Virus record (IMG/VR): IMGVR_UViG_3300021431_000203
Coordinates: 1-42,106 of that record
From: a virus
Reading direction: 5' to 3' (one strand)
DNA length: 42,106 bases
Made by a program: the position numbers and the translations under genes. This document shows positions 1-42,106 of this stretch, in pieces (positions within the stretch are counted from its first letter, which is position 1; each line of letters opens with the position of its first letter). The notes below the pieces were generated by a model. That model was given only the letters and a program-made list of their open reading frames with translations, was not told the DNA's origin and made no database searches.

Positions 1-95
1 ATTTGTAAAGTTTCTATTATTAAAACATTTACATCCTAGAATTTTCTCAACATCTCTCATAGTTCCAATTACACTAATATAGTGTCTAATAGCTC
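1..95. repeat. Terminal direct repeat, copy 1 (identical to 42012-42106)
   Basis: Bases 1-95 (atttgtaaagtttctattat...agtgtctaatagctc) recur exactly at 42012-42106. This fits a circular or assembly overlap. Confidence 0.95.
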
Positions 96-258
96 TTTCT
101 ACGTTAGCCTGTTTTTCATTATGATCATCTGCATATTTATGGTATGTATTATTTATGTCAGTAATATCATATTTTTCAATAAGCTCAGCAGCAATTTTAG
201 CTCCTGCTAAATGTGCTCCACCAAAGTTCTTTAATAAATAATCTAAATAAATATTCAT
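1..258 (-). CDS. Spo0A C-terminal DNA-binding-domain-like protein (first 86 codons; ORF continues over the junction to 41964; 101 aa in total)
   Basis: ATG at 258-256, not in the ORF track because it runs off the window. My translation is MNIYLDYLLKNFGGAHLAGAKIAAELIEKYDITDINNTYHKYADDHNEKQANVERAIRHYISVIGTMRDVEKILGCKCFNNRNFTN|KEFLAIVKIRAEEGK. G(G)AHLAG, VERAIRH and TNKEFLAIV match B. subtilis Spo0A-C GVPAHIKG, SRVERAIRHAIEVAW and PTNSEFIAMV. Confidence 0.8.
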   Translation of the reverse strand, partial: MNIYLDYLLKNFGGAHLAGAKIAAELIEKYDITDINNTYHKYADDHNEKQANVERAIRHYISVIGTMRDVEKILGCKCFNNRNFTN

Positions 259-420
259 TTATACCAACTCCTTTTTAATTTCTAACATATCTAAAACTTT
301 CCTTAATTCTTGTTGTTTTGAATATTCCATAACTTCACTATTTAATTTATTCTCTAAATAAATAATTGTTTTATAATAATTTTTTACTATTTCATCATAC
401 AATTTTAGAACATCATACAT
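259..420 (-). CDS. Hypothetical protein (53 aa)
   Basis: ATG 420-418, stop 261-259. It overlaps the upstream stop as ATGA and abuts the next ATG. MYDVLKLYDEIVKNYYKTIIYLENKL... Confidence 0.55.
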   Translation of the reverse strand: MYDVLKLYDEIVKNYYKTIIYLENKLNSEVMEYSKQQELRKVLDMLEIKKELV

Positions 421-620
421 CACTTATCACAATCCTTTTTTAATTCTTGGATTTTATTTAAAACATCATCACATTTACTCCCATAAGCATTAAAATCACT
501 ATAATAAGGGTACTCATAATAGTAATCTCTTTGTTCTTTTAACCATTCTTCCAACTCATCTAATACAGTCTTCTTTGGTTTACCCCATACTTTTTCTATT
601 GCTTCAAAATTAACGTTCAT
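420..620 (-). CDS. Hypothetical protein (66 aa)
   Basis: Track ORF with ATG start, tightly packed on the coding strand. Confidence 0.65.
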   Translation of the reverse strand: MNVNFEAIEKVWGKPKKTVLDELEEWLKEQRDYYYEYPYYSDFNAYGSKCDDVLNKIQELKKDCDK

Positions 621-924
621 TGGAATCCACCTTTTCTACTAAATCGGCTTTTATTAGGTCATATAATGCATCTAAAAATATAACCCTATTGCAATGGTTA
701 TCAGGAACTACAACGTCCATACCAAATGCTTTACTTTTTACGTCTTTAAATAATATTCTTTTTTTCTTTTTAAAAAATATAAATGGTTTTGGCTTTCTAT
801 CACAATAAGGATACCCCCTAAATGTGTAAATGCTTTCAGGCTTTCCTGTACTTTCACTATAACTAATTCTAAACCCAAACTTTTCTAATTCTTTTAAATC
901 AATATTATCTTTTATTTTTAACAT
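610..924 (-). CDS. Hypothetical protein (104 aa)
   Basis: Track ORF with ATG start and an 11-nt overlap with the downstream gene. Confidence 0.7.
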   Translation of the reverse strand: MLKIKDNIDLKELEKFGFRISYSESTGKPESIYTFRGYPYCDRKPKPFIFFKKKKRILFKDVKSKAFGMDVVVPDNHCNRVIFLDALYDLIKADLVEKVDSNER

Positions 925-940
925 TAATTAATCACCTTCT

Positions 941-1132
941 TTAATCTAAACTTTTCGTTTTGTAAAATGTTATTATAATAGCAAATGTAAACCATAAAAA
1001 TATAATTCCAAATGTATAATTAATTGTTTTACCATCTCTAATATATTTTTTACTTTCGTTTTCTCTATGTAATAAAAATCCAATACCCATATCATATTTT
1101 TCTATTTCAAATTTAGGTTTTATTTTTAACAT
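941..1132 (-). CDS. Small membrane protein (63 aa)
   Basis: Track ORF with a C-terminal hydrophobic segment, GIIFLWFTFAIIITFY. Confidence 0.55.
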   Translation of the reverse strand: MLKIKPKFEIEKYDMGIGFLLHRENESKKYIRDGKTINYTFGIIFLWFTFAIIITFYKTKSLD

Positions 1133-1394
1133 AATCTATTTGCGCCTCATCTTTAATATTTTTAATTTTTATTCCAAATAATAATTTAAACATTATTCTA
1201 TTAATCCAATTAAACTTTTTAATGTTATATACCTTGATGTTTCCAATTTCCAATATAGATTTACTATTTTCATTTAACTTAATAATAACATCACCAGTTG
1301 TTGTTTTAGGAGATATATATTCATTTATTTTTATACTATTTCTTGCAATATTTGCTATTTTATTTTGAATTTCAATATCTTCTTTTGTATTCAT
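1113..1394 (-). CDS. Hypothetical protein (93 aa)
   Basis: Track ORF on the coding strand. Confidence 0.6.
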   Translation of the reverse strand: MNTKEDIEIQNKIANIARNSIKINEYISPKTTTGDVIIKLNENSKSILEIGNIKVYNIKKFNWINRIMFKLLFGIKIKNIKDEAQIDYVKNKT

Positions 1395-1401
1395 AATCTA
1401 T

Positions 1402-1758
1402 TTACACCTGACTTTCTAAATTATATTGCATTCTTTCAAATTGTTCGCGAGTTACTATTGATTTAATATCTTCTTCAGTTTCGATATACCACTCTCCATC
1501 TTGTCCACCATCGAACGCCAATAAACAACCAATAACATCTTGCACTTTAATTCCATTAACATAGTCTCCTACTTCTATTAAATCCATTATGTTTGGACTT
1601 GATTTAATTTCCTTTAAATCTTCATCACTAAACAAACATTCTACAACTTTATGTTCAAATAATAATTTATTATATTTTGTGTATTTAGTTTGTAATTTTA
1701 ATTCTTGTATTTTATCTATATAACCATTTTTTAATCTTACATAATCTCCTACTTTCAT
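1402..1758 (-). CDS. Hypothetical protein (118 aa)
   Basis: Track ORF with an internal VGDYV duplication. Confidence 0.7.
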   Translation of the reverse strand: MKVGDYVRLKNGYIDKIQELKLQTKYTKYNKLLFEHKVVECLFSDEDLKEIKSSPNIMDLIEVGDYVNGIKVQDVIGCLLAFDGGQDGEWYIETEEDIKSIVTREQFERMQYNLESQV

Positions 1759-1759
1759 A

Positions 1760-1903
1760 TTAATCCTCCTTCATATTAAAATATAATGCCGCTAATCCAA
1801 AACATAAAGCACCATACAAAGTAGTTTCACTTCTTATAAATTCTGGCTTAAATATACAAATAAACCCTAATATACTAAACATTATTCCCATAATATATTT
1901 CAT
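1760..1903 (-). CDS. Small membrane protein (47 aa)
   Basis: Below the track cutoff. ATG 1903-1901, stop 1762-1760. MKYIMGIMFSILGFICIFKPEFIRSETTLYGALCFGLAALYFNMKED has two hydrophobic stretches. Confidence 0.5.
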   Translation of the reverse strand: MKYIMGIMFSILGFICIFKPEFIRSETTLYGALCFGLAALYFNMKED

Positions 1904-1906
1904 ACT

Positions 1907-2092
1907 TTACCTCTTTTCTAATATTTCTAATAAATCCATTTCTTCTCTTGTTAATCCTTTTTCTAATCTTTTTATTTTTGCTTTTAATAATTTTATATGT
2001 TCTTCTTTTTTCTTTAATTGCAATTTTAATTTTGAATTTTCACGTCTTAAATCTAATTGTGTCATAACCTCGTGAGCGTCTTCTTTAATCAT
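1907..2092 (-). CDS. Coiled-coil protein (61 aa)
   Basis: Track ORF with heptad-like K/E/L-rich sequence. Confidence 0.6.
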   Translation of the reverse strand: MIKEDAHEVMTQLDLRRENSKLKLQLKKKEEHIKLLKAKIKRLEKGLTREEMDLLEILEKR

Positions 2093-2093
2093 A

Positions 2094-2219
2094 TCACACC
2101 TCGTATTGTACTTTTATTTTGTTTGGCTTAATACTTACAATGCACTTTGTTAATCTGTTTTTATATTTATTTATAAAACTAAAATATTCTTGGTTTGTTT
2201 TAAAATACCTTGTTTTCAT
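2094..2219 (-). CDS. Hypothetical protein (41 aa, trimmed start)
   Basis: The long form of the track ORF overlaps 2222-2407. The internal ATG (MKTRYFK...) lies just after the upstream stop. Confidence 0.45.
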   Translation of the reverse strand: MKTRYFKTNQEYFSFINKYKNRLTKCIVSIKPNKIKVQYEV

Positions 2220-2221
2220 AT

Positions 2222-2407
2222 TTACCCCTCTTTTTCTGTTTTTTCTATCGCTTTTTTCATATTTTTTAAAAATAACCATTTTTTATACACCTCATCTTGT
2301 TGTTTTCTTAAAGCCACTGCGTCATCATAACCTAATTCCCAACTTGTTCTTCTCATTGCTTTTGATTTAATACAAGCGTCATTAATCATCTGATTTAAAT
2401 TTTTCAT
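2222..2407 (-). CDS. Hypothetical protein (61 aa)
   Basis: Track ORF, first gene after the 2408-2535 intergenic region. Confidence 0.6.
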   Translation of the reverse strand: MKNLNQMINDACIKSKAMRRTSWELGYDDAVALRKQQDEVYKKWLFLKNMKKAIEKTEKEG

Positions 2408-2473
2408 TTTCCTACACCCTTTCTATTTTACATTTTAAAGCCGTTTTAAACGACTTTTTATAAAATTAGTCCA

Positions 2474-2482
2474 ATTATACCA
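2474..2482 (-). promoter_or_regulatory. Extended -10 promoter element (TGGTATAAT)
   Basis: Minus strand reads TGGTATAAT. It lies in the 128-bp intergenic region upstream of 2407. Confidence 0.5.
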
Positions 2483-2535
2483 ATTTTATATTTTCGTTTA
2501 AATATACCCCGTTAAAATTAATTTTAAAGGTATAT

Positions 2536-2673
2536 TTATATACTTTCGCCACGAATAAATATTTTTTTGCTAAATTTTAGTTTTCTTTTGAATTTTTGTT
2601 TGTCAAATTCACAATCGAAATATTTTGTGAATGTTTTCCCAGTTGTAATATCATATAATTTCAAATAAATCAT
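2536..2673 (-). CDS. Hypothetical protein (45 aa, trimmed start)
   Basis: The long form begins inside the promoter at 2701-2729. The internal ATG (MIYLKLYD...) follows the RBS AGAGGTG. Confidence 0.5.
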   Translation of the reverse strand: MIYLKLYDITTGKTFTKYFDCEFDKQKFKRKLKFSKKIFIRGESI

Positions 2674-2700
2674 AACCACACCTCTAACCTTTCTGAATAC

Positions 2701-2729
2701 ATTATAATAAATATTCATTAAAAAGTCAA
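2701..2729 (-). promoter_or_regulatory. Sigma-A-type promoter
   Basis: Minus strand reads TTGACT, a 17-nt spacer, then TATAAT. Confidence 0.6.
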
Positions 2730-2756
2730 TAATATTTCAATATTGTTTACTAATTT

Positions 2757-3989
2757 TTATTTTCTTTCGGTAAAGATTTGTTTTTCTTTGTCATAAACTG
2801 CCTCAATAGTTCCAGTATAACCATCTCTGTTTTTAGCAACATCAAAAATCATATCTTGCATTAAGTCTTCTTTTTTAGCCTCACGGGATTTATAAAGCAA
2901 CATAACTTTACTCGCACTGTTTTCTAATTCTCCTGAATCTTTTAACATTGACAAAGTTATTTCGTCGCTTGAATAAGCGCCACGGTTCAATTGACTTGCA
3001 CTAATAATTGTGCAGTCGTATTCCAAACAAATTTGCCTTAATTGTTTTGCAACTTCTGTCGCTTGTTCATATAAACTTTTCATGCCATCTATTTTAACAA
3101 GCCCCAAGTGGTCTATAAAAATTATCGTATGCCTATTTTTATCTTTCATTTTTGCAATTGTTGATTTAATCATAGTCATATCACTTGCTTTATGTTCGAT
3201 AATCAATTTTGCTTCTTCGATTTTATCAAGTGTTTTTTCTATCAATTCCTTTTGGTATTCTGTTTGTGGGTGTTCCACATCATTTACTTTAATGTTTGCG
3301 TTGACTGACACAATTCTTTTGTAAATTGTGCTTTTACTCATTTCCATATTGAAATAAATACATTGATACCCCGTCATTAAATCTGCCATTAAATTAATCA
3401 TAAGCCCGGATTTACCAGCACCAGTTGTCGCACCTATAATCAAGAAATCACCTTGTACTAATTTTAAAGTGTTGTTTAACTTTTCAAAGTGGTTTAAATT
3501 AATTCTTGCTTTTTCTTCATTGATACTATTTAAAATTTCCTCTTTTTTTAATTCAACCACGTTTTCCATAAGTTGTATGTTATCGATGTTTTTCATACTT
3601 TCCATGAAATAATCATAGGTTATCATACCTTGTTTTAATCTTTCATTTAAAGTTTTTATAACATCTTCTTTGTAATATTTCAAAATACTTTCTTGTGCTA
3701 GGTCTAATTGTTCTTTCCAAGAATTAGGATACCATAATTCGTTAGATATAATGTCTGTAAAATATTCCACGTCAAAGTTTGAGTGCAATTTTACAATTTC
3801 TGTCGGCGTAACAACTTTGTTTGTTTTATAACATTCTATTGCATATTCTAAAAGTTTTTGATTATCTTTATTGTGTAAAGCCTTTGGTTTTATTTGCAAC
3901 AAATCAATAACTTCGTTTTTATTTAATACCAATGCCAAAAATTCACGTTCAATTCTTTCTCTATTTTCATCACATACTTTTAGCATCAT
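2757..3989 (-). CDS. DnaB-like replicative DNA helicase
   Basis: Walker A IIGATTGAGKSGLMINL, Walker B-like IIFIDHLGL, and a DnaB-type N-terminal domain. It follows a replisome-organizer gene. Confidence 0.9.
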   Translation of the reverse strand: MMLKVCDENRERIEREFLALVLNKNEVIDLLQIKPKALHNKDNQKLLEYAIECYKTNKVVTPTEIVKLHSNFDVEYFTDIISNELWYPNSWKEQLDLAQESILKYYKEDVIKTLNERLKQGMITYDYFMESMKNIDNIQLMENVVELKKEEILNSINEEKARINLNHFEKLNNTLKLVQGDFLIIGATTGAGKSGLMINLMADLMTGYQCIYFNMEMSKSTIYKRIVSVNANIKVNDVEHPQTEYQKELIEKTLDKIEEAKLIIEHKASDMTMIKSTIAKMKDKNRHTIIFIDHLGLVKIDGMKSLYEQATEVAKQLRQICLEYDCTIISASQLNRGAYSSDEITLSMLKDSGELENSASKVMLLYKSREAKKEDLMQDMIFDVAKNRDGYTGTIEAVYDKEKQIFTERK

Positions 3990-4606
3990 AAAACCCTCCT
4001 GCCATTCTTATAATGGAATCCAGCCTCGTCAACATATTCTTCTTCTTTGTTAACCTTTTTATCTTTCTTAATCCAATTTTCAAAAACTAATTTCCAATTT
4101 TTGATATTTTGCCCTGTGCCATTTACCCAACCTATTGCCTCATAATGATTAAAAAACTTTTTGCAATATTCCTCATCAATTCCTAAACTTGCTCCAAAAG
4201 AGACAATGGAAGAAAGCGTGGGAGTGGATATATTATTATTCTCCCTCTCTATATCTATTTCTTTTTCTTTTTCTATATCTATTTCTTTTTCTATATCGGC
4301 ATACTTCGCTACCGTTTGCATGCCATCGCATGCGTTCGCATATTCTTTACCCCATCTTTTTTTAGCATTATCACTGTTGGTTTTACAAGTTAATTTCCAA
4401 TTTTCTTTATCTTGTTTTAGCCTACGTTTTATTGGTACAAACGCCATTTTTGTAATATTATCAAGTTCTGGTTCTTTTTCATTTTTGTCAAATTCAATCA
4501 TTGCATATATTAATTGCCTAAATTGATTATCATTTAACATTTCAAATTGGTCTATGTAGTCATAATATAGCAACAATGAAATTTTTTCTTTCTTCTTGTA
4601 TGCCAC
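3986..4606 (-). CDS. Phage replisome organizer / DnaD-like replication initiation protein
   Basis: GTG start after the RBS GGAG. The N-terminus LLLYYDYIDQFEMLNDNQFRQLIYAMIEFD is typical of phage replisome organizers, and the C-terminal HYEAIGWVNG...NWKLVFENWIKK is DnaD-like. It sits upstream of DnaB. Confidence 0.7.
   Translation of the reverse strand: MAYKKKEKISLLLYYDYIDQFEMLNDNQFRQLIYAMIEFDKNEKEPELDNITKMAFVPIKRRLKQDKENWKLTCKTNSDNAKKRWGKEYANACDGMQTVAKYADIEKEIDIEKEKEIDIERENNNISTPTLSSIVSFGASLGIDEEYCKKFFNHYEAIGWVNGTGQNIKNWKLVFENWIKKDKKVNKEEEYVDEAGFHYKNGRRVL
4249..4297. repeat. Direct repeats inside the replisome-organizer gene (candidate iterons)
   Basis: The 18-mer ctatatctatttcttttt occurs at 4249-4266 and 4273-4290, with a partial ctatatc at 4291-4297. 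The region encodes (E)KEIDIEKEKEIDIERE. Confidence 0.8.
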
Positions 4607-4610
4607 CTTT

Positions 4611-4763
4611 CTATTCTCCTTTCTTTATGAACTTGTTTAATTCTTCTTCTTCAATAAAAGTTAACTTTCCAACTTTTATGATAGGCAACCCTCGTTTAAT
4701 CCAATTATAAACTGTTGCTTTACTCACTTTTAATCTTTCCATTACATCACTTACTCTTAACAC
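4611..4763 (-). CDS. Small HTH DNA-binding protein (excisionase/MerR-type HTH_17-like, 50 aa)
   Basis: Below the track cutoff. GTG 4763 after the RBS GGAGG. (V)LRVSDVMERLKVSKATVYNWIKRGLPIIKVGKLTFIEEEELNKFIKKGE. Confidence 0.65.
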   Translation of the reverse strand: MLRVSDVMERLKVSKATVYNWIKRGLPIIKVGKLTFIEEEELNKFIKKGE

Positions 4764-4788
4764 TCTTACACCTCCTACCTTTTACTTA

Positions 4789-4816
4789 ATTATACTATAA
4801 TTAACTTTAAAAGTCA
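4789..4816 (-). promoter_or_regulatory. Sigma-A-type promoter
   Basis: Minus strand reads TTGACT, a 16-nt spacer, then TATAAT, immediately upstream of the RBS GGAGG of the HTH gene. Confidence 0.65.
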
Positions 4817-4827
4817 AACATAAAATA

Positions 4828-4853
4828 ACAAAAAAAGCAACTTTTTTAGTTGC
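4828..4853 (-). terminator. Rho-independent terminator
   Basis: Minus strand reads AGCAAC-TAAAAAA-GTTGCT followed by T7. It abuts the stop codon at 4854. Confidence 0.8.
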
Positions 4854-5468
4854 TTAATCTAACATATTTTCAGTAATTTCCACAACATCATTGTATTGTG
4901 AAAATGGGTCAGTACTGTTATTGTTATTTCTTGGCTTGTAGTTTTCATATTCAACAGTCGAACCGTCAAGCAATTTAACCTTTGGTATTTTAATGTCTTT
5001 TAATTTGTCTAAACTTCTAAATTGAATTAATTTTGTAGTTGTTCCGATTGTTCCGTCTTGTTTTTCGTATTCTTCTAATCCAAATACACCAGCAAGTTTT
5101 AACCCCTCAAGTTGTTTCCATTCTCCCTTTGTATTAAATTTAAAGTTAGGATTTGATTTTTCAAGTGCCGTAATAAATCCTTTTAAGTAAGCCAATTGGT
5201 CGTCTTTTAAAGATAAATACTTACAAGCACCGTTGCTCCATTTTTTATCAGCATTTGTGTTATTATCAAATTGTTTTTGAAAGAATCCTTTTTGTTCATC
5301 ATTACCAGCAATGTCAACTGATATTTTTAAAGATGTATTTCCAGTAAACTCGCTTTTGTGTTCTCTTGCGTCAAGTATTTTTATTTCGTGCCCTCCAAGT
5401 TTTAAAGCCTCGTATTCTCCAAATTCCTTAGCCTCTGTTGTGTCCCATAAATCTAAATTAAAATTCAT
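4854..5468 (-). CDS. DUF669-family protein (putative phage ssDNA-binding/recombination accessory protein)
   Basis: N-terminus MNFNLDLWDTTEAKEFGEYEALKLGGHEIKILDA and its position directly downstream of a Sak4-type ATPase match the DUF669 pattern, as recalled. Confidence 0.55.
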   Translation of the reverse strand: MNFNLDLWDTTEAKEFGEYEALKLGGHEIKILDAREHKSEFTGNTSLKISVDIAGNDEQKGFFQKQFDNNTNADKKWSNGACKYLSLKDDQLAYLKGFITALEKSNPNFKFNTKGEWKQLEGLKLAGVFGLEEYEKQDGTIGTTTKLIQFRSLDKLKDIKIPKVKLLDGSTVEYENYKPRNNNNSTDPFSQYNDVVEITENMLD

Positions 5469-5470
5469 AA

Positions 5471-6877
5471 TTATTTCTCCTCTTCCTTTTCTTCAACTTT
5501 ATCTAATTCGTAGTATTCTCTAACTACTTTGTCAAACTCTTTCAAGTCATTTTCCATTGTGTCGTTTTCGAACATTCCAAAAGGTGTTTTAACACAGTCT
5601 TGACCGTTTGTTTTAAGTCTAAAAATGTAATTACCATTGTCAAACATACTTCTAATACATACCGTAAACATACCTTGAATATTTACTTTGTCATCAAGTA
5701 ATTTACCAATTGTCTTTGGTTTAATGTTTCCGTTTTCGTCTGTGTCCTCGTGCATGATTAAGTAAACAGTTTTTCCACCCTCAATGTTCTTAATTCCATT
5801 GATGAGATTAAAAAAGTTGTTCCCCATTTCGTTGTATTTGTCAAAGCCCTTAACACTCGACTTATTCATAAACTCGTTTGTAATTAAATAATTTGCGTCA
5901 TCTATAACTATTGTTTTCTTCTTTGTCATTTTTATTTGATTTAATATTGTTGCGTAGTCATCAATTTTAGGTGCTTTTATATCACTTTTGAATGGTAATG
6001 GTTTACCTAAAACATTGATAACTGCTATTTCATCTTTTGTAAAGTTTCTCATTGATGTGCTTTTTCCACTTCCTGATTGTCCTAGTAATAATACTGGTAC
6101 ACTATTCATATTTACCCTCCTATTTTCTAATATTTTTTCAACTTCTTCGTATAAATAAGGTATTTCTATAATTTCGTAGTTTTCGATATTCTCACTAAAA
6201 TATACAATAAACATTTCTTCAATTTTTAAGTTGGTGTATTTTTCGACTAAATATCTATAAATTGAAAGTTGTATGTAATAGTGATTCAATGTAAAATCTT
6301 TCAAATGTGATAAAGGCACTTTCATATCTTTTGCGTATTTTTCGGTTTTGTGTATATCACTATTTGTTTTGTAATCAACTAATACAAGTCCACCGGTTAA
6401 TTTGTTAATGAATAAGTGGTCGATAGCACTTGCTATATCGTAATCAGGACTACCTACTACAAATTCGTCTGCCAAGTGTTCTAAATGGTCTTGATAATCT
6501 TTATAAAATTGTTTTGCTTGTTTTTGTATTTTATTAACTGCATTTATATATTCAATACTTCCATCAAATAACAATTCATTGTATTCATTACCACTCCACA
6601 AACTTTGTGCATATTCGTGGCATGTACTACCTTTGGCACACGCAAACTTGTTTTTGTAATCCCATTCATCAAGAACTTCTTGAACTGTTTTATTTTGTTT
6701 AATTGCCACCTTTTCGGCGACTGTTTGTGCGTCAAATTCGTTGCAATATTGTTCTATAAATCTTGTTACCGATATTCCAACTCGTTTGCCTTTATATTCG
6801 TAATAATGCCCATTCTCGAAAAACTTGAAATCTCCAAAAGCCTTATTTAATTCTTTTAGATATTCTTCCTTTGTCAT
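5471..6877 (-). CDS. Fusion protein: PD-(D/E)XK (RecB/Cas4-like) nuclease N-domain + Sak4-like AAA_24 ATPase C-domain
   Basis: Nuclease motifs are AIDHLF, LVLVDYKT (D/ExK) and QLSIYRYL (QxxxY). The ATPase shows Walker A LLLGQSGSGKST and Walker B-like TIVIDDANYL. Confidence 0.7.
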   Translation of the reverse strand: MTKEEYLKELNKAFGDFKFFENGHYYEYKGKRVGISVTRFIEQYCNEFDAQTVAEKVAIKQNKTVQEVLDEWDYKNKFACAKGSTCHEYAQSLWSGNEYNELLFDGSIEYINAVNKIQKQAKQFYKDYQDHLEHLADEFVVGSPDYDIASAIDHLFINKLTGGLVLVDYKTNSDIHKTEKYAKDMKVPLSHLKDFTLNHYYIQLSIYRYLVEKYTNLKIEEMFIVYFSENIENYEIIEIPYLYEEVEKILENRRVNMNSVPVLLLGQSGSGKSTSMRNFTKDEIAVINVLGKPLPFKSDIKAPKIDDYATILNQIKMTKKKTIVIDDANYLITNEFMNKSSVKGFDKYNEMGNNFFNLINGIKNIEGGKTVYLIMHEDTDENGNIKPKTIGKLLDDKVNIQGMFTVCIRSMFDNGNYIFRLKTNGQDCVKTPFGMFENDTMENDLKEFDKVVREYYELDKVEEKEEEK

Positions 6878-6879
6878 TT

Positions 6880-7014
6880 TTACTTATTCCTTTCAGATAA
6901 AACCATTCTTACGTAAGCCGACAAAGATAAGCCTTTTTTGTTTGCTTCATCGATGATTTTGTCTTTAAATTCTTGTGTAACAGGAATTTGTAAAAACACT
7001 TCTTTTTTAGCCAT
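6880..7014 (-). CDS. Ribbon-helix-helix (CopG/Arc-like) protein (44 aa, trimmed start)
   Basis: ATG 7014 after AGGAGG. MAKKEVFLQIPVTQEFKDKIIDEANKKGLSLSAYVRMVLSERNK has a beta-strand plus two-helix pattern. Confidence 0.65.
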   Translation of the reverse strand: MAKKEVFLQIPVTQEFKDKIIDEANKKGLSLSAYVRMVLSERNK

Positions 7015-7039
7015 ATTTCCTAACCTCCTAACTGTATTA

Positions 7040-7068
7040 ATTATATCATATTTTAAATAAAAACACAA
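7040..7068 (-). promoter_or_regulatory. Sigma-A-type promoter with extended -10
   Basis: Minus strand reads TTGTGT, a 17-nt spacer, then TGATATAAT. Confidence 0.65.
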
Positions 7069-7089
7069 TATATTTTAATTAAGTTTTAA

Positions 7090-7338
7090 TTATTTTGTTC
7101 TAACGCCAGATACACTTATTACTCCACCCTCAGGGGCGTTTTCTAAGTTTTGTTGTATTATGTATTTTTGTACTTTTAATACATCAAGGGAGTTAACTTC
7201 GCCATCGTGGTTAACATCATATTGATTATAAGTTGGTTGTTTTAAATAAACAATGCTAAACATTACAAAGACAATTGTTATTGCCAATGCACACGCACCA
7301 CATATTATTAAAACAATATCTTCAATTTTAGTTTTCAT
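7090..7338 (-). CDS. Membrane-anchored protein with a single dockerin/EF-hand-like Ca-binding repeat
   Basis: N-terminal TM segment IVLIICGACALAITIVFVMFSIV. DVNHDGEVNSLDVLKVQKYI matches the dockerin type I repeat consensus DVNgDGkVNs-D---lkryl. Confidence 0.6.
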   Translation of the reverse strand: MKTKIEDIVLIICGACALAITIVFVMFSIVYLKQPTYNQYDVNHDGEVNSLDVLKVQKYIIQQNLENAPEGGVISVSGVRTK

Positions 7339-7570
7339 AATCCACCTCCTTTATTATTTCTTCGTCTATTAAATCTTCGTTTGGATTATATTCTCTTCTT
7401 ACTAACACTAATTTTTCGTTGTAGTCTAAACATTTTAAATCCATTGTATTTTTTATATATTCTTCTGCTTGTTCTAATTTCATAAAATTTTCATACTTTA
7501 TAAAATTGTCTGTTTTTTTATCATGTGTTTCAACATCATAAAACACCCAATTGTAATAACTTCCTTTCAT
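7328..7570 (-). CDS. Hypothetical protein (80 aa)
   Basis: Track ORF on the coding strand. Confidence 0.65.
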   Translation of the reverse strand: MKGSYYNWVFYDVETHDKKTDNFIKYENFMKLEQAEEYIKNTMDLKCLDYNEKLVLVRREYNPNEDLIDEEIIKEVDYEN

Positions 7571-7571
7571 T

Positions 7572-7781
7572 TTATCCTCCTATTTGTTCTTCATATTTTA
7601 AAGGTCTGTAATTATCTTCAACATCTCTTTTAAAATCTTCATATTTTTCTTGTTCGTTTATCAATTCATAATTCAAATCGTATAATTTATCAAGAATATC
7701 ACTAACAGAAACATAATCTTTATCAAACATGTTTTGTATTGTTTCATTTTCAAATCTTAAATCTACTAATATTTTATCCAT
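7572..7781 (-). CDS. Hypothetical acidic protein (69 aa)
   Basis: Track ORF on the coding strand. Confidence 0.65.
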   Translation of the reverse strand: MDKILVDLRFENETIQNMFDKDYVSVSDILDKLYDLNYELINEQEKYEDFKRDVEDNYRPLKYEEQIGG

Positions 7782-7782
7782 A

Positions 7783-8532
7783 TTATCCCTCCATATAATT
7801 ATTAATTAATTCATTGTAATATTTTGTAACTGTTGGTATCCAATGCACGTTTACACCTGTTGGGTCATTACTTGCACCTACTGGGCAATACACATTTCCA
7901 ATTTCTTCAATAGTAGTTAACCCTTTATCGAAATAACTGTTTTTCAAAAGACTTACAAACTCGTTTATCCCTTCTTCTAAACTTCCAAAAGTTGCTAATT
8001 GACCGTTTCTGAAAATTCCACCTAAGTTATTTTGATTTTTAAAAGCACTTGAAGTATAATTTCCAGTTTCATGTTTAGAAATTGCAACTGTTAGAAAACT
8101 TTGCTCGTCTGTTAATCCGTATTCTTTACCTACTAGATAAATCATGCAACTGTATTTATCCATCTTACAAGTTTTATCCTCAATTTTAACATACTTTGTA
8201 ACTTCTTTTTCTTTAATTGTTTCAAAACCTACATACTTTTCAACAATACGTGGGTTTACTACTAAAATCACTATTGTAATTATAACCCCGTAAAATAACC
8301 CCATTTTAGCCCATTTAGGACACTTTTTAATTAATTCGATTAAATTATCGAACAACACCTCAACAACACTATAAAGCCCATATAATGCCCCAATAACAAG
8401 CAATATGATTAATTTTATAACTTTGTAACCTATCTTAACTATAAAATCACAAATCTTATCTGTATAATACCCCGTTGGCTTTTCTATCTTTTCAACCTTT
8501 TTAACCCTCTTTGTATTCTTTTTCTTTTCCAT
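7783..8532 (-). CDS. Membrane-anchored glucosaminidase-domain (LytD/FlgJ-type) peptidoglycan hydrolase
   Basis: Two N-terminal TM segments. The C-domain LTVAISKHETGNYTSSAFKNQNNLGGI...FGSLEEGINEFVSLL resembles the Glucosaminidase (PF01832) pattern ESgwG-S--a---nNlFGIk. Confidence 0.6.
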   Translation of the reverse strand: MEKKKNTKRVKKVEKIEKPTGYYTDKICDFIVKIGYKVIKLIILLVIGALYGLYSVVEVLFDNLIELIKKCPKWAKMGLFYGVIITIVILVVNPRIVEKYVGFETIKEKEVTKYVKIEDKTCKMDKYSCMIYLVGKEYGLTDEQSFLTVAISKHETGNYTSSAFKNQNNLGGIFRNGQLATFGSLEEGINEFVSLLKNSYFDKGLTTIEEIGNVYCPVGASNDPTGVNVHWIPTVTKYYNELINNYMEG

Positions 8533-8533
8533 T

Positions 8534-8689
8534 TTATTTTAACCTTAATTCCTTTCTTTTATTCTCAATCAATTCCTCTAAAAGTTCAACCTGCTCCCTA
8601 AAAAATAATTTATCTGTTCTTGTTTTTGCTTCTTGCATATATTTTACTAATTGTTTTTGGTCGTATATTAATTCATTTAATTTTTTCAT
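8534..8689 (-). CDS. Hypothetical coiled-coil protein (51 aa)
   Basis: Below the track cutoff. ATG 8689, stop 8536-8534. MKKLNELIYDQKQLVKYMQEAKTRTDKLFFREQVELLEELIENKRKELRLK. Confidence 0.5.
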   Translation of the reverse strand: MKKLNELIYDQKQLVKYMQEAKTRTDKLFFREQVELLEELIENKRKELRLK

Positions 8690-8764
8690 TTAACATTCCT
8701 CCTCATAATATTCTTTTAAATCTTTATCAATATTTTCTTTCAACCATTTAATTAATTTTTTCAT
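8690..8764 (-). CDS. Possible mini-protein (24 aa)
   Basis: ATG 8764. MKKLIKWLKENIDKDLKEYYEEEC. Its stop abuts the next ATG. Very short, so uncertain. Confidence 0.3.
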   Translation of the reverse strand: MKKLIKWLKENIDKDLKEYYEEEC

Positions 8765-8778
8765 ACTATCACCTCTTT

Positions 8779-8901
8779 TTACTTAATTACTAATTTTAAC
8801 CCTTGCCATGTTGTTATAACAAACCAAACAAGTATCATTATATCTGATTTAACCACCATTGCTAGTAGTGTTATTATTGCTATATTTCTTAACTTTTTCA
8901 T
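8779..8901 (-). CDS. Small membrane protein (40 aa)
   Basis: ATG 8901 after AGGAGGT. MKKLRNIAIITLLAMVVKSDIMILVWFVITTWQGLKLVIK. It is the first gene after the consensus promoter. Confidence 0.5.
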   Translation of the reverse strand: MKKLRNIAIITLLAMVVKSDIMILVWFVITTWQGLKLVIK

Positions 8902-8925
8902 ATCTCTTACCTCCTAACTGTATAC

Positions 8926-8955
8926 ATTATAGCATAGGTTATAATAAAATGTCAA
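8926..8955 (-). promoter_or_regulatory. Near-consensus sigma-A promoter
   Basis: Minus strand reads TTGACA, an 18-nt spacer ending in TGC, then TATAAT. Confidence 0.75.
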
Positions 8956-8994
8956 TAACTTTTCAATAATTTTTTAATATTTTTTCATTAAATT

Positions 8995-9017
8995 AAAAAA
9001 GACTAGGAAAATCCTAG
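8995..9017 (-). terminator. Rho-independent terminator after the lysis cassette
   Basis: Minus strand reads CTAGGA-TTT-TCCTAG, then TC and T6. It lies immediately after the endolysin stop at 9019. Confidence 0.75.
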
Positions 9018-9018
9018 C

Positions 9019-9942
9019 CTAAACTATTTCAATTTGAAACTTTTTAGCACTTGTACCCATTGCACCAGCGTAGCCATCTTGACCGTTTGAAGTTTCATTA
9101 TCATATTGCCAAGCATAATCATTAACTTTATATTTTGCACGTTTAAATGGTCTAATATTATTTGGCGTATAGTAGTAAACTTCTATTGCATCAATAACTT
9201 GGTCATTACCGGCGAATCCATTTGTATAATCATTTATATCATAACCACTAACGTATGGCAACCAATCGCCATCTTTAATATGAACACGGTATTTTATAGT
9301 TCCTTTATCAACTTTAATAGCCACGCCTGTAATACGGTCGTTATTATAACCAGCGTAATCATTTAAGTTTTTAACTTCTGGCAACCAACCATAATTTACA
9401 GTTTTAACTCTATAATAAACATTAACTTTTTCGTCTTTCACACTTTCATTATTAATCTTGTTTGCTTCATCACATATATAATCTAATTTACTTAATAAAT
9501 AAGCCCCGGGGCATTCTGTATTTGCAAACATACTATGCCATGTTAGATTTTTACCTTTTACAAGTTTACCAAGATTATTTCTTTTAGCAATATCAGCAAC
9601 CAACTTAATAAGACTTTTCATTGTTGTATCATTTACATACCATGAATTGTCATTATCAGATGTTTCTATTGTTACTGATTTACAATTACTATCCCAATTT
9701 GAATTACACCATGATGTATTGATTTCGTCAACGTATAAACCAATACGCCCGTCATATCCCACACCATAGTTAGAAGAAGCCTCACGCCCTACTTGTTGGA
9801 ATATTTGTCCACATTGTTCTGCACTTAAACGCCCAGCCATGTGATGTATAGTTATTGCTTCTATTTTTCTTCCATCTCTACCGACTGTATAATTACCGGG
9901 ATAAGCAGGAACAACAACATTTACCAATTTTGAATTACTCAT
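9019..9942 (-). CDS. Endolysin: N-acetylmuramoyl-L-alanine amidase (Amidase_2/PGRP) with two ChW-like C-terminal repeats
   Basis: Amidase_2 motifs are ITIHHMAG, ASSNYGVGYDGRI and TECPG. The repeats are YYRVKTVNYGWLPEV...ITGVAIKV and KYRVHIKDGDWLPYV...IDAIEVYY. ATG 9942 follows AAGGTGA; the track uses GTG 9951. Confidence 0.85.
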   Translation of the reverse strand: MSNSKLVNVVVPAYPGNYTVGRDGRKIEAITIHHMAGRLSAEQCGQIFQQVGREASSNYGVGYDGRIGLYVDEINTSWCNSNWDSNCKSVTIETSDNDNSWYVNDTTMKSLIKLVADIAKRNNLGKLVKGKNLTWHSMFANTECPGAYLLSKLDYICDEANKINNESVKDEKVNVYYRVKTVNYGWLPEVKNLNDYAGYNNDRITGVAIKVDKGTIKYRVHIKDGDWLPYVSGYDINDYTNGFAGNDQVIDAIEVYYYTPNNIRPFKRAKYKVNDYAWQYDNETSNGQDGYAGAMGTSAKKFQIEIV

Positions 9943-9998
9943 TTTCGTCACCTTTTCCGTTTGAAAGTTCTTCTTCCATTTCTTTTGTTAGTTCCATG

Positions 9999-10187
9999 TT
10001 ATTCATCTCCTGTCTTAACCACTTTTGAACCGATTAAATATGTGCCTATAACTGCAATTATAACTGATATTGTATTTGTTATTTTGTCTGCATTAATACC
10101 CCAAATTGGTGTTATACCTATTATTAAAGCATTAATTATAGCAAGTATATTAGTTGTATATTTTGCAATCTTTTTAATTTTTTTCAT
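9999..10187 (-). CDS. Putative holin (62 aa, two TM segments)
   Basis: It lies directly upstream of the endolysin. It has a K-rich N-terminus, two hydrophobic helices and a charged C-terminus. Confidence 0.7.
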   Translation of the reverse strand: MKKIKKIAKYTTNILAIINALIIGITPIWGINADKITNTISVIIAVIGTYLIGSKVVKTGDE

Positions 10188-10207
10188 CGTATCATCTCCT
10201 TTATATA

Positions 10208-10236
10208 ATTATACTATTAAAAAAGAAAAAACGCAA
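10208..10236 (-). promoter_or_regulatory. Sigma-A-type promoter for the lysis cassette
   Basis: Minus strand reads TTGCGT, a 17-nt spacer, then TATAAT. The -35 lies in the 3' arm of the upstream terminator. Confidence 0.5.
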
Positions 10237-10245
10237 AATTGCGTT
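10219..10245 (-). terminator. Rho-independent terminator after the tail genes
   Basis: Minus strand reads AACGCA-ATTT-TGCGTT, then TTTTCTTTTTT. It abuts the stop codon at 10245. Confidence 0.75.
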
Positions 10246-10781
10246 TAGTCTGTTGTTTTAGTGTATTCTAAAGTTATATAACAATCCGCCTCACTGTACG
10301 ATGCCACTGCATTATATATTCTTAAAACATCTCCTAAAATAAAAGTTTTTACACTATTACCTGCGTTATTTGCGTAATATATTGGTAAAAATTGTTGTTG
10401 ATTAGTAATTACTAAAGTTTCTGGTATTTTAATAATTTCTTTATTCAAAGAAGAGATATCTATATCTTTTGATGTATTGACACCATCAGAAGTTGTAGGT
10501 AATGTTGTGTGAAGCACTTTTCTATATAATGTTTTACCGAACCAACTTCCAACTATAACTTCATTTTCTGAATATACATTTAAACTATCAATTTGTTCTT
10601 TTACTGCATGAACACTAGGTGCGTCTGTTGTACTATCGCCATCTAAACTATCTACTACTGTTGGTATATCACTAGCCACAGTATCAATTGCACTTTCAAT
10701 ATTATCTTGCATTTGATTAAGCGTACTAGCATTTAAAGGCGTACTAGTATCTGGTAAGTTTTTAAAATTTATCTTTTGCAT
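10245..10781 (-). CDS. Putative tail fibre / receptor-binding protein
   Basis: Last gene of the tail module. The N-terminus KINFKNLPDTSTPLNASTLNQMQDNIE is a recurrent Firmicute-phage fibre N-terminus. Confidence 0.55.
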   Translation of the reverse strand: MQKINFKNLPDTSTPLNASTLNQMQDNIESAIDTVASDIPTVVDSLDGDSTTDAPSVHAVKEQIDSLNVYSENEVIVGSWFGKTLYRKVLHTTLPTTSDGVNTSKDIDISSLNKEIIKIPETLVITNQQQFLPIYYANNAGNSVKTFILGDVLRIYNAVASYSEADCYITLEYTKTTD

Positions 10782-13279
10782 TATTTATCAATCCTTTCTT
10801 TTAATAATTTTATTTCTTCTTCTTGTTCTTTGACAACTTGCCATAGAACAGAAACCATCGAATAAATATCAACACCGTCATTGTCTTTTGAAGTTATTTC
10901 TTTTGAATAATTATATTTATCTCCAATTACAAAACCTATATGTTTTTTATCGGTATCTTTATCACTTTTTAAGTTATATTTATAAATGTCGGTATTTTTT
11001 AATATTTCCTTTGCATTTTCTAACTTTTCAAAGTTCTTTTTATATTCTTCTTTTGATGTTTGTGTTACTGTTGGTGTTATTATGCCACTTGGCTCAATGC
11101 TCGTTTGATTTATTGCATCTTTAACGCTTAACCCCCATGCAGTTACACTCATTGTTTTATTTGAATCACTATAATCTGTTATGAACATACCAGCAGCTCT
11201 TAATAAATTAGTAATAGCTAAGTTTACTATTCCTTCTCTCCACATTCTTATTTCATTTGGGAAATATTCAGTATATCTATTATTGCTTGTATTACTATTA
11301 ATTTTAAATTTAGGAGTTTCGGTATCTCCGTTTAATTCAATACTACCACCAGTAATATTAGCATTACGCATTGTAGTGTTTCCTTCAGAATCAACACTAA
11401 AATTATCACTATTAATGCTTAAATTTTTTGTTGTCATATTTATTTCGTTTCCTGCTAATATATTCAATACATCATTTGCTTCAATATCGACTTTGTCAGC
11501 ATTTAAAGTTGCTCCACTTTCATCTTTATTGATTGCCAAAATCAAACTTGCACTTGTAACATTTCCGTCTTCATCAGCAACCGAACTAACTTTTGCCTCT
11601 AATTCATCGCCTAGTAAATTTAATTCACTTGTAACCTCGACTTGATTAGCAAATGTGCTAGTGTATTCATTTTCTAATAAATAAGTACATTTAAACATTG
11701 CATTGTCATAATCTCCAAAAGGATACATAGTTATATACGATTCTTTTTCAACACGTATTTCTATATCTTTGCCCTGTTCAATTACTGTTTCAGATAAAGC
11801 ATACTTATTACCAAACTCATCAATTCCAACATTTCTTTCCACCCATTGTTTACCATCTTCGTAAACATAAGTATCATGAATACTATCATTGATATAATTT
11901 AATTTTAAAAAGTCTAAAACATAATATTTTGAAGTTTCCCAATCAATTGCATCTTGTTTAACATTATAAACCCATATACCGCAAACAGAAGGATATAAAT
12001 AATCACTTGGATATAAATCATTACTTGGGAATGTTGCACTCAAATTTCCAGTTATTTCAAGCCTGTGTAAAATACCTTCGTGTGCGTTTTCTAATTGTAT
12101 TGTGTGCGTTCCACTTATTGTATTTGAAACATCTACAATTTTACTAGCAAGGGCGTTGATTTCAGCCTCGTTCTTTTTAGCAATAATATAGGCTTGGTTT
12201 CGTTGCCTATCGTCTTTACTTGCGTGTTTATAATCTGTTTCACTTGTGTTTGGTATTTCACTATATACATGTTCTTCTAATCCATTTGTTAAATCAATTT
12301 CGTCATTAAGTATAATACATGGATAAGTATTTTCTCCAATTATTACATTAAATTTATCATATAATTCAAGATATAAAATACCTGTGCTTTGAAAATCATT
12401 GACATAGTATTCTGTACCGTCTAAAACTTCTAATATGTCTGGCAAATAATCGCTTCTATTGTTGTCATTCATTATTTGATTATCTTCAATTTTAATTTCA
12501 CATAATCCGTTATTTTGGATACTTTGTTCATCTTGCAAAAATACATTGTCTGAACCACCACTTCTACTTAACACAATAGAATTAATTGGTCCAAATTTAT
12601 CTTTAAATGATACACTTGTATTTTTTAGTGAATCACCATCAAATGTTTCACTTGTATTATTTATATATTTTAGTTCAAGTTCTCCATTTTCATTAATCCA
12701 TATTGCACTTGCTGTTACTTGTGCAAGTTCATCTAATACATCTCTAAAAGTATAACCTAGACTTTGTCCTGTATTGTTTAAATATAACTCGTTTGGTATT
12801 TCTTTGTCATAATTAGCAAATGTTTCACCTACATTTTTAAATGTTAATCCTAATTTTGTACATATTGCACCTATATAATTTCTTATCGTTATAGGATATG
12901 TTATATTCATGCTTTCATAATCAACCATTGAATATAGCATTTTATCATAGCAAGTTATAAAATAATGTCCACTTTCTTCACGTATTTCCGTATCACTGAC
13001 AATAAATTCACCAAAATTTAATGTTTCCCATTCGTTATTGGCTTTCATTGAAATTTGACACGTTAAAACAGTATTTAGGGGTATGTCTGTATCTATTTCA
13101 AACTCTAACATTCTCATAACTGATTTTAATAAAGAACCATAGGTAGAATACTTAATACTATATAAACTATCATCATTTATGGTTATTTCAACATTGTCTA
13201 TTTCACATGTTATTGTATTTTTTAGCATTCTACCTGCTGTCTTTATCTGATTTTTAAATTTATTAGTTACTATTTTCAT
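10781..13279 (-). CDS. Tail-associated lysin-like / minor structural protein (prophage tail endopeptidase-type N-region) with C-terminal Peptidase_S74 intramolecular chaperone
   Basis: An 832-aa ORF downstream of the tape measure and Dit-like genes. The C-terminus DIYKYNLKSDKDTDKKHIGFVIGD...GVDIYSMVSVLWQVVKEQEEEIKLLKERI fits the S74 chaperone pattern. Confidence 0.7.
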   Translation of the reverse strand: MKIVTNKFKNQIKTAGRMLKNTITCEIDNVEITINDDSLYSIKYSTYGSLLKSVMRMLEFEIDTDIPLNTVLTCQISMKANNEWETLNFGEFIVSDTEIREESGHYFITCYDKMLYSMVDYESMNITYPITIRNYIGAICTKLGLTFKNVGETFANYDKEIPNELYLNNTGQSLGYTFRDVLDELAQVTASAIWINENGELELKYINNTSETFDGDSLKNTSVSFKDKFGPINSIVLSRSGGSDNVFLQDEQSIQNNGLCEIKIEDNQIMNDNNRSDYLPDILEVLDGTEYYVNDFQSTGILYLELYDKFNVIIGENTYPCIILNDEIDLTNGLEEHVYSEIPNTSETDYKHASKDDRQRNQAYIIAKKNEAEINALASKIVDVSNTISGTHTIQLENAHEGILHRLEITGNLSATFPSNDLYPSDYLYPSVCGIWVYNVKQDAIDWETSKYYVLDFLKLNYINDSIHDTYVYEDGKQWVERNVGIDEFGNKYALSETVIEQGKDIEIRVEKESYITMYPFGDYDNAMFKCTYLLENEYTSTFANQVEVTSELNLLGDELEAKVSSVADEDGNVTSASLILAINKDESGATLNADKVDIEANDVLNILAGNEINMTTKNLSINSDNFSVDSEGNTTMRNANITGGSIELNGDTETPKFKINSNTSNNRYTEYFPNEIRMWREGIVNLAITNLLRAAGMFITDYSDSNKTMSVTAWGLSVKDAINQTSIEPSGIITPTVTQTSKEEYKKNFEKLENAKEILKNTDIYKYNLKSDKDTDKKHIGFVIGDKYNYSKEITSKDNDGVDIYSMVSVLWQVVKEQEEEIKLLKERIDK

Positions 13280-13650
13280 TATAAAGTCTCATTTCCAACT
13301 AATTCATAAGTAAAAGTTTTTGATTTATCTATATAATAAAATTCTAATTCTAAATCACCTTTATGAGTTGTTATAGTTCTTCTTCTTCCGTCAGGGTCAT
13401 CATAAGTCACTGTTTGTATTGGATTTCTAAAAATATTGTTTGTTAAATATGTAATTTGGCTAGGAGTTAATGGTTTAAAAGTTAGTGTAAACTTAGGTAC
13501 TGTGCCTTTAAATGTACCTGTGAATCGGTTAGACAATGTATAACCCGTGTCACTGCTCCAAGTATCATAAAACCCATACTTAACATTATTTGCTAAATAT
13601 TCTCCCATTGATATACCATTTATTATTAAACTATCTCTTGAAATAAACAT
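13279..13650 (-). CDS. Small tail protein in the Dit (distal tail) position
   Basis: Assigned by position between the tape measure and Tal. At 123 aa it is shorter than a typical Dit. Confidence 0.4.
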   Translation of the reverse strand: MFISRDSLIINGISMGEYLANNVKYGFYDTWSSDTGYTLSNRFTGTFKGTVPKFTLTFKPLTPSQITYLTNNIFRNPIQTVTYDDPDGRRRTITTHKGDLELEFYYIDKSKTFTYELVGNETL

Positions 13651-13660
13651 ATCGCACCTC

Positions 13661-15502
13661 CTAAGTATTTGTTATAAAATTACGTTGGTTTGTTCTGCTT
13701 GCAGTTTGTCTTTGAATTAATCTACCATCAAAGTAAATATTTATTGGCTGGTTTCCTGCACTATTATTTCCATATCGTGCTATTTCCCCTGCAAGTGTTG
13801 ATAAATAATCTTGCGTCATTGGAACTACTGCTTCTGGGTATCCTGCTTCACCTATTAATGCACGTGTTGGTTGTGTAACTATTCCACCTGTTGCATATCC
13901 TGTATATCCAGTATTTCTCATAAAATCTTCTACTGCATTTATTGCTAATGTATATGTTTGATTGGTTAAATCACTTAATTTACGTGATATTCTATCTAAT
14001 TTCCATAATGCGTCATCATCATTTGCATTTAGTATAATTTTCCAATCTTTTCTTGTTAATTCAACTAATTTATCAGCAAGTTTTTGATTTTCTTTTGTAA
14101 AATTATAAGTTTCTCCTTTATTTTTTGCTGTTTGTTCTGCTAAATTAAAATATTTTTTTTCTAAATCTTTTGTATCTTTTCCTAATTCTGACTTTATAAT
14201 TATTAAATCTAAAAGTGTATTTTTATATTCATCTGCTTCTTCATCATTTAAAAGATTTTGTTCGTATAAAGCATCATAAACAGCGATGTTATCTTCTAAT
14301 TCTTTTGTAAGTAATTCTTCTTGTGTTTTCATTTCACCTGTTTTTACAAATTGTTTTTCAATGTTTTTTATCTGTTCTTCAATTGCTTGTGTTTGCGTTT
14401 TTAAATGGTCTGTTGTTATTTTTCTTTGTTGGTCTGTAAGTTCGCCAGCTTCAATGTTTTTTATCATTTGTCCATTCAAATTTGACAATGCTTCTACATG
14501 GTCTCTCTCATTTGTAGTATTATCTGCTGTTTCTTTTTTTAAATCTTTATATTTATCTATTATTTCTTGTAAATCATCAATTAGTTGTCTTCCAGTTATA
14601 GCAGTATAAAGTAAATTTACTCCAATTACTATTATACCTATGCTAGCAAGTGTGCCCAATGCTCCATTTAATCCACCTATGTTTTTAACTAATTTGCCAA
14701 TAGTCGAAGCACCAAACGCTATTAATAATGCTGTTCCTAGTGCTTTCACTAATTTTTCATTTTCTTTCAACCATTTTGCTAAATCTTGTAATTTTTTTAC
14801 CACTTTTTCATCAAGTTCAGGTATTTGGAATAAATCTCCTCCACCACCACCAGAACTAGAATTGTCTTGTTGTTTTCTAATTACATCAAAATCATAAGTT
14901 TGGTTATTTAATTCTTTTTGTGCCTTTGCTTGAGATTGTAAAGCCTTAGCGTTTGCTCTAGCCAAGAAATCAATACCAGTCAAAGCTTTTATAAACACAT
15001 TTAAATAGCCAAGTGCTTTTAATAAACTATTGCTTATCATTTCAAGCACAGGTGCTAAAAATGAGCCAAGCCCTACCCAAACACTTTGTAATTTTTCAGC
15101 AAGTTCAGTATCTTGTGATAAATAAGCAGAACTTGCACGACTTACAAGCGAGTAAATACTTCTTAGTCCTACTAATGATAAAGCATATTTTTTAACTGTA
15201 TTACCTATCTTTTTAAAGTTAAAATCAGTTTTTTGCGACATGTCGTCAGTTTCCTCACCAGCATTTTTAACTTTAAGTCTTAAATCAATCATTTTATTAG
15301 ATAAACTTTCAACACTTGCTTGTGTTTTTGCTATATCAGCATTTAAACCTACTTTATCAATATCTCCACCACTTGTTTTTATTTTTAATAATTCATTCAG
15401 TCTTTTTTGTTGGGTTTTTAGTTTTTGTTCCAATTGTTTATATTGTGCGTCAAAACTTTTAGTTCCAAGTTCTGTTTCAATTATTAATTTTCCATCTGAC
15501 AT
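13661..15502 (-). CDS. Tail tape measure protein
   Basis: A 613-aa ORF with coiled-coil ends and a central hydrophobic/Gly segment (SSSGGGGGD...ALLIAFGA). It lies downstream of the chaperone pair. Confidence 0.85.
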   Translation of the reverse strand: MSDGKLIIETELGTKSFDAQYKQLEQKLKTQQKRLNELLKIKTSGGDIDKVGLNADIAKTQASVESLSNKMIDLRLKVKNAGEETDDMSQKTDFNFKKIGNTVKKYALSLVGLRSIYSLVSRASSAYLSQDTELAEKLQSVWVGLGSFLAPVLEMISNSLLKALGYLNVFIKALTGIDFLARANAKALQSQAKAQKELNNQTYDFDVIRKQQDNSSSGGGGGDLFQIPELDEKVVKKLQDLAKWLKENEKLVKALGTALLIAFGASTIGKLVKNIGGLNGALGTLASIGIIVIGVNLLYTAITGRQLIDDLQEIIDKYKDLKKETADNTTNERDHVEALSNLNGQMIKNIEAGELTDQQRKITTDHLKTQTQAIEEQIKNIEKQFVKTGEMKTQEELLTKELEDNIAVYDALYEQNLLNDEEADEYKNTLLDLIIIKSELGKDTKDLEKKYFNLAEQTAKNKGETYNFTKENQKLADKLVELTRKDWKIILNANDDDALWKLDRISRKLSDLTNQTYTLAINAVEDFMRNTGYTGYATGGIVTQPTRALIGEAGYPEAVVPMTQDYLSTLAGEIARYGNNSAGNQPINIYFDGRLIQRQTASRTNQRNFITNT

Positions 15503-15504
15503 AA

Positions 15505-16080
15505 CTATTTTTCACTCCTTCCTTGATCTTTAAGTCTATAAAATTCTTCCATATTATGTTTTTCTTCTTCTGTAAGTTGTCTTTGTTTATGTTTTTTCTT
15601 TATAGCAACCATTTCTTTTGCTTTTCTTATTTTTTCTTTTGTTTTAGAATCTTTATATTCATTTTCATCAAGATTTCTAGTATCTCGTATTCTATTTATC
15701 AAACTATCAGGAATTAATCCACTTATTAATTCGTTATATTCCCACCAATGTAAATAATCAACTTCATTCAAATTAATTTTGTAAACTTGTCTTATACTTG
15801 TTTTAACATCTACCTCATCTTGTAAATAATCAAAGTCAAGTTCTTCAATTGGTGTATTTTCTTGTTTACCACATCGCAAATATGTTGCAATTTTATCTTG
15901 CAATATAGGTCTATCATCGTTATTCACACCCATTCCTAGAAGTAAAGTTTCTACTGCTAGATATCGTTCTAAGTTGGTTAATTCCTCATCATCAATAGCC
16001 CTTAAACAAGCCAGAGCAGTTTTATAATCTGTATCTATGTTATAAATATGCCCGTTTGCTTCCATTTTAGTTGGATACAT
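15505..16080 (-). CDS. Tail assembly protein (Gp15-like position, second chaperone ORF)
   Basis: Assigned by position between the chaperone and the tape measure. It shares a TAATG overlap with the upstream ORF and lies in its -1 frame. Confidence 0.5.
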   Translation of the reverse strand: MYPTKMEANGHIYNIDTDYKTALACLRAIDDEELTNLERYLAVETLLLGMGVNNDDRPILQDKIATYLRCGKQENTPIEELDFDYLQDEVDVKTSIRQVYKINLNEVDYLHWWEYNELISGLIPDSLINRIRDTRNLDENEYKDSKTKEKIRKAKEMVAIKKKHKQRQLTEEEKHNMEEFYRLKDQGRSEK

Positions 16081-16523
16081 TAAATCACATCACTTTTCTT
16101 TTCCATATATTTTTTAGCAAGTCTTTCTTGTGCTTTATCACGTTTAAATTTCATTTTTTCAAAATGTGGTTCTAATGCGTCTAACAGTGCGTTATATTGT
16201 CCTAAATTTTCTTTATCACCAAATATTTTAAAACAAGCACCTTCACCTAAAAAACTATCAAATAATTTTCTTTGTTTTTTTGCATGTTCGTTATCTAGTT
16301 CTATATATGCTCTTGCTTTTTCTTCATCTGTTTTACACGTTTCTAATATTTCTTTTTCCTTTTTTGCATATTCTTTTCCTAGTTTTTCTAAATTATCTCC
16401 TGCTTCCATAATAAGTTGTGGAAGTCTTATGTCCGTTAAGTCAAATTCTATTGTTTCCCCTTTATCATTTACTTCTAAAACATAATAATCTTCCATGTTT
16501 TTTTCTAAAACTAACTTTTCCAT
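16080..16523 (-). CDS. Tail assembly chaperone
   Basis: An acidic 147-aa protein directly after the major tail protein. Confidence 0.55.
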   Translation of the reverse strand: MEKLVLEKNMEDYYVLEVNDKGETIEFDLTDIRLPQLIMEAGDNLEKLGKEYAKKEKEILETCKTDEEKARAYIELDNEHAKKQRKLFDSFLGEGACFKIFGDKENLGQYNALLDALEPHFEKMKFKRDKAQERLAKKYMEKKSDVI

Positions 16524-16545
16524 AATATACTATCCTCCTAAATAT

Positions 16546-16554
16546 ATTATACCA
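16546..16554 (-). promoter_or_regulatory. Extended -10 promoter element (TGGTATAAT)
   Basis: Minus strand reads TGGTATAAT, between the major-tail-protein terminator and the RBS AGGAGG. Confidence 0.5.
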
Positions 16555-16570
16555 TATTTTTTTGAATATT

Positions 16571-16596
16571 AAAAAAAGGTAGGTAACCCCACCTTT
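16571..16596 (-). terminator. Rho-independent terminator after the major tail gene
   Basis: Minus strand reads AAAGGTGGG-GTTA-CCTACCTTT (one mismatch), then T-rich sequence. Confidence 0.75.
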
Positions 16597-16600
16597 GATT

Positions 16601-17098
16601 TTATAAACTTGTGCCTGCGTCTTCTGTGAATGTTATTGATGAACCACTTATTGTTGCAATACCAGTTTTAGGGTTGCTATAATCTATATCATAAGAAATA
16701 GTAGCATTTTCTCCTAGCCATTCAGTAATAGTTATTAAAACATCATACATAACGGCTTGATAATTACCAGCAGTTCCATTTGTCTTAGCAGTATCAATTT
16801 CTATTAATTGAGTTTGTCCTGAAATTGCTTTTCTTCTTAATTCATCAAGGTATTCATAAATTTCTTCACCTTCATAACATCTTTTACCACTAATTGAAGA
16901 ACTTATTTGATAGTTTTGAAATACTGTCTCAGTAGTAGCACGAATTATAGGTTTAAATGTATCTTTTGTTGTACTAAATGTTACACTTAATGATTCAACA
17001 CCTTCACCCTCTTGTTTCCAAGTTGGATTTGAAGTTTCACCAGTTGTTGTAGCAGTATTTATAAAATGTTGAAATTCATGTCTTTGTAATTGTCTCAT
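16601..17098 (-). CDS. Major tail protein
   Basis: A 165-aa ORF with the strong RBS GAGGAGGG, placed between the connector genes and the chaperones and followed by a terminator. Confidence 0.65.
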   Translation of the reverse strand: MRQLQRHEFQHFINTATTTGETSNPTWKQEGEGVESLSVTFSTTKDTFKPIIRATTETVFQNYQISSSISGKRCYEGEEIYEYLDELRRKAISGQTQLIEIDTAKTNGTAGNYQAVMYDVLITITEWLGENATISYDIDYSNPKTGIATISGSSITFTEDAGTSL

Positions 17099-17301
17099 AG
17101 TTTTCCCTCCTCTTTCTTAAAAGTTTTCGGATTGTCAAGTTCTCTTTTAATAAGAACTAAATCTTTATAACTAAGAGGGTCGATAAAACCTTTTTCGTTT
17201 AATTTAACAATTGCCTCATAGTTGCTTGTTTTAATCTCATCGCCCTCGATGTAATTAACACCGTTGGCTGTGAAATCTTTTCTTGCAATTAATTTTTTCA
17301 T
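17095..17301 (-). CDS. Hypothetical protein (68 aa)
   Basis: Track ORF with an ATGA overlap with the major tail gene. Confidence 0.6.
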   Translation of the reverse strand: MKKLIARKDFTANGVNYIEGDEIKTSNYEAIVKLNEKGFIDPLSYKDLVLIKRELDNPKTFKKEEGKL

Positions 17302-17305
17302 AGGT

Positions 17306-17725
17306 TTACTCCTCTCTATATGTTATTTGTATCTGAATATCAAATGTCGCCTCTGTACCGTTAACATTGTTAATAGTTCCACAGTTTAAACATTCAATAC
17401 TTTCTATACCATCTATACTAGGCAAAACGCCTTTTTTATTATTATCTTTGATAGCCTTTTCAAAATCTTCAAAGAACCCTATGTTATTTAAGTTATTAAT
17501 AGTGTCTTTTGAATAAAACTTACGACTTCTAAACGAGTACACGTCCCTATGAATTTCTACTCCTATAACCCACTTTTGGACTGTGCTTGCAGTAGGTATT
17601 TTGTCAAGTGAGAAATCCCCAACTTTTCCTAGAAAATCGGCATTGATTTGATAATTCCTATCTTCTATTAAAGTATTAATAACCTCGAATAAATAATCTC
17701 TTAATTTAGTAATTCTATAATCCAT
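17306..17725 (-). CDS. Neck / tail-completion protein (by position)
   Basis: Assigned by synteny in the head-tail connector block. Confidence 0.5.
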   Translation of the reverse strand: MDYRITKLRDYLFEVINTLIEDRNYQINADFLGKVGDFSLDKIPTASTVQKWVIGVEIHRDVYSFRSRKFYSKDTINNLNNIGFFEDFEKAIKDNNKKGVLPSIDGIESIECLNCGTINNVNGTEATFDIQIQITYREE

Positions 17726-18099
17726 TATTTGCCTCCACGATTAACATATTTTTGGACACGTTCTACTATGTCTTGACCTTTGGCAGTCCACATACGTTTA
17801 TCCCAATAAGTCGTAGCGTCTGCGTGTTTATCAGTATGAATATTAATTTGTTTACCGTTTCTTATTCCATAATAAACAACTTTTGCATATTCTTGTTCGT
17901 ATGTAATAGTATTTGCTGTAACATTTCTAGTTGGTTGTCCACCTTGTATAACTGTTTCAGCCAAATCACCATTATCAAACGGAACAAATCTATCCATTTC
18001 TTTTGCACATTCGTTTGTAAAGAACTTTTGTACTCGCCCATTCGGTTCAATTCCCAAATTGGCTTTTATAACACTAACAGGTTGCATTTTAACAGGCAT
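17725..18099 (-). CDS. Head-tail joining protein (HK97 gp10 / minor-capsid-like, by position)
   Basis: Assigned by synteny. MPVKMQPVSVIKANLGIEPNGRVQKFFTNECAKEMDRFVPFDNGDL. Confidence 0.5.
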   Translation of the reverse strand: MPVKMQPVSVIKANLGIEPNGRVQKFFTNECAKEMDRFVPFDNGDLAETVIQGGQPTRNVTANTITYEQEYAKVVYYGIRNGKQINIHTDKHADATTYWDKRMWTAKGQDIVERVQKYVNRGGK

Positions 18100-18100
18100 A

Positions 18101-18451
18101 TTACTTGCCTCCTATATGAATATGTTTACTATTTCCAAAATTATTATTTTTAATACTTCTAATATTATAAACTTGATAATTTTTAAGGTCTTGTTGTGTC
18201 GCAATGTCTTGGGTAAGTTCGCCTTGTACTATAATGTCGCCTATCTTGAAATTGTTAATATCTAACTCGTTCAAATCATAAGGCAGTCTTATCTCAACAT
18301 CGTTGGCGTTATCATAACCCTTGTTTAGACTAGCACCTTTACCACCGAAGAACCATACATTATCATAGTTAAATCTTCGCCACTTTTCCAAGTGTGTCGC
18401 AACGTCTAATCCGTCTTGATGATAAATAGTCAACTTGCTATTACAAATCAT
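18101..18451 (-). CDS. Head closure / adaptor protein (by position)
   Basis: Assigned by synteny. Confidence 0.45.
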   Translation of the reverse strand: MICNSKLTIYHQDGLDVATHLEKWRRFNYDNVWFFGGKGASLNKGYDNANDVEIRLPYDLNELDINNFKIGDIIVQGELTQDIATQQDLKNYQVYNIRSIKNNNFGNSKHIHIGGK

Positions 18452-18858
18452 CTAACACCTGCATACATTATATGTTCGCCATTAACTATTACACCAACCA
18501 AGCACTCGTACATTATAGTATTCAATTCTTTATCTTTTGAACTTATAACATCACTTACTTTGTCGGAAGTTATATAACTTACACTATAACCATCGGTATT
18601 TTCACTAGCCACATTACCATTATTAGCAACATTGCTTAATGTTTCATCATAACTAGACATACTATTTATCATTTTAAACTCGCAAATCTTTACCTCTTGT
18701 GGTATATCTTTACTATCAATTCCTTTAAGTCTATTTTGAGTTCTTATATCAATTCTTCTTCTTGCTTCAAATTCTAATAGATTAAAAGGCGTTAGGTCTA
18801 AAGTGCCACCTAAAGCCCTATATTCTTCATAAGTTAGGTATTGTCCACTAAATTCCAT
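18448..18858 (-). CDS. Head-tail connector protein (gp6-like)
   Basis: First gene after the major capsid gene. The N-terminus is YLTYEEYRALGGTLDLTPFNLLEFEARRRID. Confidence 0.55.
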   Translation of the reverse strand: MEFSGQYLTYEEYRALGGTLDLTPFNLLEFEARRRIDIRTQNRLKGIDSKDIPQEVKICEFKMINSMSSYDETLSNVANNGNVASENTDGYSVSYITSDKVSDVISSKDKELNTIMYECLVGVIVNGEHIMYAGVR

Positions 18859-18874
18859 AAACGCCCTCCTTTAA

Positions 18875-19741
18875 TTATAAACTTACTGATTCTGCTGGGA
18901 ATTTTGCAACAACAACTTTTGATTCATCAGTTAAAGCAGCAACATAGTGTTCATCTGCACCGATTAGAGTTGTATAGTTATTTAATTCTCTTTGAGTTTC
19001 AATGTTTACATTTCTCTTCATGAAAATTGTAACGGCTGCAGTTTCATCTCCAGTTTGTGATTCTGCCTTTAATTCAACGATTGGATTTAAATATAAAGTT
19101 CCTTCGTCATTAATTGCTTTCTTACTTGGTACTATTCTAGTGTTAGCAATCATACCAATTTCACCACGCATAATAACATTGTTATTATATTTATCGTTTG
19201 AAATAAAGTTTTCATCTTTTCTTAATTCTGATACTTGATGTGGGTGAATAAACATTACTTTTTCAACGTTTTCTTCTTCCTCTAATACATCAATAGCATC
19301 AACAACGTTATTATAAGAAATACCAGTTTCAAAAGTTTTTCCTAATTGAGCACCTTTTAAAGCGTCCATAACGTCATTATCAACTTTACTAGCGATTGCT
19401 TTTGCAAGTTGTGAGTTAGTTTCTCCTACTGGATTACCATAACCACTTAATACAGCCTCGTCAGTTAATTCAACTTGTTTAACTGCCTTTTTAATAGTAT
19501 ATGGTTCACTTGTAGTTTCAAGTTTAGTTTTATCAGCATTTACGCCTTCTGCTAAATCTTCTGCATCTCCTATATACTTATATTTTGGTATTGTTATTGT
19601 ACTTCCCGGTCTTCCAACCAAAGTATTGTCAATCTTTGCGAATGGTGTTGCAACGATTGCTTTTTCTAATTTTGCACTAATCATTGGTGCCATAACTTCA
19701 GGATCAATTAATTTGTTTAATGTTGTTGTTCCTGTTGCCAT
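18875..19741 (-). CDS. Major capsid protein
   Basis: A 288-aa ORF after the scaffold gene. MATGTTTLNKLIDPEVMAPMISAKLEKAI...GRPGSTITIPKY is typical of Firmicute siphovirus major capsid proteins. Confidence 0.8.
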   Translation of the reverse strand: MATGTTTLNKLIDPEVMAPMISAKLEKAIVATPFAKIDNTLVGRPGSTITIPKYKYIGDAEDLAEGVNADKTKLETTSEPYTIKKAVKQVELTDEAVLSGYGNPVGETNSQLAKAIASKVDNDVMDALKGAQLGKTFETGISYNNVVDAIDVLEEEENVEKVMFIHPHQVSELRKDENFISNDKYNNNVIMRGEIGMIANTRIVPSKKAINDEGTLYLNPIVELKAESQTGDETAAVTIFMKRNVNIETQRELNNYTTLIGADEHYVAALTDESKVVVAKFPAESVSL

Positions 19742-19761
19742 TTAAAATCATCTCTCTTTCA

Positions 19762-20379
19762 TTAATTATTATATTTGTTAAATAACTCTGGATTAGATGC
19801 TTTTAATTCTATTCTTTCTTTGTAACCCATTTTGTCGAAGTCTGCCTTTGATACAACATTTTCAACTGTTTCATCAACACTTGGCATATCTACAACTTTG
19901 TTAGGGTTTTCAAATATTCCATCTTTTCCGTTTGTTATTTCCTCGAATAAATCTTTTGCAGATTTACCCATATTTGCACTATCTTTAAGTGCTGTTTTGA
20001 TTTCGTTCATAATTGCATTTTTTGTAAAATCATTTACGAACTTCTTATCACCAAATACAGAAGTTATATTTTTTGTTAAAATGTCGTCTTCTTCTTTGGC
20101 TTTTTGTTTTGCAGTTCTATCAGCCTCTTTTTGCTCATATTCTGCTATTTTTGTTTTAAGACTTTCCATTTCATCAGATTTAGGAGCATTTTCAATTTGC
20201 GATTTTAAATCAGCAATTGTAGTCTTATTATCTTCTAATTGGCTTTTGTACTCATTGTCAATTTTTTCTTTTTCTATTTTAAGATAATCTCCATGTTTAC
20301 CAAGAATACTTTTTACTTCTTCTTTAGTTAACTTAACTTTCCCTTCTCCTATTTCTAAACTTTCTAAAAAATCTTTCAT
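19762..20379 (-). CDS. Capsid scaffolding protein (GP20-like)
   Basis: ATG 20379 after AAAGGAGG; the track uses an upstream TTG. It is an acidic coiled-coil protein directly upstream of the major capsid gene. Confidence 0.75.
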   Translation of the reverse strand: MKDFLESLEIGEGKVKLTKEEVKSILGKHGDYLKIEKEKIDNEYKSQLEDNKTTIADLKSQIENAPKSDEMESLKTKIAEYEQKEADRTAKQKAKEEDDILTKNITSVFGDKKFVNDFTKNAIMNEIKTALKDSANMGKSAKDLFEEITNGKDGIFENPNKVVDMPSVDETVENVVSKADFDKMGYKERIELKASNPELFNKYNN

Positions 20380-20464
20380 AATATTTCCTCCTTTAGATTT
20401 TTTCAAGTGGTCAACTCCACCATAAAGATTTAATATCGGAGTTCTCTTCCGAACTCTTAACTAA

Positions 20465-20492
20465 ATTATAGCACAGTTTTAAAAAAACACAA
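20465..20492 (-). promoter_or_regulatory. Sigma-A-type promoter with extended -10
   Basis: Minus strand reads TTGTGT, a 16-nt spacer, then TGCTATAAT. A structured leader of about 60 nt follows. Confidence 0.6.
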
Positions 20493-20502
20493 AATCGCAT
20501 AA

Positions 20503-20526
20503 TAAAAAGCAAGATTATTTCTTGCT
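20503..20526 (-). terminator. Rho-independent terminator
   Basis: Minus strand reads AGCAAGA-AATAA-TCTTGCT, then TTTTTATT. The stop codon of the glycosyltransferase gene lies in the loop. Confidence 0.75.
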
Positions 20527-21720
20527 AGTTTTCTTTTTAGTTGTCTTTTTTGGTTTTTCTTCTAATTCTACTGTTTCTTTTGCACTTTCTTGTATTTTTT
20601 CTATTGTTTTGTCAACATTTTTAATTTTTGGTATTTCTTCTTTAAATATTCTTAATATTTCAACACCACCATTTTCTTTTAAGTATTCTGCTCTTTCAAC
20701 TGAACAAATCCATGTAGAATTTAATTCACGCCATTCTCTATTATTTTCTATATCTTGAAATCTTTTAATTGCTTTTACTTCTGCTTTCATTTTTAAATCC
20801 TCCTCATAATGTGATTTAGTTTTATCTAATAAATTGTCATATCCATCTTCTATATGTTTAAATGTAAATTTTAAAGGCGTTTTCATTTTTAATGCTATTT
20901 CGTCTGCATTTGAATTATCTATATTATAAAATAAAGCATTTTCATTATCTTTTATTCCTATTTCTTTAAAATATGGCAATTCACATACAACAATTGGTGT
21001 GCCTCTATATAATGCTTCTTTTAATGAATAACTATCTCCTTCACATGAAGAAAGTTGAACATACCAATCTGCTTTTTCCATAAATTGTCCTAATTCTAAT
21101 CTGTTTTTCACATGCACTATGTTTTTATTATTCCATATTGCATTATTTTTGTATTCATCAGTTGTGAATATATACCATATAAACTTTATTCCTTGTCTTT
21201 CCAACGCTTCTGCTAGTTTTAAATGTCTTCCATTGTCTTTTATTTTAGTTAATCTTGTTGCACTTATTAAAGTAAGCATTGGTTCTTCTTCTTCAATTGT
21301 TAATGGATTTCTACATAGTATTGTTCTATCAATTCCTGTTATTTCTTCAAAGTTCTTTTTACTTATATCTGTAATACCTATATATGTTATATCTGGTCTA
21401 TCTTTCGGAAGCCCTAATCTTTCAGTTGAATCCTTATAATCAGTATGCAAAACTGTATATTTTTTTGCGTCTTCATTTACATAATCATAAATAGATGTAT
21501 CCCAATTCGTAATAATAACATTACACTTTATTTGTTGTTGTTTATGTATATAAACTCTACAATACTTTTGTAGTCTTTTCTTTTGTTCTGGTGCAACATC
21601 TTTGCATACAACTGCAATATCATAATTTTTATACTTTTTTGCAAGTTCATAAACAAACGTTTCAACACCACCTATTGCATGTATATTTCTAACATAAAAT
21701 ATGTTTGCATGTTCAATCAT
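20515..21720 (-). CDS. GT-B fold glycosyltransferase (GT4 / Glycos_transf_1-like) with a C-terminal extension and Lys-rich tail
   Basis: N-terminus IHAIGGVETFVYELAKKY. The E-x7-E motif is SSCEGDSYSLKEALYRGTPIVV. The C-terminus is EEKPKKTTKKKTSKK. Confidence 0.7.
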   Translation of the reverse strand: MIEHANIFYVRNIHAIGGVETFVYELAKKYKNYDIAVVCKDVAPEQKKRLQKYCRVYIHKQQQIKCNVIITNWDTSIYDYVNEDAKKYTVLHTDYKDSTERLGLPKDRPDITYIGITDISKKNFEEITGIDRTILCRNPLTIEEEEPMLTLISATRLTKIKDNGRHLKLAEALERQGIKFIWYIFTTDEYKNNAIWNNKNIVHVKNRLELGQFMEKADWYVQLSSCEGDSYSLKEALYRGTPIVVCELPYFKEIGIKDNENALFYNIDNSNADEIALKMKTPLKFTFKHIEDGYDNLLDKTKSHYEEDLKMKAEVKAIKRFQDIENNREWRELNSTWICSVERAEYLKENGGVEILRIFKEEIPKIKNVDKTIEKIQESAKETVELEEKPKKTTKKKTSKK

Positions 21721-21736
21721 CTAATCACCTAAAATA

Positions 21737-21765
21737 ATTATATCACAAAAAGAAAAGACTGTAAA
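21737..21765 (-). promoter_or_regulatory. Sigma-A-type promoter with extended -10, overlapping the upstream terminator
   Basis: Minus strand reads TTTACA, a 17-nt spacer, then TGATATAAT. Confidence 0.6.
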
Positions 21766-21774
21766 ATTACAGTC
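21747..21774 (-). terminator. Rho-independent terminator
   Basis: Minus strand reads GACTGTA-ATTT-TACAGTC, then TTTTCTTTTT. Confidence 0.75.
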
Positions 21775-22130
21775 TATTGTATCTTCCAAGCACAACGCAT
21801 AATTCTATTACTTGGATTAAATGTGTCTATTATATCGCCACCAATAATAGCAGTAATATGTCCGTCCATTGTTACGGCATACCTTCCGTATGGGTGTTCT
21901 TGTGCAAACTCGCCCACGGTCTTTGAATAATGACACTCTCTAGGGTATCGGTCGTCCAAATAATCCTCGACAAACTCCACCCTATCAAACATCATACTAA
22001 CATCACCCGCTAAATCCGTAAGTTCATCGTACATATCACGCCAACTTTTACCAGTTAATACAGACAAACTACGGATAACGCAGTCTGATATATCCCTATT
22101 ATGTGGGTTTTGATTATGATAAACAAACAT
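21774..22130 (-). CDS. Small putative papain-like (Cys/His) hydrolase, GC-rich relative to neighbours
   Basis: NQNPHNRDISDCVIRSLSVL (Gln plus Cys) and TMDGHITAIIGGDIIDTF (His plus Asp) suggest a C-H-D arrangement. My hand GC counts on two 60-nt lines gave 43% and 48%, against about 22% in the adjacent glycosyltransferase gene. Confidence 0.45.
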   Translation of the reverse strand: MFVYHNQNPHNRDISDCVIRSLSVLTGKSWRDMYDELTDLAGDVSMMFDRVEFVEDYLDDRYPRECHYSKTVGEFAQEHPYGRYAVTMDGHITAIIGGDIIDTFNPSNRIMRCAWKIQ

Positions 22131-22131
22131 A

Positions 22132-22605
22132 TTATCTCATACTATTTTGTAATGATTGCATTAACTGTTGTTTTTGTTGTGGCGTTTCAGCCTCTTCTTT
22201 TAACACCATGATGAAGTCTTCAAGTGCTTTTACCATATAGTGGAAACTCTTATCGGTTTCTTCACCTGCACCGTATCTATTACGTGATTCCATATAACGA
22301 CCATAATCATCATACATTCTATCTAAATGCTCGTGTCCTCTATATTTCATATCATAACCACGTCTTCCATAATTACCTCTGTCGTAGTCTCCATAGTTAT
22401 CACGTCCATAACTATCATATCCAGCACGTCTTCCACGTCCATAATTTCCATATTCTCCGTACATTTCTTTATCCTCCTTTGCCATGTGTTTTATTTTACT
22501 TAATTTATATAAGTGGTCTAGGTTGTTTGTGTTTATATCTTCATCAAGTATGTGTTTAATCTTCTCATCGACCTTTTCTATTACTTTGTCTTCCAAATTA
22601 CTCAC
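22132..22605 (-). CDS. Tyr/Gly/Arg-rich low-complexity protein
   Basis: Central segment MYGEYGNYGRGRRAGYDSYGRDNYGDYDRGNYGRRGYDMKYRGHEHLDRMYDDYGRYMESRNRYG. The start is uncertain: GTG 22605 or TTG 22596 after AAGGAG. Confidence 0.65.
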   Translation of the reverse strand: MSNLEDKVIEKVDEKIKHILDEDINTNNLDHLYKLSKIKHMAKEDKEMYGEYGNYGRGRRAGYDSYGRDNYGDYDRGNYGRRGYDMKYRGHEHLDRMYDDYGRYMESRNRYGAGEETDKSFHYMVKALEDFIMVLKEEAETPQQKQQLMQSLQNSMR

Positions 22606-22780
22606 TCCTTTCTTTTAAGAGTTTTAATATTTCTTCTTGGTTTTTAATAATTTTTTCAAAATACTGTGTATCTTGCTTTTGTAATTCTTGCATTAAATCA
22701 GTATTGTTAAAGTCTTTAAACAGTATTTCTAAACTTAATATTTGTAATATTAATGATGATATATCTAAATTATTCTTCAT
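22598..22780 (-). CDS. Hypothetical protein (60 aa)
   Basis: Track ORF, TAATG-coupled to the upstream gene. Confidence 0.6.
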   Translation of the reverse strand: MKNNLDISSLILQILSLEILFKDFNNTDLMQELQKQDTQYFEKIIKNQEEILKLLKERSE

Positions 22781-23253
22781 TATCTATTAAGCCTACTTAT
22801 ACTAAATGTAGCATTAGTTATAATTGCCTGTGTAGTTGCTATTGGTGTTGTAGGTGTAGTTGGTGTTGGTACGCTTGGAACTGATTGAACTGATATATTA
22901 GTTGTTCCACGTGGGCAAACTCTTAATTTCTTATCAAATGAAACAGTTTCATAATCATCGGCTGCTGCAATTGTTACGGCTCTAACTGTGTCAGGTATTA
23001 ACACTCCATCTTGGAACAAACCTATTGCCACAACCCCCGGAGTTGCTGTACTTACCGAAGCACTAAACTCTACATCATAATAGCCTGTGTATCCGTTTCC
23101 AAATATTTTAAAGTTAGGATTGCCGTTTGAATAATCTAACCAACCATTGCAACTACAAGAAGCACATCTTGTTCTAATGTCAGTTTCATCAAAAGTTATA
23201 GGACTTGCATTACTTGGCAATGCTAATGGTTCATTTATAATTGTTTCTATCAT
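22780..23253 (-). CDS. Beta-sandwich protein resembling BclA C-terminal / C1q-TNF-like domains, with a Thr/Pro-rich segment (157 aa, trimmed start)
   Basis: ATG 23253 after AAAGGAGA. The pattern FKIFGNGYTGYYDVEFSASVSTATPGVVAIGLFQDGVLIPDT...NISVQSV...ATFSISRL resembles C1q/BclA-CTD strands. Also present are VPSVPTPTTPTTPIATT and a CASCSC motif. Confidence 0.45.
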   Translation of the reverse strand: MIETIINEPLALPSNASPITFDETDIRTRCASCSCNGWLDYSNGNPNFKIFGNGYTGYYDVEFSASVSTATPGVVAIGLFQDGVLIPDTVRAVTIAAADDYETVSFDKKLRVCPRGTTNISVQSVPSVPTPTTPTTPIATTQAIITNATFSISRLNR

Positions 23254-23276
23254 ATTATTTCTCCTTTCAATAAATT

Positions 23277-23303
23277 TGCACAATATAACACGAATTTTGT
23301 GCA
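23277..23303 (-). promoter_or_regulatory. Inverted repeat enclosing an extended -10 (candidate operator/promoter)
   Basis: Minus strand reads TGCACAA-N13-TTGTGCA, and the N13 contains TGTTATATT. It lies upstream of the C1q-like gene. Confidence 0.45.
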
Positions 23304-23350
23304 TTTTTCATTCTATATAAGTCTATAAAACCAATTATTGTACATTTTTG

Positions 23351-23388
23351 TTTTATAAAATAAAGAGAATAGAACTATGCCTATTCTC
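23351..23388 (-). terminator. Rho-independent terminator
   Basis: Minus strand reads GAGAATAG-8 nt-CTATTCTC, then TTTATTTTAT. Confidence 0.7.
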
Positions 23389-23414
23389 CGTTAAGTACCG
23401 TTAAGTACCGTTAA
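23388..23414. repeat. 10-bp tandem repeat (ccgttaagta x2.7)
   Basis: ccgttaagta at 23388-23397 and 23398-23407, then ccgttaa at 23408-23414. It lies in the 3' UTR between the stop at 23462 and the terminator. Confidence 0.9.
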
Positions 23415-23425
23415 ATTAGCAAGTT

Positions 23426-23452
23426 CTCGTAATCGAGCGTGTCGTAATCGAC
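23426..23452. repeat. Pair of near-identical mini-hairpin motifs
   Basis: ctcgtaatcgag at 23426-23437 and gtcgtaatcgac at 23441-23452. Each has a 4-bp stem around taat and both share the core tcgtaatcga. Confidence 0.85.
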
Positions 23453-23461
23453 TATATGCTA

Positions 23462-24376
23462 TTAAATAAATTGACTTGTTGTGTTAAATCCACAGCCACA
23501 ACCGTTGTTTTGTGGGCAACTGAAAATCGCAGTGCGTCCATAGACCGGTGTTGACGGAATAGGGCAATTGACTAGGCGGTTATACATTAAATCAATTTCA
23601 TTATTTAATGAATTTGATATAAATGCGTTTTGAGCAGTTTGACTAGCTCTTAAATCAGCCATTTGTAATTGTCTATTCAAGTCAGCTATTTTTGAATCTT
23701 TTTCATCTATTCTATCTCTGAAAAGTTCATCTTTTATAGACTGAATTCCACCAGTAATCGCTGTTAGTAATGTTTGAGTGTTTTGAGTATCACTCGTTCT
23801 TGTAGCACAAGCCTCACGAGCAATATCAGAACCTAAATTAGCAATACCTAATCTGTTCTCACAGCAACAGTTGTCAAGTGATTTTTGAAGCCCATTAAAT
23901 CCTTGAAGTGTAGCAATTTGATTGTTGAAACTTTGATTCATGTTAGCCATTTGTCTGTTGCAAGCAGCAATTTCTGAATTATAGAATCCATTAGAAACAT
24001 TGCTATTTATACTTGCAGTTGAATTGCAAATAGCGTTTTGTATATCATTTACATCGTCTCTAACACCCTCAATTTGGTTGCTTAAATGTAATGAGTTAAA
24101 TCCATCACTTGTTTGGTTCATAATGTCTTTTTGACCGTTGCTTAACCAAGCATAACCATTGTCAAATGAGTTTCCTCCGAAGAATCCACCGTTACTATTA
24201 CCCCAGTTTCCACCAAATAATGCAAGTAATAATATTACCCAAATAAAGTCGTTTCCATAACCTCCGAAACCACCGTTTCCATAACCACCCATCATAGGAT
24301 ATACTGGATATGGATAAAATCCGTTTCCGTTGTTGTTAGTAGCCAATTCTACTGTTGGTTGAATGCCTCCATTCAT
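23462..24376 (-). CDS. Gly-rich / single-TM / Cys-containing coiled-coil protein of unknown function (304 aa, trimmed start)
   Basis: ATG 24376 after GAGGAGGAG. The N-terminus is GGYGNGGFGGYGNDF, the TM segment IWVILLLALFGG, then GNSNGGFFGGNSF. An N/Q/S-rich region carries DNCCCEN, and the C-terminus is CPQNNGCGCGF. Confidence 0.7.
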   Translation of the reverse strand: MNGGIQPTVELATNNNGNGFYPYPVYPMMGGYGNGGFGGYGNDFIWVILLLALFGGNWGNSNGGFFGGNSFDNGYAWLSNGQKDIMNQTSDGFNSLHLSNQIEGVRDDVNDIQNAICNSTASINSNVSNGFYNSEIAACNRQMANMNQSFNNQIATLQGFNGLQKSLDNCCCENRLGIANLGSDIAREACATRTSDTQNTQTLLTAITGGIQSIKDELFRDRIDEKDSKIADLNRQLQMADLRASQTAQNAFISNSLNNEIDLMYNRLVNCPIPSTPVYGRTAIFSCPQNNGCGCGFNTTSQFI

Positions 24377-24466
24377 AAATCTTTCTCCTCCTCTCAAATA
24401 AATATTTAAGACGCTAGAAATCTTATAAGGAAGTACTATCTAGCATAATACCCCCTTACAAGACTT

Positions 24467-24709
24467 TTAGCCTTGCTTATTTTGATTAAACATTCCCATC
24501 ATTTGTTCCCATTGTTGGCGTTGTTGTGGATTAAATCCGTTTACTGTTTCATTTAATAAATCCTGTGGATTATTGTTCTTTCTTGCTTCTTGATACCTTT
24601 GAAACGCTTGTGGATTTGTTGCTTTCAAGTTTTTCTCCATCTGTGAAATCAACTGTTGTGGTATTTGTTGCATTTTGTTTTGCATTAACATTTTTAACAT
24701 CTGCATCAT
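24467..24709 (-). CDS. Gln/Met-rich small protein (80 aa)
   Basis: MMQMLKMLMQNKMQQIPQQ...QQRQQWEQMMGMFNQNKQG. GAGGAAAG lies 10-11 nt upstream of the ATG. It overlaps the upstream ORF by about 140 nt in the +1 frame. Confidence 0.5.
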   Translation of the reverse strand: MMQMLKMLMQNKMQQIPQQLISQMEKNLKATNPQAFQRYQEARKNNNPQDLLNETVNGFNPQQRQQWEQMMGMFNQNKQG

Positions 24710-25097
24710 TTTCTATCTTTCCTCTCAATTCTTCAATTTGTGCTTGTAAGTATTCTATTTGCATGTCTTTTGCGTCTTTTGGAACTATCTCATTTAACTC
24801 ATAAGATTTTATATCGCCCTTCGTGTTTTTAATCCACATAACCGTCATATCTTTGCTAAAAAATGGTGTGTCATAATAAACAACCTCTTTATTAACATCA
24901 TCAATAGTATTAACAAACCTCATTGTGTGATTAGTAGGGGCTAGTTGAAAGTTTTGAGTTAAGTTTGTAGGCTGTGGTGTTTGAACTGGTTGTTGCATTT
25001 GTTGACGCATTTTTTCTAATTGTGATATTTGCTCATTTATTTTATCTAGGTTTGCTTGTGGATTATATACATTATTAAAATATGGATTATTATACAT
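24570..25097 (-). CDS. Gln/Asn-rich protein (175 aa, trimmed start)
   Basis: ATG 25097 after AAGGAG; the track uses GTG 25103. MYNNPYFNNVYNPQANLDKINEQISQLEKMRQQMQQPVQTPQP... Confidence 0.65.
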   Translation of the reverse strand: MYNNPYFNNVYNPQANLDKINEQISQLEKMRQQMQQPVQTPQPTNLTQNFQLAPTNHTMRFVNTIDDVNKEVVYYDTPFFSKDMTVMWIKNTKGDIKSYELNEIVPKDAKDMQIEYLQAQIEELRGKIENDADVKNVNAKQNATNTTTVDFTDGEKLESNKSTSVSKVSRSKKEQ

Positions 25098-25113
25098 TTT
25101 CACATCTCCTTAA

Positions 25114-25164
25114 TTAATATAAGAAAAAGAGACATGATATGATTAGTGGTTGAATTGGTTTCAT
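25114..25164 (-). other. Leader mini-ORF (16 codons) embedded in a promoter-proximal terminator
   Basis: AAAGGAGA, 7 nt, then ATG. MKPIQPLIISCLFFLY*. The ATG lies in the 5' arm of the hairpin and the ORF ends after the T-tract. Confidence 0.35.
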
Positions 25165-25175
25165 ATCTCTGTCTC
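25123..25175 (-). terminator. Promoter-proximal intrinsic terminator / attenuator
   Basis: Minus strand reads GAGACAGAGATATGA-18 nt-TCATATCATGTCTC, then TTTTTCTT. It lies downstream of the promoter at 25189-25197 and upstream of the RBS of 25097. Confidence 0.65.
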
Positions 25176-25188
25176 CTTTCTTGATTAA

Positions 25189-25197
25189 ATCATACCA
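25189..25197 (-). promoter_or_regulatory. Extended -10 promoter element (TGGTATGAT)
   Basis: Minus strand reads TGGTATGAT, between two terminators. Confidence 0.45.
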
Positions 25198-25220
25198 TTT
25201 TTAATAGTGTAAAAAAGGGT

Positions 25221-25244
25221 AAAAAAAAGAACTTTTTAAAGTCC
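25221..25244 (-). terminator. Rho-independent terminator
   Basis: Minus strand reads GGACTT-TAAA-AAGTTC (one G-U pair), then T8. The stop codon of 25236-26447 lies in the loop. Confidence 0.65.
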
Positions 25245-26447
25245 TTTAATTTTATCATTTACTCTTTTAAATATTTTCTTCACGCCGTCATAGGTATAAT
25301 TATATTTGTTGCTTACTTGCAACGCAGATTTATTATTAACAAAATAATCATAACAAATTTTGTAGTCTAGGCTATCTTTATCTGTTACTTTTAAAATGGT
25401 TTCTTCAAATAAGTTATTCGGCATTCCTTTATATAATGGTTTATAAGTTTTCTTAACGAGTTTAGATGTGATATATGAAAGACCGACACCAAGCATTATA
25501 GGTATTAATATACTTATTCCAAGTGGTGTAGTAATTCTATTTAGTATATAGTAGGTTAGGTTTGATACGATGAAACATTGTTTCATACTAGGTAAATGAA
25601 AAGGTTTGCCGAATGTTCGTTTGCTTAACCAAAATGAAGTTAGGATAAACAAGCATTCAATAAATGTGTCGTTTAGTCTTGCAACTAATAATATTATAAC
25701 TATTGTTAAGATGTTCCAAATTAAACTTAAAATGAAATAAATGATATAAGTTAATTTTGTTTCTTTGTCTAGTTCTTTAAAGTTATGCAAGTTTCTTCGC
25801 AATCTTTTTGGCAACTTTAACAAGTTTGCTTTCGTCTGCGAAAATGAACCAACTGTTATTCCACATATCTTCTTCTCTCCTTCCATAAAATATAATCTAT
25901 TAGTTATTAACAATAATAGAATATAATCAAATGATAATAAAGCATTTAATACAAAGCTATTTTGTTCTTGATAATTTATATTTCTAATAAACAAAGTTAT
26001 TGCTTGATAAAATATGCTAACTAAAAATGTAATTATTATTCTTTTCAAAATTTTATTTTTATATTTCAAGTTTATTATATTAACAGATAAAAACATAAAA
26101 GCTATATCTATAAACATATTAATAGTTACATCATGAATTTTATTTTCAAAAATTTTTAAGCATACACCTAAGATAGTTAATATCAATGAATATATTTTGA
26201 TTTGTTTACTATTGCTTTTGAATATTAAACTTATTAAAAAATAAGTGTATAAATATAATACTATAAAATCATATAAATTTGCCATATAAAATTTGTGTAA
26301 CAAAATATCAATTTTAATTATCACTTGGTTATCAGTAGTTAATCCAAAATAATCCAACCCCACTATCTTCATTATAAACGTTATTACGAGTAAAAACGTG
26401 TAAACTTTCAAACTTGTGCTTAAATATTTGTCATAATCTTTAAACAT
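25236..26447 (-). CDS. Polytopic membrane protein (about 10 TM segments) with a soluble C-terminal helical (HTH-like) tail
   Basis: A 403-aa ORF, hydrophobic throughout. The C-terminus is SLDYKICYDYFVNNKSALQVSNKYNYTYDGVKKIFKRVNDKIKGL. Confidence 0.7.
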   Translation of the reverse strand: MFKDYDKYLSTSLKVYTFLLVITFIMKIVGLDYFGLTTDNQVIIKIDILLHKFYMANLYDFIVLYLYTYFLISLIFKSNSKQIKIYSLILTILGVCLKIFENKIHDVTINMFIDIAFMFLSVNIINLKYKNKILKRIIITFLVSIFYQAITLFIRNINYQEQNSFVLNALLSFDYILLLLITNRLYFMEGEKKICGITVGSFSQTKANLLKLPKRLRRNLHNFKELDKETKLTYIIYFILSLIWNILTIVIILLVARLNDTFIECLFILTSFWLSKRTFGKPFHLPSMKQCFIVSNLTYYILNRITTPLGISILIPIMLGVGLSYITSKLVKKTYKPLYKGMPNNLFEETILKVTDKDSLDYKICYDYFVNNKSALQVSNKYNYTYDGVKKIFKRVNDKIKGL

Positions 26448-26460
26448 ATTCCCCTCCTAC

Positions 26461-26491
26461 AAAAAAAGCGAGGTAAACAGATAAACCTCGC
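26461..26491 (-). terminator. Rho-independent terminator placed immediately upstream of the next RBS
   Basis: Minus strand reads GCGAGGT-10 nt-ACCTCGC, then T7, then GTAGGAGGGGAATATG. Confidence 0.75.
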
Positions 26492-26499
26492 AAAAAACA

Positions 26500-26895
26500 T
26501 TATACACTTTTGTTTTTCTTTTTGTCAACGACTGTGTTTCGACAACTTCTAATAAATTCAATTTCGCTTGTTATGTAAGAATTTGCATTTAATTGATTGT
26601 GATATTTGTCATACAATTCTTCAATATGTGTATAATCATTGTCAGTTCTCGTTAATCCATTTCTTAAACTACCACTAAATTGTAGTATTTCATATCGGAT
26701 TCTATCTCGCTCGTTTATATCAACTTTTTCATCAACTTTTTTTATTTGTTTACTCAAAGTTTCAATACCAAGCAACTTCCCACATATCTTCCCAAGCCAT
26801 GTAAAAGGATTTATTTTAATAGGTGATATTTCTATCCCTATCATTGCCAAAACGCCTAAAAGTACACCATACTGCTCAATAATCTTTTGTATCAT
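26500..26895 (-). CDS. Single-pass membrane protein (131 aa, trimmed start)
   Basis: ATG 26895 after GGAGGA. TM segment YGVLLGVLAMIGI, then a soluble helical domain. Confidence 0.6.
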   Translation of the reverse strand: MIQKIIEQYGVLLGVLAMIGIEISPIKINPFTWLGKICGKLLGIETLSKQIKKVDEKVDINERDRIRYEILQFSGSLRNGLTRTDNDYTHIEELYDKYHNQLNANSYITSEIEFIRSCRNTVVDKKKNKSV

Positions 26896-26958
26896 ATCAT
26901 GTCCTCCATTATCTGACACAATAATTATAACATGGTTTTTTACTTTTGACAAAGTCGG

Positions 26959-27135
26959 TTATTTTACTGTTTCTTTTTCAATTATAATCTTATTATCTTT
27001 TGCATAAACTCTTATAAAATCATCTTCCTTTATGCAACTTTTTTGTAATACTTCCTTTGGAACATTTACAATATAGCAGTTGACTTTTCGTTCGCCAGTT
27101 CTACTATAATAATAATTTTTGTTTAATTTAGGCAT
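26959..27135 (-). CDS. AbrB/MazE/SpoVT-type (swapped-hairpin) DNA-binding protein (58 aa)
   Basis: Below the track cutoff. ATG 27135 overlaps the upstream stop as TAATG. VNVPKEVLQKSCIKEDDFIRVYAKDNKIIIEK aligns with B. subtilis AbrB VVIPIELRRTLGIAEKDALEIYVDDEKIILKK. Confidence 0.65.
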   Translation of the reverse strand: MPKLNKNYYYSRTGERKVNCYIVNVPKEVLQKSCIKEDDFIRVYAKDNKIIIEKETVK

Positions 27136-27422
27136 TATTCAACCTCCTTTAAAACATCTCTTAATTCTTTTATATCTTCTTCATAATTGCAAGGTATATT
27201 ATCGTATTCAAATTGTGGTCTATTTAATATCTCATTAGCCTTGTATATTTTGGATTGTAAATTGTTTAATTTTTTTAAATTTTCTAATATATACCAATAT
27301 TCATATTCATAATCGCTAGTGCAATCAATATAACCGCTTTCTTCAACATCTTTAATATATTTTTCAAGCGTTATTTTGTTGTCCCAATACTTATGTTTTT
27401 CTTTTAAAACAAATTCATTCAT
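27135..27422 (-). CDS. Hypothetical protein (95 aa)
   Basis: Track ORF with ATG start. Confidence 0.65.
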   Translation of the reverse strand: MNEFVLKEKHKYWDNKITLEKYIKDVEESGYIDCTSDYEYEYWYILENLKKLNNLQSKIYKANEILNRPQFEYDNIPCNYEEDIKELRDVLKEVE

Positions 27423-27701
27423 TTACTCCACTTCCTTTTCAATCTTTTTACCATTTATTTTTATTTCAAAGTTTTTCATATTTGAACCTAAACCAATACT
27501 TTTTTCTATTCGCTTTTGTAAAGATAATATCGGGCATTTTTTTAATGCTTTCTTTTTGATTCTTCTATTTTTAGTTCTATGATATATTTTTAAATATTGT
27601 TGTGGGTCTATTAACGGTATTACATATTCTCTATCGTAATCACCCAATATAATTGGGCTTTTACATATAATCCCACCTTTTGTAAATTTAGGTATTTTCA
27701 A
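27423..27701 (-). CDS. Hypothetical basic protein (92 aa)
   Basis: Track ORF with TTG start. Confidence 0.55.
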   Translation of the reverse strand: MKIPKFTKGGIICKSPIILGDYDREYVIPLIDPQQYLKIYHRTKNRRIKKKALKKCPILSLQKRIEKSIGLGSNMKNFEIKINGKKIEKEVE

Positions 27702-27702
27702 T

Positions 27703-27882
27703 TTACGACACTTCCTTTTCTTCTTTATCTTCTATTTCTATTATTCTTGTATATCTTACAAATTTTCTTGTTTTATTATTACTATATCTTATTTCACTTA
27801 TTGATGGTACTACTTGCAATGATATATTATAATCTTCTTCATTTAGTTCATTTATCATTTGTTTCAAGTCTTCTAATTTCAT
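27703..27882 (-). CDS. Hypothetical protein (59 aa, trimmed start)
   Basis: ATG 27882 after GAGGTGG. Confidence 0.5.
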   Translation of the reverse strand: MKLEDLKQMINELNEEDYNISLQVVPSISEIRYSNNKTRKFVRYTRIIEIEDKEEKEVS

Positions 27883-28081
27883 TCCATTCCACCTCACTTT
27901 TAAATAAATCTTCTAATTGAATTATAATTTCATCTAAATTTAAACAACCATTAAACAATATGCTTTTTTCTTCACCATAGTTATCATAATAAACCATAGT
28001 GTCAAATTTATGCCCAAAATTCCAATAACTTATTTCATTTATTGTAATATATTCATTTCCATTACTAAAAGTTATTTTCAT
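27848..28081 (-). CDS. Hypothetical protein (77 aa)
   Basis: Track ORF with an ATGA overlap with the upstream gene. Confidence 0.6.
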   Translation of the reverse strand: MKITFSNGNEYITINEISYWNFGHKFDTMVYYDNYGEEKSILFNGCLNLDEIIIQLEDLFKSEVEWNEIRRLETNDK

Positions 28082-28482
28082 ATTTCCTCCTTAAATAAAT
28101 CATTTATTGGTTTCCATTCTTCATCAGATATAATACCACGGTCGTGTTTTTCTTCTAGGTTGTAATAACATTGTTTAAAATAACGGTCGCTATGTTCTGG
28201 AAAAAACAGTTTAATTATACATCCTGTTTCCTCAATACAAAAATCAAGTATTTCATTATAATATTTGTTATTATATTTAATATTTCTTTTTGATAATTCA
28301 TTAATAACAACATTTACATAATCATAGAAATATTGCTTATCATAATCTTTAACATAACTAACCAACCTATGTTTTAATGTTCCTTTTTCCCATTGCCTTT
28401 TAATAGCAATACATTCTCTCCATTGGCTAACTAACATTTCTTTAGGTAAAACTGGAATAAGTTTATAATGCCATAGTCTCAA
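28078..28482 (-). CDS. Pyrimidine-dimer DNA glycosylase-like protein (T4 endonuclease V / TIGR02328-like)
   Basis: The N-terminus MRLWHYKLIPVLPKEMLVSQWREC and FPEHSDRYFKQCYYNLEEK match the conserved MRLWH..LI..LP...L..QhRE and YPEH motifs of the Firmicute DenV-like family, as recalled. TTG start. Confidence 0.65.
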   Translation of the reverse strand: MRLWHYKLIPVLPKEMLVSQWRECIAIKRQWEKGTLKHRLVSYVKDYDKQYFYDYVNVVINELSKRNIKYNNKYYNEILDFCIEETGCIIKLFFPEHSDRYFKQCYYNLEEKHDRGIISDEEWKPINDLFKEEI

Positions 28483-28483
28483 T

Positions 28484-28801
28484 TTAAATCATCTCCTTTT
28501 TATAATAATCTTTCAAAATTAATTCTTTAACTTGTTCATCGCTTAATGGATTACTAATACTATCAAAGAATATTAATCCATGTGTAATAATTTTATATGG
28601 TTCATTTAAATGTTGCACAACAACGGTTGTTTCACATCTAATTTGTTTGTCTTCTTTTGCTAATTCGTTTTTTAATTTAATTATTTGTTCTACATTATTT
28701 CTTTCTAAATGATATCCATTTTTTTCTAAAAAAACATACATATCATTATCTATTTTTTTTGACATTTGTCTAGCATATTCGTTCATTAATTCATCTAACA
28801 T
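28484..28801 (-). CDS. Hypothetical protein (105 aa, trimmed start)
   Basis: ATG 28801 after GGTGA; the track uses GTG 28813. Confidence 0.6.
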   Translation of the reverse strand: MLDELMNEYARQMSKKIDNDMYVFLEKNGYHLERNNVEQIIKLKNELAKEDKQIRCETTVVVQHLNEPYKIITHGLIFFDSISNPLSDEQVKELILKDYYKKEMI

Positions 28802-28824
28802 TTTAATCACCACACTTCCTCTTG

Positions 28825-29055
28825 TTAAATAAATTTATAAAACATTTTACCTTTTCTAACATAAAATTTAATTGGTCTTATAATATGTTCTTTTTCAGTA
28901 TCATATTCAAATTGCCAATAATACATATCTTCCGGCATTTTAAATTTTTTATTTTGTTTCTTAATTTCTTGCCAGTCCCTATATGCGTCCCACAATGTTG
29001 GATATGCCTTTATATATCCTTCTTGTTCACCATATAATACAATTTCTTTGTTCAT
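28825..29055 (-). CDS. Hypothetical protein (76 aa)
   Basis: First gene after the promoter at 29087-29115. Confidence 0.6.
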   Translation of the reverse strand: MNKEIVLYGEQEGYIKAYPTLWDAYRDWQEIKKQNKKFKMPEDMYYWQFEYDTEKEHIIRPIKFYVRKGKMFYKFI

Positions 29056-29086
29056 AATTACCTCTCCCTTTCTTAACTACACCTAT

Positions 29087-29115
29087 ATATTAACATATAT
29101 ACATATAAATGTCAA
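29087..29115 (-). promoter_or_regulatory. Strong sigma-A-type promoter
   Basis: Minus strand reads TTGACA, a 17-nt spacer ending in TGT, then TAATAT. Confidence 0.7.
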
Positions 29116-29136
29116 CACTATTAATTTAATGTAAAC

Positions 29137-29164
29137 AAAAAAAGAACTATTTTGTTTTAGTTCT
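29137..29164 (-). terminator. Rho-independent terminator
   Basis: Minus strand reads AGAACTA-8 nt-TAGTTCT, then T7. It overlaps the stop of the minor capsid gene. Confidence 0.8.
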
Positions 29165-30358
29165 TCTATAACCACTTACGGTTAATCGTTTCATTTTCGT
29201 AGGTAATCCACTAATTTGTGATAACTCTTTATATTTTTGTGTTAACTTTGTAATATTGCTTTGTGCCGTTCCTACAAGTTCCATATCACCACTCGACTTG
29301 GCTAGTATTTGTATGTCTTTCTGCTCACGTATGGCACGTTCTAATTGGCGTTGGAGTTGTGTACCCTCGTATAGTGAATAGTGTTTGCCGTCTAATATAA
29401 AACCTTTGTTATTATCATCTATTTTCTTTTGTAATTCCTCATCAGTATATGTAGGCTTACTAACACCTAGTACAATACTAAATATGTAATGATAACAATT
29501 CATTTCACTAATAGGACGGTGTGAGCCATTGTCGTCGTGGTCTAATGAATATGCCTTACCTTTGTAATCAATAGCCACGCCACCACTTTGTAATTTATTA
29601 AACTCCTCATTACTAAATTGTCGTCCTTGTACGTTTTCGTGGTCGTCTGCTGGGTTTTCGTGTACCGATATTTCTACACCATCAGCCCCAAACTCTTCAC
29701 CGTATATCTTTTGTAATTCGTTGTGTAGTTCCCTTAATTTACTTTTAAGGTGCATACGAACGGTGCTATCAAGTCTAACTTTTCGCCCACTTTTATAATC
29801 AACAGTTTTTAAGCCACTGCCACCTATATCTTTTAAAATACGCCTCATAGAACTGTCAAAAGTTTCCTTACCTTGCGACACGTTAAGTAAAGCCTCGTCA
29901 AGTACATAGTTGTATGTGTCTTTTAAATTCATAAATTCGCCGTTTATAGTAAAACCTAGCAAGTTCGCACGTGTGTAGTTATACATCTCGTTTTTAACAA
30001 TATTAGCAAGTGCCCTAGTTTGCATTTTAAGGGCTGTATTTTCGGTGAAAGGTACAAAAGGTATATTTCTATACTTATAAAACTTTTCATAGAATAATTG
30101 GTCTCTTTTTGCGTAAGAATTGAATATATTGTCTATATCTTGTATGTTCAAGTCGGTGTACTTGGCTATTTGTCGCACTATTTCGTCATAATTGCCACCA
30201 TATTTAAGTATTTCAACAAGTTGGTGGGCTTGGCTTGGTGTAAGTTCCTTTATTTGCCTTAAAGCACTACCTATTTTTTTATAAAAGAATATATTTGCCT
30301 TGTTTATTCGTTCAACCAAACGCTCGGTTAAAAATTCAATTTGGCTTTCGTTTATCAT
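29147..30358 (-). CDS. Minor capsid / head morphogenesis protein (SPP1 gp7 / Phage_min_cap2-like)
   Basis: A 403-aa ORF. The N-terminus QIEFLTERLVERINKANIFFYKKIG and the central VHENPADDHENVQGRQF...EMNCYHY resemble the gp7/minor-capsid-2 family. Confidence 0.65.
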   Translation of the reverse strand: MINESQIEFLTERLVERINKANIFFYKKIGSALRQIKELTPSQAHQLVEILKYGGNYDEIVRQIAKYTDLNIQDIDNIFNSYAKRDQLFYEKFYKYRNIPFVPFTENTALKMQTRALANIVKNEMYNYTRANLLGFTINGEFMNLKDTYNYVLDEALLNVSQGKETFDSSMRRILKDIGGSGLKTVDYKSGRKVRLDSTVRMHLKSKLRELHNELQKIYGEEFGADGVEISVHENPADDHENVQGRQFSNEEFNKLQSGGVAIDYKGKAYSLDHDDNGSHRPISEMNCYHYIFSIVLGVSKPTYTDEELQKKIDDNNKGFILDGKHYSLYEGTQLQRQLERAIREQKDIQILAKSSGDMELVGTAQSNITKLTQKYKELSQISGLPTKMKRLTVSGYRRTKTK

Positions 30359-30374
30359 AGTATCACCTAATTAA

Positions 30375-30383
30375 ATTATACCA
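30375..30383 (-). promoter_or_regulatory. Extended -10 promoter element (TGGTATAAT)
   Basis: Minus strand reads TGGTATAAT, directly after the terminator at 30386-30409. Confidence 0.5.
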
Positions 30384-30385
30384 CA

Positions 30386-30409
30386 CAAAAAAGGATTGTT
30401 AAAATCCTT
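30386..30409 (-). terminator. Rho-independent terminator
   Basis: Minus strand reads AAGGATT-TTAAC-AATCCTT, then TTTTGTG. Confidence 0.75.
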
Positions 30410-32099
30410 ATTCGTTTGATTTATATTTTATATAAACTTGTGATGGTGTTATTTCAGTTTCTATGTTTAAGGTATTATTTCCGTCTATTGTTGATATATT
30501 TGGTAGTGTTATTGATTCTTCTGTTGGGGTTGCTAATACATAGTCTACTGTTACATTATTAGATTGTAGCCATGTTGTAAAATCAGTTAATGTAGTTATA
30601 TTTGGTACTCTCATTACAATATCATTATAATATTCATTGTTTATTGCACCATAGCCTATTCCTACATTGCCTTGATATATTGAGCCTCTGCTGTTTGCTA
30701 ATAACATATTACAAAAAATTGGAGGCATTGTAAGGCTTTCAGTTCTAATGTTTTTACCATCGATTTTTATACAATTCATACCTTCTCTTATCATTTTTAT
30801 CTGTTCGTCACCAATTAATGTATATTCTTTTATATTTCTAACAGCCTTACCATTTATAAAATCAATGTAATCACTATATCCATCTATTTTTCTTAATGGT
30901 TCATCTAGGTATATATTTGTTGTTTCGTTGTAGTATGGAATGTATTTTGATGGTGCTATTGAGCCTTCTACTATCATGATACTGTCTAATATTTGTTGTT
31001 TGCTAGTAGTATTACTATTCTTACCACAATAAAATAATAAATATTTGGCAGTAGAAGACGTAGTATATACGCATTGCGTTTCAGTAGTTCCATCGTTATA
31101 TTTGAAAAAATTTGTAGTTTGTATTCCTTGAACCGGAATTTCTGAAGTACATCCAACTCTAAATCTATTATTTGCAGTATCAGATTGCAACATTTTTTTT
31201 AAAACATATGCAGTATTTGGTTTACATTCAATATACACAATATTATCATAATTCGAAGGATTCCCGTTTCCACTTACAACGCCTGTCCCACTTAAATAAC
31301 CGCCATAAACATTAGCATTATCTTTATCAAATAAATTTTCACTTCTAACATTAACCGGTATTTTATATTTGCCATAATTAATATCACTTGTATCAGTTAT
31401 TAAATCTCCACAACTTACCATTTCTTGTGGATAATCTGGATTAGGGCTTGGCTGACCTCCTGTATATTCTTCATATGTATCAATCGGATTTGTTGATACA
31501 ATTATGTCTTTTATTTCATATACAGCATCACTAACATTAGCAGTGTTTTCTGCTTGAAAAACCATTTGGTTTGCTATTATATCTGTTGATACAGTTTGCT
31601 TAACTGAATATATTACAAATTCATTAGAAACTCGATTATTAGTAATGCGTGTGTTAGTAGCATAAGTTGTACCATTATATAATCTACCACCATAACTTAG
31701 TATTGAGGCGGTCCCACTCTTCAATCTAACTTTAAATGTTGTGTATAATTCATCACCTGCTTTTAGTGGTATATCATTGATATTGACATAAAATGTGCTT
31801 GCACGAGCTAATGGGGTTGTAGTTATTACTCCATTATCAACTGTACAACGAAGTCTTGCGGTCATATTTTTATCATCTAATAAATTCTTTCCACTTGTAG
31901 TATTCTGGTATGTATTACCATACACTTTATAATCTTTTAAATCCTTACCAATACCACCAAAGGTAATAGGCAAAGTTGTACTTGTTTTTTCTCTTAAAAA
32001 GCCACGTTCAAATACAACCTCACCGTTTTTTAAAATCTTATCTATACTTTCATTGTCTTTATAAATAAATCCTATTTGTTTGTTTGCTTTCATTATCAT
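30408..32099 (-). CDS. Fibre / receptor-binding-like structural protein (563 aa)
   Basis: A beta-rich, N/T/S/Y-rich ORF. The motifs YGNTYQNTTSGKNLLD and GGQPSPNPDYPQEMVSCGD recur in Firmicute phage fibre proteins, as recalled. Confidence 0.5.
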   Translation of the reverse strand: MIMKANKQIGFIYKDNESIDKILKNGEVVFERGFLREKTSTTLPITFGGIGKDLKDYKVYGNTYQNTTSGKNLLDDKNMTARLRCTVDNGVITTTPLARASTFYVNINDIPLKAGDELYTTFKVRLKSGTASILSYGGRLYNGTTYATNTRITNNRVSNEFVIYSVKQTVSTDIIANQMVFQAENTANVSDAVYEIKDIIVSTNPIDTYEEYTGGQPSPNPDYPQEMVSCGDLITDTSDINYGKYKIPVNVRSENLFDKDNANVYGGYLSGTGVVSGNGNPSNYDNIVYIECKPNTAYVLKKMLQSDTANNRFRVGCTSEIPVQGIQTTNFFKYNDGTTETQCVYTTSSTAKYLLFYCGKNSNTTSKQQILDSIMIVEGSIAPSKYIPYYNETTNIYLDEPLRKIDGYSDYIDFINGKAVRNIKEYTLIGDEQIKMIREGMNCIKIDGKNIRTESLTMPPIFCNMLLANSRGSIYQGNVGIGYGAINNEYYNDIVMRVPNITTLTDFTTWLQSNNVTVDYVLATPTEESITLPNISTIDGNNTLNIETEITPSQVYIKYKSNE

Positions 32100-32103
32100 A
32101 GGC

Positions 32104-32754
32104 TTACACCTCTTTTATTAAATAATATACTGTTGCGTCCTTTGTTTCTAGTGCGTCATACTCGGCTTGTGTTAATATAACAATCTTGCTGTTTTGTAAG
32201 TATCTGTTATCACTATCAACTTTGTTATAAACATCACTAGCGTTTGCTTTACCACTTATTTCGGTTTGTAATTCAGTTGTTAGTAATGTCTTTGATATAC
32301 TTCCACTTACTATATTACAAGTTATTTTGTTATCGTTGCTAACTACAACTTGAATTGTTGCACTTGTTGTTCCTGTGTAGTCGTCTATTAATCCACTTGC
32401 TGGGATTCTTATCTCTTGACCACTTGCTAATACCAATACTAAATCTTGGCTTAAATTGTCATAATAACCTCTTGTAACAATTTCCTCCACAGGTAAATCA
32501 ACTGTGATAGTTGTGTTATCATGTCTTGTAAATATTAACACACCTGTTGTTGAATTATACTCAACATTTTTAATATCAAGTGTGTTTTGATTATCAGTAT
32601 AATCCTTTGCAGTTTGTAAGTTGCTTGCTAGTGTTGGTGCGATGTCTGTCTCTACTTGGTCTTTAACATCGCTTGACATATCTAATATATCTTCGGCTGT
32701 GTAATAATCCACACCCTTTTCAGGTACTACTTTTCCTAAATCTAATCGTGCCAT
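32104..32754 (-). CDS. Fibre-like structural protein (216 aa)
   Basis: N-terminus MARLDLGKVVPEKGVDYYT. The C-terminus ILTQAEYDALETKDATVYYLI is typical of phage fibre or appendage proteins. Confidence 0.45.
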   Translation of the reverse strand: MARLDLGKVVPEKGVDYYTAEDILDMSSDVKDQVETDIAPTLASNLQTAKDYTDNQNTLDIKNVEYNSTTGVLIFTRHDNTTITVDLPVEEIVTRGYYDNLSQDLVLVLASGQEIRIPASGLIDDYTGTTSATIQVVVSNDNKITCNIVSGSISKTLLTTELQTEISGKANASDVYNKVDSDNRYLQNSKIVILTQAEYDALETKDATVYYLIKEV

Positions 32755-32758
32755 ATTT

Positions 32759-33388
32759 TTACTCCTCTCCTATCGTTAAATATAAATGCCCGTTTGTAAG
32801 GCTGTAATTTGTCAAATTTGAGCCACTTTCACTTGTACCTATCAAGTGTCCGTTCTCTATCTTAAAAACTGTTATACCACTGTCTCCGTCATAAATATCA
32901 ACGTTTTTTGTTTCTGCATTTCTATTAGTAATACTAACAGTTGTTTTGTTGCCTGTTTTACTTGCGTCAATGTCAACGTTCGCAACTTGGTTTAATCCGT
33001 CTTCAAGTGCTTGCTCGAACTGTTCCATTTCACTTGGTGTAATTGGTTCACTGTTTTGTGCCTCTTTTAGTGAACCTTGCCATGTATTAAAATAGGCAGG
33101 ACTTGGATTGTATCTTTTTATTTCTTCCTCATTCTCAACTAAATAAGCCACAACGCCTATTTCTACCATGCCTTTTGTTTCTAATACCTCACTTGGAAAA
33201 GAACACTCGTTATTGATAATTATTTGTTTGTAAGTTTGGTTGTTTAATGTAAAGTATGCCTCTTTTACATAGTCGTTTGTAATATCTTCGTGAAATTCAA
33301 ACACGCACTTGCTAATATCTATCTCACGCTCGTTTACAGCCTCATCTTTGATTATTTCTATCTTGTGTGGGTTAACTATCAATCTCAT
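32759..33388 (-). CDS. Structural protein, possibly BppU-N-like (209 aa)
   Basis: Beta-rich and immediately downstream of the portal gene with a TAATG overlap. The resemblance to baseplate-upper-protein N-domains is weak. Confidence 0.35.
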   Translation of the reverse strand: MRLIVNPHKIEIIKDEAVNEREIDISKCVFEFHEDITNDYVKEAYFTLNNQTYKQIIINNECSFPSEVLETKGMVEIGVVAYLVENEEEIKRYNPSPAYFNTWQGSLKEAQNSEPITPSEMEQFEQALEDGLNQVANVDIDASKTGNKTTVSITNRNAETKNVDIYDGDSGITVFKIENGHLIGTSESGSNLTNYSLTNGHLYLTIGEE

Positions 33389-34764
33389 TATTCTTCACCT
33401 CTCGTTCCTAGTACATCGTCAACAGTTGGGTTTGTTGCTTCTATCTCGTCAATTGCTTTTTGACTTTCTTCTAGTGTTTCGTCTGGTTTAAGCCATTGTC
33501 TTTCTTCAACTTTCTTTAAAACACCGTCTTGTACGCCCATTCTTATTTGGTTAAATGATTCTTGTGAATCTTCAATTAATGAATAGCTCCAATCAAAACT
33601 TAATTCATAATCACCCATTGGCGATAGGTTGTAAGCATTTGCTAGAACATTACAAGCATAGAAAAAATCCTCTAAACCTTTCTCAACATTGCTACGCATA
33701 TCATCAACAATATTAAATGTGTCATACATAGCCCTTTTAATTTCAGTAGCAGTCGCATTTTGTGTTTGCATATCACTTATAATACCACGACTTGTTCCTA
33801 TTTCGTCTTCTAGGCGTTTATAAAGTTCTTGTAATCTTTCTGTATAACTTCTGAACGCAGGGTCGAATACTTCAAAATTCTTTTCGCCCTCACTACCAAA
33901 GTCAAATGATTTATAAAGCCCGTCAGATGGAAGTGTTTTATCTGCTTTAAATAAAGTTGCGTCAACTCCTACAAATGGTCGTTTAAGTCTAAACTCCTCT
34001 AACAATTGTTTCATTGTTTCTTTTATTTCGTTTATAGTAGCCTCACAACCGTATGTGATAGGCACACCGTACTTATCGTTTGTCTTACGGTTATTTATTG
34101 GCGATTTAATATAACCAAACAAAGCCCTATCTACGCCATCAATAGTTTGTTTTAATAATATGTTTTGCCAAAAACTAGGTGTTGGAACTTCTGAACCTGT
34201 CTCATCAGTGAACTTTTGTTCAATAACACATCTACCATTTTCAAGCCTGTAATTAGTCCATCTGATGTATGTTTTGGTTTTGCCTAAATCGGTTGTTATT
34301 TCTTTCTTTTCGGCTAATACAGTTGCCCCTGTGATTAAATCACCCTCAGTACTGTCAATTGTAAATCTACTTTGTGATATTAAGTTATAGAATAGTTTAT
34401 TACCCTTAACATAAGGTATTAAAACTAATCCACCATATCCAAAGCCCATTGATACAATTTTCTTGGCTTTCTTCCACATCGACTGCCCTGTCTTATTTAA
34501 CAATTCAGTTCTGGGATTTGTTGTTTTTACTTTATTTTCTTTTCCATCTTTTTTTACAATTTTAGTTTCACCAGTAATATTCATATTACTATCACTAATA
34601 ACATAATTCGCTAATTTGTTGCTGAATATAGCGTTGAAATTTATGTTATCAATTCGCTCGTACTCGAACGCATATCTTTGGTTGTCTTCAACCTCTTTTT
34701 GTTTTGTTTCGGTCGGAACTTTAAATACTTTGTTTAAAATCCACATTACTATACCTTTTAACAT
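33388..34764 (-). CDS. Portal protein (SPP1 gp6-like)
   Basis: A 458-aa ORF directly downstream of TerL, with size and composition typical of portals. Confidence 0.8.
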   Translation of the reverse strand: MLKGIVMWILNKVFKVPTETKQKEVEDNQRYAFEYERIDNINFNAIFSNKLANYVISDSNMNITGETKIVKKDGKENKVKTTNPRTELLNKTGQSMWKKAKKIVSMGFGYGGLVLIPYVKGNKLFYNLISQSRFTIDSTEGDLITGATVLAEKKEITTDLGKTKTYIRWTNYRLENGRCVIEQKFTDETGSEVPTPSFWQNILLKQTIDGVDRALFGYIKSPINNRKTNDKYGVPITYGCEATINEIKETMKQLLEEFRLKRPFVGVDATLFKADKTLPSDGLYKSFDFGSEGEKNFEVFDPAFRSYTERLQELYKRLEDEIGTSRGIISDMQTQNATATEIKRAMYDTFNIVDDMRSNVEKGLEDFFYACNVLANAYNLSPMGDYELSFDWSYSLIEDSQESFNQIRMGVQDGVLKKVEERQWLKPDETLEESQKAIDEIEATNPTVDDVLGTRGEE

Positions 34765-34768
34765 TTTT

Positions 34769-36310
34769 CTACTGTCCTCTCTTTCTCCATATATTATTTA
34801 ACGCATATCTTATACTATCTATGCAGTGGTTGTCTGCGTCCACATAGCCACTGACATAATTTCCATCTTTGTCTTCTTCGTACTCGTATGTACTAAACTC
34901 TTGAGCAGACACTGGGCAACGTGCTGGGTCTATTACGATTTTAGCAAGTGAGCAAAGCCACTTCATAGAATATTCTACACTGCCCGGTCCTTTTTCAGCA
35001 CCACGCATACTAGAACCATACATACGGAAATCGCCAATTGATTTTGGCTCGGCACTATCGGCGATTATCATATCTTCTTCTGTTACGCCTTTGTTTGTTT
35101 TTAAATATTCCCACACATCAGCATTACTCATTTTGTTTACTACAAACTCGTCAAATATATACAAAGCCTTTTGGTTTGGATTATAGCAACATTTCGTCCA
35201 CGCCAAAGGGTCTGGAAACCACCCAAAGTCTATGCCTTGATATGTATAGTCAAAGTTGTTTATTTCTTCATCTGTTATTGGTCTTAATTCTAAGTTTTCA
35301 AATACATTTCCACCATCGCCGGTTTCTTCTCCTAGATATTCATTTCTGTATATCTTTTCATTGGTGTTTTTCATGTACTCGGCTTCATCAAAAAATGGTT
35401 GACCTAACCATTCAACAGGTACATCTAAATACGTACTGTTATGTATTAAACGGTTTGGTTTTGGGATTCTAGCCTCGACATTTACAAAGTGTTTTGAAGA
35501 TTTTGGCGTGTTGTAAACTCTAAATATAACAAAGTCATTACCACCACGCATAACAGACTGGTCTATCTTACGAACCTCTGCCATGCCTTTCATTTGGTCA
35601 AACTCTTCATAAACAATTACACCTATATATTTGTCTTTTGGTGGTTTAATTGATTTAATTTTGCCCGGGTCGTCTGCTCCTCGGAAATAAATAACTTGCC
35701 CTGTGTTTTTGTTAACTATTTCAAGTGGGCTTTTTGTACCTTTCCAATTTTCATTTATAAATGGATAAGTTTCGCCAAGTTTATCAATGCCCCATAGTGT
35801 TTGAGCGTATGCACTATCTTTCAAAGTGTTTGCAACTTGACGAATACATATCGCACACATATTGGGATTGTTTTCAAGTATCTCCGTTAACATCTCACTC
35901 CAAAACGATGATTTAATACTACCACGACCACCTTTAAACCAATATTCAAGATGTCGGCGTTCTTGTATATCTCTATAAACATCTACAAAAGCTTTACCCA
36001 TATCCTTTGCCGGAATATATACAGTCGGTTTTTCTTGTTGTTCTGATTTTTCTTTCTTTTCCATTAAGTTTTGAATTATCTCGTAGTTTTTACCGTTGCC
36101 ATCTTCTGCACCTTTTACAAGTCCGAGTGTTGCCAATTCTCTATGTGTTAACCCTGTGCTTTCTTCGGTTGCGTCTAGTACCTTTTCAAGCACCGACAAC
36201 ATAGTGGCTTTTTTACGCCTAGCCTCCCCAGATGCTATGCCACCTTTTCTGCCAAGTTCTTTCGCTTCAGCCTCGGTTCGAACGGGTTTTAAATTGTCTA
36301 TATTAGCCAC
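34769..36310 (-). CDS. terL: Terminase large subunit (PBSX family) with an N-terminal extension of about 110 aa
   Basis: Walker A-like WFKGGRGSIKSSF and the C-terminal nuclease region DSAEPKSI...DADNHCIDSIRY. The N-terminal NLKPVRTEAEAKELGRKGGIASGEARRKK is basic. GTG start. Confidence 0.85.
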   Translation of the reverse strand: MANIDNLKPVRTEAEAKELGRKGGIASGEARRKKATMLSVLEKVLDATEESTGLTHRELATLGLVKGAEDGNGKNYEIIQNLMEKKEKSEQQEKPTVYIPAKDMGKAFVDVYRDIQERRHLEYWFKGGRGSIKSSFWSEMLTEILENNPNMCAICIRQVANTLKDSAYAQTLWGIDKLGETYPFINENWKGTKSPLEIVNKNTGQVIYFRGADDPGKIKSIKPPKDKYIGVIVYEEFDQMKGMAEVRKIDQSVMRGGNDFVIFRVYNTPKSSKHFVNVEARIPKPNRLIHNSTYLDVPVEWLGQPFFDEAEYMKNTNEKIYRNEYLGEETGDGGNVFENLELRPITDEEINNFDYTYQGIDFGWFPDPLAWTKCCYNPNQKALYIFDEFVVNKMSNADVWEYLKTNKGVTEEDMIIADSAEPKSIGDFRMYGSSMRGAEKGPGSVEYSMKWLCSLAKIVIDPARCPVSAQEFSTYEYEEDKDGNYVSGYVDADNHCIDSIRYALNNIWRKRGQ

Positions 36311-36348
36311 TTTATCACCTACTTTTCTTTTAAATGTTTTTCAACAAA

Positions 36349-36377
36349 ATTATAACACATTAATTAAAATGTGTCTA
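36349..36377 (-). promoter_or_regulatory. Sigma-A-type promoter whose spacer is an inverted repeat (candidate operator)
   Basis: Minus strand reads TAGACA, a 17-nt spacer, then TATAAT with TGT. The inverted repeat ACACAT-N8-ATGTGT at 36355-36374 fills the spacer. Confidence 0.55.
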
Positions 36378-36789
36378 ATTTAGGGCGAATGAGGTAATTA
36401 GGTTTGATAAGAAGTTTACCTTTGTTACCTCGGTCGTTTATGTGTTCACGTTCGAAGTATTGGAGTAAATCACGGATTTGTTTAAGGTTTTCAATGTCGA
36501 GGTGTCCTTTGATGTTTTGATCTAACATCTCGGAAGTTATGAAACAAAATATTTCATAGTCTAATTTTTCGATTAAGTGTAAATAGTCGTGTGAATTGCT
36601 TTCCCCTCGGTGTTGTCCTTGCATAAGTATAGCACCGTTGGAAATCTCACGTTTGCCACCTAAACGGTTTGGGATAATCAAATGATGGAATGATATGTTG
36701 TTGGTTTTATCTACACGGTATCCCATGAAATCCAAGCCTATTTTTTTAATTTTGTAAAGTTTAACCATTTCTTTAGTTACTGCGTCCAT
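36364..36789 (-). CDS. HNH endonuclease (terminase-associated type)
   Basis: ISFHHLIIPNRLGGKREISNGAILMQGQHRGESNSHDYLH fits an HH...GG...N...H...H pattern. It lies immediately upstream of TerL. Confidence 0.6.
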   Translation of the reverse strand: MDAVTKEMVKLYKIKKIGLDFMGYRVDKTNNISFHHLIIPNRLGGKREISNGAILMQGQHRGESNSHDYLHLIEKLDYEIFCFITSEMLDQNIKGHLDIENLKQIRDLLQYFEREHINDRGNKGKLLIKPNYLIRPKLDTF

Positions 36790-37033
36790 TTTCTAATCCT
36801 CCTAAAATTAATAATTCTTCGTATTCAATTTCGTCATTTATGTATCGCCAAACGAGGTTTCGTTTGTATTCCTCGAAGTGTAAGGAATATATTTTTGTTT
36901 TGAACTGTCGCATAAGTTGAAGTGCTTTTCTGCGGTCAAACACAGAAAAAGACGTCAAAAAACCATTGTATTGATTTTTCAACGCCTCAATATTGCATAC
37001 TACATCTTTAAAAGTCCAATCACTTTCAATCAT
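36773..37033 (-). CDS. Hypothetical protein (86 aa) in the small-terminase position
   Basis: ATG 37033 after AAAGGTGG; the track uses TTG 37042. No recognisable TerS motif. Confidence 0.55.
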   Translation of the reverse strand: MIESDWTFKDVVCNIEALKNQYNGFLTSFSVFDRRKALQLMRQFKTKIYSLHFEEYKRNLVWRYINDEIEYEELLILGGLENGRSN

Positions 37034-37062
37034 AAAATTCAACCACCTTTATCTCTAAATAG

Positions 37063-37091
37063 ATTATAACATAAAAGCGTGAAAATTACAA
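37063..37091 (-). promoter_or_regulatory. Sigma-A-type promoter with extended -10 (packaging operon)
   Basis: Minus strand reads TTGTAA, a 17-nt spacer, then TGTTATAAT. Confidence 0.6.
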
Positions 37092-37095
37092 GAAC

Positions 37096-37132
37096 AAAAA
37101 AAGCGACCTAGTTAGAAGTGTGGTTTGTCGCT
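37096..37132 (-). terminator. Putative intrinsic terminator (6-bp stem, long loop, flanked by A7/T4)
   Basis: Minus strand reads AGCGAC-19 nt-GTCGCT, then T7. The stem is weak. Confidence 0.45.
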
Positions 37133-37198
37133 TTTCTATAAAAGAATAAAAAGGGGTCGGTACATAATGAAAAAACTTTTCAATAGATGACCAATTAC

Positions 37199-37227
37199 AT
37201 TATAACATAGTTTTAGGATTTTTGCAA
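37199..37227 (-). promoter_or_regulatory. Sigma-A-type promoter with extended -10
   Basis: Minus strand reads TTGCAA, a 17-nt spacer, then TGTTATAAT. It would start a transcript about 95 nt upstream of the terminator at 37096-37132. Confidence 0.5.
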
Positions 37228-37359
37228 CTTGCGTTTAAGTTCGTTGTTTTCTTTGATAAGTTCTTTGACTTGTTTGTAAAGTTTAAAGTTTTCGTTAATG
37301 AGATTCTCGTTGGCTTGTTTTAAATCATCATATCGTTTTTTAAGAGTTTCGTAGGACAT
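37213..37359 (-). CDS. Small coiled-coil protein (48 aa)
   Basis: Below the track cutoff. ATG 37359. MSYETLKKRYDDLKQANENLINENFKLYKQVKELIKENNELKRKLQKS. Confidence 0.5.
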   Translation of the reverse strand: MSYETLKKRYDDLKQANENLINENFKLYKQVKELIKENNELKRKLQKS

Positions 37360-37361
37360 AA

Positions 37362-37556
37362 TTATTCCTCCACAATTTCAATTTCATCATTCAAATTGCA
37401 AAAAGCAATATAATCAAGAAGTCCTTGCCCATAATAGTGTTCAACAATTGGTTCATAATCGTCAGTATCATATTCAAAAATCATATTGTCCCATTTTATT
37501 TTTTTAGGTGTTTTTTCTCCTATTGCACATTTATTTAATAATTGAATTATTGTCAT
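37362..37556 (-). CDS. Small protein, short paralog of 38061-38444
   Basis: It shares MT(I/V)IQLLNK-A-GE--PKKIK and NLNDE(I/V)EI(V/L)EE with the 127-aa protein. Confidence 0.65.
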   Translation of the reverse strand: MTIIQLLNKCAIGEKTPKKIKWDNMIFEYDTDDYEPIVEHYYGQGLLDYIAFCNLNDEIEIVEE

Positions 37557-37558
37557 AT

Positions 37559-38077
37559 TTATTCTCCTTTGCTTTTAAGATACTTAAATATGTATCCTTT
37601 TGTTTGTTTATATTTTCCTAAAGCACACATAGATATACTGCTTTGGCTAATGTTTGTTTCTTTACTTGCTTCATTAGTTGAATTATATGTTTTTATATAA
37701 TTACCATTAATATCATATTGTGCTACTTTTCTATTATTTTTCATTAAACTATTTTTATATGCGTGTCTAATATTATCTAAAAGACTACACCACTCTAAAT
37801 TGTTCAAATCATTATTTGTTTTATTTCCATCTATGTGATTGACGCAAGGTAAATTATCAGGATTAGGTATAAAAGTTTCTGCTATTAACCTATGTAAATA
37901 TACCATTGTTACTTTATAGTCTTTACATAATGAAGTAGTGTAATAGCCATTAGTTCTATAAAATACTTTTAATGGTCTTTTTGTTTTTACTTTTCTTATT
38001 ACTCCAAAATTACTTATTTCATATAAGTTTTCATAATTTTTGATTGGTTTCCATATTTCTTCATTTGATTTTATCAT
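37559..38077 (-). CDS. HNH homing endonuclease (NUMOD4 + HNH_3 + C-terminal HTH), copy 2
   Basis: WKPIKNYENLYEISNFGVIRK, then HRLIAETFIPNPDNLPCVNHIDGNKTNNDLNNLEW, and the C-terminal AQYDINGNYIKTYNSTNEASKETNISQSSISMCA. Confidence 0.8.
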   Translation of the reverse strand: MIKSNEEIWKPIKNYENLYEISNFGVIRKVKTKRPLKVFYRTNGYYTTSLCKDYKVTMVYLHRLIAETFIPNPDNLPCVNHIDGNKTNNDLNNLEWCSLLDNIRHAYKNSLMKNNRKVAQYDINGNYIKTYNSTNEASKETNISQSSISMCALGKYKQTKGYIFKYLKSKGE

Positions 38078-38444
38078 TTAATATCTCCAATACATCTATT
38101 ATTTCGTTGATTTTAAACATTAATTGTTCATTGTTTGGTACTTTTGTTATACCTTCTTTTGGATTTACTATTCCATATAATTTTTCAGGTATTTTCTTTT
38201 CTTCTTCTAGGATTTCTACTTCATCATTTAAATTATAATCTCTTATTTCTAAATAATAATAAGTACCATCATAATTTATTCGATACCCTTTTACTTCTTC
38301 CCATTCAGCAGTGAAATAATTATCACCTTTTCCTATATTGAACGTTTCATAATTATAAATTTTATTACCAACTTTTATCTTTTTTGGTACTTCTTCCCCA
38401 TTTGCTATTTTATTTAAAAGTTGAATAACAGTCATTTTACTCAT
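38061..38444 (-). CDS. Hypothetical protein (127 aa), long paralog of 37362-37556
   Basis: See the paralog above. The ORF overlaps both flanking HNH genes. Confidence 0.65.
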   Translation of the reverse strand: MSKMTVIQLLNKIANGEEVPKKIKVGNKIYNYETFNIGKGDNYFTAEWEEVKGYRINYDGTYYYLEIRDYNLNDEVEILEEEKKIPEKLYGIVNPKEGITKVPNNEQLMFKINEIIDVLEILNDKIK

Positions 38445-39039
38445 AATTTAACCTCCATATATATCCATAAGAACTCTTACTTCTTCCTAAAGCACAATTA
38501 CTAATACAATTTTGTTTATAGCCAAGTTCTCTTTCAGCATCTTTTTGACTATCCCATTTTTTTATAAAATTGCCGTTTAAATCATATTGATAAATTGGTT
38601 TTGACTTATTAGCATTTTTACCACATTTACCATACATTTTATTGTTTTTTCCTTTTGGTATCTTAATTTGCCCATCTTTCCAAGCAACACTGGTATTATA
38701 TTCTTTGGTACACCATTCTAAATTTTCTACATTATTATTTAATTTATTACAATCAATGTGATTTACGCAATTATAATGATTAGGATTTTCTAAAAAAGTT
38801 TCTGCTACTAATCTATGTACAAAGTATTGTTTCACTTTATTATTATTTGATAAGCCTACAACATAATACATTCCATTAAATGTTTGCTTTAACATTCTAC
38901 CTTTTATAATTCTTTTTGCTTTTACTCCATATTGATTTGAAACATTTACTTCTTTGTCCAAACTTCTAACTTTTCCATTACTAGAAACTTCATAAATACC
39001 ATCAAAATCTTTTATAGGTTTCCAATCTATTATCTTCAT
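38437..39039 (-). CDS. HNH homing endonuclease (NUMOD4 + HNH_3 + C-terminal HTH), copy 1
   Basis: WKPIKDFDGIYEVSSNGKVRS, then HRLVAETFLENPNHYNCVNHIDCNKLNNNVENLEW, and the C-terminal YQYDLNGNFIKKWDSQKDAERELGYKQNCISNCA. Confidence 0.8.
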   Translation of the reverse strand: MKIIDWKPIKDFDGIYEVSSNGKVRSLDKEVNVSNQYGVKAKRIIKGRMLKQTFNGMYYVVGLSNNNKVKQYFVHRLVAETFLENPNHYNCVNHIDCNKLNNNVENLEWCTKEYNTSVAWKDGQIKIPKGKNNKMYGKCGKNANKSKPIYQYDLNGNFIKKWDSQKDAERELGYKQNCISNCALGRSKSSYGYIWRLNYE

Positions 39040-39041
39040 AT

Positions 39042-42106: not shown

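Follow-up and report, generated by a model that had tools for sequence, protein, structure and literature searches.

Phage-borne agr genes have a precedent in phiCDHM1, where they lie in the lysogenic conversion module (PMC4124054), and glycosylation of phage virions is already known (Freeman et al. 2023, as cited in PMC11256854). Butyrivibrio phage Ceridwen, which figures in several comparisons below, has been seen in the lytic cycle only (PMC7372960). We analysed a window of 42,106 nucleotides (positions 1 to 42,106 of IMG/VR record IMGVR_UViG_3300021431_000203), the 42-kb genome of an apparently virulent rumen siphophage. No integrase, recombinase or repressor module was found among its ORFs.

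As the initial annotation had described, an island separates the minor capsid and scaffold genes of this phage; it spans about 8.7 kb and holds 19 minus-strand ORFs (18 non-overlapping and one overlapping, at 24467–24709) between positions 20515 and 29055. Searches of Pfam, PHROGs and NCBIfam link none of them to a virion-assembly family, in agreement with the earlier view that the island contains no recognisable assembly gene. As the longest ORF, the scaffold gene spans 19762–20406; the previously proposed start at 20379 is likely the true ATG, since the scaffold protein of relative L016 begins with the same MKDFLE.

The split of the head genes is unusual within the lineage, and the 8.7-kb block is a true gene-swapping hotspot. 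The minor capsid protein is 56–97% identical across 24 IMG/VR relatives, and the gap between its gene and the scaffold gene varies from about 1 to 11.7 kb. In the 12 genomes compared, the head-tail connector gene starts 2.7 to 13.4 kb beyond the end of the minor capsid gene (2.7 kb in L007, 3.5 kb in L016, 4.4 kb in L010, 10.3 kb in the window and 13.4 kb in L033). The portal and minor capsid genes flank a second variable site: they are 15–63 bp apart in eight relatives and 2.2–3.4 kb apart in the window and four other genomes. Island content also differs between relatives, so that the presence/absence polymorphism expected from a comparison with related phages is indeed found.

Module boundaries, homologies, conserved residues, changes of position and variation in content divide the island into four modules of differing evolutionary behaviour, in place of the one accessory system first envisaged. 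With roughly even confidence, we read them as independently evolving units at an operon boundary that would tolerate insertions, module B probably targeting agr, module C acting at the membrane and module D glycosylating; we infer all biochemical activities and all targets. The term moron-like, applied earlier to the whole island, suits modules A and B, which are variable cargo; it does not suit C, which is conserved across the lineage, or D, a near-fixed part of the head region. The suggestion that an undescribed system would reside here has held up, as the island contains both a probably host-derived gene and an undescribed multi-gene cassette.

Table 1. Features of the island and its flanks (window coordinates)
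Feature	Position	Strand	Details
Minor capsid protein 2, SPP1-gp7-like (upstream boundary)	29147-30358	-	PF06152, E 3.7e-50
Promoter-like site before module A	29087-29115	-	TTGACA-17-TAATAT with TG; 10/12 positions, consensus match only
Module A, nine small genes	26500-29055	-	76, 109, 134, 77, 64, 92, 95, 58 and 150 aa
DenV-like glycosylase (Pyr_excise), 134 aa	28078-28482	-	PF03013, E 1.3e-13
AbrB/MazE-like protein, 58 aa	26959-27135	-	PF04014, E 0.004, weak
150-aa protein	26500-26952	-	Hydrophobic N-terminus; phrog_37604, E 1.5e-11
Sigma-70-like promoter upstream of AgrB-like gene	26499-26528	-	12/12
GC hairpin with T-run, directly after the 12/12 promoter	~26462-26492	-	GCGAGGT..ACCTCGC; visible in sequence
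Module B, multi-pass membrane protein, 403 aa	25236-26447	-	PF04647, E 1.1e-8
Cassette (module C) leader	25124-25193	-	Extended -10 (TGgTATGAT), then long hairpin; MFE -18.3 kcal/mol, z -5.0
c177	24570-25097	-	Gln/Pro-rich N-terminus, small beta-rich domain, coiled coil, Lys/Ser tail
c80, Met/Gln-rich helical protein, 80 aa	24467-24709	-	Relatives 34-84% identity, independently detected
c311 (304 aa from Met8)	23462-24376	-	phrog_16490, E 1.7e-22
Intrinsic-terminator-like hairpin 3' of c311	23364-23389	-	Terminator scan
Promoter-like site	23282-23311	-	Good match, intergenic
c174 (157 aa from internal Met)	22780-23253	-	Beta-rich pattern, Pro/Thr-rich loop (SVPSVPTPTTPTTP)
c60, helical protein, 60 aa	22598-22780	-	51-78% identity in 22 loci
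c157	22132-22605	-	Helical end, Tyr/Gly/Arg-rich low-complexity stretch, second helical end
c118, small papain-fold protein	21774-22130	-	phrog_3754, E 4.7e-17
Terminator hairpin	21756-21775	-	Terminator scan; overlaps promoter-like site 21765-21737 (11/12 with TG)
Module D, GT-B-type glycosyltransferase, 401 aa	20515-21720	-	PF00534, E 1.4e-5; phrog_2170, E 6.8e-8
Terminator-like hairpin at island end	20508-20526	-	Terminator scan
Scaffold protein (downstream boundary)	19762-20379	-	PF06810, E 4.7e-7, weak
Major capsid gene, next after scaffold	18875-19741	-	PF25209

The scan yields 9 terminator-like hairpins where 2.5 are expected; promoter-like sites are in total at chance level (68 found, 70.6 expected). 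The claim that promoters and terminators break up the island is thus partly upheld: hairpins and promoter-like sites are present, but several of the listed signals lack support. Four good promoter matches fall in intergenic gaps: the proposed promoters at 29087–29115 (within the 92 nt that follow the minor capsid gene), 23282 and 21737, and the promoter-like site upstream of the AgrB-like gene. The promoter placed at 25189 has an extended -10 but no good -35. Scan hairpins account for the terminators at 23351, 21747 and 20503, and that at 26461 corresponds to the U-run hairpin behind the 12/12 promoter, which is missing from the scanner output because its loop is 10 nt long. Terminators at 29147 and 25221 are absent from the scan, any stem there being A/T-only by eye, and the one at 25123 is in fact the 3' arm of the conserved cassette leader hairpin (25180–25124).

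Module A has a GC content of 24–26%, as in early regions. Four of its genes recur in relatives (those for the glycosylase, the AbrB-like protein and the 150-aa protein, and one more); the remaining genes have no match there. At the other end of the island, the glycosyltransferase of module D matches PF00534 just under the cut-off. Its C-terminal ~90 residues (about 20515–20793) form a conserved domain with a lysine-rich tail (..KKTTKKKTSKK), which may dock the enzyme to its target. The same position in relatives is taken by GT2, GT1, methyltransferase and DUF4422 genes together with the same tail domain, and in seven of the eight relatives compared such a glycosylation gene set lies directly 5' of the scaffold gene. 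Module D is one member of this set and, given the recurrence of glycosyltransferase and lysine-tailed domain, is nearly a conserved component of the head region.

Module C is a seven-gene cassette that yielded no informative homology in Pfam, NCBIfam, PADLOC or PDB sequences. Its leader hairpin has a Shine-Dalgarno-like 5' arm and a U-run, and ends ~10 nt before the first cassette RBS; equivalents are found in about 20 loci (z-scores -2.9 to -6.2), with arm sequences that differ and complementarity that is kept. A 16-codon ORF within the leader (25164–25114) is not conserved. The first gene product, c177, has no Pfam or PDB match; it is kept in 25 MAG loci (33 homologous ORFs over all fetched loci), and Ceridwen, Dulem virus 33 and L054 carry distant versions. 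c80 begins inside the 3' end of c177 and shares its first ~140 nt with it in a different frame; the counterpart of c80 in distant modules is a separate ORF of 66–76 aa. No PDB sequence matches c174, c60 shows a weak XPC-binding/STI1-like match under the Pfam cut-off, and c157, for which searches gave no family match, is kept in 21 loci and in the distant modules.

The core families of the cassette are c311 and c118, each with more than 7,900 unannotated homologues. c311 consists of a Gly/Phe/Tyr-rich N-terminus, one hydrophobic helix, two helices of ~90 residues and a Cys-rich C-terminus (CPxPSTPVYGRTxIFxC..GCGCG); its AlphaFold model is of low confidence (pLDDT 54), and the alignment reveals mosaic recombination within the gene. 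None of its at least 7,971 homologues carries a Pfam domain or a functional name. In c118 (at least 7,918 homologues; model pLDDT 88.5), Cys17, His91 and Asp102 are invariant, and their arrangement and the topology are those of the papain fold. In the PDB the model weakly resembles the ComA C39 domain, Tae4 and Josephin, and among uncharacterised viral proteins it has 21 matches with TM-scores of up to 0.81. In our reading, c118 may process a partner or host protein.

The cassette occurs in 17 of 30 relatives with a full-length minor-capsid match; the other 13 are partial contigs, and absence is demonstrated in none of the 30. Its families co-occur in 47 of 65 loci, and also stand together, in different gene order, in Ceridwen, Dulem virus 33 and L054. 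At least three sites are used: the head gap, the region upstream of the terminase (L016 and L019) and the flank of the endolysin (L010, Ceridwen, Dulem virus 33 and Bajarodcaudo virus 5). This is not the pattern of a sporadic moron. Some observations weigh against the reading that we prefer: so wide a distribution is commoner for essential genes than for cargo, the location is always late-gene territory, and the GC content of 33–35% is nearer to that of structural than of early genes. In the preferred reading, the cassette would be a self-contained unit with its own promoter-proximal hairpin leader and terminators, probably retained across the lineage and in distant Firmicute phages while shifting between operon boundaries. 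Of the seven proteins, a single one contains a membrane-spanning segment, and by eye none carries a signal peptide. We infer from the lack of signal peptides alone that the products lie on the cytoplasmic side, where they may assemble into a complex lining the inside of the host membrane and act on the cell, rather than form part of the virion.

The best-surviving alternative, which we consider unlikely, is that the cassette, possibly with the glycosyltransferase, encodes virion-associated proteins (capsid decoration, internal or ejection proteins, or a glycosylated surface layer) and that the island is mostly an unrecognised morphogenesis module. The cassette is present in the relatives examined, always on the late-gene strand, and resembles the structural genes in GC content. 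Tape-measure and pilot proteins have a Gly-rich, hydrophobic, coiled-coil make-up that c311 appears to recall; c311 could itself be a virion protein whose hydrophobic helix is buried rather than membrane-spanning; more weakly, c80 and c60, small and Met/Gln-rich, could chaperone such a segment. The Pro/Thr-rich loop of c174 is a plausible O-glycosylation site near the glycosyltransferase, and the glycosylation set directly precedes the scaffold gene. However, c174, the best-conserved cassette protein, does not follow capsid type: it is 85–97% identical in relatives whose minor capsid proteins are only 57–69% identical, and 93% identical in L039, whose major capsid protein has no significant similarity to that of the window. 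Moreover, the cassette has its own leader and terminators, matches no structural-protein family and sits beside lysis genes in Ceridwen, Dulem virus 33 and Bajarodcaudo virus 5, whose head and terminase types are unrelated.

That last position, directly beside holin and endolysin genes in four independent genomes, suggests an accessory lysis or egress device, built from a membrane-anchored coiled-coil protein, a small cysteine peptidase and helper proteins, that acts on membrane or wall late in infection. In an i-spanin, long helices bearing conserved cysteines come after a transmembrane helix, a layout to which c311 may conform, and the peptidoglycan amidase Tae4 is among the weak structural neighbours of c118. 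We regard this as less likely still, since the cassette lies 12 kb from the endolysin gene (9019–9951) in the window and its closest relatives, and the end of a lysis module, being no more than another operon boundary, is a place where cargo tends to gather. By eye, c118 has neither a signal peptide nor a wall-binding domain, five of the seven are either of low complexity or small and helical and lack a known lysis analogue, and the known and likely hosts have a single membrane and do not need spanins.

Classical lysogenic-conversion morons, expressed from a prophage to the benefit of the host, are improbable. Promoter-like sites and terminators do bracket units, the cassette of temperate Dulem virus 33 lies between lysis genes and integrase, the usual conversion locus, and the agr genes of phiCDHM1 belong to such a module; but the lack of an integrase in the window makes this the wrong frame, all 64 genome-collection matches are phage-sized MAG contigs and none a prophage within a chromosome, and Ceridwen is known from the lytic cycle. 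These cassette-bearing contigs are binned to many different taxa, and the host is thus not assignable with confidence. Least probable of all is an anti-defence or inter-phage competition system (superinfection exclusion or counter-defence, for example): the cassette is autonomous, position-mobile, widespread and mosaic in c311, and the apparent membrane anchoring of c311 would fit exclusion systems, of which membrane-anchored proteins are typical, but PADLOC gives no match, a fixed set of seven conserved genes is unusual for exclusion and c174 is highly conserved rather than diversifying.

The protein of module B scores 35.1 bits against PF04647 (cut-off 23), and the match spans only positions 12–109 of the 185-position profile. 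The protein consists of a variable N-terminal membrane half, an AgrB-like region (residues 222–340) and a last stretch of ~60 residues that resembles a helix-turn-helix tail. His284 and Cys291 never vary among 21 homologues, and in the alignment they fall on HAPNSTSC, the motif of canonical AgrB. Full-length homologues with 52–57% identity belong to complete agr quorum-sensing loci in spore-forming Firmicutes of low GC. The 57%-identical homologue, also full-length, is flanked by a LytTR response regulator and an AgrC-like kinase, in a locus that adjoins a canonical AgrB and a textbook AgrD (MKLV...TGCSFLICDEPKMPKSL), on a contig of 25.5% GC that also encodes SpoIIR, CtpB and FtsK.

Module B is thus most likely a copy of a host gene from an agr locus, and its product would be a membrane cysteine peptidase of the AgrB family, extended by an additional membrane domain and, on the cytoplasmic side, by a helix-turn-helix-like tail. 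AgrD, AgrC and AgrA are all missing from the phage genome, in which no conserved AgrD-like peptide was found. During infection the protein may act on the host's own AgrD or agr circuit and, jointly with the AbrB-like protein of module A, could shift density- or sporulation-linked decisions of the host in the phage's favour. Compared with the bacterial agr locus, module B is devoid of signal peptide gene, kinase and regulator, whereas the catalytic His and Cys are kept.

The region between the minor capsid and scaffold genes is a hotspot for variable genes. The head-tail connector gene lies 2,702 bp from the end of the minor capsid gene in L007, 3,521 bp in L016, 4,438 bp in L010, 10,289 bp in the window and 13,404 bp in L033 (L numbers denote related loci fetched for comparison). 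Since this distance ranges from 2.7 to 13.4 kb, the split in the head-morphogenesis module proposed in the initial annotation is real and the site is hypervariable. The proposal that the island contains no recognisable virion-assembly gene is also borne out, as none of its 19 ORFs matches a virion-assembly family. Many relatives lack most of the module A genes and the gene for an AgrB-like protein (module B) at the same site. The moron-like architecture suggested initially is thus retained as regards a hotspot of variable genes, but the idea of a single accessory system is not: the modules differ from each other, and two of the four are kept across the lineage and are not sporadic. Insertions between head genes and phage-carried agr genes are already known, whereas the AgrB-like paralogue, a seven-gene cassette with a hairpin leader (module C) and a lysine-tailed glycosylation set (module D) appear to be undescribed. 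For annotation, this means that genes between head genes should not be lumped together as structural or as one island.

The window corresponds to practically the entire metagenomic contig ENA ERZ12302815 NODE_1622 (42,066 bp), with all genes on the minus strand (GC ~29%). Apart from the head region, the genome encodes tail proteins, an endolysin, a DnaB-like helicase, a DNA methylase and HNH endonucleases. Since no ORF of the window genome resembles an integrase or recombinase, the phage looks virulent. There is no close relative among GenBank phages, in which the minor capsid protein is <33% identical to anything present and megablast with window positions 20000-30000 gave no match. The comparison set consists of 24 IMG/VR contigs, with minor capsid proteins 56-97% identical to that of the window, and 64 further loci from a scan of species-representative genomes, all of which are phage-sized MAG contigs from ruminant guts. 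Host assignment through the MAG bins was rejected because cassette-bearing contigs fall in many different taxa (Erysipelotrichaceae, Clostridia, Tenericutes, Bacteroidales and others).

The portal/minor capsid junction is a second variable site, spanning 15-63 bp in eight relatives and 2.2-3.4 kb in the window and four others. The three window genes inserted there encode proteins of 209, 216 and 563 aa, and the 216-aa protein has a Phage_tail_C (PF24243) match. HNH/NUMOD and GIY-YIG-like homing-endonuclease genes are scattered across these genomes, including the variable head gap and the cassette of Butyrivibrio phage Ceridwen; such genes may drive module shuffling.

Positions of features in the window and in related loci
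Feature	Genome	Position	Strand	Remark
Large terminase	window	34769-36310	-	first in order of transcription
Portal	window	33388-34764	-	follows terminase
Three unassigned genes	window	30408-33388	-	portal/minor capsid junction
Minor capsid protein 2	window	29147-30358	-	PF06152, E 4e-50; upstream edge of island
Island	window	20515-29055	-	19 ORFs
Module A	window	26500-29055	-	nine small genes
DenV-like Pyr_excise protein, 134 aa	window	28078-28482	-	PF03013 above cut-off, E 1e-13
AbrB/MazE-like protein, 58 aa	window	module A	-	weak match
150-aa protein	window	module A	-	phrog_37604
Promoter-like site and hairpin 5' of AgrB-like gene	window	26462-26528	-	
Module B	window	25236-26447	-	AgrB-like protein, 403 aa
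Module C	window	21774-25193	-	cassette c177, c80, c311, c174, c60, c157, c118
Cassette leader	window	25124-25193	-	
Overlap of c177 and c80	window	24570-24709	-	
Terminator-like hairpin	window	23389-23364	-	confirmed by scan
Terminator-like hairpin	window	21775-21756	-	confirmed by scan
Terminator-like hairpin	window	20526-20508	-	confirmed by scan
Module D	window	20515-21720	-	401-aa protein
Lysine-tailed domain	window	20515-20793	-	
Lysine-tailed domain	L010	13147-14097		
Lysine-tailed domain	L016	12847-13173		
Lysine-tailed domain	L033	13758-14048		
Lysine-tailed domain	L039	12745-13071		
Scaffold	window	19762-20379	-	downstream edge of island
Major capsid protein	window	18875-19741	-	follows scaffold
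Amidase_2 endolysin	window	9019-9951	-	remaining genome
Homing-endonuclease genes	window	37559-38077, 38437-39039	-	HNH/NUMOD, GIY-YIG-like
Homing-endonuclease gene	L010	11272-11847		HNH/NUMOD, GIY-YIG-like
Homing-endonuclease gene	L033	10679-11458		HNH/NUMOD, GIY-YIG-like
Homing-endonuclease gene	L027	13115-13978		HNH/NUMOD, GIY-YIG-like
agr-like locus	L099	9149-13404		two AgrB-type genes

Terminator-like hairpins are enriched (nine found, 2.5 expected). The scan confirmed three of them, but the originally proposed terminators at 29147, 25221 and 25123 lack support as such, and the overall number of promoter-like sites is that expected by chance; the best promoter matches are nonetheless intergenic. 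Just 5' of the AgrB-like gene, a GC-rich hairpin and a T-run come immediately after a sigma-70-like promoter matching at 12 of 12 positions, and this gene may also have a leader or attenuator.

Module A is ordinary variable cargo, with a GC content (24-26%) resembling that of early genes. The genes for the DenV-like glycosylase and the AbrB-like protein are found again in several relatives, and most other module A genes have no counterpart there.

Module B encodes a multi-pass membrane protein. The AgrB profile PF04647, which we take to be MEROPS family C75, matches residues 222-323 (35.1 bits against a cut-off of 23, E 1.1e-8), with coverage limited to profile positions 12-109 of 185. The protein has ~220 extra N-terminal residues forming a variable membrane domain. 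Its soluble C-terminal tail (~60 residues), judged by eye, resembles a sigma-70 region-4 helix-turn-helix. Across 21 aligned homologues, conservation is high in the C-terminal half, and His284 and Cys291 are invariant within FGKPFHLPSMKQC. The catalytic His and Cys are thus present seven residues apart (HxPSxxxC); they presumably correspond to H77 and C84 of Staphylococcus aureus AgrB. Profile comparison aligns the FGKPFHLPSMKQC motif with FAFGLHAPNSTSC (HAPNSTSC) of a canonical AgrB on bacterial contig L099. The canonical architecture (~190 aa, covering the whole profile) is not that of the 403-aa protein, which is an AgrB-like paralogue and not a canonical AgrB.

The AgrB-like family comprises 976 members, and among those listed most are on contigs of at most ~40 kb. 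Two homologues lie on long bacterial contigs, L099 (137.7 kb, GC 25.5%) and L098 (190 kb, GC 26.5%). The L099 homologue is 57% identical over its full length and is located between a LytTR response regulator and an AgrC-like kinase, with a canonical 200-aa AgrB and a 40-aa AgrD, MKLVAKVLAVIGAVAATVGTTGCSFLICDEPKMPKSLLNK, on the opposite strand (AgrD peptide MKLV...CSFLICDEPKMPKSLLNK); SpoIIR, CtpB and FtsK are neighbours. The L098 homologue (52% identical) adjoins a short HATPase_c_5 protein near SpoIID, MreB and SecA. Because these homologues sit on bacterial contigs and the L099 copy lies inside an agr locus, the phage gene is a copied host gene associated with that locus. L099 carries a complete agr-like locus in its own right, with the 200-aa canonical AgrB beside AgrD and the 399-aa paralogue between AgrA-like and AgrC-like genes; AgrD adjoins the canonical AgrB, not the long paralogue, for which we know of no described role in bacteria.

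Neither AgrD, AgrC nor AgrA genes are found in the phage, and a tblastn search of GenBank phages with the AgrB-like protein returned nothing. The ORF following the AgrB-like gene (MKPIQPLIISCLFFLY) was considered as an AgrD and rejected, since it has no conserved Cys and is not itself conserved; the conserved element at this site is an RNA hairpin, which accompanies the cassette with or without the AgrB-like gene. The AgrB-like protein might interfere with, or take over, host agr peptide processing during infection.

The seven-gene cassette is found in the head gap of the window and of L012, L023, L029, L030, L032, L033, L037, L039 and L040. In L016 and L019 it precedes the terminase region, and in Ceridwen (22484-26447 of MN882553), Dulem virus 33 and Bajarodcaudo virus 5 it follows the lysis genes. 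Each of these three sites is an operon boundary. No loss from the whole genome was seen in the one relative covered end to end for this question: L010, a complete contig of 37 kb (37.2 kb), lacks the cassette in the head gap but has it between a small membrane protein and a PG_binding_1/Peptidase_M15_3 endolysin. The same families recur in Ceridwen, in the temperate Dulem virus 33 and in MAG locus L054, where c118 comes first and the gene order differs; the cassette is therefore an old functional unit.

The cassette leader contains a -10-like element and, within a few bases, a long hairpin (25180-25124 in the window) whose 5' arm is Shine-Dalgarno-like; a U-run comes after its 3' arm, 10-15 nt ahead of the real ribosome-binding site. 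Equivalent leaders precede the cassette in L012, L016, L020, L023, L024, L033, L034, L036-L038, L040, L044 and L075. They fold with -12 to -27 kcal/mol (z -2.9 to -6.2), and the arms differ between loci yet stay complementary; MAFFT and RNAalifold could not align the arms, and this complementarity is thus given without a formal covariation statistic. Most loci, but not the window, have an inner hairpin with a conserved loop UUUAAAAC. Within the window, the loop motif GTTTAAAACAC shows no enrichment and Rfam matches no RNA family at any position. In its layout the leader resembles an attenuator close to the promoter; it may be an attenuator or a target of antitermination that is as yet undescribed.

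Two cassette proteins, c311 and c118, each have at least 7,900 matches from 8,000 candidates scored, and neither a Pfam domain nor a functional name occurs among the matches listed. Because two core families each have at least ~7,900 unannotated members, the cassette is among the larger unexplained gene sets of gut phages. Asn6, Asn8, Pro9, Asp16, Cys17, Arg20, His91 and Asp102 are invariant in c118, with Cys17, His91 and Asp102 unchanged in 61 sequences. In the structural model (pLDDT 88.5), Cys17 opens a helix while His91 and Asp102 occupy successive strands, a predicted papain-fold arrangement with a Cys-His-Asp triad. c118 has no sequence match in Pfam or the PDB, and a Foldseek search of the PDB gave nothing significant (best E 0.26, TM-score 0.4-0.5; top matches including the ComA C39 peptidase domain, Tae4, Josephin-2 and UfSP2). 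Among viral predicted structures, there are 21 significant matches, all uncharacterised. The domain is also found by itself in Tsamsa-like Bacillus phages, Geobacillus phage GBK2 and Lak megaphages.

c311 combines an N-terminus rich in Gly, Phe and Tyr with a single hydrophobic helix, a pair of ~90-residue helices, the turn CCCENRL and a conserved tail CPxPSTPVYGRTxIFxC..GCGCG. Its AlphaFold model is of low confidence, too poor for a fold search. Members of the family (alignment A1 of c311 homologues, P0001-P0120) are mosaics with alternative blocks of the two long helices in varied combinations, a pattern that points to frequent recombination within the c311 gene among rumen phages. To judge from its sequence pattern, c174 may be beta-rich, with a loop rich in Pro and Thr; in c157, a Tyr/Gly/Arg-rich stretch lies between helical ends; c177 combines a Gln/Pro-rich N-terminus with a small domain and a coiled coil, and c80 and c60 are small helical Met/Gln-rich proteins. 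About 140 nt are coding in two frames where the first part of c80 lies within the coding sequence for the Lys/Ser-rich C-terminal extension of c177; both frames were detected independently in relatives, and distant modules have no such overlap. PDB sequences gave no profile match to c118, c174 or c177. An exhaustive search gave no informative domain fusion of c174: one long match is a c311-c174 chimera, and the long matches are otherwise spurious (META-domain, low-complexity). PADLOC finds no defence protein, its sole match (E 0.008, on the AgrB-like protein) being taken as noise.

Signal peptides are, by eye, absent from all seven cassette proteins, and a membrane segment is present in c311 alone. 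We therefore propose, with low confidence, that the cassette builds a complex at the cytoplasmic face of the host membrane and acts on the cell. A structural, lysis-accessory or exclusion function is regarded as less likely. A capsid-bound role is disfavoured, since c174 does not co-vary with capsid type (it is 93% identical between the window and L039 despite major capsid proteins with no significant similarity), the cassette co-occurs with unrelated head and terminase types, and it has its own leader and terminator-like hairpins. No cassette protein matches a structural family. A spore-coat-like reading, suggested by the Gly-, Tyr/Gly-, Gln- and Cys-rich proteins and the glycosyltransferase, was not adopted because there is no coat-family match and, to our knowledge, Butyrivibrio, the one cultured host, does not sporulate.

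Taking the membrane complex further is speculative, and we regard the following picture as rather unlikely to be correct as a whole. The cassette would be an undescribed self-contained system of thousands of gut and rumen Firmicute phages. In infected cells, its products would form a structure tethered to the membrane, perhaps of a condensate-like kind, that does not depend on virion type, is activated via the conserved hairpin leader and may be glycosylated by the neighbouring transferases. Its members would be an enzyme of the papain fold, a coiled-coil protein that is anchored in the membrane and has a Cys-rich tail and FG-like flanks rich in glycine, and low-complexity proteins of Gln-rich and Tyr/Gly/Arg-rich composition. 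Ceridwen, the one cultured carrier, makes experiments possible.

The 401-aa protein of module D has a weak match to GT-B glycosyltransferases (Glycos_transf_1, 25.1 bits against a cut-off of 26.4) and matches PHROG glycosyltransferase families with E 6.8e-8 and 2.2e-4, and relatives have unmistakable GT1 and GT2 genes at this position. The genes before scaffold encode a GT2 and a 316-aa protein in L010; two GT2 and a 108-aa protein in L016; three GT2 in L012; an M23 peptidase, a GT2 and a 318-aa protein in L023; a GT1-GT2 fusion, a methyltransferase and a 100-aa protein in L029; a GIY-YIG/NUMOD-like protein, two GT2 and 218-aa and 96-aa proteins in L033; and two GT2, a DUF4422 protein and a 108-aa protein in L039. 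Each set closes with the same domain of ~65 residues and a lysine-rich C-terminus (e.g., KKKKTSKK); the domain stands alone or, as in the window protein, is joined to the final glycosylation enzyme of the set. Of the eight relatives examined, seven thus have the module D part of the island, L007 being the exception. The domain (MIKCEVIE.FTL...VGD.FEC...VVKVIEVEP) is always immediately upstream of the scaffold gene and has no family match. A glycosylation set with a shared lysine-tailed, putative docking domain before scaffold in most of the lineage raises the possibility of protein glycosylation in Firmicute phages; by analogy with mycobacteriophages, the virion is a candidate target, as is the Pro/Thr loop of c174.

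Morons, reportedly first recognised by Hendrix and colleagues in HK97 and HK022, are autonomous promoter-gene-terminator insertions between phage structural genes. Like these, the island consists of extra genes between conserved head genes, flanked by promoter-like sites and intrinsic-terminator-like hairpins, and its content varies among otherwise related genomes. Unlike morons, it is a multi-module block of 8.7 kb in a phage without integrase; the seven-gene unit is conserved in the relatives examined and shifts position instead of being present or absent, and module D is a near-fixed part of the head region. The 134-aa module A protein matches PF03013 like T4 endonuclease V (DenV, a pyrimidine-dimer DNA glycosylase), but the match is limited to its N-terminal 73 residues. 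c118 resembles ComA C39, Tae4 and Josephin in that the nucleophilic Cys opens a helix in a DC motif and His and Asp are on consecutive strands; it differs in having no sequence-family match and in being a stand-alone protein of 118 aa with no transporter partner, and its true relatives are uncharacterised phage proteins.

The glycosylation set resembles that of mycobacteriophages, whose virions are glycosylated by Che8-type glycosyltransferases (Freeman et al. 2023, as cited in PMC11256854), in comprising one to four phage glycosyltransferases, some with a methyltransferase or a nucleotidyltransferase-like gene (the latter by eye, with no Pfam match). The present genes differ in lying directly upstream of scaffold and not near the genome end, and in closing with a conserved lysine-tailed domain. 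Finally, the Clostridioides difficile myovirus phiCDHM1 carries an agr3 cassette of agrD, agrB and agrC (PMC4124054). Both phages bear a homologue of a host agr gene with about 50-70% similarity to bacterial versions. Unlike phiCDHM1, the window phage has one agr-type gene only, without AgrD or AgrC; this gene encodes a 403-aa paralogue with an extra N-terminal membrane domain, a helix-turn-helix-like tail and the first half of the AgrB profile, and is located in the head region of an apparently virulent siphophage. It thus provides a testable example of a virulent rumen phage carrying a copy of a host agr-locus gene, and points to uncultured spore-forming Firmicutes of 25-27% GC as the likely host group.

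Follow-up and report, generated by a model that had tools for sequence, protein, structure and literature searches.

What do seven genes with compositionally extreme products, packed together on one strand of a phage genome, jointly make, and do they belong together? The window analysed is the whole 42,106-nt IMG/VR record IMGVR_UViG_3300021431_000203, a complete, circular phage genome in which no integrase was recognised. An earlier note on this DNA had singled out two back-to-back operons at 21774-25097, next to a glycosyltransferase gene, as a candidate surface-layer, exosporium-like or virion-decoration system. All seven open reading frames are present where that note had placed them, on the minus strand in two terminator-bounded units, and their products match its descriptions. 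With starts corrected from ribosome-binding sites and family alignments, the products measure 175, 80, 304, 157, 60, 157 and 118 aa. The features, in transcription order, are as follows.

25113..25163 (approximate), minus strand: 16-codon mini-ORF (MKPIQPLIISCLFFLY), read from the sequence
24570..25097, minus strand: gene for a 175-aa Q/N-rich protein, ATG at 25097 with an AAGGAG ribosome-binding site
24467..24709, minus strand: gene for an 80-aa Q/M-rich helical protein, with its own ribosome-binding site, GAGAGGAAAG
23462..24376, minus strand: gene for a 304-aa bitopic protein (predicted topology), ATG at 24376
23364..23389, minus strand: terminator-like hairpin ending the first unit, after the 304-aa gene (hairpin scan)
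22780..23253, minus strand: gene for a 157-aa TNF/C1q-like (BclA-CTD-like) protein, as modelled, ATG at 23253 after the GAAAGGAG ribosome-binding site
22598..22780, minus strand: gene for a 60-aa helical protein, its start codon overlapping the jelly-roll stop codon
22132..22605, minus strand: gene for a 157-aa Y/G/R-rich protein, from the ORF list and composition
21774..22130, minus strand: gene for a 118-aa predicted minimal papain-like enzyme, from alignments and an AlphaFold2 model
21756..21775, minus strand: terminator-like hairpin ending the second unit, after the 118-aa gene (hairpin scan)
20515..21720, minus strand: gene for a 401-aa GT1/GT4-like glycosyltransferase (Pfam, PHROG)
20526-20508, minus strand: terminator-like hairpin after the glycosyltransferase gene (hairpin scan)

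The low-complexity composition of the cluster is extreme for its genome. Compared across the 68 non-nested minus-strand ORFs, the top three Q+N fractions (0.20, 0.20 and 0.18; z about +2.3 to +2.9) all fall within it, and the Y/G/R-rich protein is the highest G+Y ORF (z +2.8), with a Y+G+R z of +3.6. The two-operon anatomy also held up: a scan for terminator-like hairpins found 7 sites against 1.6 expected, and extended -10 promoter-like sequences come after such hairpins, one of them preceding the glycosyltransferase gene. The same terminator and promoter architecture is common to the minor-capsid, scaffold and holin units. Stop and start codons of the four genes in the second unit overlap or abut; a 174-aa reading of the jelly-roll gene was rejected because the ribosome-binding site and the MIETIINE start of its homologues place the ATG at 23253. 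In the first unit, the 175-aa gene is overlapped at its 3' end by the 80-aa gene, which starts inside it in the +1 frame; an overlap of 89-143 nt, always in that frame, recurs in 55/55 loci. The mini-ORF has a strong Shine-Dalgarno sequence, lies 67 nt upstream of the 175-aa gene and may encode a leader peptide or an eighth micro-protein; similar Shine-Dalgarno-preceded mini-ORFs (14-26 aa, ending ...LLLF[IV]) sit 55-95 nt upstream of the 175-aa homologue in about 14/53 distinct loci.

Such clustering is not due to chance, because the seven genes recur with order and orientation kept in about 65 other, independent phage contigs. Synteny extends to 65 loci for the 175-aa gene, 58 for the 80-aa gene and 66 each for the 60-aa and Y/G/R-rich genes. 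Diverged versions occur in Butyrivibrio phage Ceridwen and in lemur and human gut phages, and a partial one in a crAss-like phage. In Dulem virus 33, six of the seven genes are recognisable at about 27-30% identity in the same cyclic order, including an analogue of the Y/G/R-rich protein with matching architecture (hhalign 52%, E 1.5e-4). In Ceridwen and Dulem virus 33, too, the 304-aa homologue is immediately followed by the jelly-roll gene (hhalign 97% and 91%), and the two genes are adjacent in every Firmicute-phage version checked. Meanwhile, 25 close major capsid protein (MCP) relatives lack the cassette at the corresponding site, and it occupies three different late-region positions across backbones: inside the head-gene block between minor-capsid and scaffold genes (present genome), after the endolysin or holin gene (L003, L055, L067, Ceridwen and Dulem virus 33) and ahead of the terminase genes (L007). 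We conclude that it is a conserved, self-contained seven-gene accessory module, possibly plus the leader mini-ORF, carried in late regions by tailed phages of rumen and gut anaerobes and exchanged as a unit. Across the seven genes, allele types reassort almost without constraint (distance correlations about 0), and there is therefore no co-evolution signal for specific contacts among the proteins.

The 304-aa protein carries a conserved N-terminal peptide (GIQPTVELAT), a single hydrophobic segment detected by hydropathy (FIWVILLLALF, residues 44-54) between Gly/Tyr-rich stretches, an N/Q/S-rich, roughly 200-aa helical region that bears a CCC(E/D)xR motif, and a C terminus rich in Pro and Cys (CPxP...C...GCGC), with 10 Cys in all. 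It matches phrog_16490 (E 1.7e-22) and has at least 7971 homologues, the diverged ones including proteins of Ceridwen and Dulem virus 33 and gp23 of crAss-like cr52_1. Besides a TPTTPTTP stretch and a disordered N-terminal segment bearing Cys, the jelly-roll protein has a domain that models as a TNF/C1q jelly roll (AlphaFold2, pLDDT 69, pTM 0.65; moderate confidence). Foldseek supports the C1q/BclA-CTD-like fold suggested earlier, with the BclA CTD as the best PDB match (E 5e-5), then F-BclA and the TNF ligands EDA-A1 and 4-1BBL, and viral homologues in BFVD at E 5e-9.

The remaining products are a predicted enzyme and four helical or low-complexity proteins. As the earlier note had suspected of a Cys/His hydrolase-like protein, the 118-aa product appears to be a Cys-His-Asp enzyme on a papain-like topology: the Cys17-His91-Asp102 triad is invariant in two family alignments, and in the AlphaFold2 model (pLDDT 91) Cys17 begins a helix, and of two successive strands the first begins with His91 and the second ends with Asp102. 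It matches phrog_3754 (E 5e-17), in a family of 3213 clusters at 50% identity, and falls outside all known families: the model has no significant match among PDB folds (best E 0.38), and neither sequence nor significant fold matches were found to Tgl, Transglut_core, YabG, NlpC/P60, CHAP or C39. The 175-aa protein, aligned over 51 sequences, has a Y/N/P/Q-rich N terminus and two coiled coils, between which lies a conserved small beta domain (FFSKD...W.K...Y.L.EI), and its S/T/K-rich tail is poorly conserved; Pfam and PDB searches returned nothing beyond coiled-coil noise. Q and M make up 22% and 12% of the 80-aa protein, the 60-aa protein gave only a sub-threshold XPC-binding/STI1-like family match (E 8.8e-5, below the cut-off), and the Y/G/R-rich protein has helical ends enclosing a Tyr/Gly/Arg/Asp-rich low-complexity core. 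Searches of the seven products against Pfam, NCBIfam, PADLOC and PDB sequences gave no family match. Together with the PHROG searches, this agrees with the earlier impression that no described phage system corresponds to the seven-gene set.

The glycosyltransferase had been read as a dedicated part of the system, which is only partly upheld. Its gene is weakly but consistently GT1/GT4-like, with a Pfam Glycos_transf_1 score of 25.1 bits against a cut-off of 26.4 (E 1.4e-5) and a PHROG glycosyltransferase match at E 7e-8. The neighbours most often found downstream of the cassette are GT2 or GT1 genes, but many cassette loci have none, and relatives without the cassette carry glycosyltransferases at the corresponding hot spot. 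The glycosyltransferase is thus a frequent but optional neighbour outside the cassette core. TarP, encoded by a prophage, and TarM/TarS-type enzymes are wall-teichoic-acid glycosyltransferases. As with these, and with mycobacteriophages, for which virion glycosylation by phage glycosyltransferases adjoining capsid genes has been proposed (PMC11256854), soluble GT2/GT4-type genes here adjoin phage structural genes; they differ in being optional to the cassette and in occurring without it.

We tentatively favour a stalk-and-knob or coat-like assembly that is expressed late, anchored in the membrane and matured by the Cys-His-Asp enzyme. In this scheme the single hydrophobic helix of the 304-aa protein would hold it in the cytoplasmic membrane, and the protein would make a long N/Q-rich helical stalk. 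Much as BclA-type knobs sit on spore fibres, the jelly-roll protein, as a trimer, would cap the Cys/Pro-rich C terminus of this stalk or be linked to it, using its own Cys-bearing N-terminal connector. The Q/N-rich coiled-coil, Q/M-rich, 60-aa and Y/G/R-rich proteins would act as partners, adaptors or matrix (matrix or condensate formation by cassette proteins is possible), and the 118-aa enzyme would process or cross-link one or more cassette proteins. Since no soluble part has a signal peptide, the assembly would form inside the cytoplasm, at a late stage of lytic infection, with neighbouring glycosyltransferases as an optional add-on of the genomic hot spot. Two features sit awkwardly with this scheme: it is not obvious what a TNF-like knob would target in the cytoplasm, and a membrane anchor is odd for anything ending on the virion.

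The closest known parallels each cover part of the set. With the knobs that BclA, F-BclA and L-BclA form on the exosporium nap and endospore appendages (ENA) of Bacillus, the jelly-roll protein shares its modelled fold, a flexible Cys-bearing N-terminal segment, the absence of a signal peptide, suggesting cytoplasmic assembly, and glycosyltransferases often encoded nearby. It differs in lacking a collagen-like GXY stalk and Pfam-level sequence membership, and the 304-aa and low-complexity proteins have no counterpart in ExsY, CotY, BxpB or Ena proteins. Two enzymes that mature the spore coat, the transglutaminase Tgl and the protease YabG, act on Tyr/Gly/Cys/Gln-rich coat proteins and offer a precedent for a small predicted thiol enzyme, with a Cys-His-Asp triad as in transglutaminases; the Q-rich, Y/G-rich and Cys-rich cassette proteins could be its substrates, although the 118-aa protein resembles neither enzyme in sequence or, significantly, in fold.

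It is doubtful, though well worth weighing, that the cassette instead encodes an optional virion decoration or side fibre. In that case capsid or tail would display the jelly-roll trimer as a lectin-like knob on the 304-aa stalk, whose hydrophobic segment would not insert into a membrane but serve oligomerisation or attachment; neighbouring glycosyltransferases would glycosylate Thr-rich linkers. Collagen-like phage fibres capped by C1q-like domains set a precedent with a jelly-roll or lectin-like fold, and the jelly-roll model also matches CBM35/CBM6 carbohydrate-binding modules (Foldseek). The placement inside the head-gene block, the GT2 and GT1 neighbours and the mycobacteriophage proposal point the same way. 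So does the accessory pattern, shared with T4 Hoc/Soc, SPP1 gp12 and phi29 head fibres, as decoration proteins are typically dispensable. Those systems, however, comprise one or two genes, and a set of seven that also brings a cysteine enzyme and a hydrophobic-helix protein far exceeds their needs. Family and PHROG searches found no component resembling a known decoration or fibre protein, the cassette lies elsewhere in other backbones, and glycosyltransferases occupy the hot spot without it.

A role in lysis or superinfection control at the cytoplasmic membrane is about as doubtful. The 304-aa protein, with its soluble partners, would set the moment of lysis, detect superinfection or keep competing phage DNA from entering. 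Its gross architecture, in which a short N terminus and a single transmembrane helix precede a large helical C-terminal domain with conserved Cys, recalls Rz-type i-spanins and T4 holin T, whose lysis-inhibition partners are RI and RIII. A weak profile match to the ZorA coiled-coil tail (E 0.01) points the same way. Besides the five post-lysis placements, at least 6 loci have an XhlA gene upstream, and cr52_1 gp23 is two genes downstream of a transmembrane and coiled-coil protein annotated as LysB/FtsL-like. This frequent adjacency fits a lysis-related role equally well as the stalk-and-knob assembly, and lysis-timing and exclusion functions are dispensable, matching the accessory distribution. 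Yet the site just after lysis genes is also classic for unrelated accessory genes, and the present genome encodes its own holin candidate and amidase endolysin elsewhere. Family, PHROG and defence searches found no homology to holin, spanin, Sie or defence families, and the cassette partners are unlike RI, RIII and Rz1. Because most carriers have Gram-positive-type lysis genes, there would be no outer membrane for an Rz-type i-spanin to span, and Q/N-rich and Y/G/R-rich low-complexity proteins with a TNF-like jelly roll are without precedent in such systems.

A phage-borne anti-phage defence or counter-defence system is improbable. The cassette is accessory, mobile and multi-gene, lies in hot spots and includes an enzyme. 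Relatives of this 118-aa protein stand alone in Bacillus Tsamsa-like phages, close to an Ocr-like gene and among early accessory genes. Against this, PADLOC matched none of the seven products, which lack nuclease, NADase, ATPase or sensor domains and have a composition typical of structural or assembly proteins, and the cassette is co-oriented with late structural units and has their promoter type.

The spore or exosporium role raised earlier is unlikely, and remodelling of a sporulating host's spore coat or exosporium by phage BclA-like, Cys-rich and Tyr/Gly-rich proteins with a glycosyltransferase is very improbable: the BclA-CTD-like fold, the Cys-rich and Gly/Tyr-rich composition, the lack of signal peptides (as in mother-cell coat proteins), the frequent glycosyltransferases and, upstream of the cassette in at least 10 loci, small stand-alone HTH genes of the GerE/LuxR type would suit it, but the carriers are lytic gut and rumen phages (integrase not recognised in the present complete genome) that include Ceridwen, isolated on the non-spore-former Butyrivibrio fibrisolvens, and a crAss-like phage with a 304-aa family member, and the seven products contain no collagen-like repeats and, by family search, no ExsY, CotY or BxpB homologues.

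For the tailed phages that exchange this module, the membrane-anchored stalk-and-knob assembly that we favour would give a conditional, not an essential, advantage. Were the cassette a virion decoration instead, its carriers would gain the ability, in the gut, to adhere to mucus, plant fibre or host glycans.

The cassette comprises seven minus-strand genes (window 21774-25097), and all seven open reading frames (ORFs) are present as described in an earlier note, with starts that agree with ribosome-binding sites (RBS) and homologue alignments. The 175-aa and 304-aa products begin at ATG 25097 and ATG 24376, the beta protein is a 157-aa product from ATG 23253 and not the 174-aa ORF, and the remaining products at the fixed starts are of 80, 60, 157 (Y/G/R-rich) and 118 aa. 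The extreme composition that had been claimed for these proteins holds within this genome (68 ORFs compared): the top three Q+N fractions are all cassette members, and the Y/G/R-rich protein is the highest G+Y ORF (Y+G+R z +3.6). Q and M make up 22% and 12% of the 80-aa protein, and the 304-aa protein has 10 Cys, Gly-rich flanks and a single hydrophobic segment.

The proposed two-operon anatomy was also borne out, with hairpins and promoter-like sequences bounding the units. Terminator-like hairpins lie 3' of the 304-aa gene, the 118-aa gene and the downstream glycosyltransferase-like (GT) gene, and an extended -10 promoter-like sequence (TGnTATAAT or near match) lies ahead of each unit; this arrangement recurs ahead of the minor capsid, AgrB-like, scaffold and holin genes, as it does for the cassette and GT genes. 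The late region at 20407-30410 contains many short transcription units, each with a hairpin terminator followed by the promoter-like TGnTATAAT. Stop and start codons of the four genes in the second unit overlap or abut, and the first 140 nt of the 80-aa gene are shared, in the +1 frame, with the 3' end of the 175-aa gene (window 24570-24709, minus strand). This overlap spans 89-143 nt, always in the +1 frame and with the 80-aa start inside the 175-aa 3' end, at 55 of 55 loci, and the overlapped tail is the least conserved part of the 175-aa protein. The cassette genes appear to be translationally coupled. Independent initiation of the 80-aa gene is likely because an RBS is present; alternatively, a +1 frameshift may fuse the 175-aa and 80-aa products. 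Short direct repeats occur in the spacer that separates the 304-aa gene from its terminator (23385-23445, minus strand), with two copies of CGATTACGA and a tandem duplication of ACGGTACTTA with a partial third copy.

The first and last 95 nt of the window are identical (1-95 and 42012-42106), so the window represents a complete assembly of 42,011 bp that is either circular or overlaps at its ends. Its G+C content is ~29%, every gene is on the minus strand, and the annotated ORFs of the complete genome yielded no integrase. The landmarks are as follows:

34769-36310, minus strand, large terminase
33388-34764, minus strand, portal
29147-30358, minus strand, SPP1-type minor capsid protein 2
19762-20406, minus strand, scaffold
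18875-19741, minus strand, major capsid protein (MCP)
9999-10187, minus strand, holin candidate
9019-9951, minus strand, amidase endolysin (phrog_7698, E 2e-46)

In transcription order, the accessory block with the cassette is placed between minor capsid protein 2 and the scaffold, and the major capsid protein is followed by tail genes, the holin candidate, the amidase endolysin and replication genes. The holin candidate and the endolysin lie elsewhere than the cassette, which rules it out as the phage's own lysis module. The larger of the otherwise unassigned ORFs encode two DNA methyltransferases, an ERCC4 nuclease, a DnaB-like helicase and a Sak4/exonuclease fusion; the last is a single 468-aa ORF (5471-6877, minus strand) whose N-terminal half is exonuclease-like (phrog_298) and whose C-terminal half resembles Sak4-type ssDNA-annealing proteins (phrog_2872, E 5e-71). 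Three further ORFs occupy the gap between the portal and minor capsid genes (30408-33388, minus strand). One, of 216 aa (32104-32754, minus strand), has a C-terminal Pfam 'phage tail tip domain' (PF24243, E 1.3e-10), in an unusual position for such a domain, and a weak PHROG kinase-family match; the others, of 563 and 209 aa, are without informative family matches.

The gene directly upstream of the cassette encodes a polytopic membrane protein of 403 aa that carries an AgrB domain (25236-26447, minus strand; Pfam E 1.1e-8, above the cut-off). AgrB-like genes also precede the cassette in 7 loci. An AgrB-like peptidase in a phage is a hint of peptide signalling or processing, but the window's AgrB-like gene has no canonical AgrD gene beside it. 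Between the AgrB-like and 175-aa genes lies a 16-codon mini-ORF with a strong Shine-Dalgarno (SD) sequence (~25113-25163, minus strand; MKPIQPLIISCLFFLY). In ~14 of 53 distinct loci, similar mini-ORFs (14-26 aa, preceded by an SD, basic at the N-terminus and ending in ...LLLF[IV]) occur 55-95 nt ahead of the cassette, and could encode a leader or attenuator peptide, a micro-protein or an AgrD-like substrate. The commonest upstream neighbours across loci are minor capsid protein 2 (12), small stand-alone GerE/LuxR or sigma-70 region-4 helix-turn-helix (HTH) proteins (~15), XhlA (6) and endolysin domains, none of which is found upstream of the cassette in the window. At many loci, one or two of the HTH genes, encoding 68-78 aa, stand directly upstream of the cassette (for example, 6622-7202 in phage contig L018 and 6905-7108 in L058), and these may be cassette regulators.

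The co-occurrence of the gene set was assessed by tblastn of the window proteins against loci encoding 304-aa relatives, including 57 IMG/VR contigs, 9 MAG contigs and several ENA/Logan contigs, and on contigs of sufficient length all seven genes kept one order and orientation. Of 75 loci, 74 have the 304-aa gene, 71 the jelly-roll gene (encoding the 157-aa beta protein), 67 the 118-aa gene, 66 each of the 60-aa and Y/G/R-rich genes, 65 the 175-aa gene and 58 the 80-aa gene. At least about 7800-7970 relatives exist for each of the 304-aa and 118-aa families; those of the 304-aa protein in metagenomes number at least 7971, none of them named. Dulem virus 33 has 118-like, 175-like and 80-like genes, an inserted HNH gene, and then 304-like, jelly-roll (hhalign 91%) and Y/G/R-rich analogue (hhalign 52%) genes, which is the same cyclic order. 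Butyrivibrio phage Ceridwen encodes 118-like, 175-like, 80-like, 304-like (39% identity) and jelly-roll (hhalign 97%) proteins, and several human gut phage contigs carry at least four cassette families. The 304-aa and jelly-roll genes adjoin in each Firmicute-phage version checked. Carriers are phages of Lachnospiraceae-type hosts, of uncultured rumen Firmicutes and, in part, crAss-like phages.

The crAss-like representative is cr52_1, whose gp23 is a clear 304-aa homologue (hhalign 99.3%) sharing the hydrophobic helix, the CCC motif and the CPxP...CGC tail. When the neighbours of gp23 were compared with the cassette families by hhalign, gp23 was the only clear homologue and the Y/G/R/D tail of gp22 was merely suggestive. 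The surrounding region (2757-6646) encodes the transmembrane (TM) proteins gp20 and gp21 (annotated LysB/FtsL-like), gp22 with its Y/G/R/D-rich tail and gp24, a 144-aa Thr-rich beta-type protein; the genome reads an in-frame stop codon as sense. The gp20-gp24 region may be a very diverged cassette in a Bacteroidota phage.

Three kinds of cassette site were distinguished: the gap between the minor capsid and scaffold genes (the window and many relatives), directly 3' of lysis genes (contigs L003, L055 and L067, Ceridwen and Dulem virus 33) and just upstream of the terminase genes (contig L007). Among 80 loci encoding relatives of the window's MCP, 20 have the cassette upstream of the scaffold gene. 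Another 25 loci, with an MCP at least 60% identical and both the minor capsid and scaffold genes in view, lack any cassette gene in the interval, and 10 of these 25 contain a glycosyltransferase there instead. Since such close MCP relatives do without the cassette at this site, the interval is a hot spot, and a virion can be built without the cassette. Co-evolution between allele types of the seven genes was not detected in 27 distinct loci, with pairwise distance correlations of ~0 even for segments of the 304-aa gene; allele types therefore reassort almost freely. The gene set is a real, conserved, mobile and accessory unit of late-gene regions, here in a complete genome without a recognisable integrase.

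The window's GT gene falls just short of the Pfam cut-off for Glycos_transf_1 (25.1 bits, cut-off 26.4, E 1.4e-5), matches the PHROG glycosyltransferase family (E 7e-8) and is 38-39% identical to a gene in L003 that carries a Glycos_transf_1 match. A census of 150 distinct ORFs within 3.5 kb downstream of the cassette at 48 loci recovered 29 Glycos_transf_2, 5 Glycos_transf_1 and 2 Stealth proteins, against 11 scaffold proteins. With three GT queries, a glycosyltransferase was found within 3 kb downstream at 18 of 52 loci and upstream at only 2 of 38, making glycosyltransferases enriched but optional neighbours. The suggestion that the cassette has a dedicated glycosyltransferase thus stands as to enrichment but not as to dedication, and an obligate glycosyltransferase component is ruled out, as the gene is missing from many loci and is present at the hot spot without the cassette. 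In contig L026 (10429-13088), and similarly in L014, L023, L038, L047 and L054, two GT2 genes replace the window's single GT4-like gene; the L026 site also has a 312-aa ORF that may be Stealth-like, and two Stealth_CR2 matches occur among the downstream ORFs. Because GT2 and Stealth-like genes replace the GT4-like gene in related phages, we regard the hot spot as holding a variable glycosylation module.

The seven proteins returned nothing meaningful against Pfam, NCBIfam, PADLOC and PDB sequences. Three belong to PHROGs, all of unknown function, beyond which the Pfam, PHROGs, NCBIfam and PADLOC scans gave only sub-threshold noise (XPC-binding, Sec16, alpha-xenorhabdolysin); matches to the ZorA tail (E 0.01) and the HIP1 coiled coil were rejected as compositional. 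Neither single-sequence nor profile searches of PDB sequences found anything significant for the 118-, 157-, 304- and 175-aa families, Pfam scans of each member of the 118- and 175-aa families recognised no domain, and a megablast search with the 6-kb region matched none of 50,697 phage records. The 304-aa family conserves an N-terminal peptide, a hydrophobic helix preceded by an acidic residue, a CCC(E/D)xR motif and a C-terminal CPxP...C...GCGC. No signal-peptide-like N-terminus was seen by eye in the six soluble proteins.

Structure prediction was more informative for two products. The AlphaFold2 monomer model of the jelly-roll protein (22780-23253) is of moderate confidence (pLDDT 69, pTM 0.65; shallow alignment) and all-beta, as expected of the compact jelly-roll sandwich of about 130-140 residues in C1q/TNF-like domains, in agreement with the earlier reading of a C1q/BclA-CTD-like beta sandwich. 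Foldseek against the PDB ranked the BclA CTD best (E 5e-5, probability 1.0), then F-BclA (the F-ENA tip), with further matches to the TNF ligands EDA-A1 (TMq up to 0.55) and 4-1BBL. Against BFVD, it retrieved small, uncharacterised proteins of gut phages (E 5e-9, TMq 0.67), some of them annotated as 'BclA protein', and C1q tips of collagen-like phage fibres. No curated C1q, TNF or BclA sequence family in Pfam or NCBIfam matched at E <= 0.1 to 1, and the jelly-roll profile found nothing relevant among PDB sequences. The first ~35 residues are predicted to be disordered, a conserved Cys lies just ahead of the jelly roll, and the protein contains no collagen-like GXY repeats. On the strength of the model, one cassette product is predicted to have a BclA/TNF fold.

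The 118-aa protein, described earlier as Cys/His hydrolase-like, has an invariant Cys-His-Asp triad in a papain-like arrangement, according to alignments and a model. C17, H91 and D102 are invariant in two alignments, of 61 and 121 sequences, and the full set of invariant positions is N6, N8, D16, C17, R20, W30, H91 and D102. In the model (pLDDT 91), a helix (17-26) begins at Cys17, a strand (91-96) begins at His91 and another (99-102) ends at Asp102. Foldseek found no significant PDB neighbour; the best was Tse1 (E 0.38), and the weak neighbours comprised Tse1/Tae1 and, at a non-significant TMq of 0.37-0.42, a C39 double-glycine peptidase, deubiquitinases (DUBs) and UfSP. None of the 61 members had a Pfam match that would assign it to NlpC/P60, CHAP, C39, the transglutaminase core or DUBs. 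The superfamily forms 3213 clusters at 50% identity, mostly stand-alone proteins, and no Pfam domain was found fused to its longer relatives. It takes in 'putative peptidase' genes of Bacillus Tsamsa-like phages, which, like the relative in Geobacillus GBK2, are stand-alone genes. The product is thus predicted to be a papain-like Cys-His-Asp enzyme outside the assigned families.

No description of the gene set was found in the literature searched, and the earlier impression that it matches no described phage system is upheld across curated families, defence models and solved-structure sequences as well. The set lies outside every known kind of phage system, with the BclA-like fold and the papain-like triad as its only links to known biology. 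We tentatively favour a stalk-and-knob or coat-like complex that would be assembled in the cytoplasm and tethered to the membrane, with the 304-aa protein as candidate stalk and the jelly roll as knob. Such a complex would be consistent with the adjacency of the stalk and knob genes in Firmicute phages, the conserved order and apparent translational coupling, the Cys-rich low-complexity composition and the dedicated thiol enzyme, and it would resemble BclA-type knobs on spore fibres and coat cross-linking and processing enzymes.

Other readings are weighed against this anchored complex. An optional, possibly glycosylated, decoration of the virion is one rival, of low probability in our estimate. 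Control of lysis or superinfection at the membrane, of equally low probability, is favoured by frequent lysis-gene and XhlA neighbours and a holin-T or i-spanin-like architecture; none of the seven proteins shows lysis-family homology in Pfam or PHROG. A defence or counter-defence role is improbable, with no supporting domain and no PADLOC defence model matching the seven proteins at E <= 1. Butyrivibrio fibrisolvens is not known to form spores. The spore coat or exosporium role raised in the earlier note is very unlikely, given that a diverged cassette occurs in Butyrivibrio phage Ceridwen, which was isolated on B. fibrisolvens (PMC7372960), that the 304-aa family occurs in a crAss-like phage, and that the cassette has no GXY stalk and no protein with a Pfam match to ExsY/CotY, BxpB/ExsFA or Ena/DUF3992.

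An accessory module of seven genes that keep their order and recombine freely is a rarity in phage 'dark matter', and its spread through phages of Lachnospiraceae-type hosts, rumen Firmicutes and, in part, crAss-like phages points to a widespread, overlooked conditional function of gut phages. It offers tractable handles in the invariant catalytic triad, the BclA-like knob, the single predicted membrane anchor and a cultured carrier, Butyrivibrio phage Ceridwen (proteins QHJ73765-QHJ73769). A fuller version of the anchored complex, which we put forward as speculative, is that the cassette is a horizontally exchanged kit of lytic gut and rumen phages for a membrane- or particle-anchored stalk-and-knob appendage, or a cross-linked coat, made in the infected cytoplasm. 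Such a structure would be the viral counterpart of BclA/ENA spore-surface fibres, matured by a thiol enzyme of its own and optionally glycosylated, and might alter the sticking of infected cells, debris or progeny virions to surfaces or to one another. If the appendage or coat reading is true, spore-surface-like protein architecture would extend to viruses, and phages or infected cells would have a new mechanism for adhesion in the gut.
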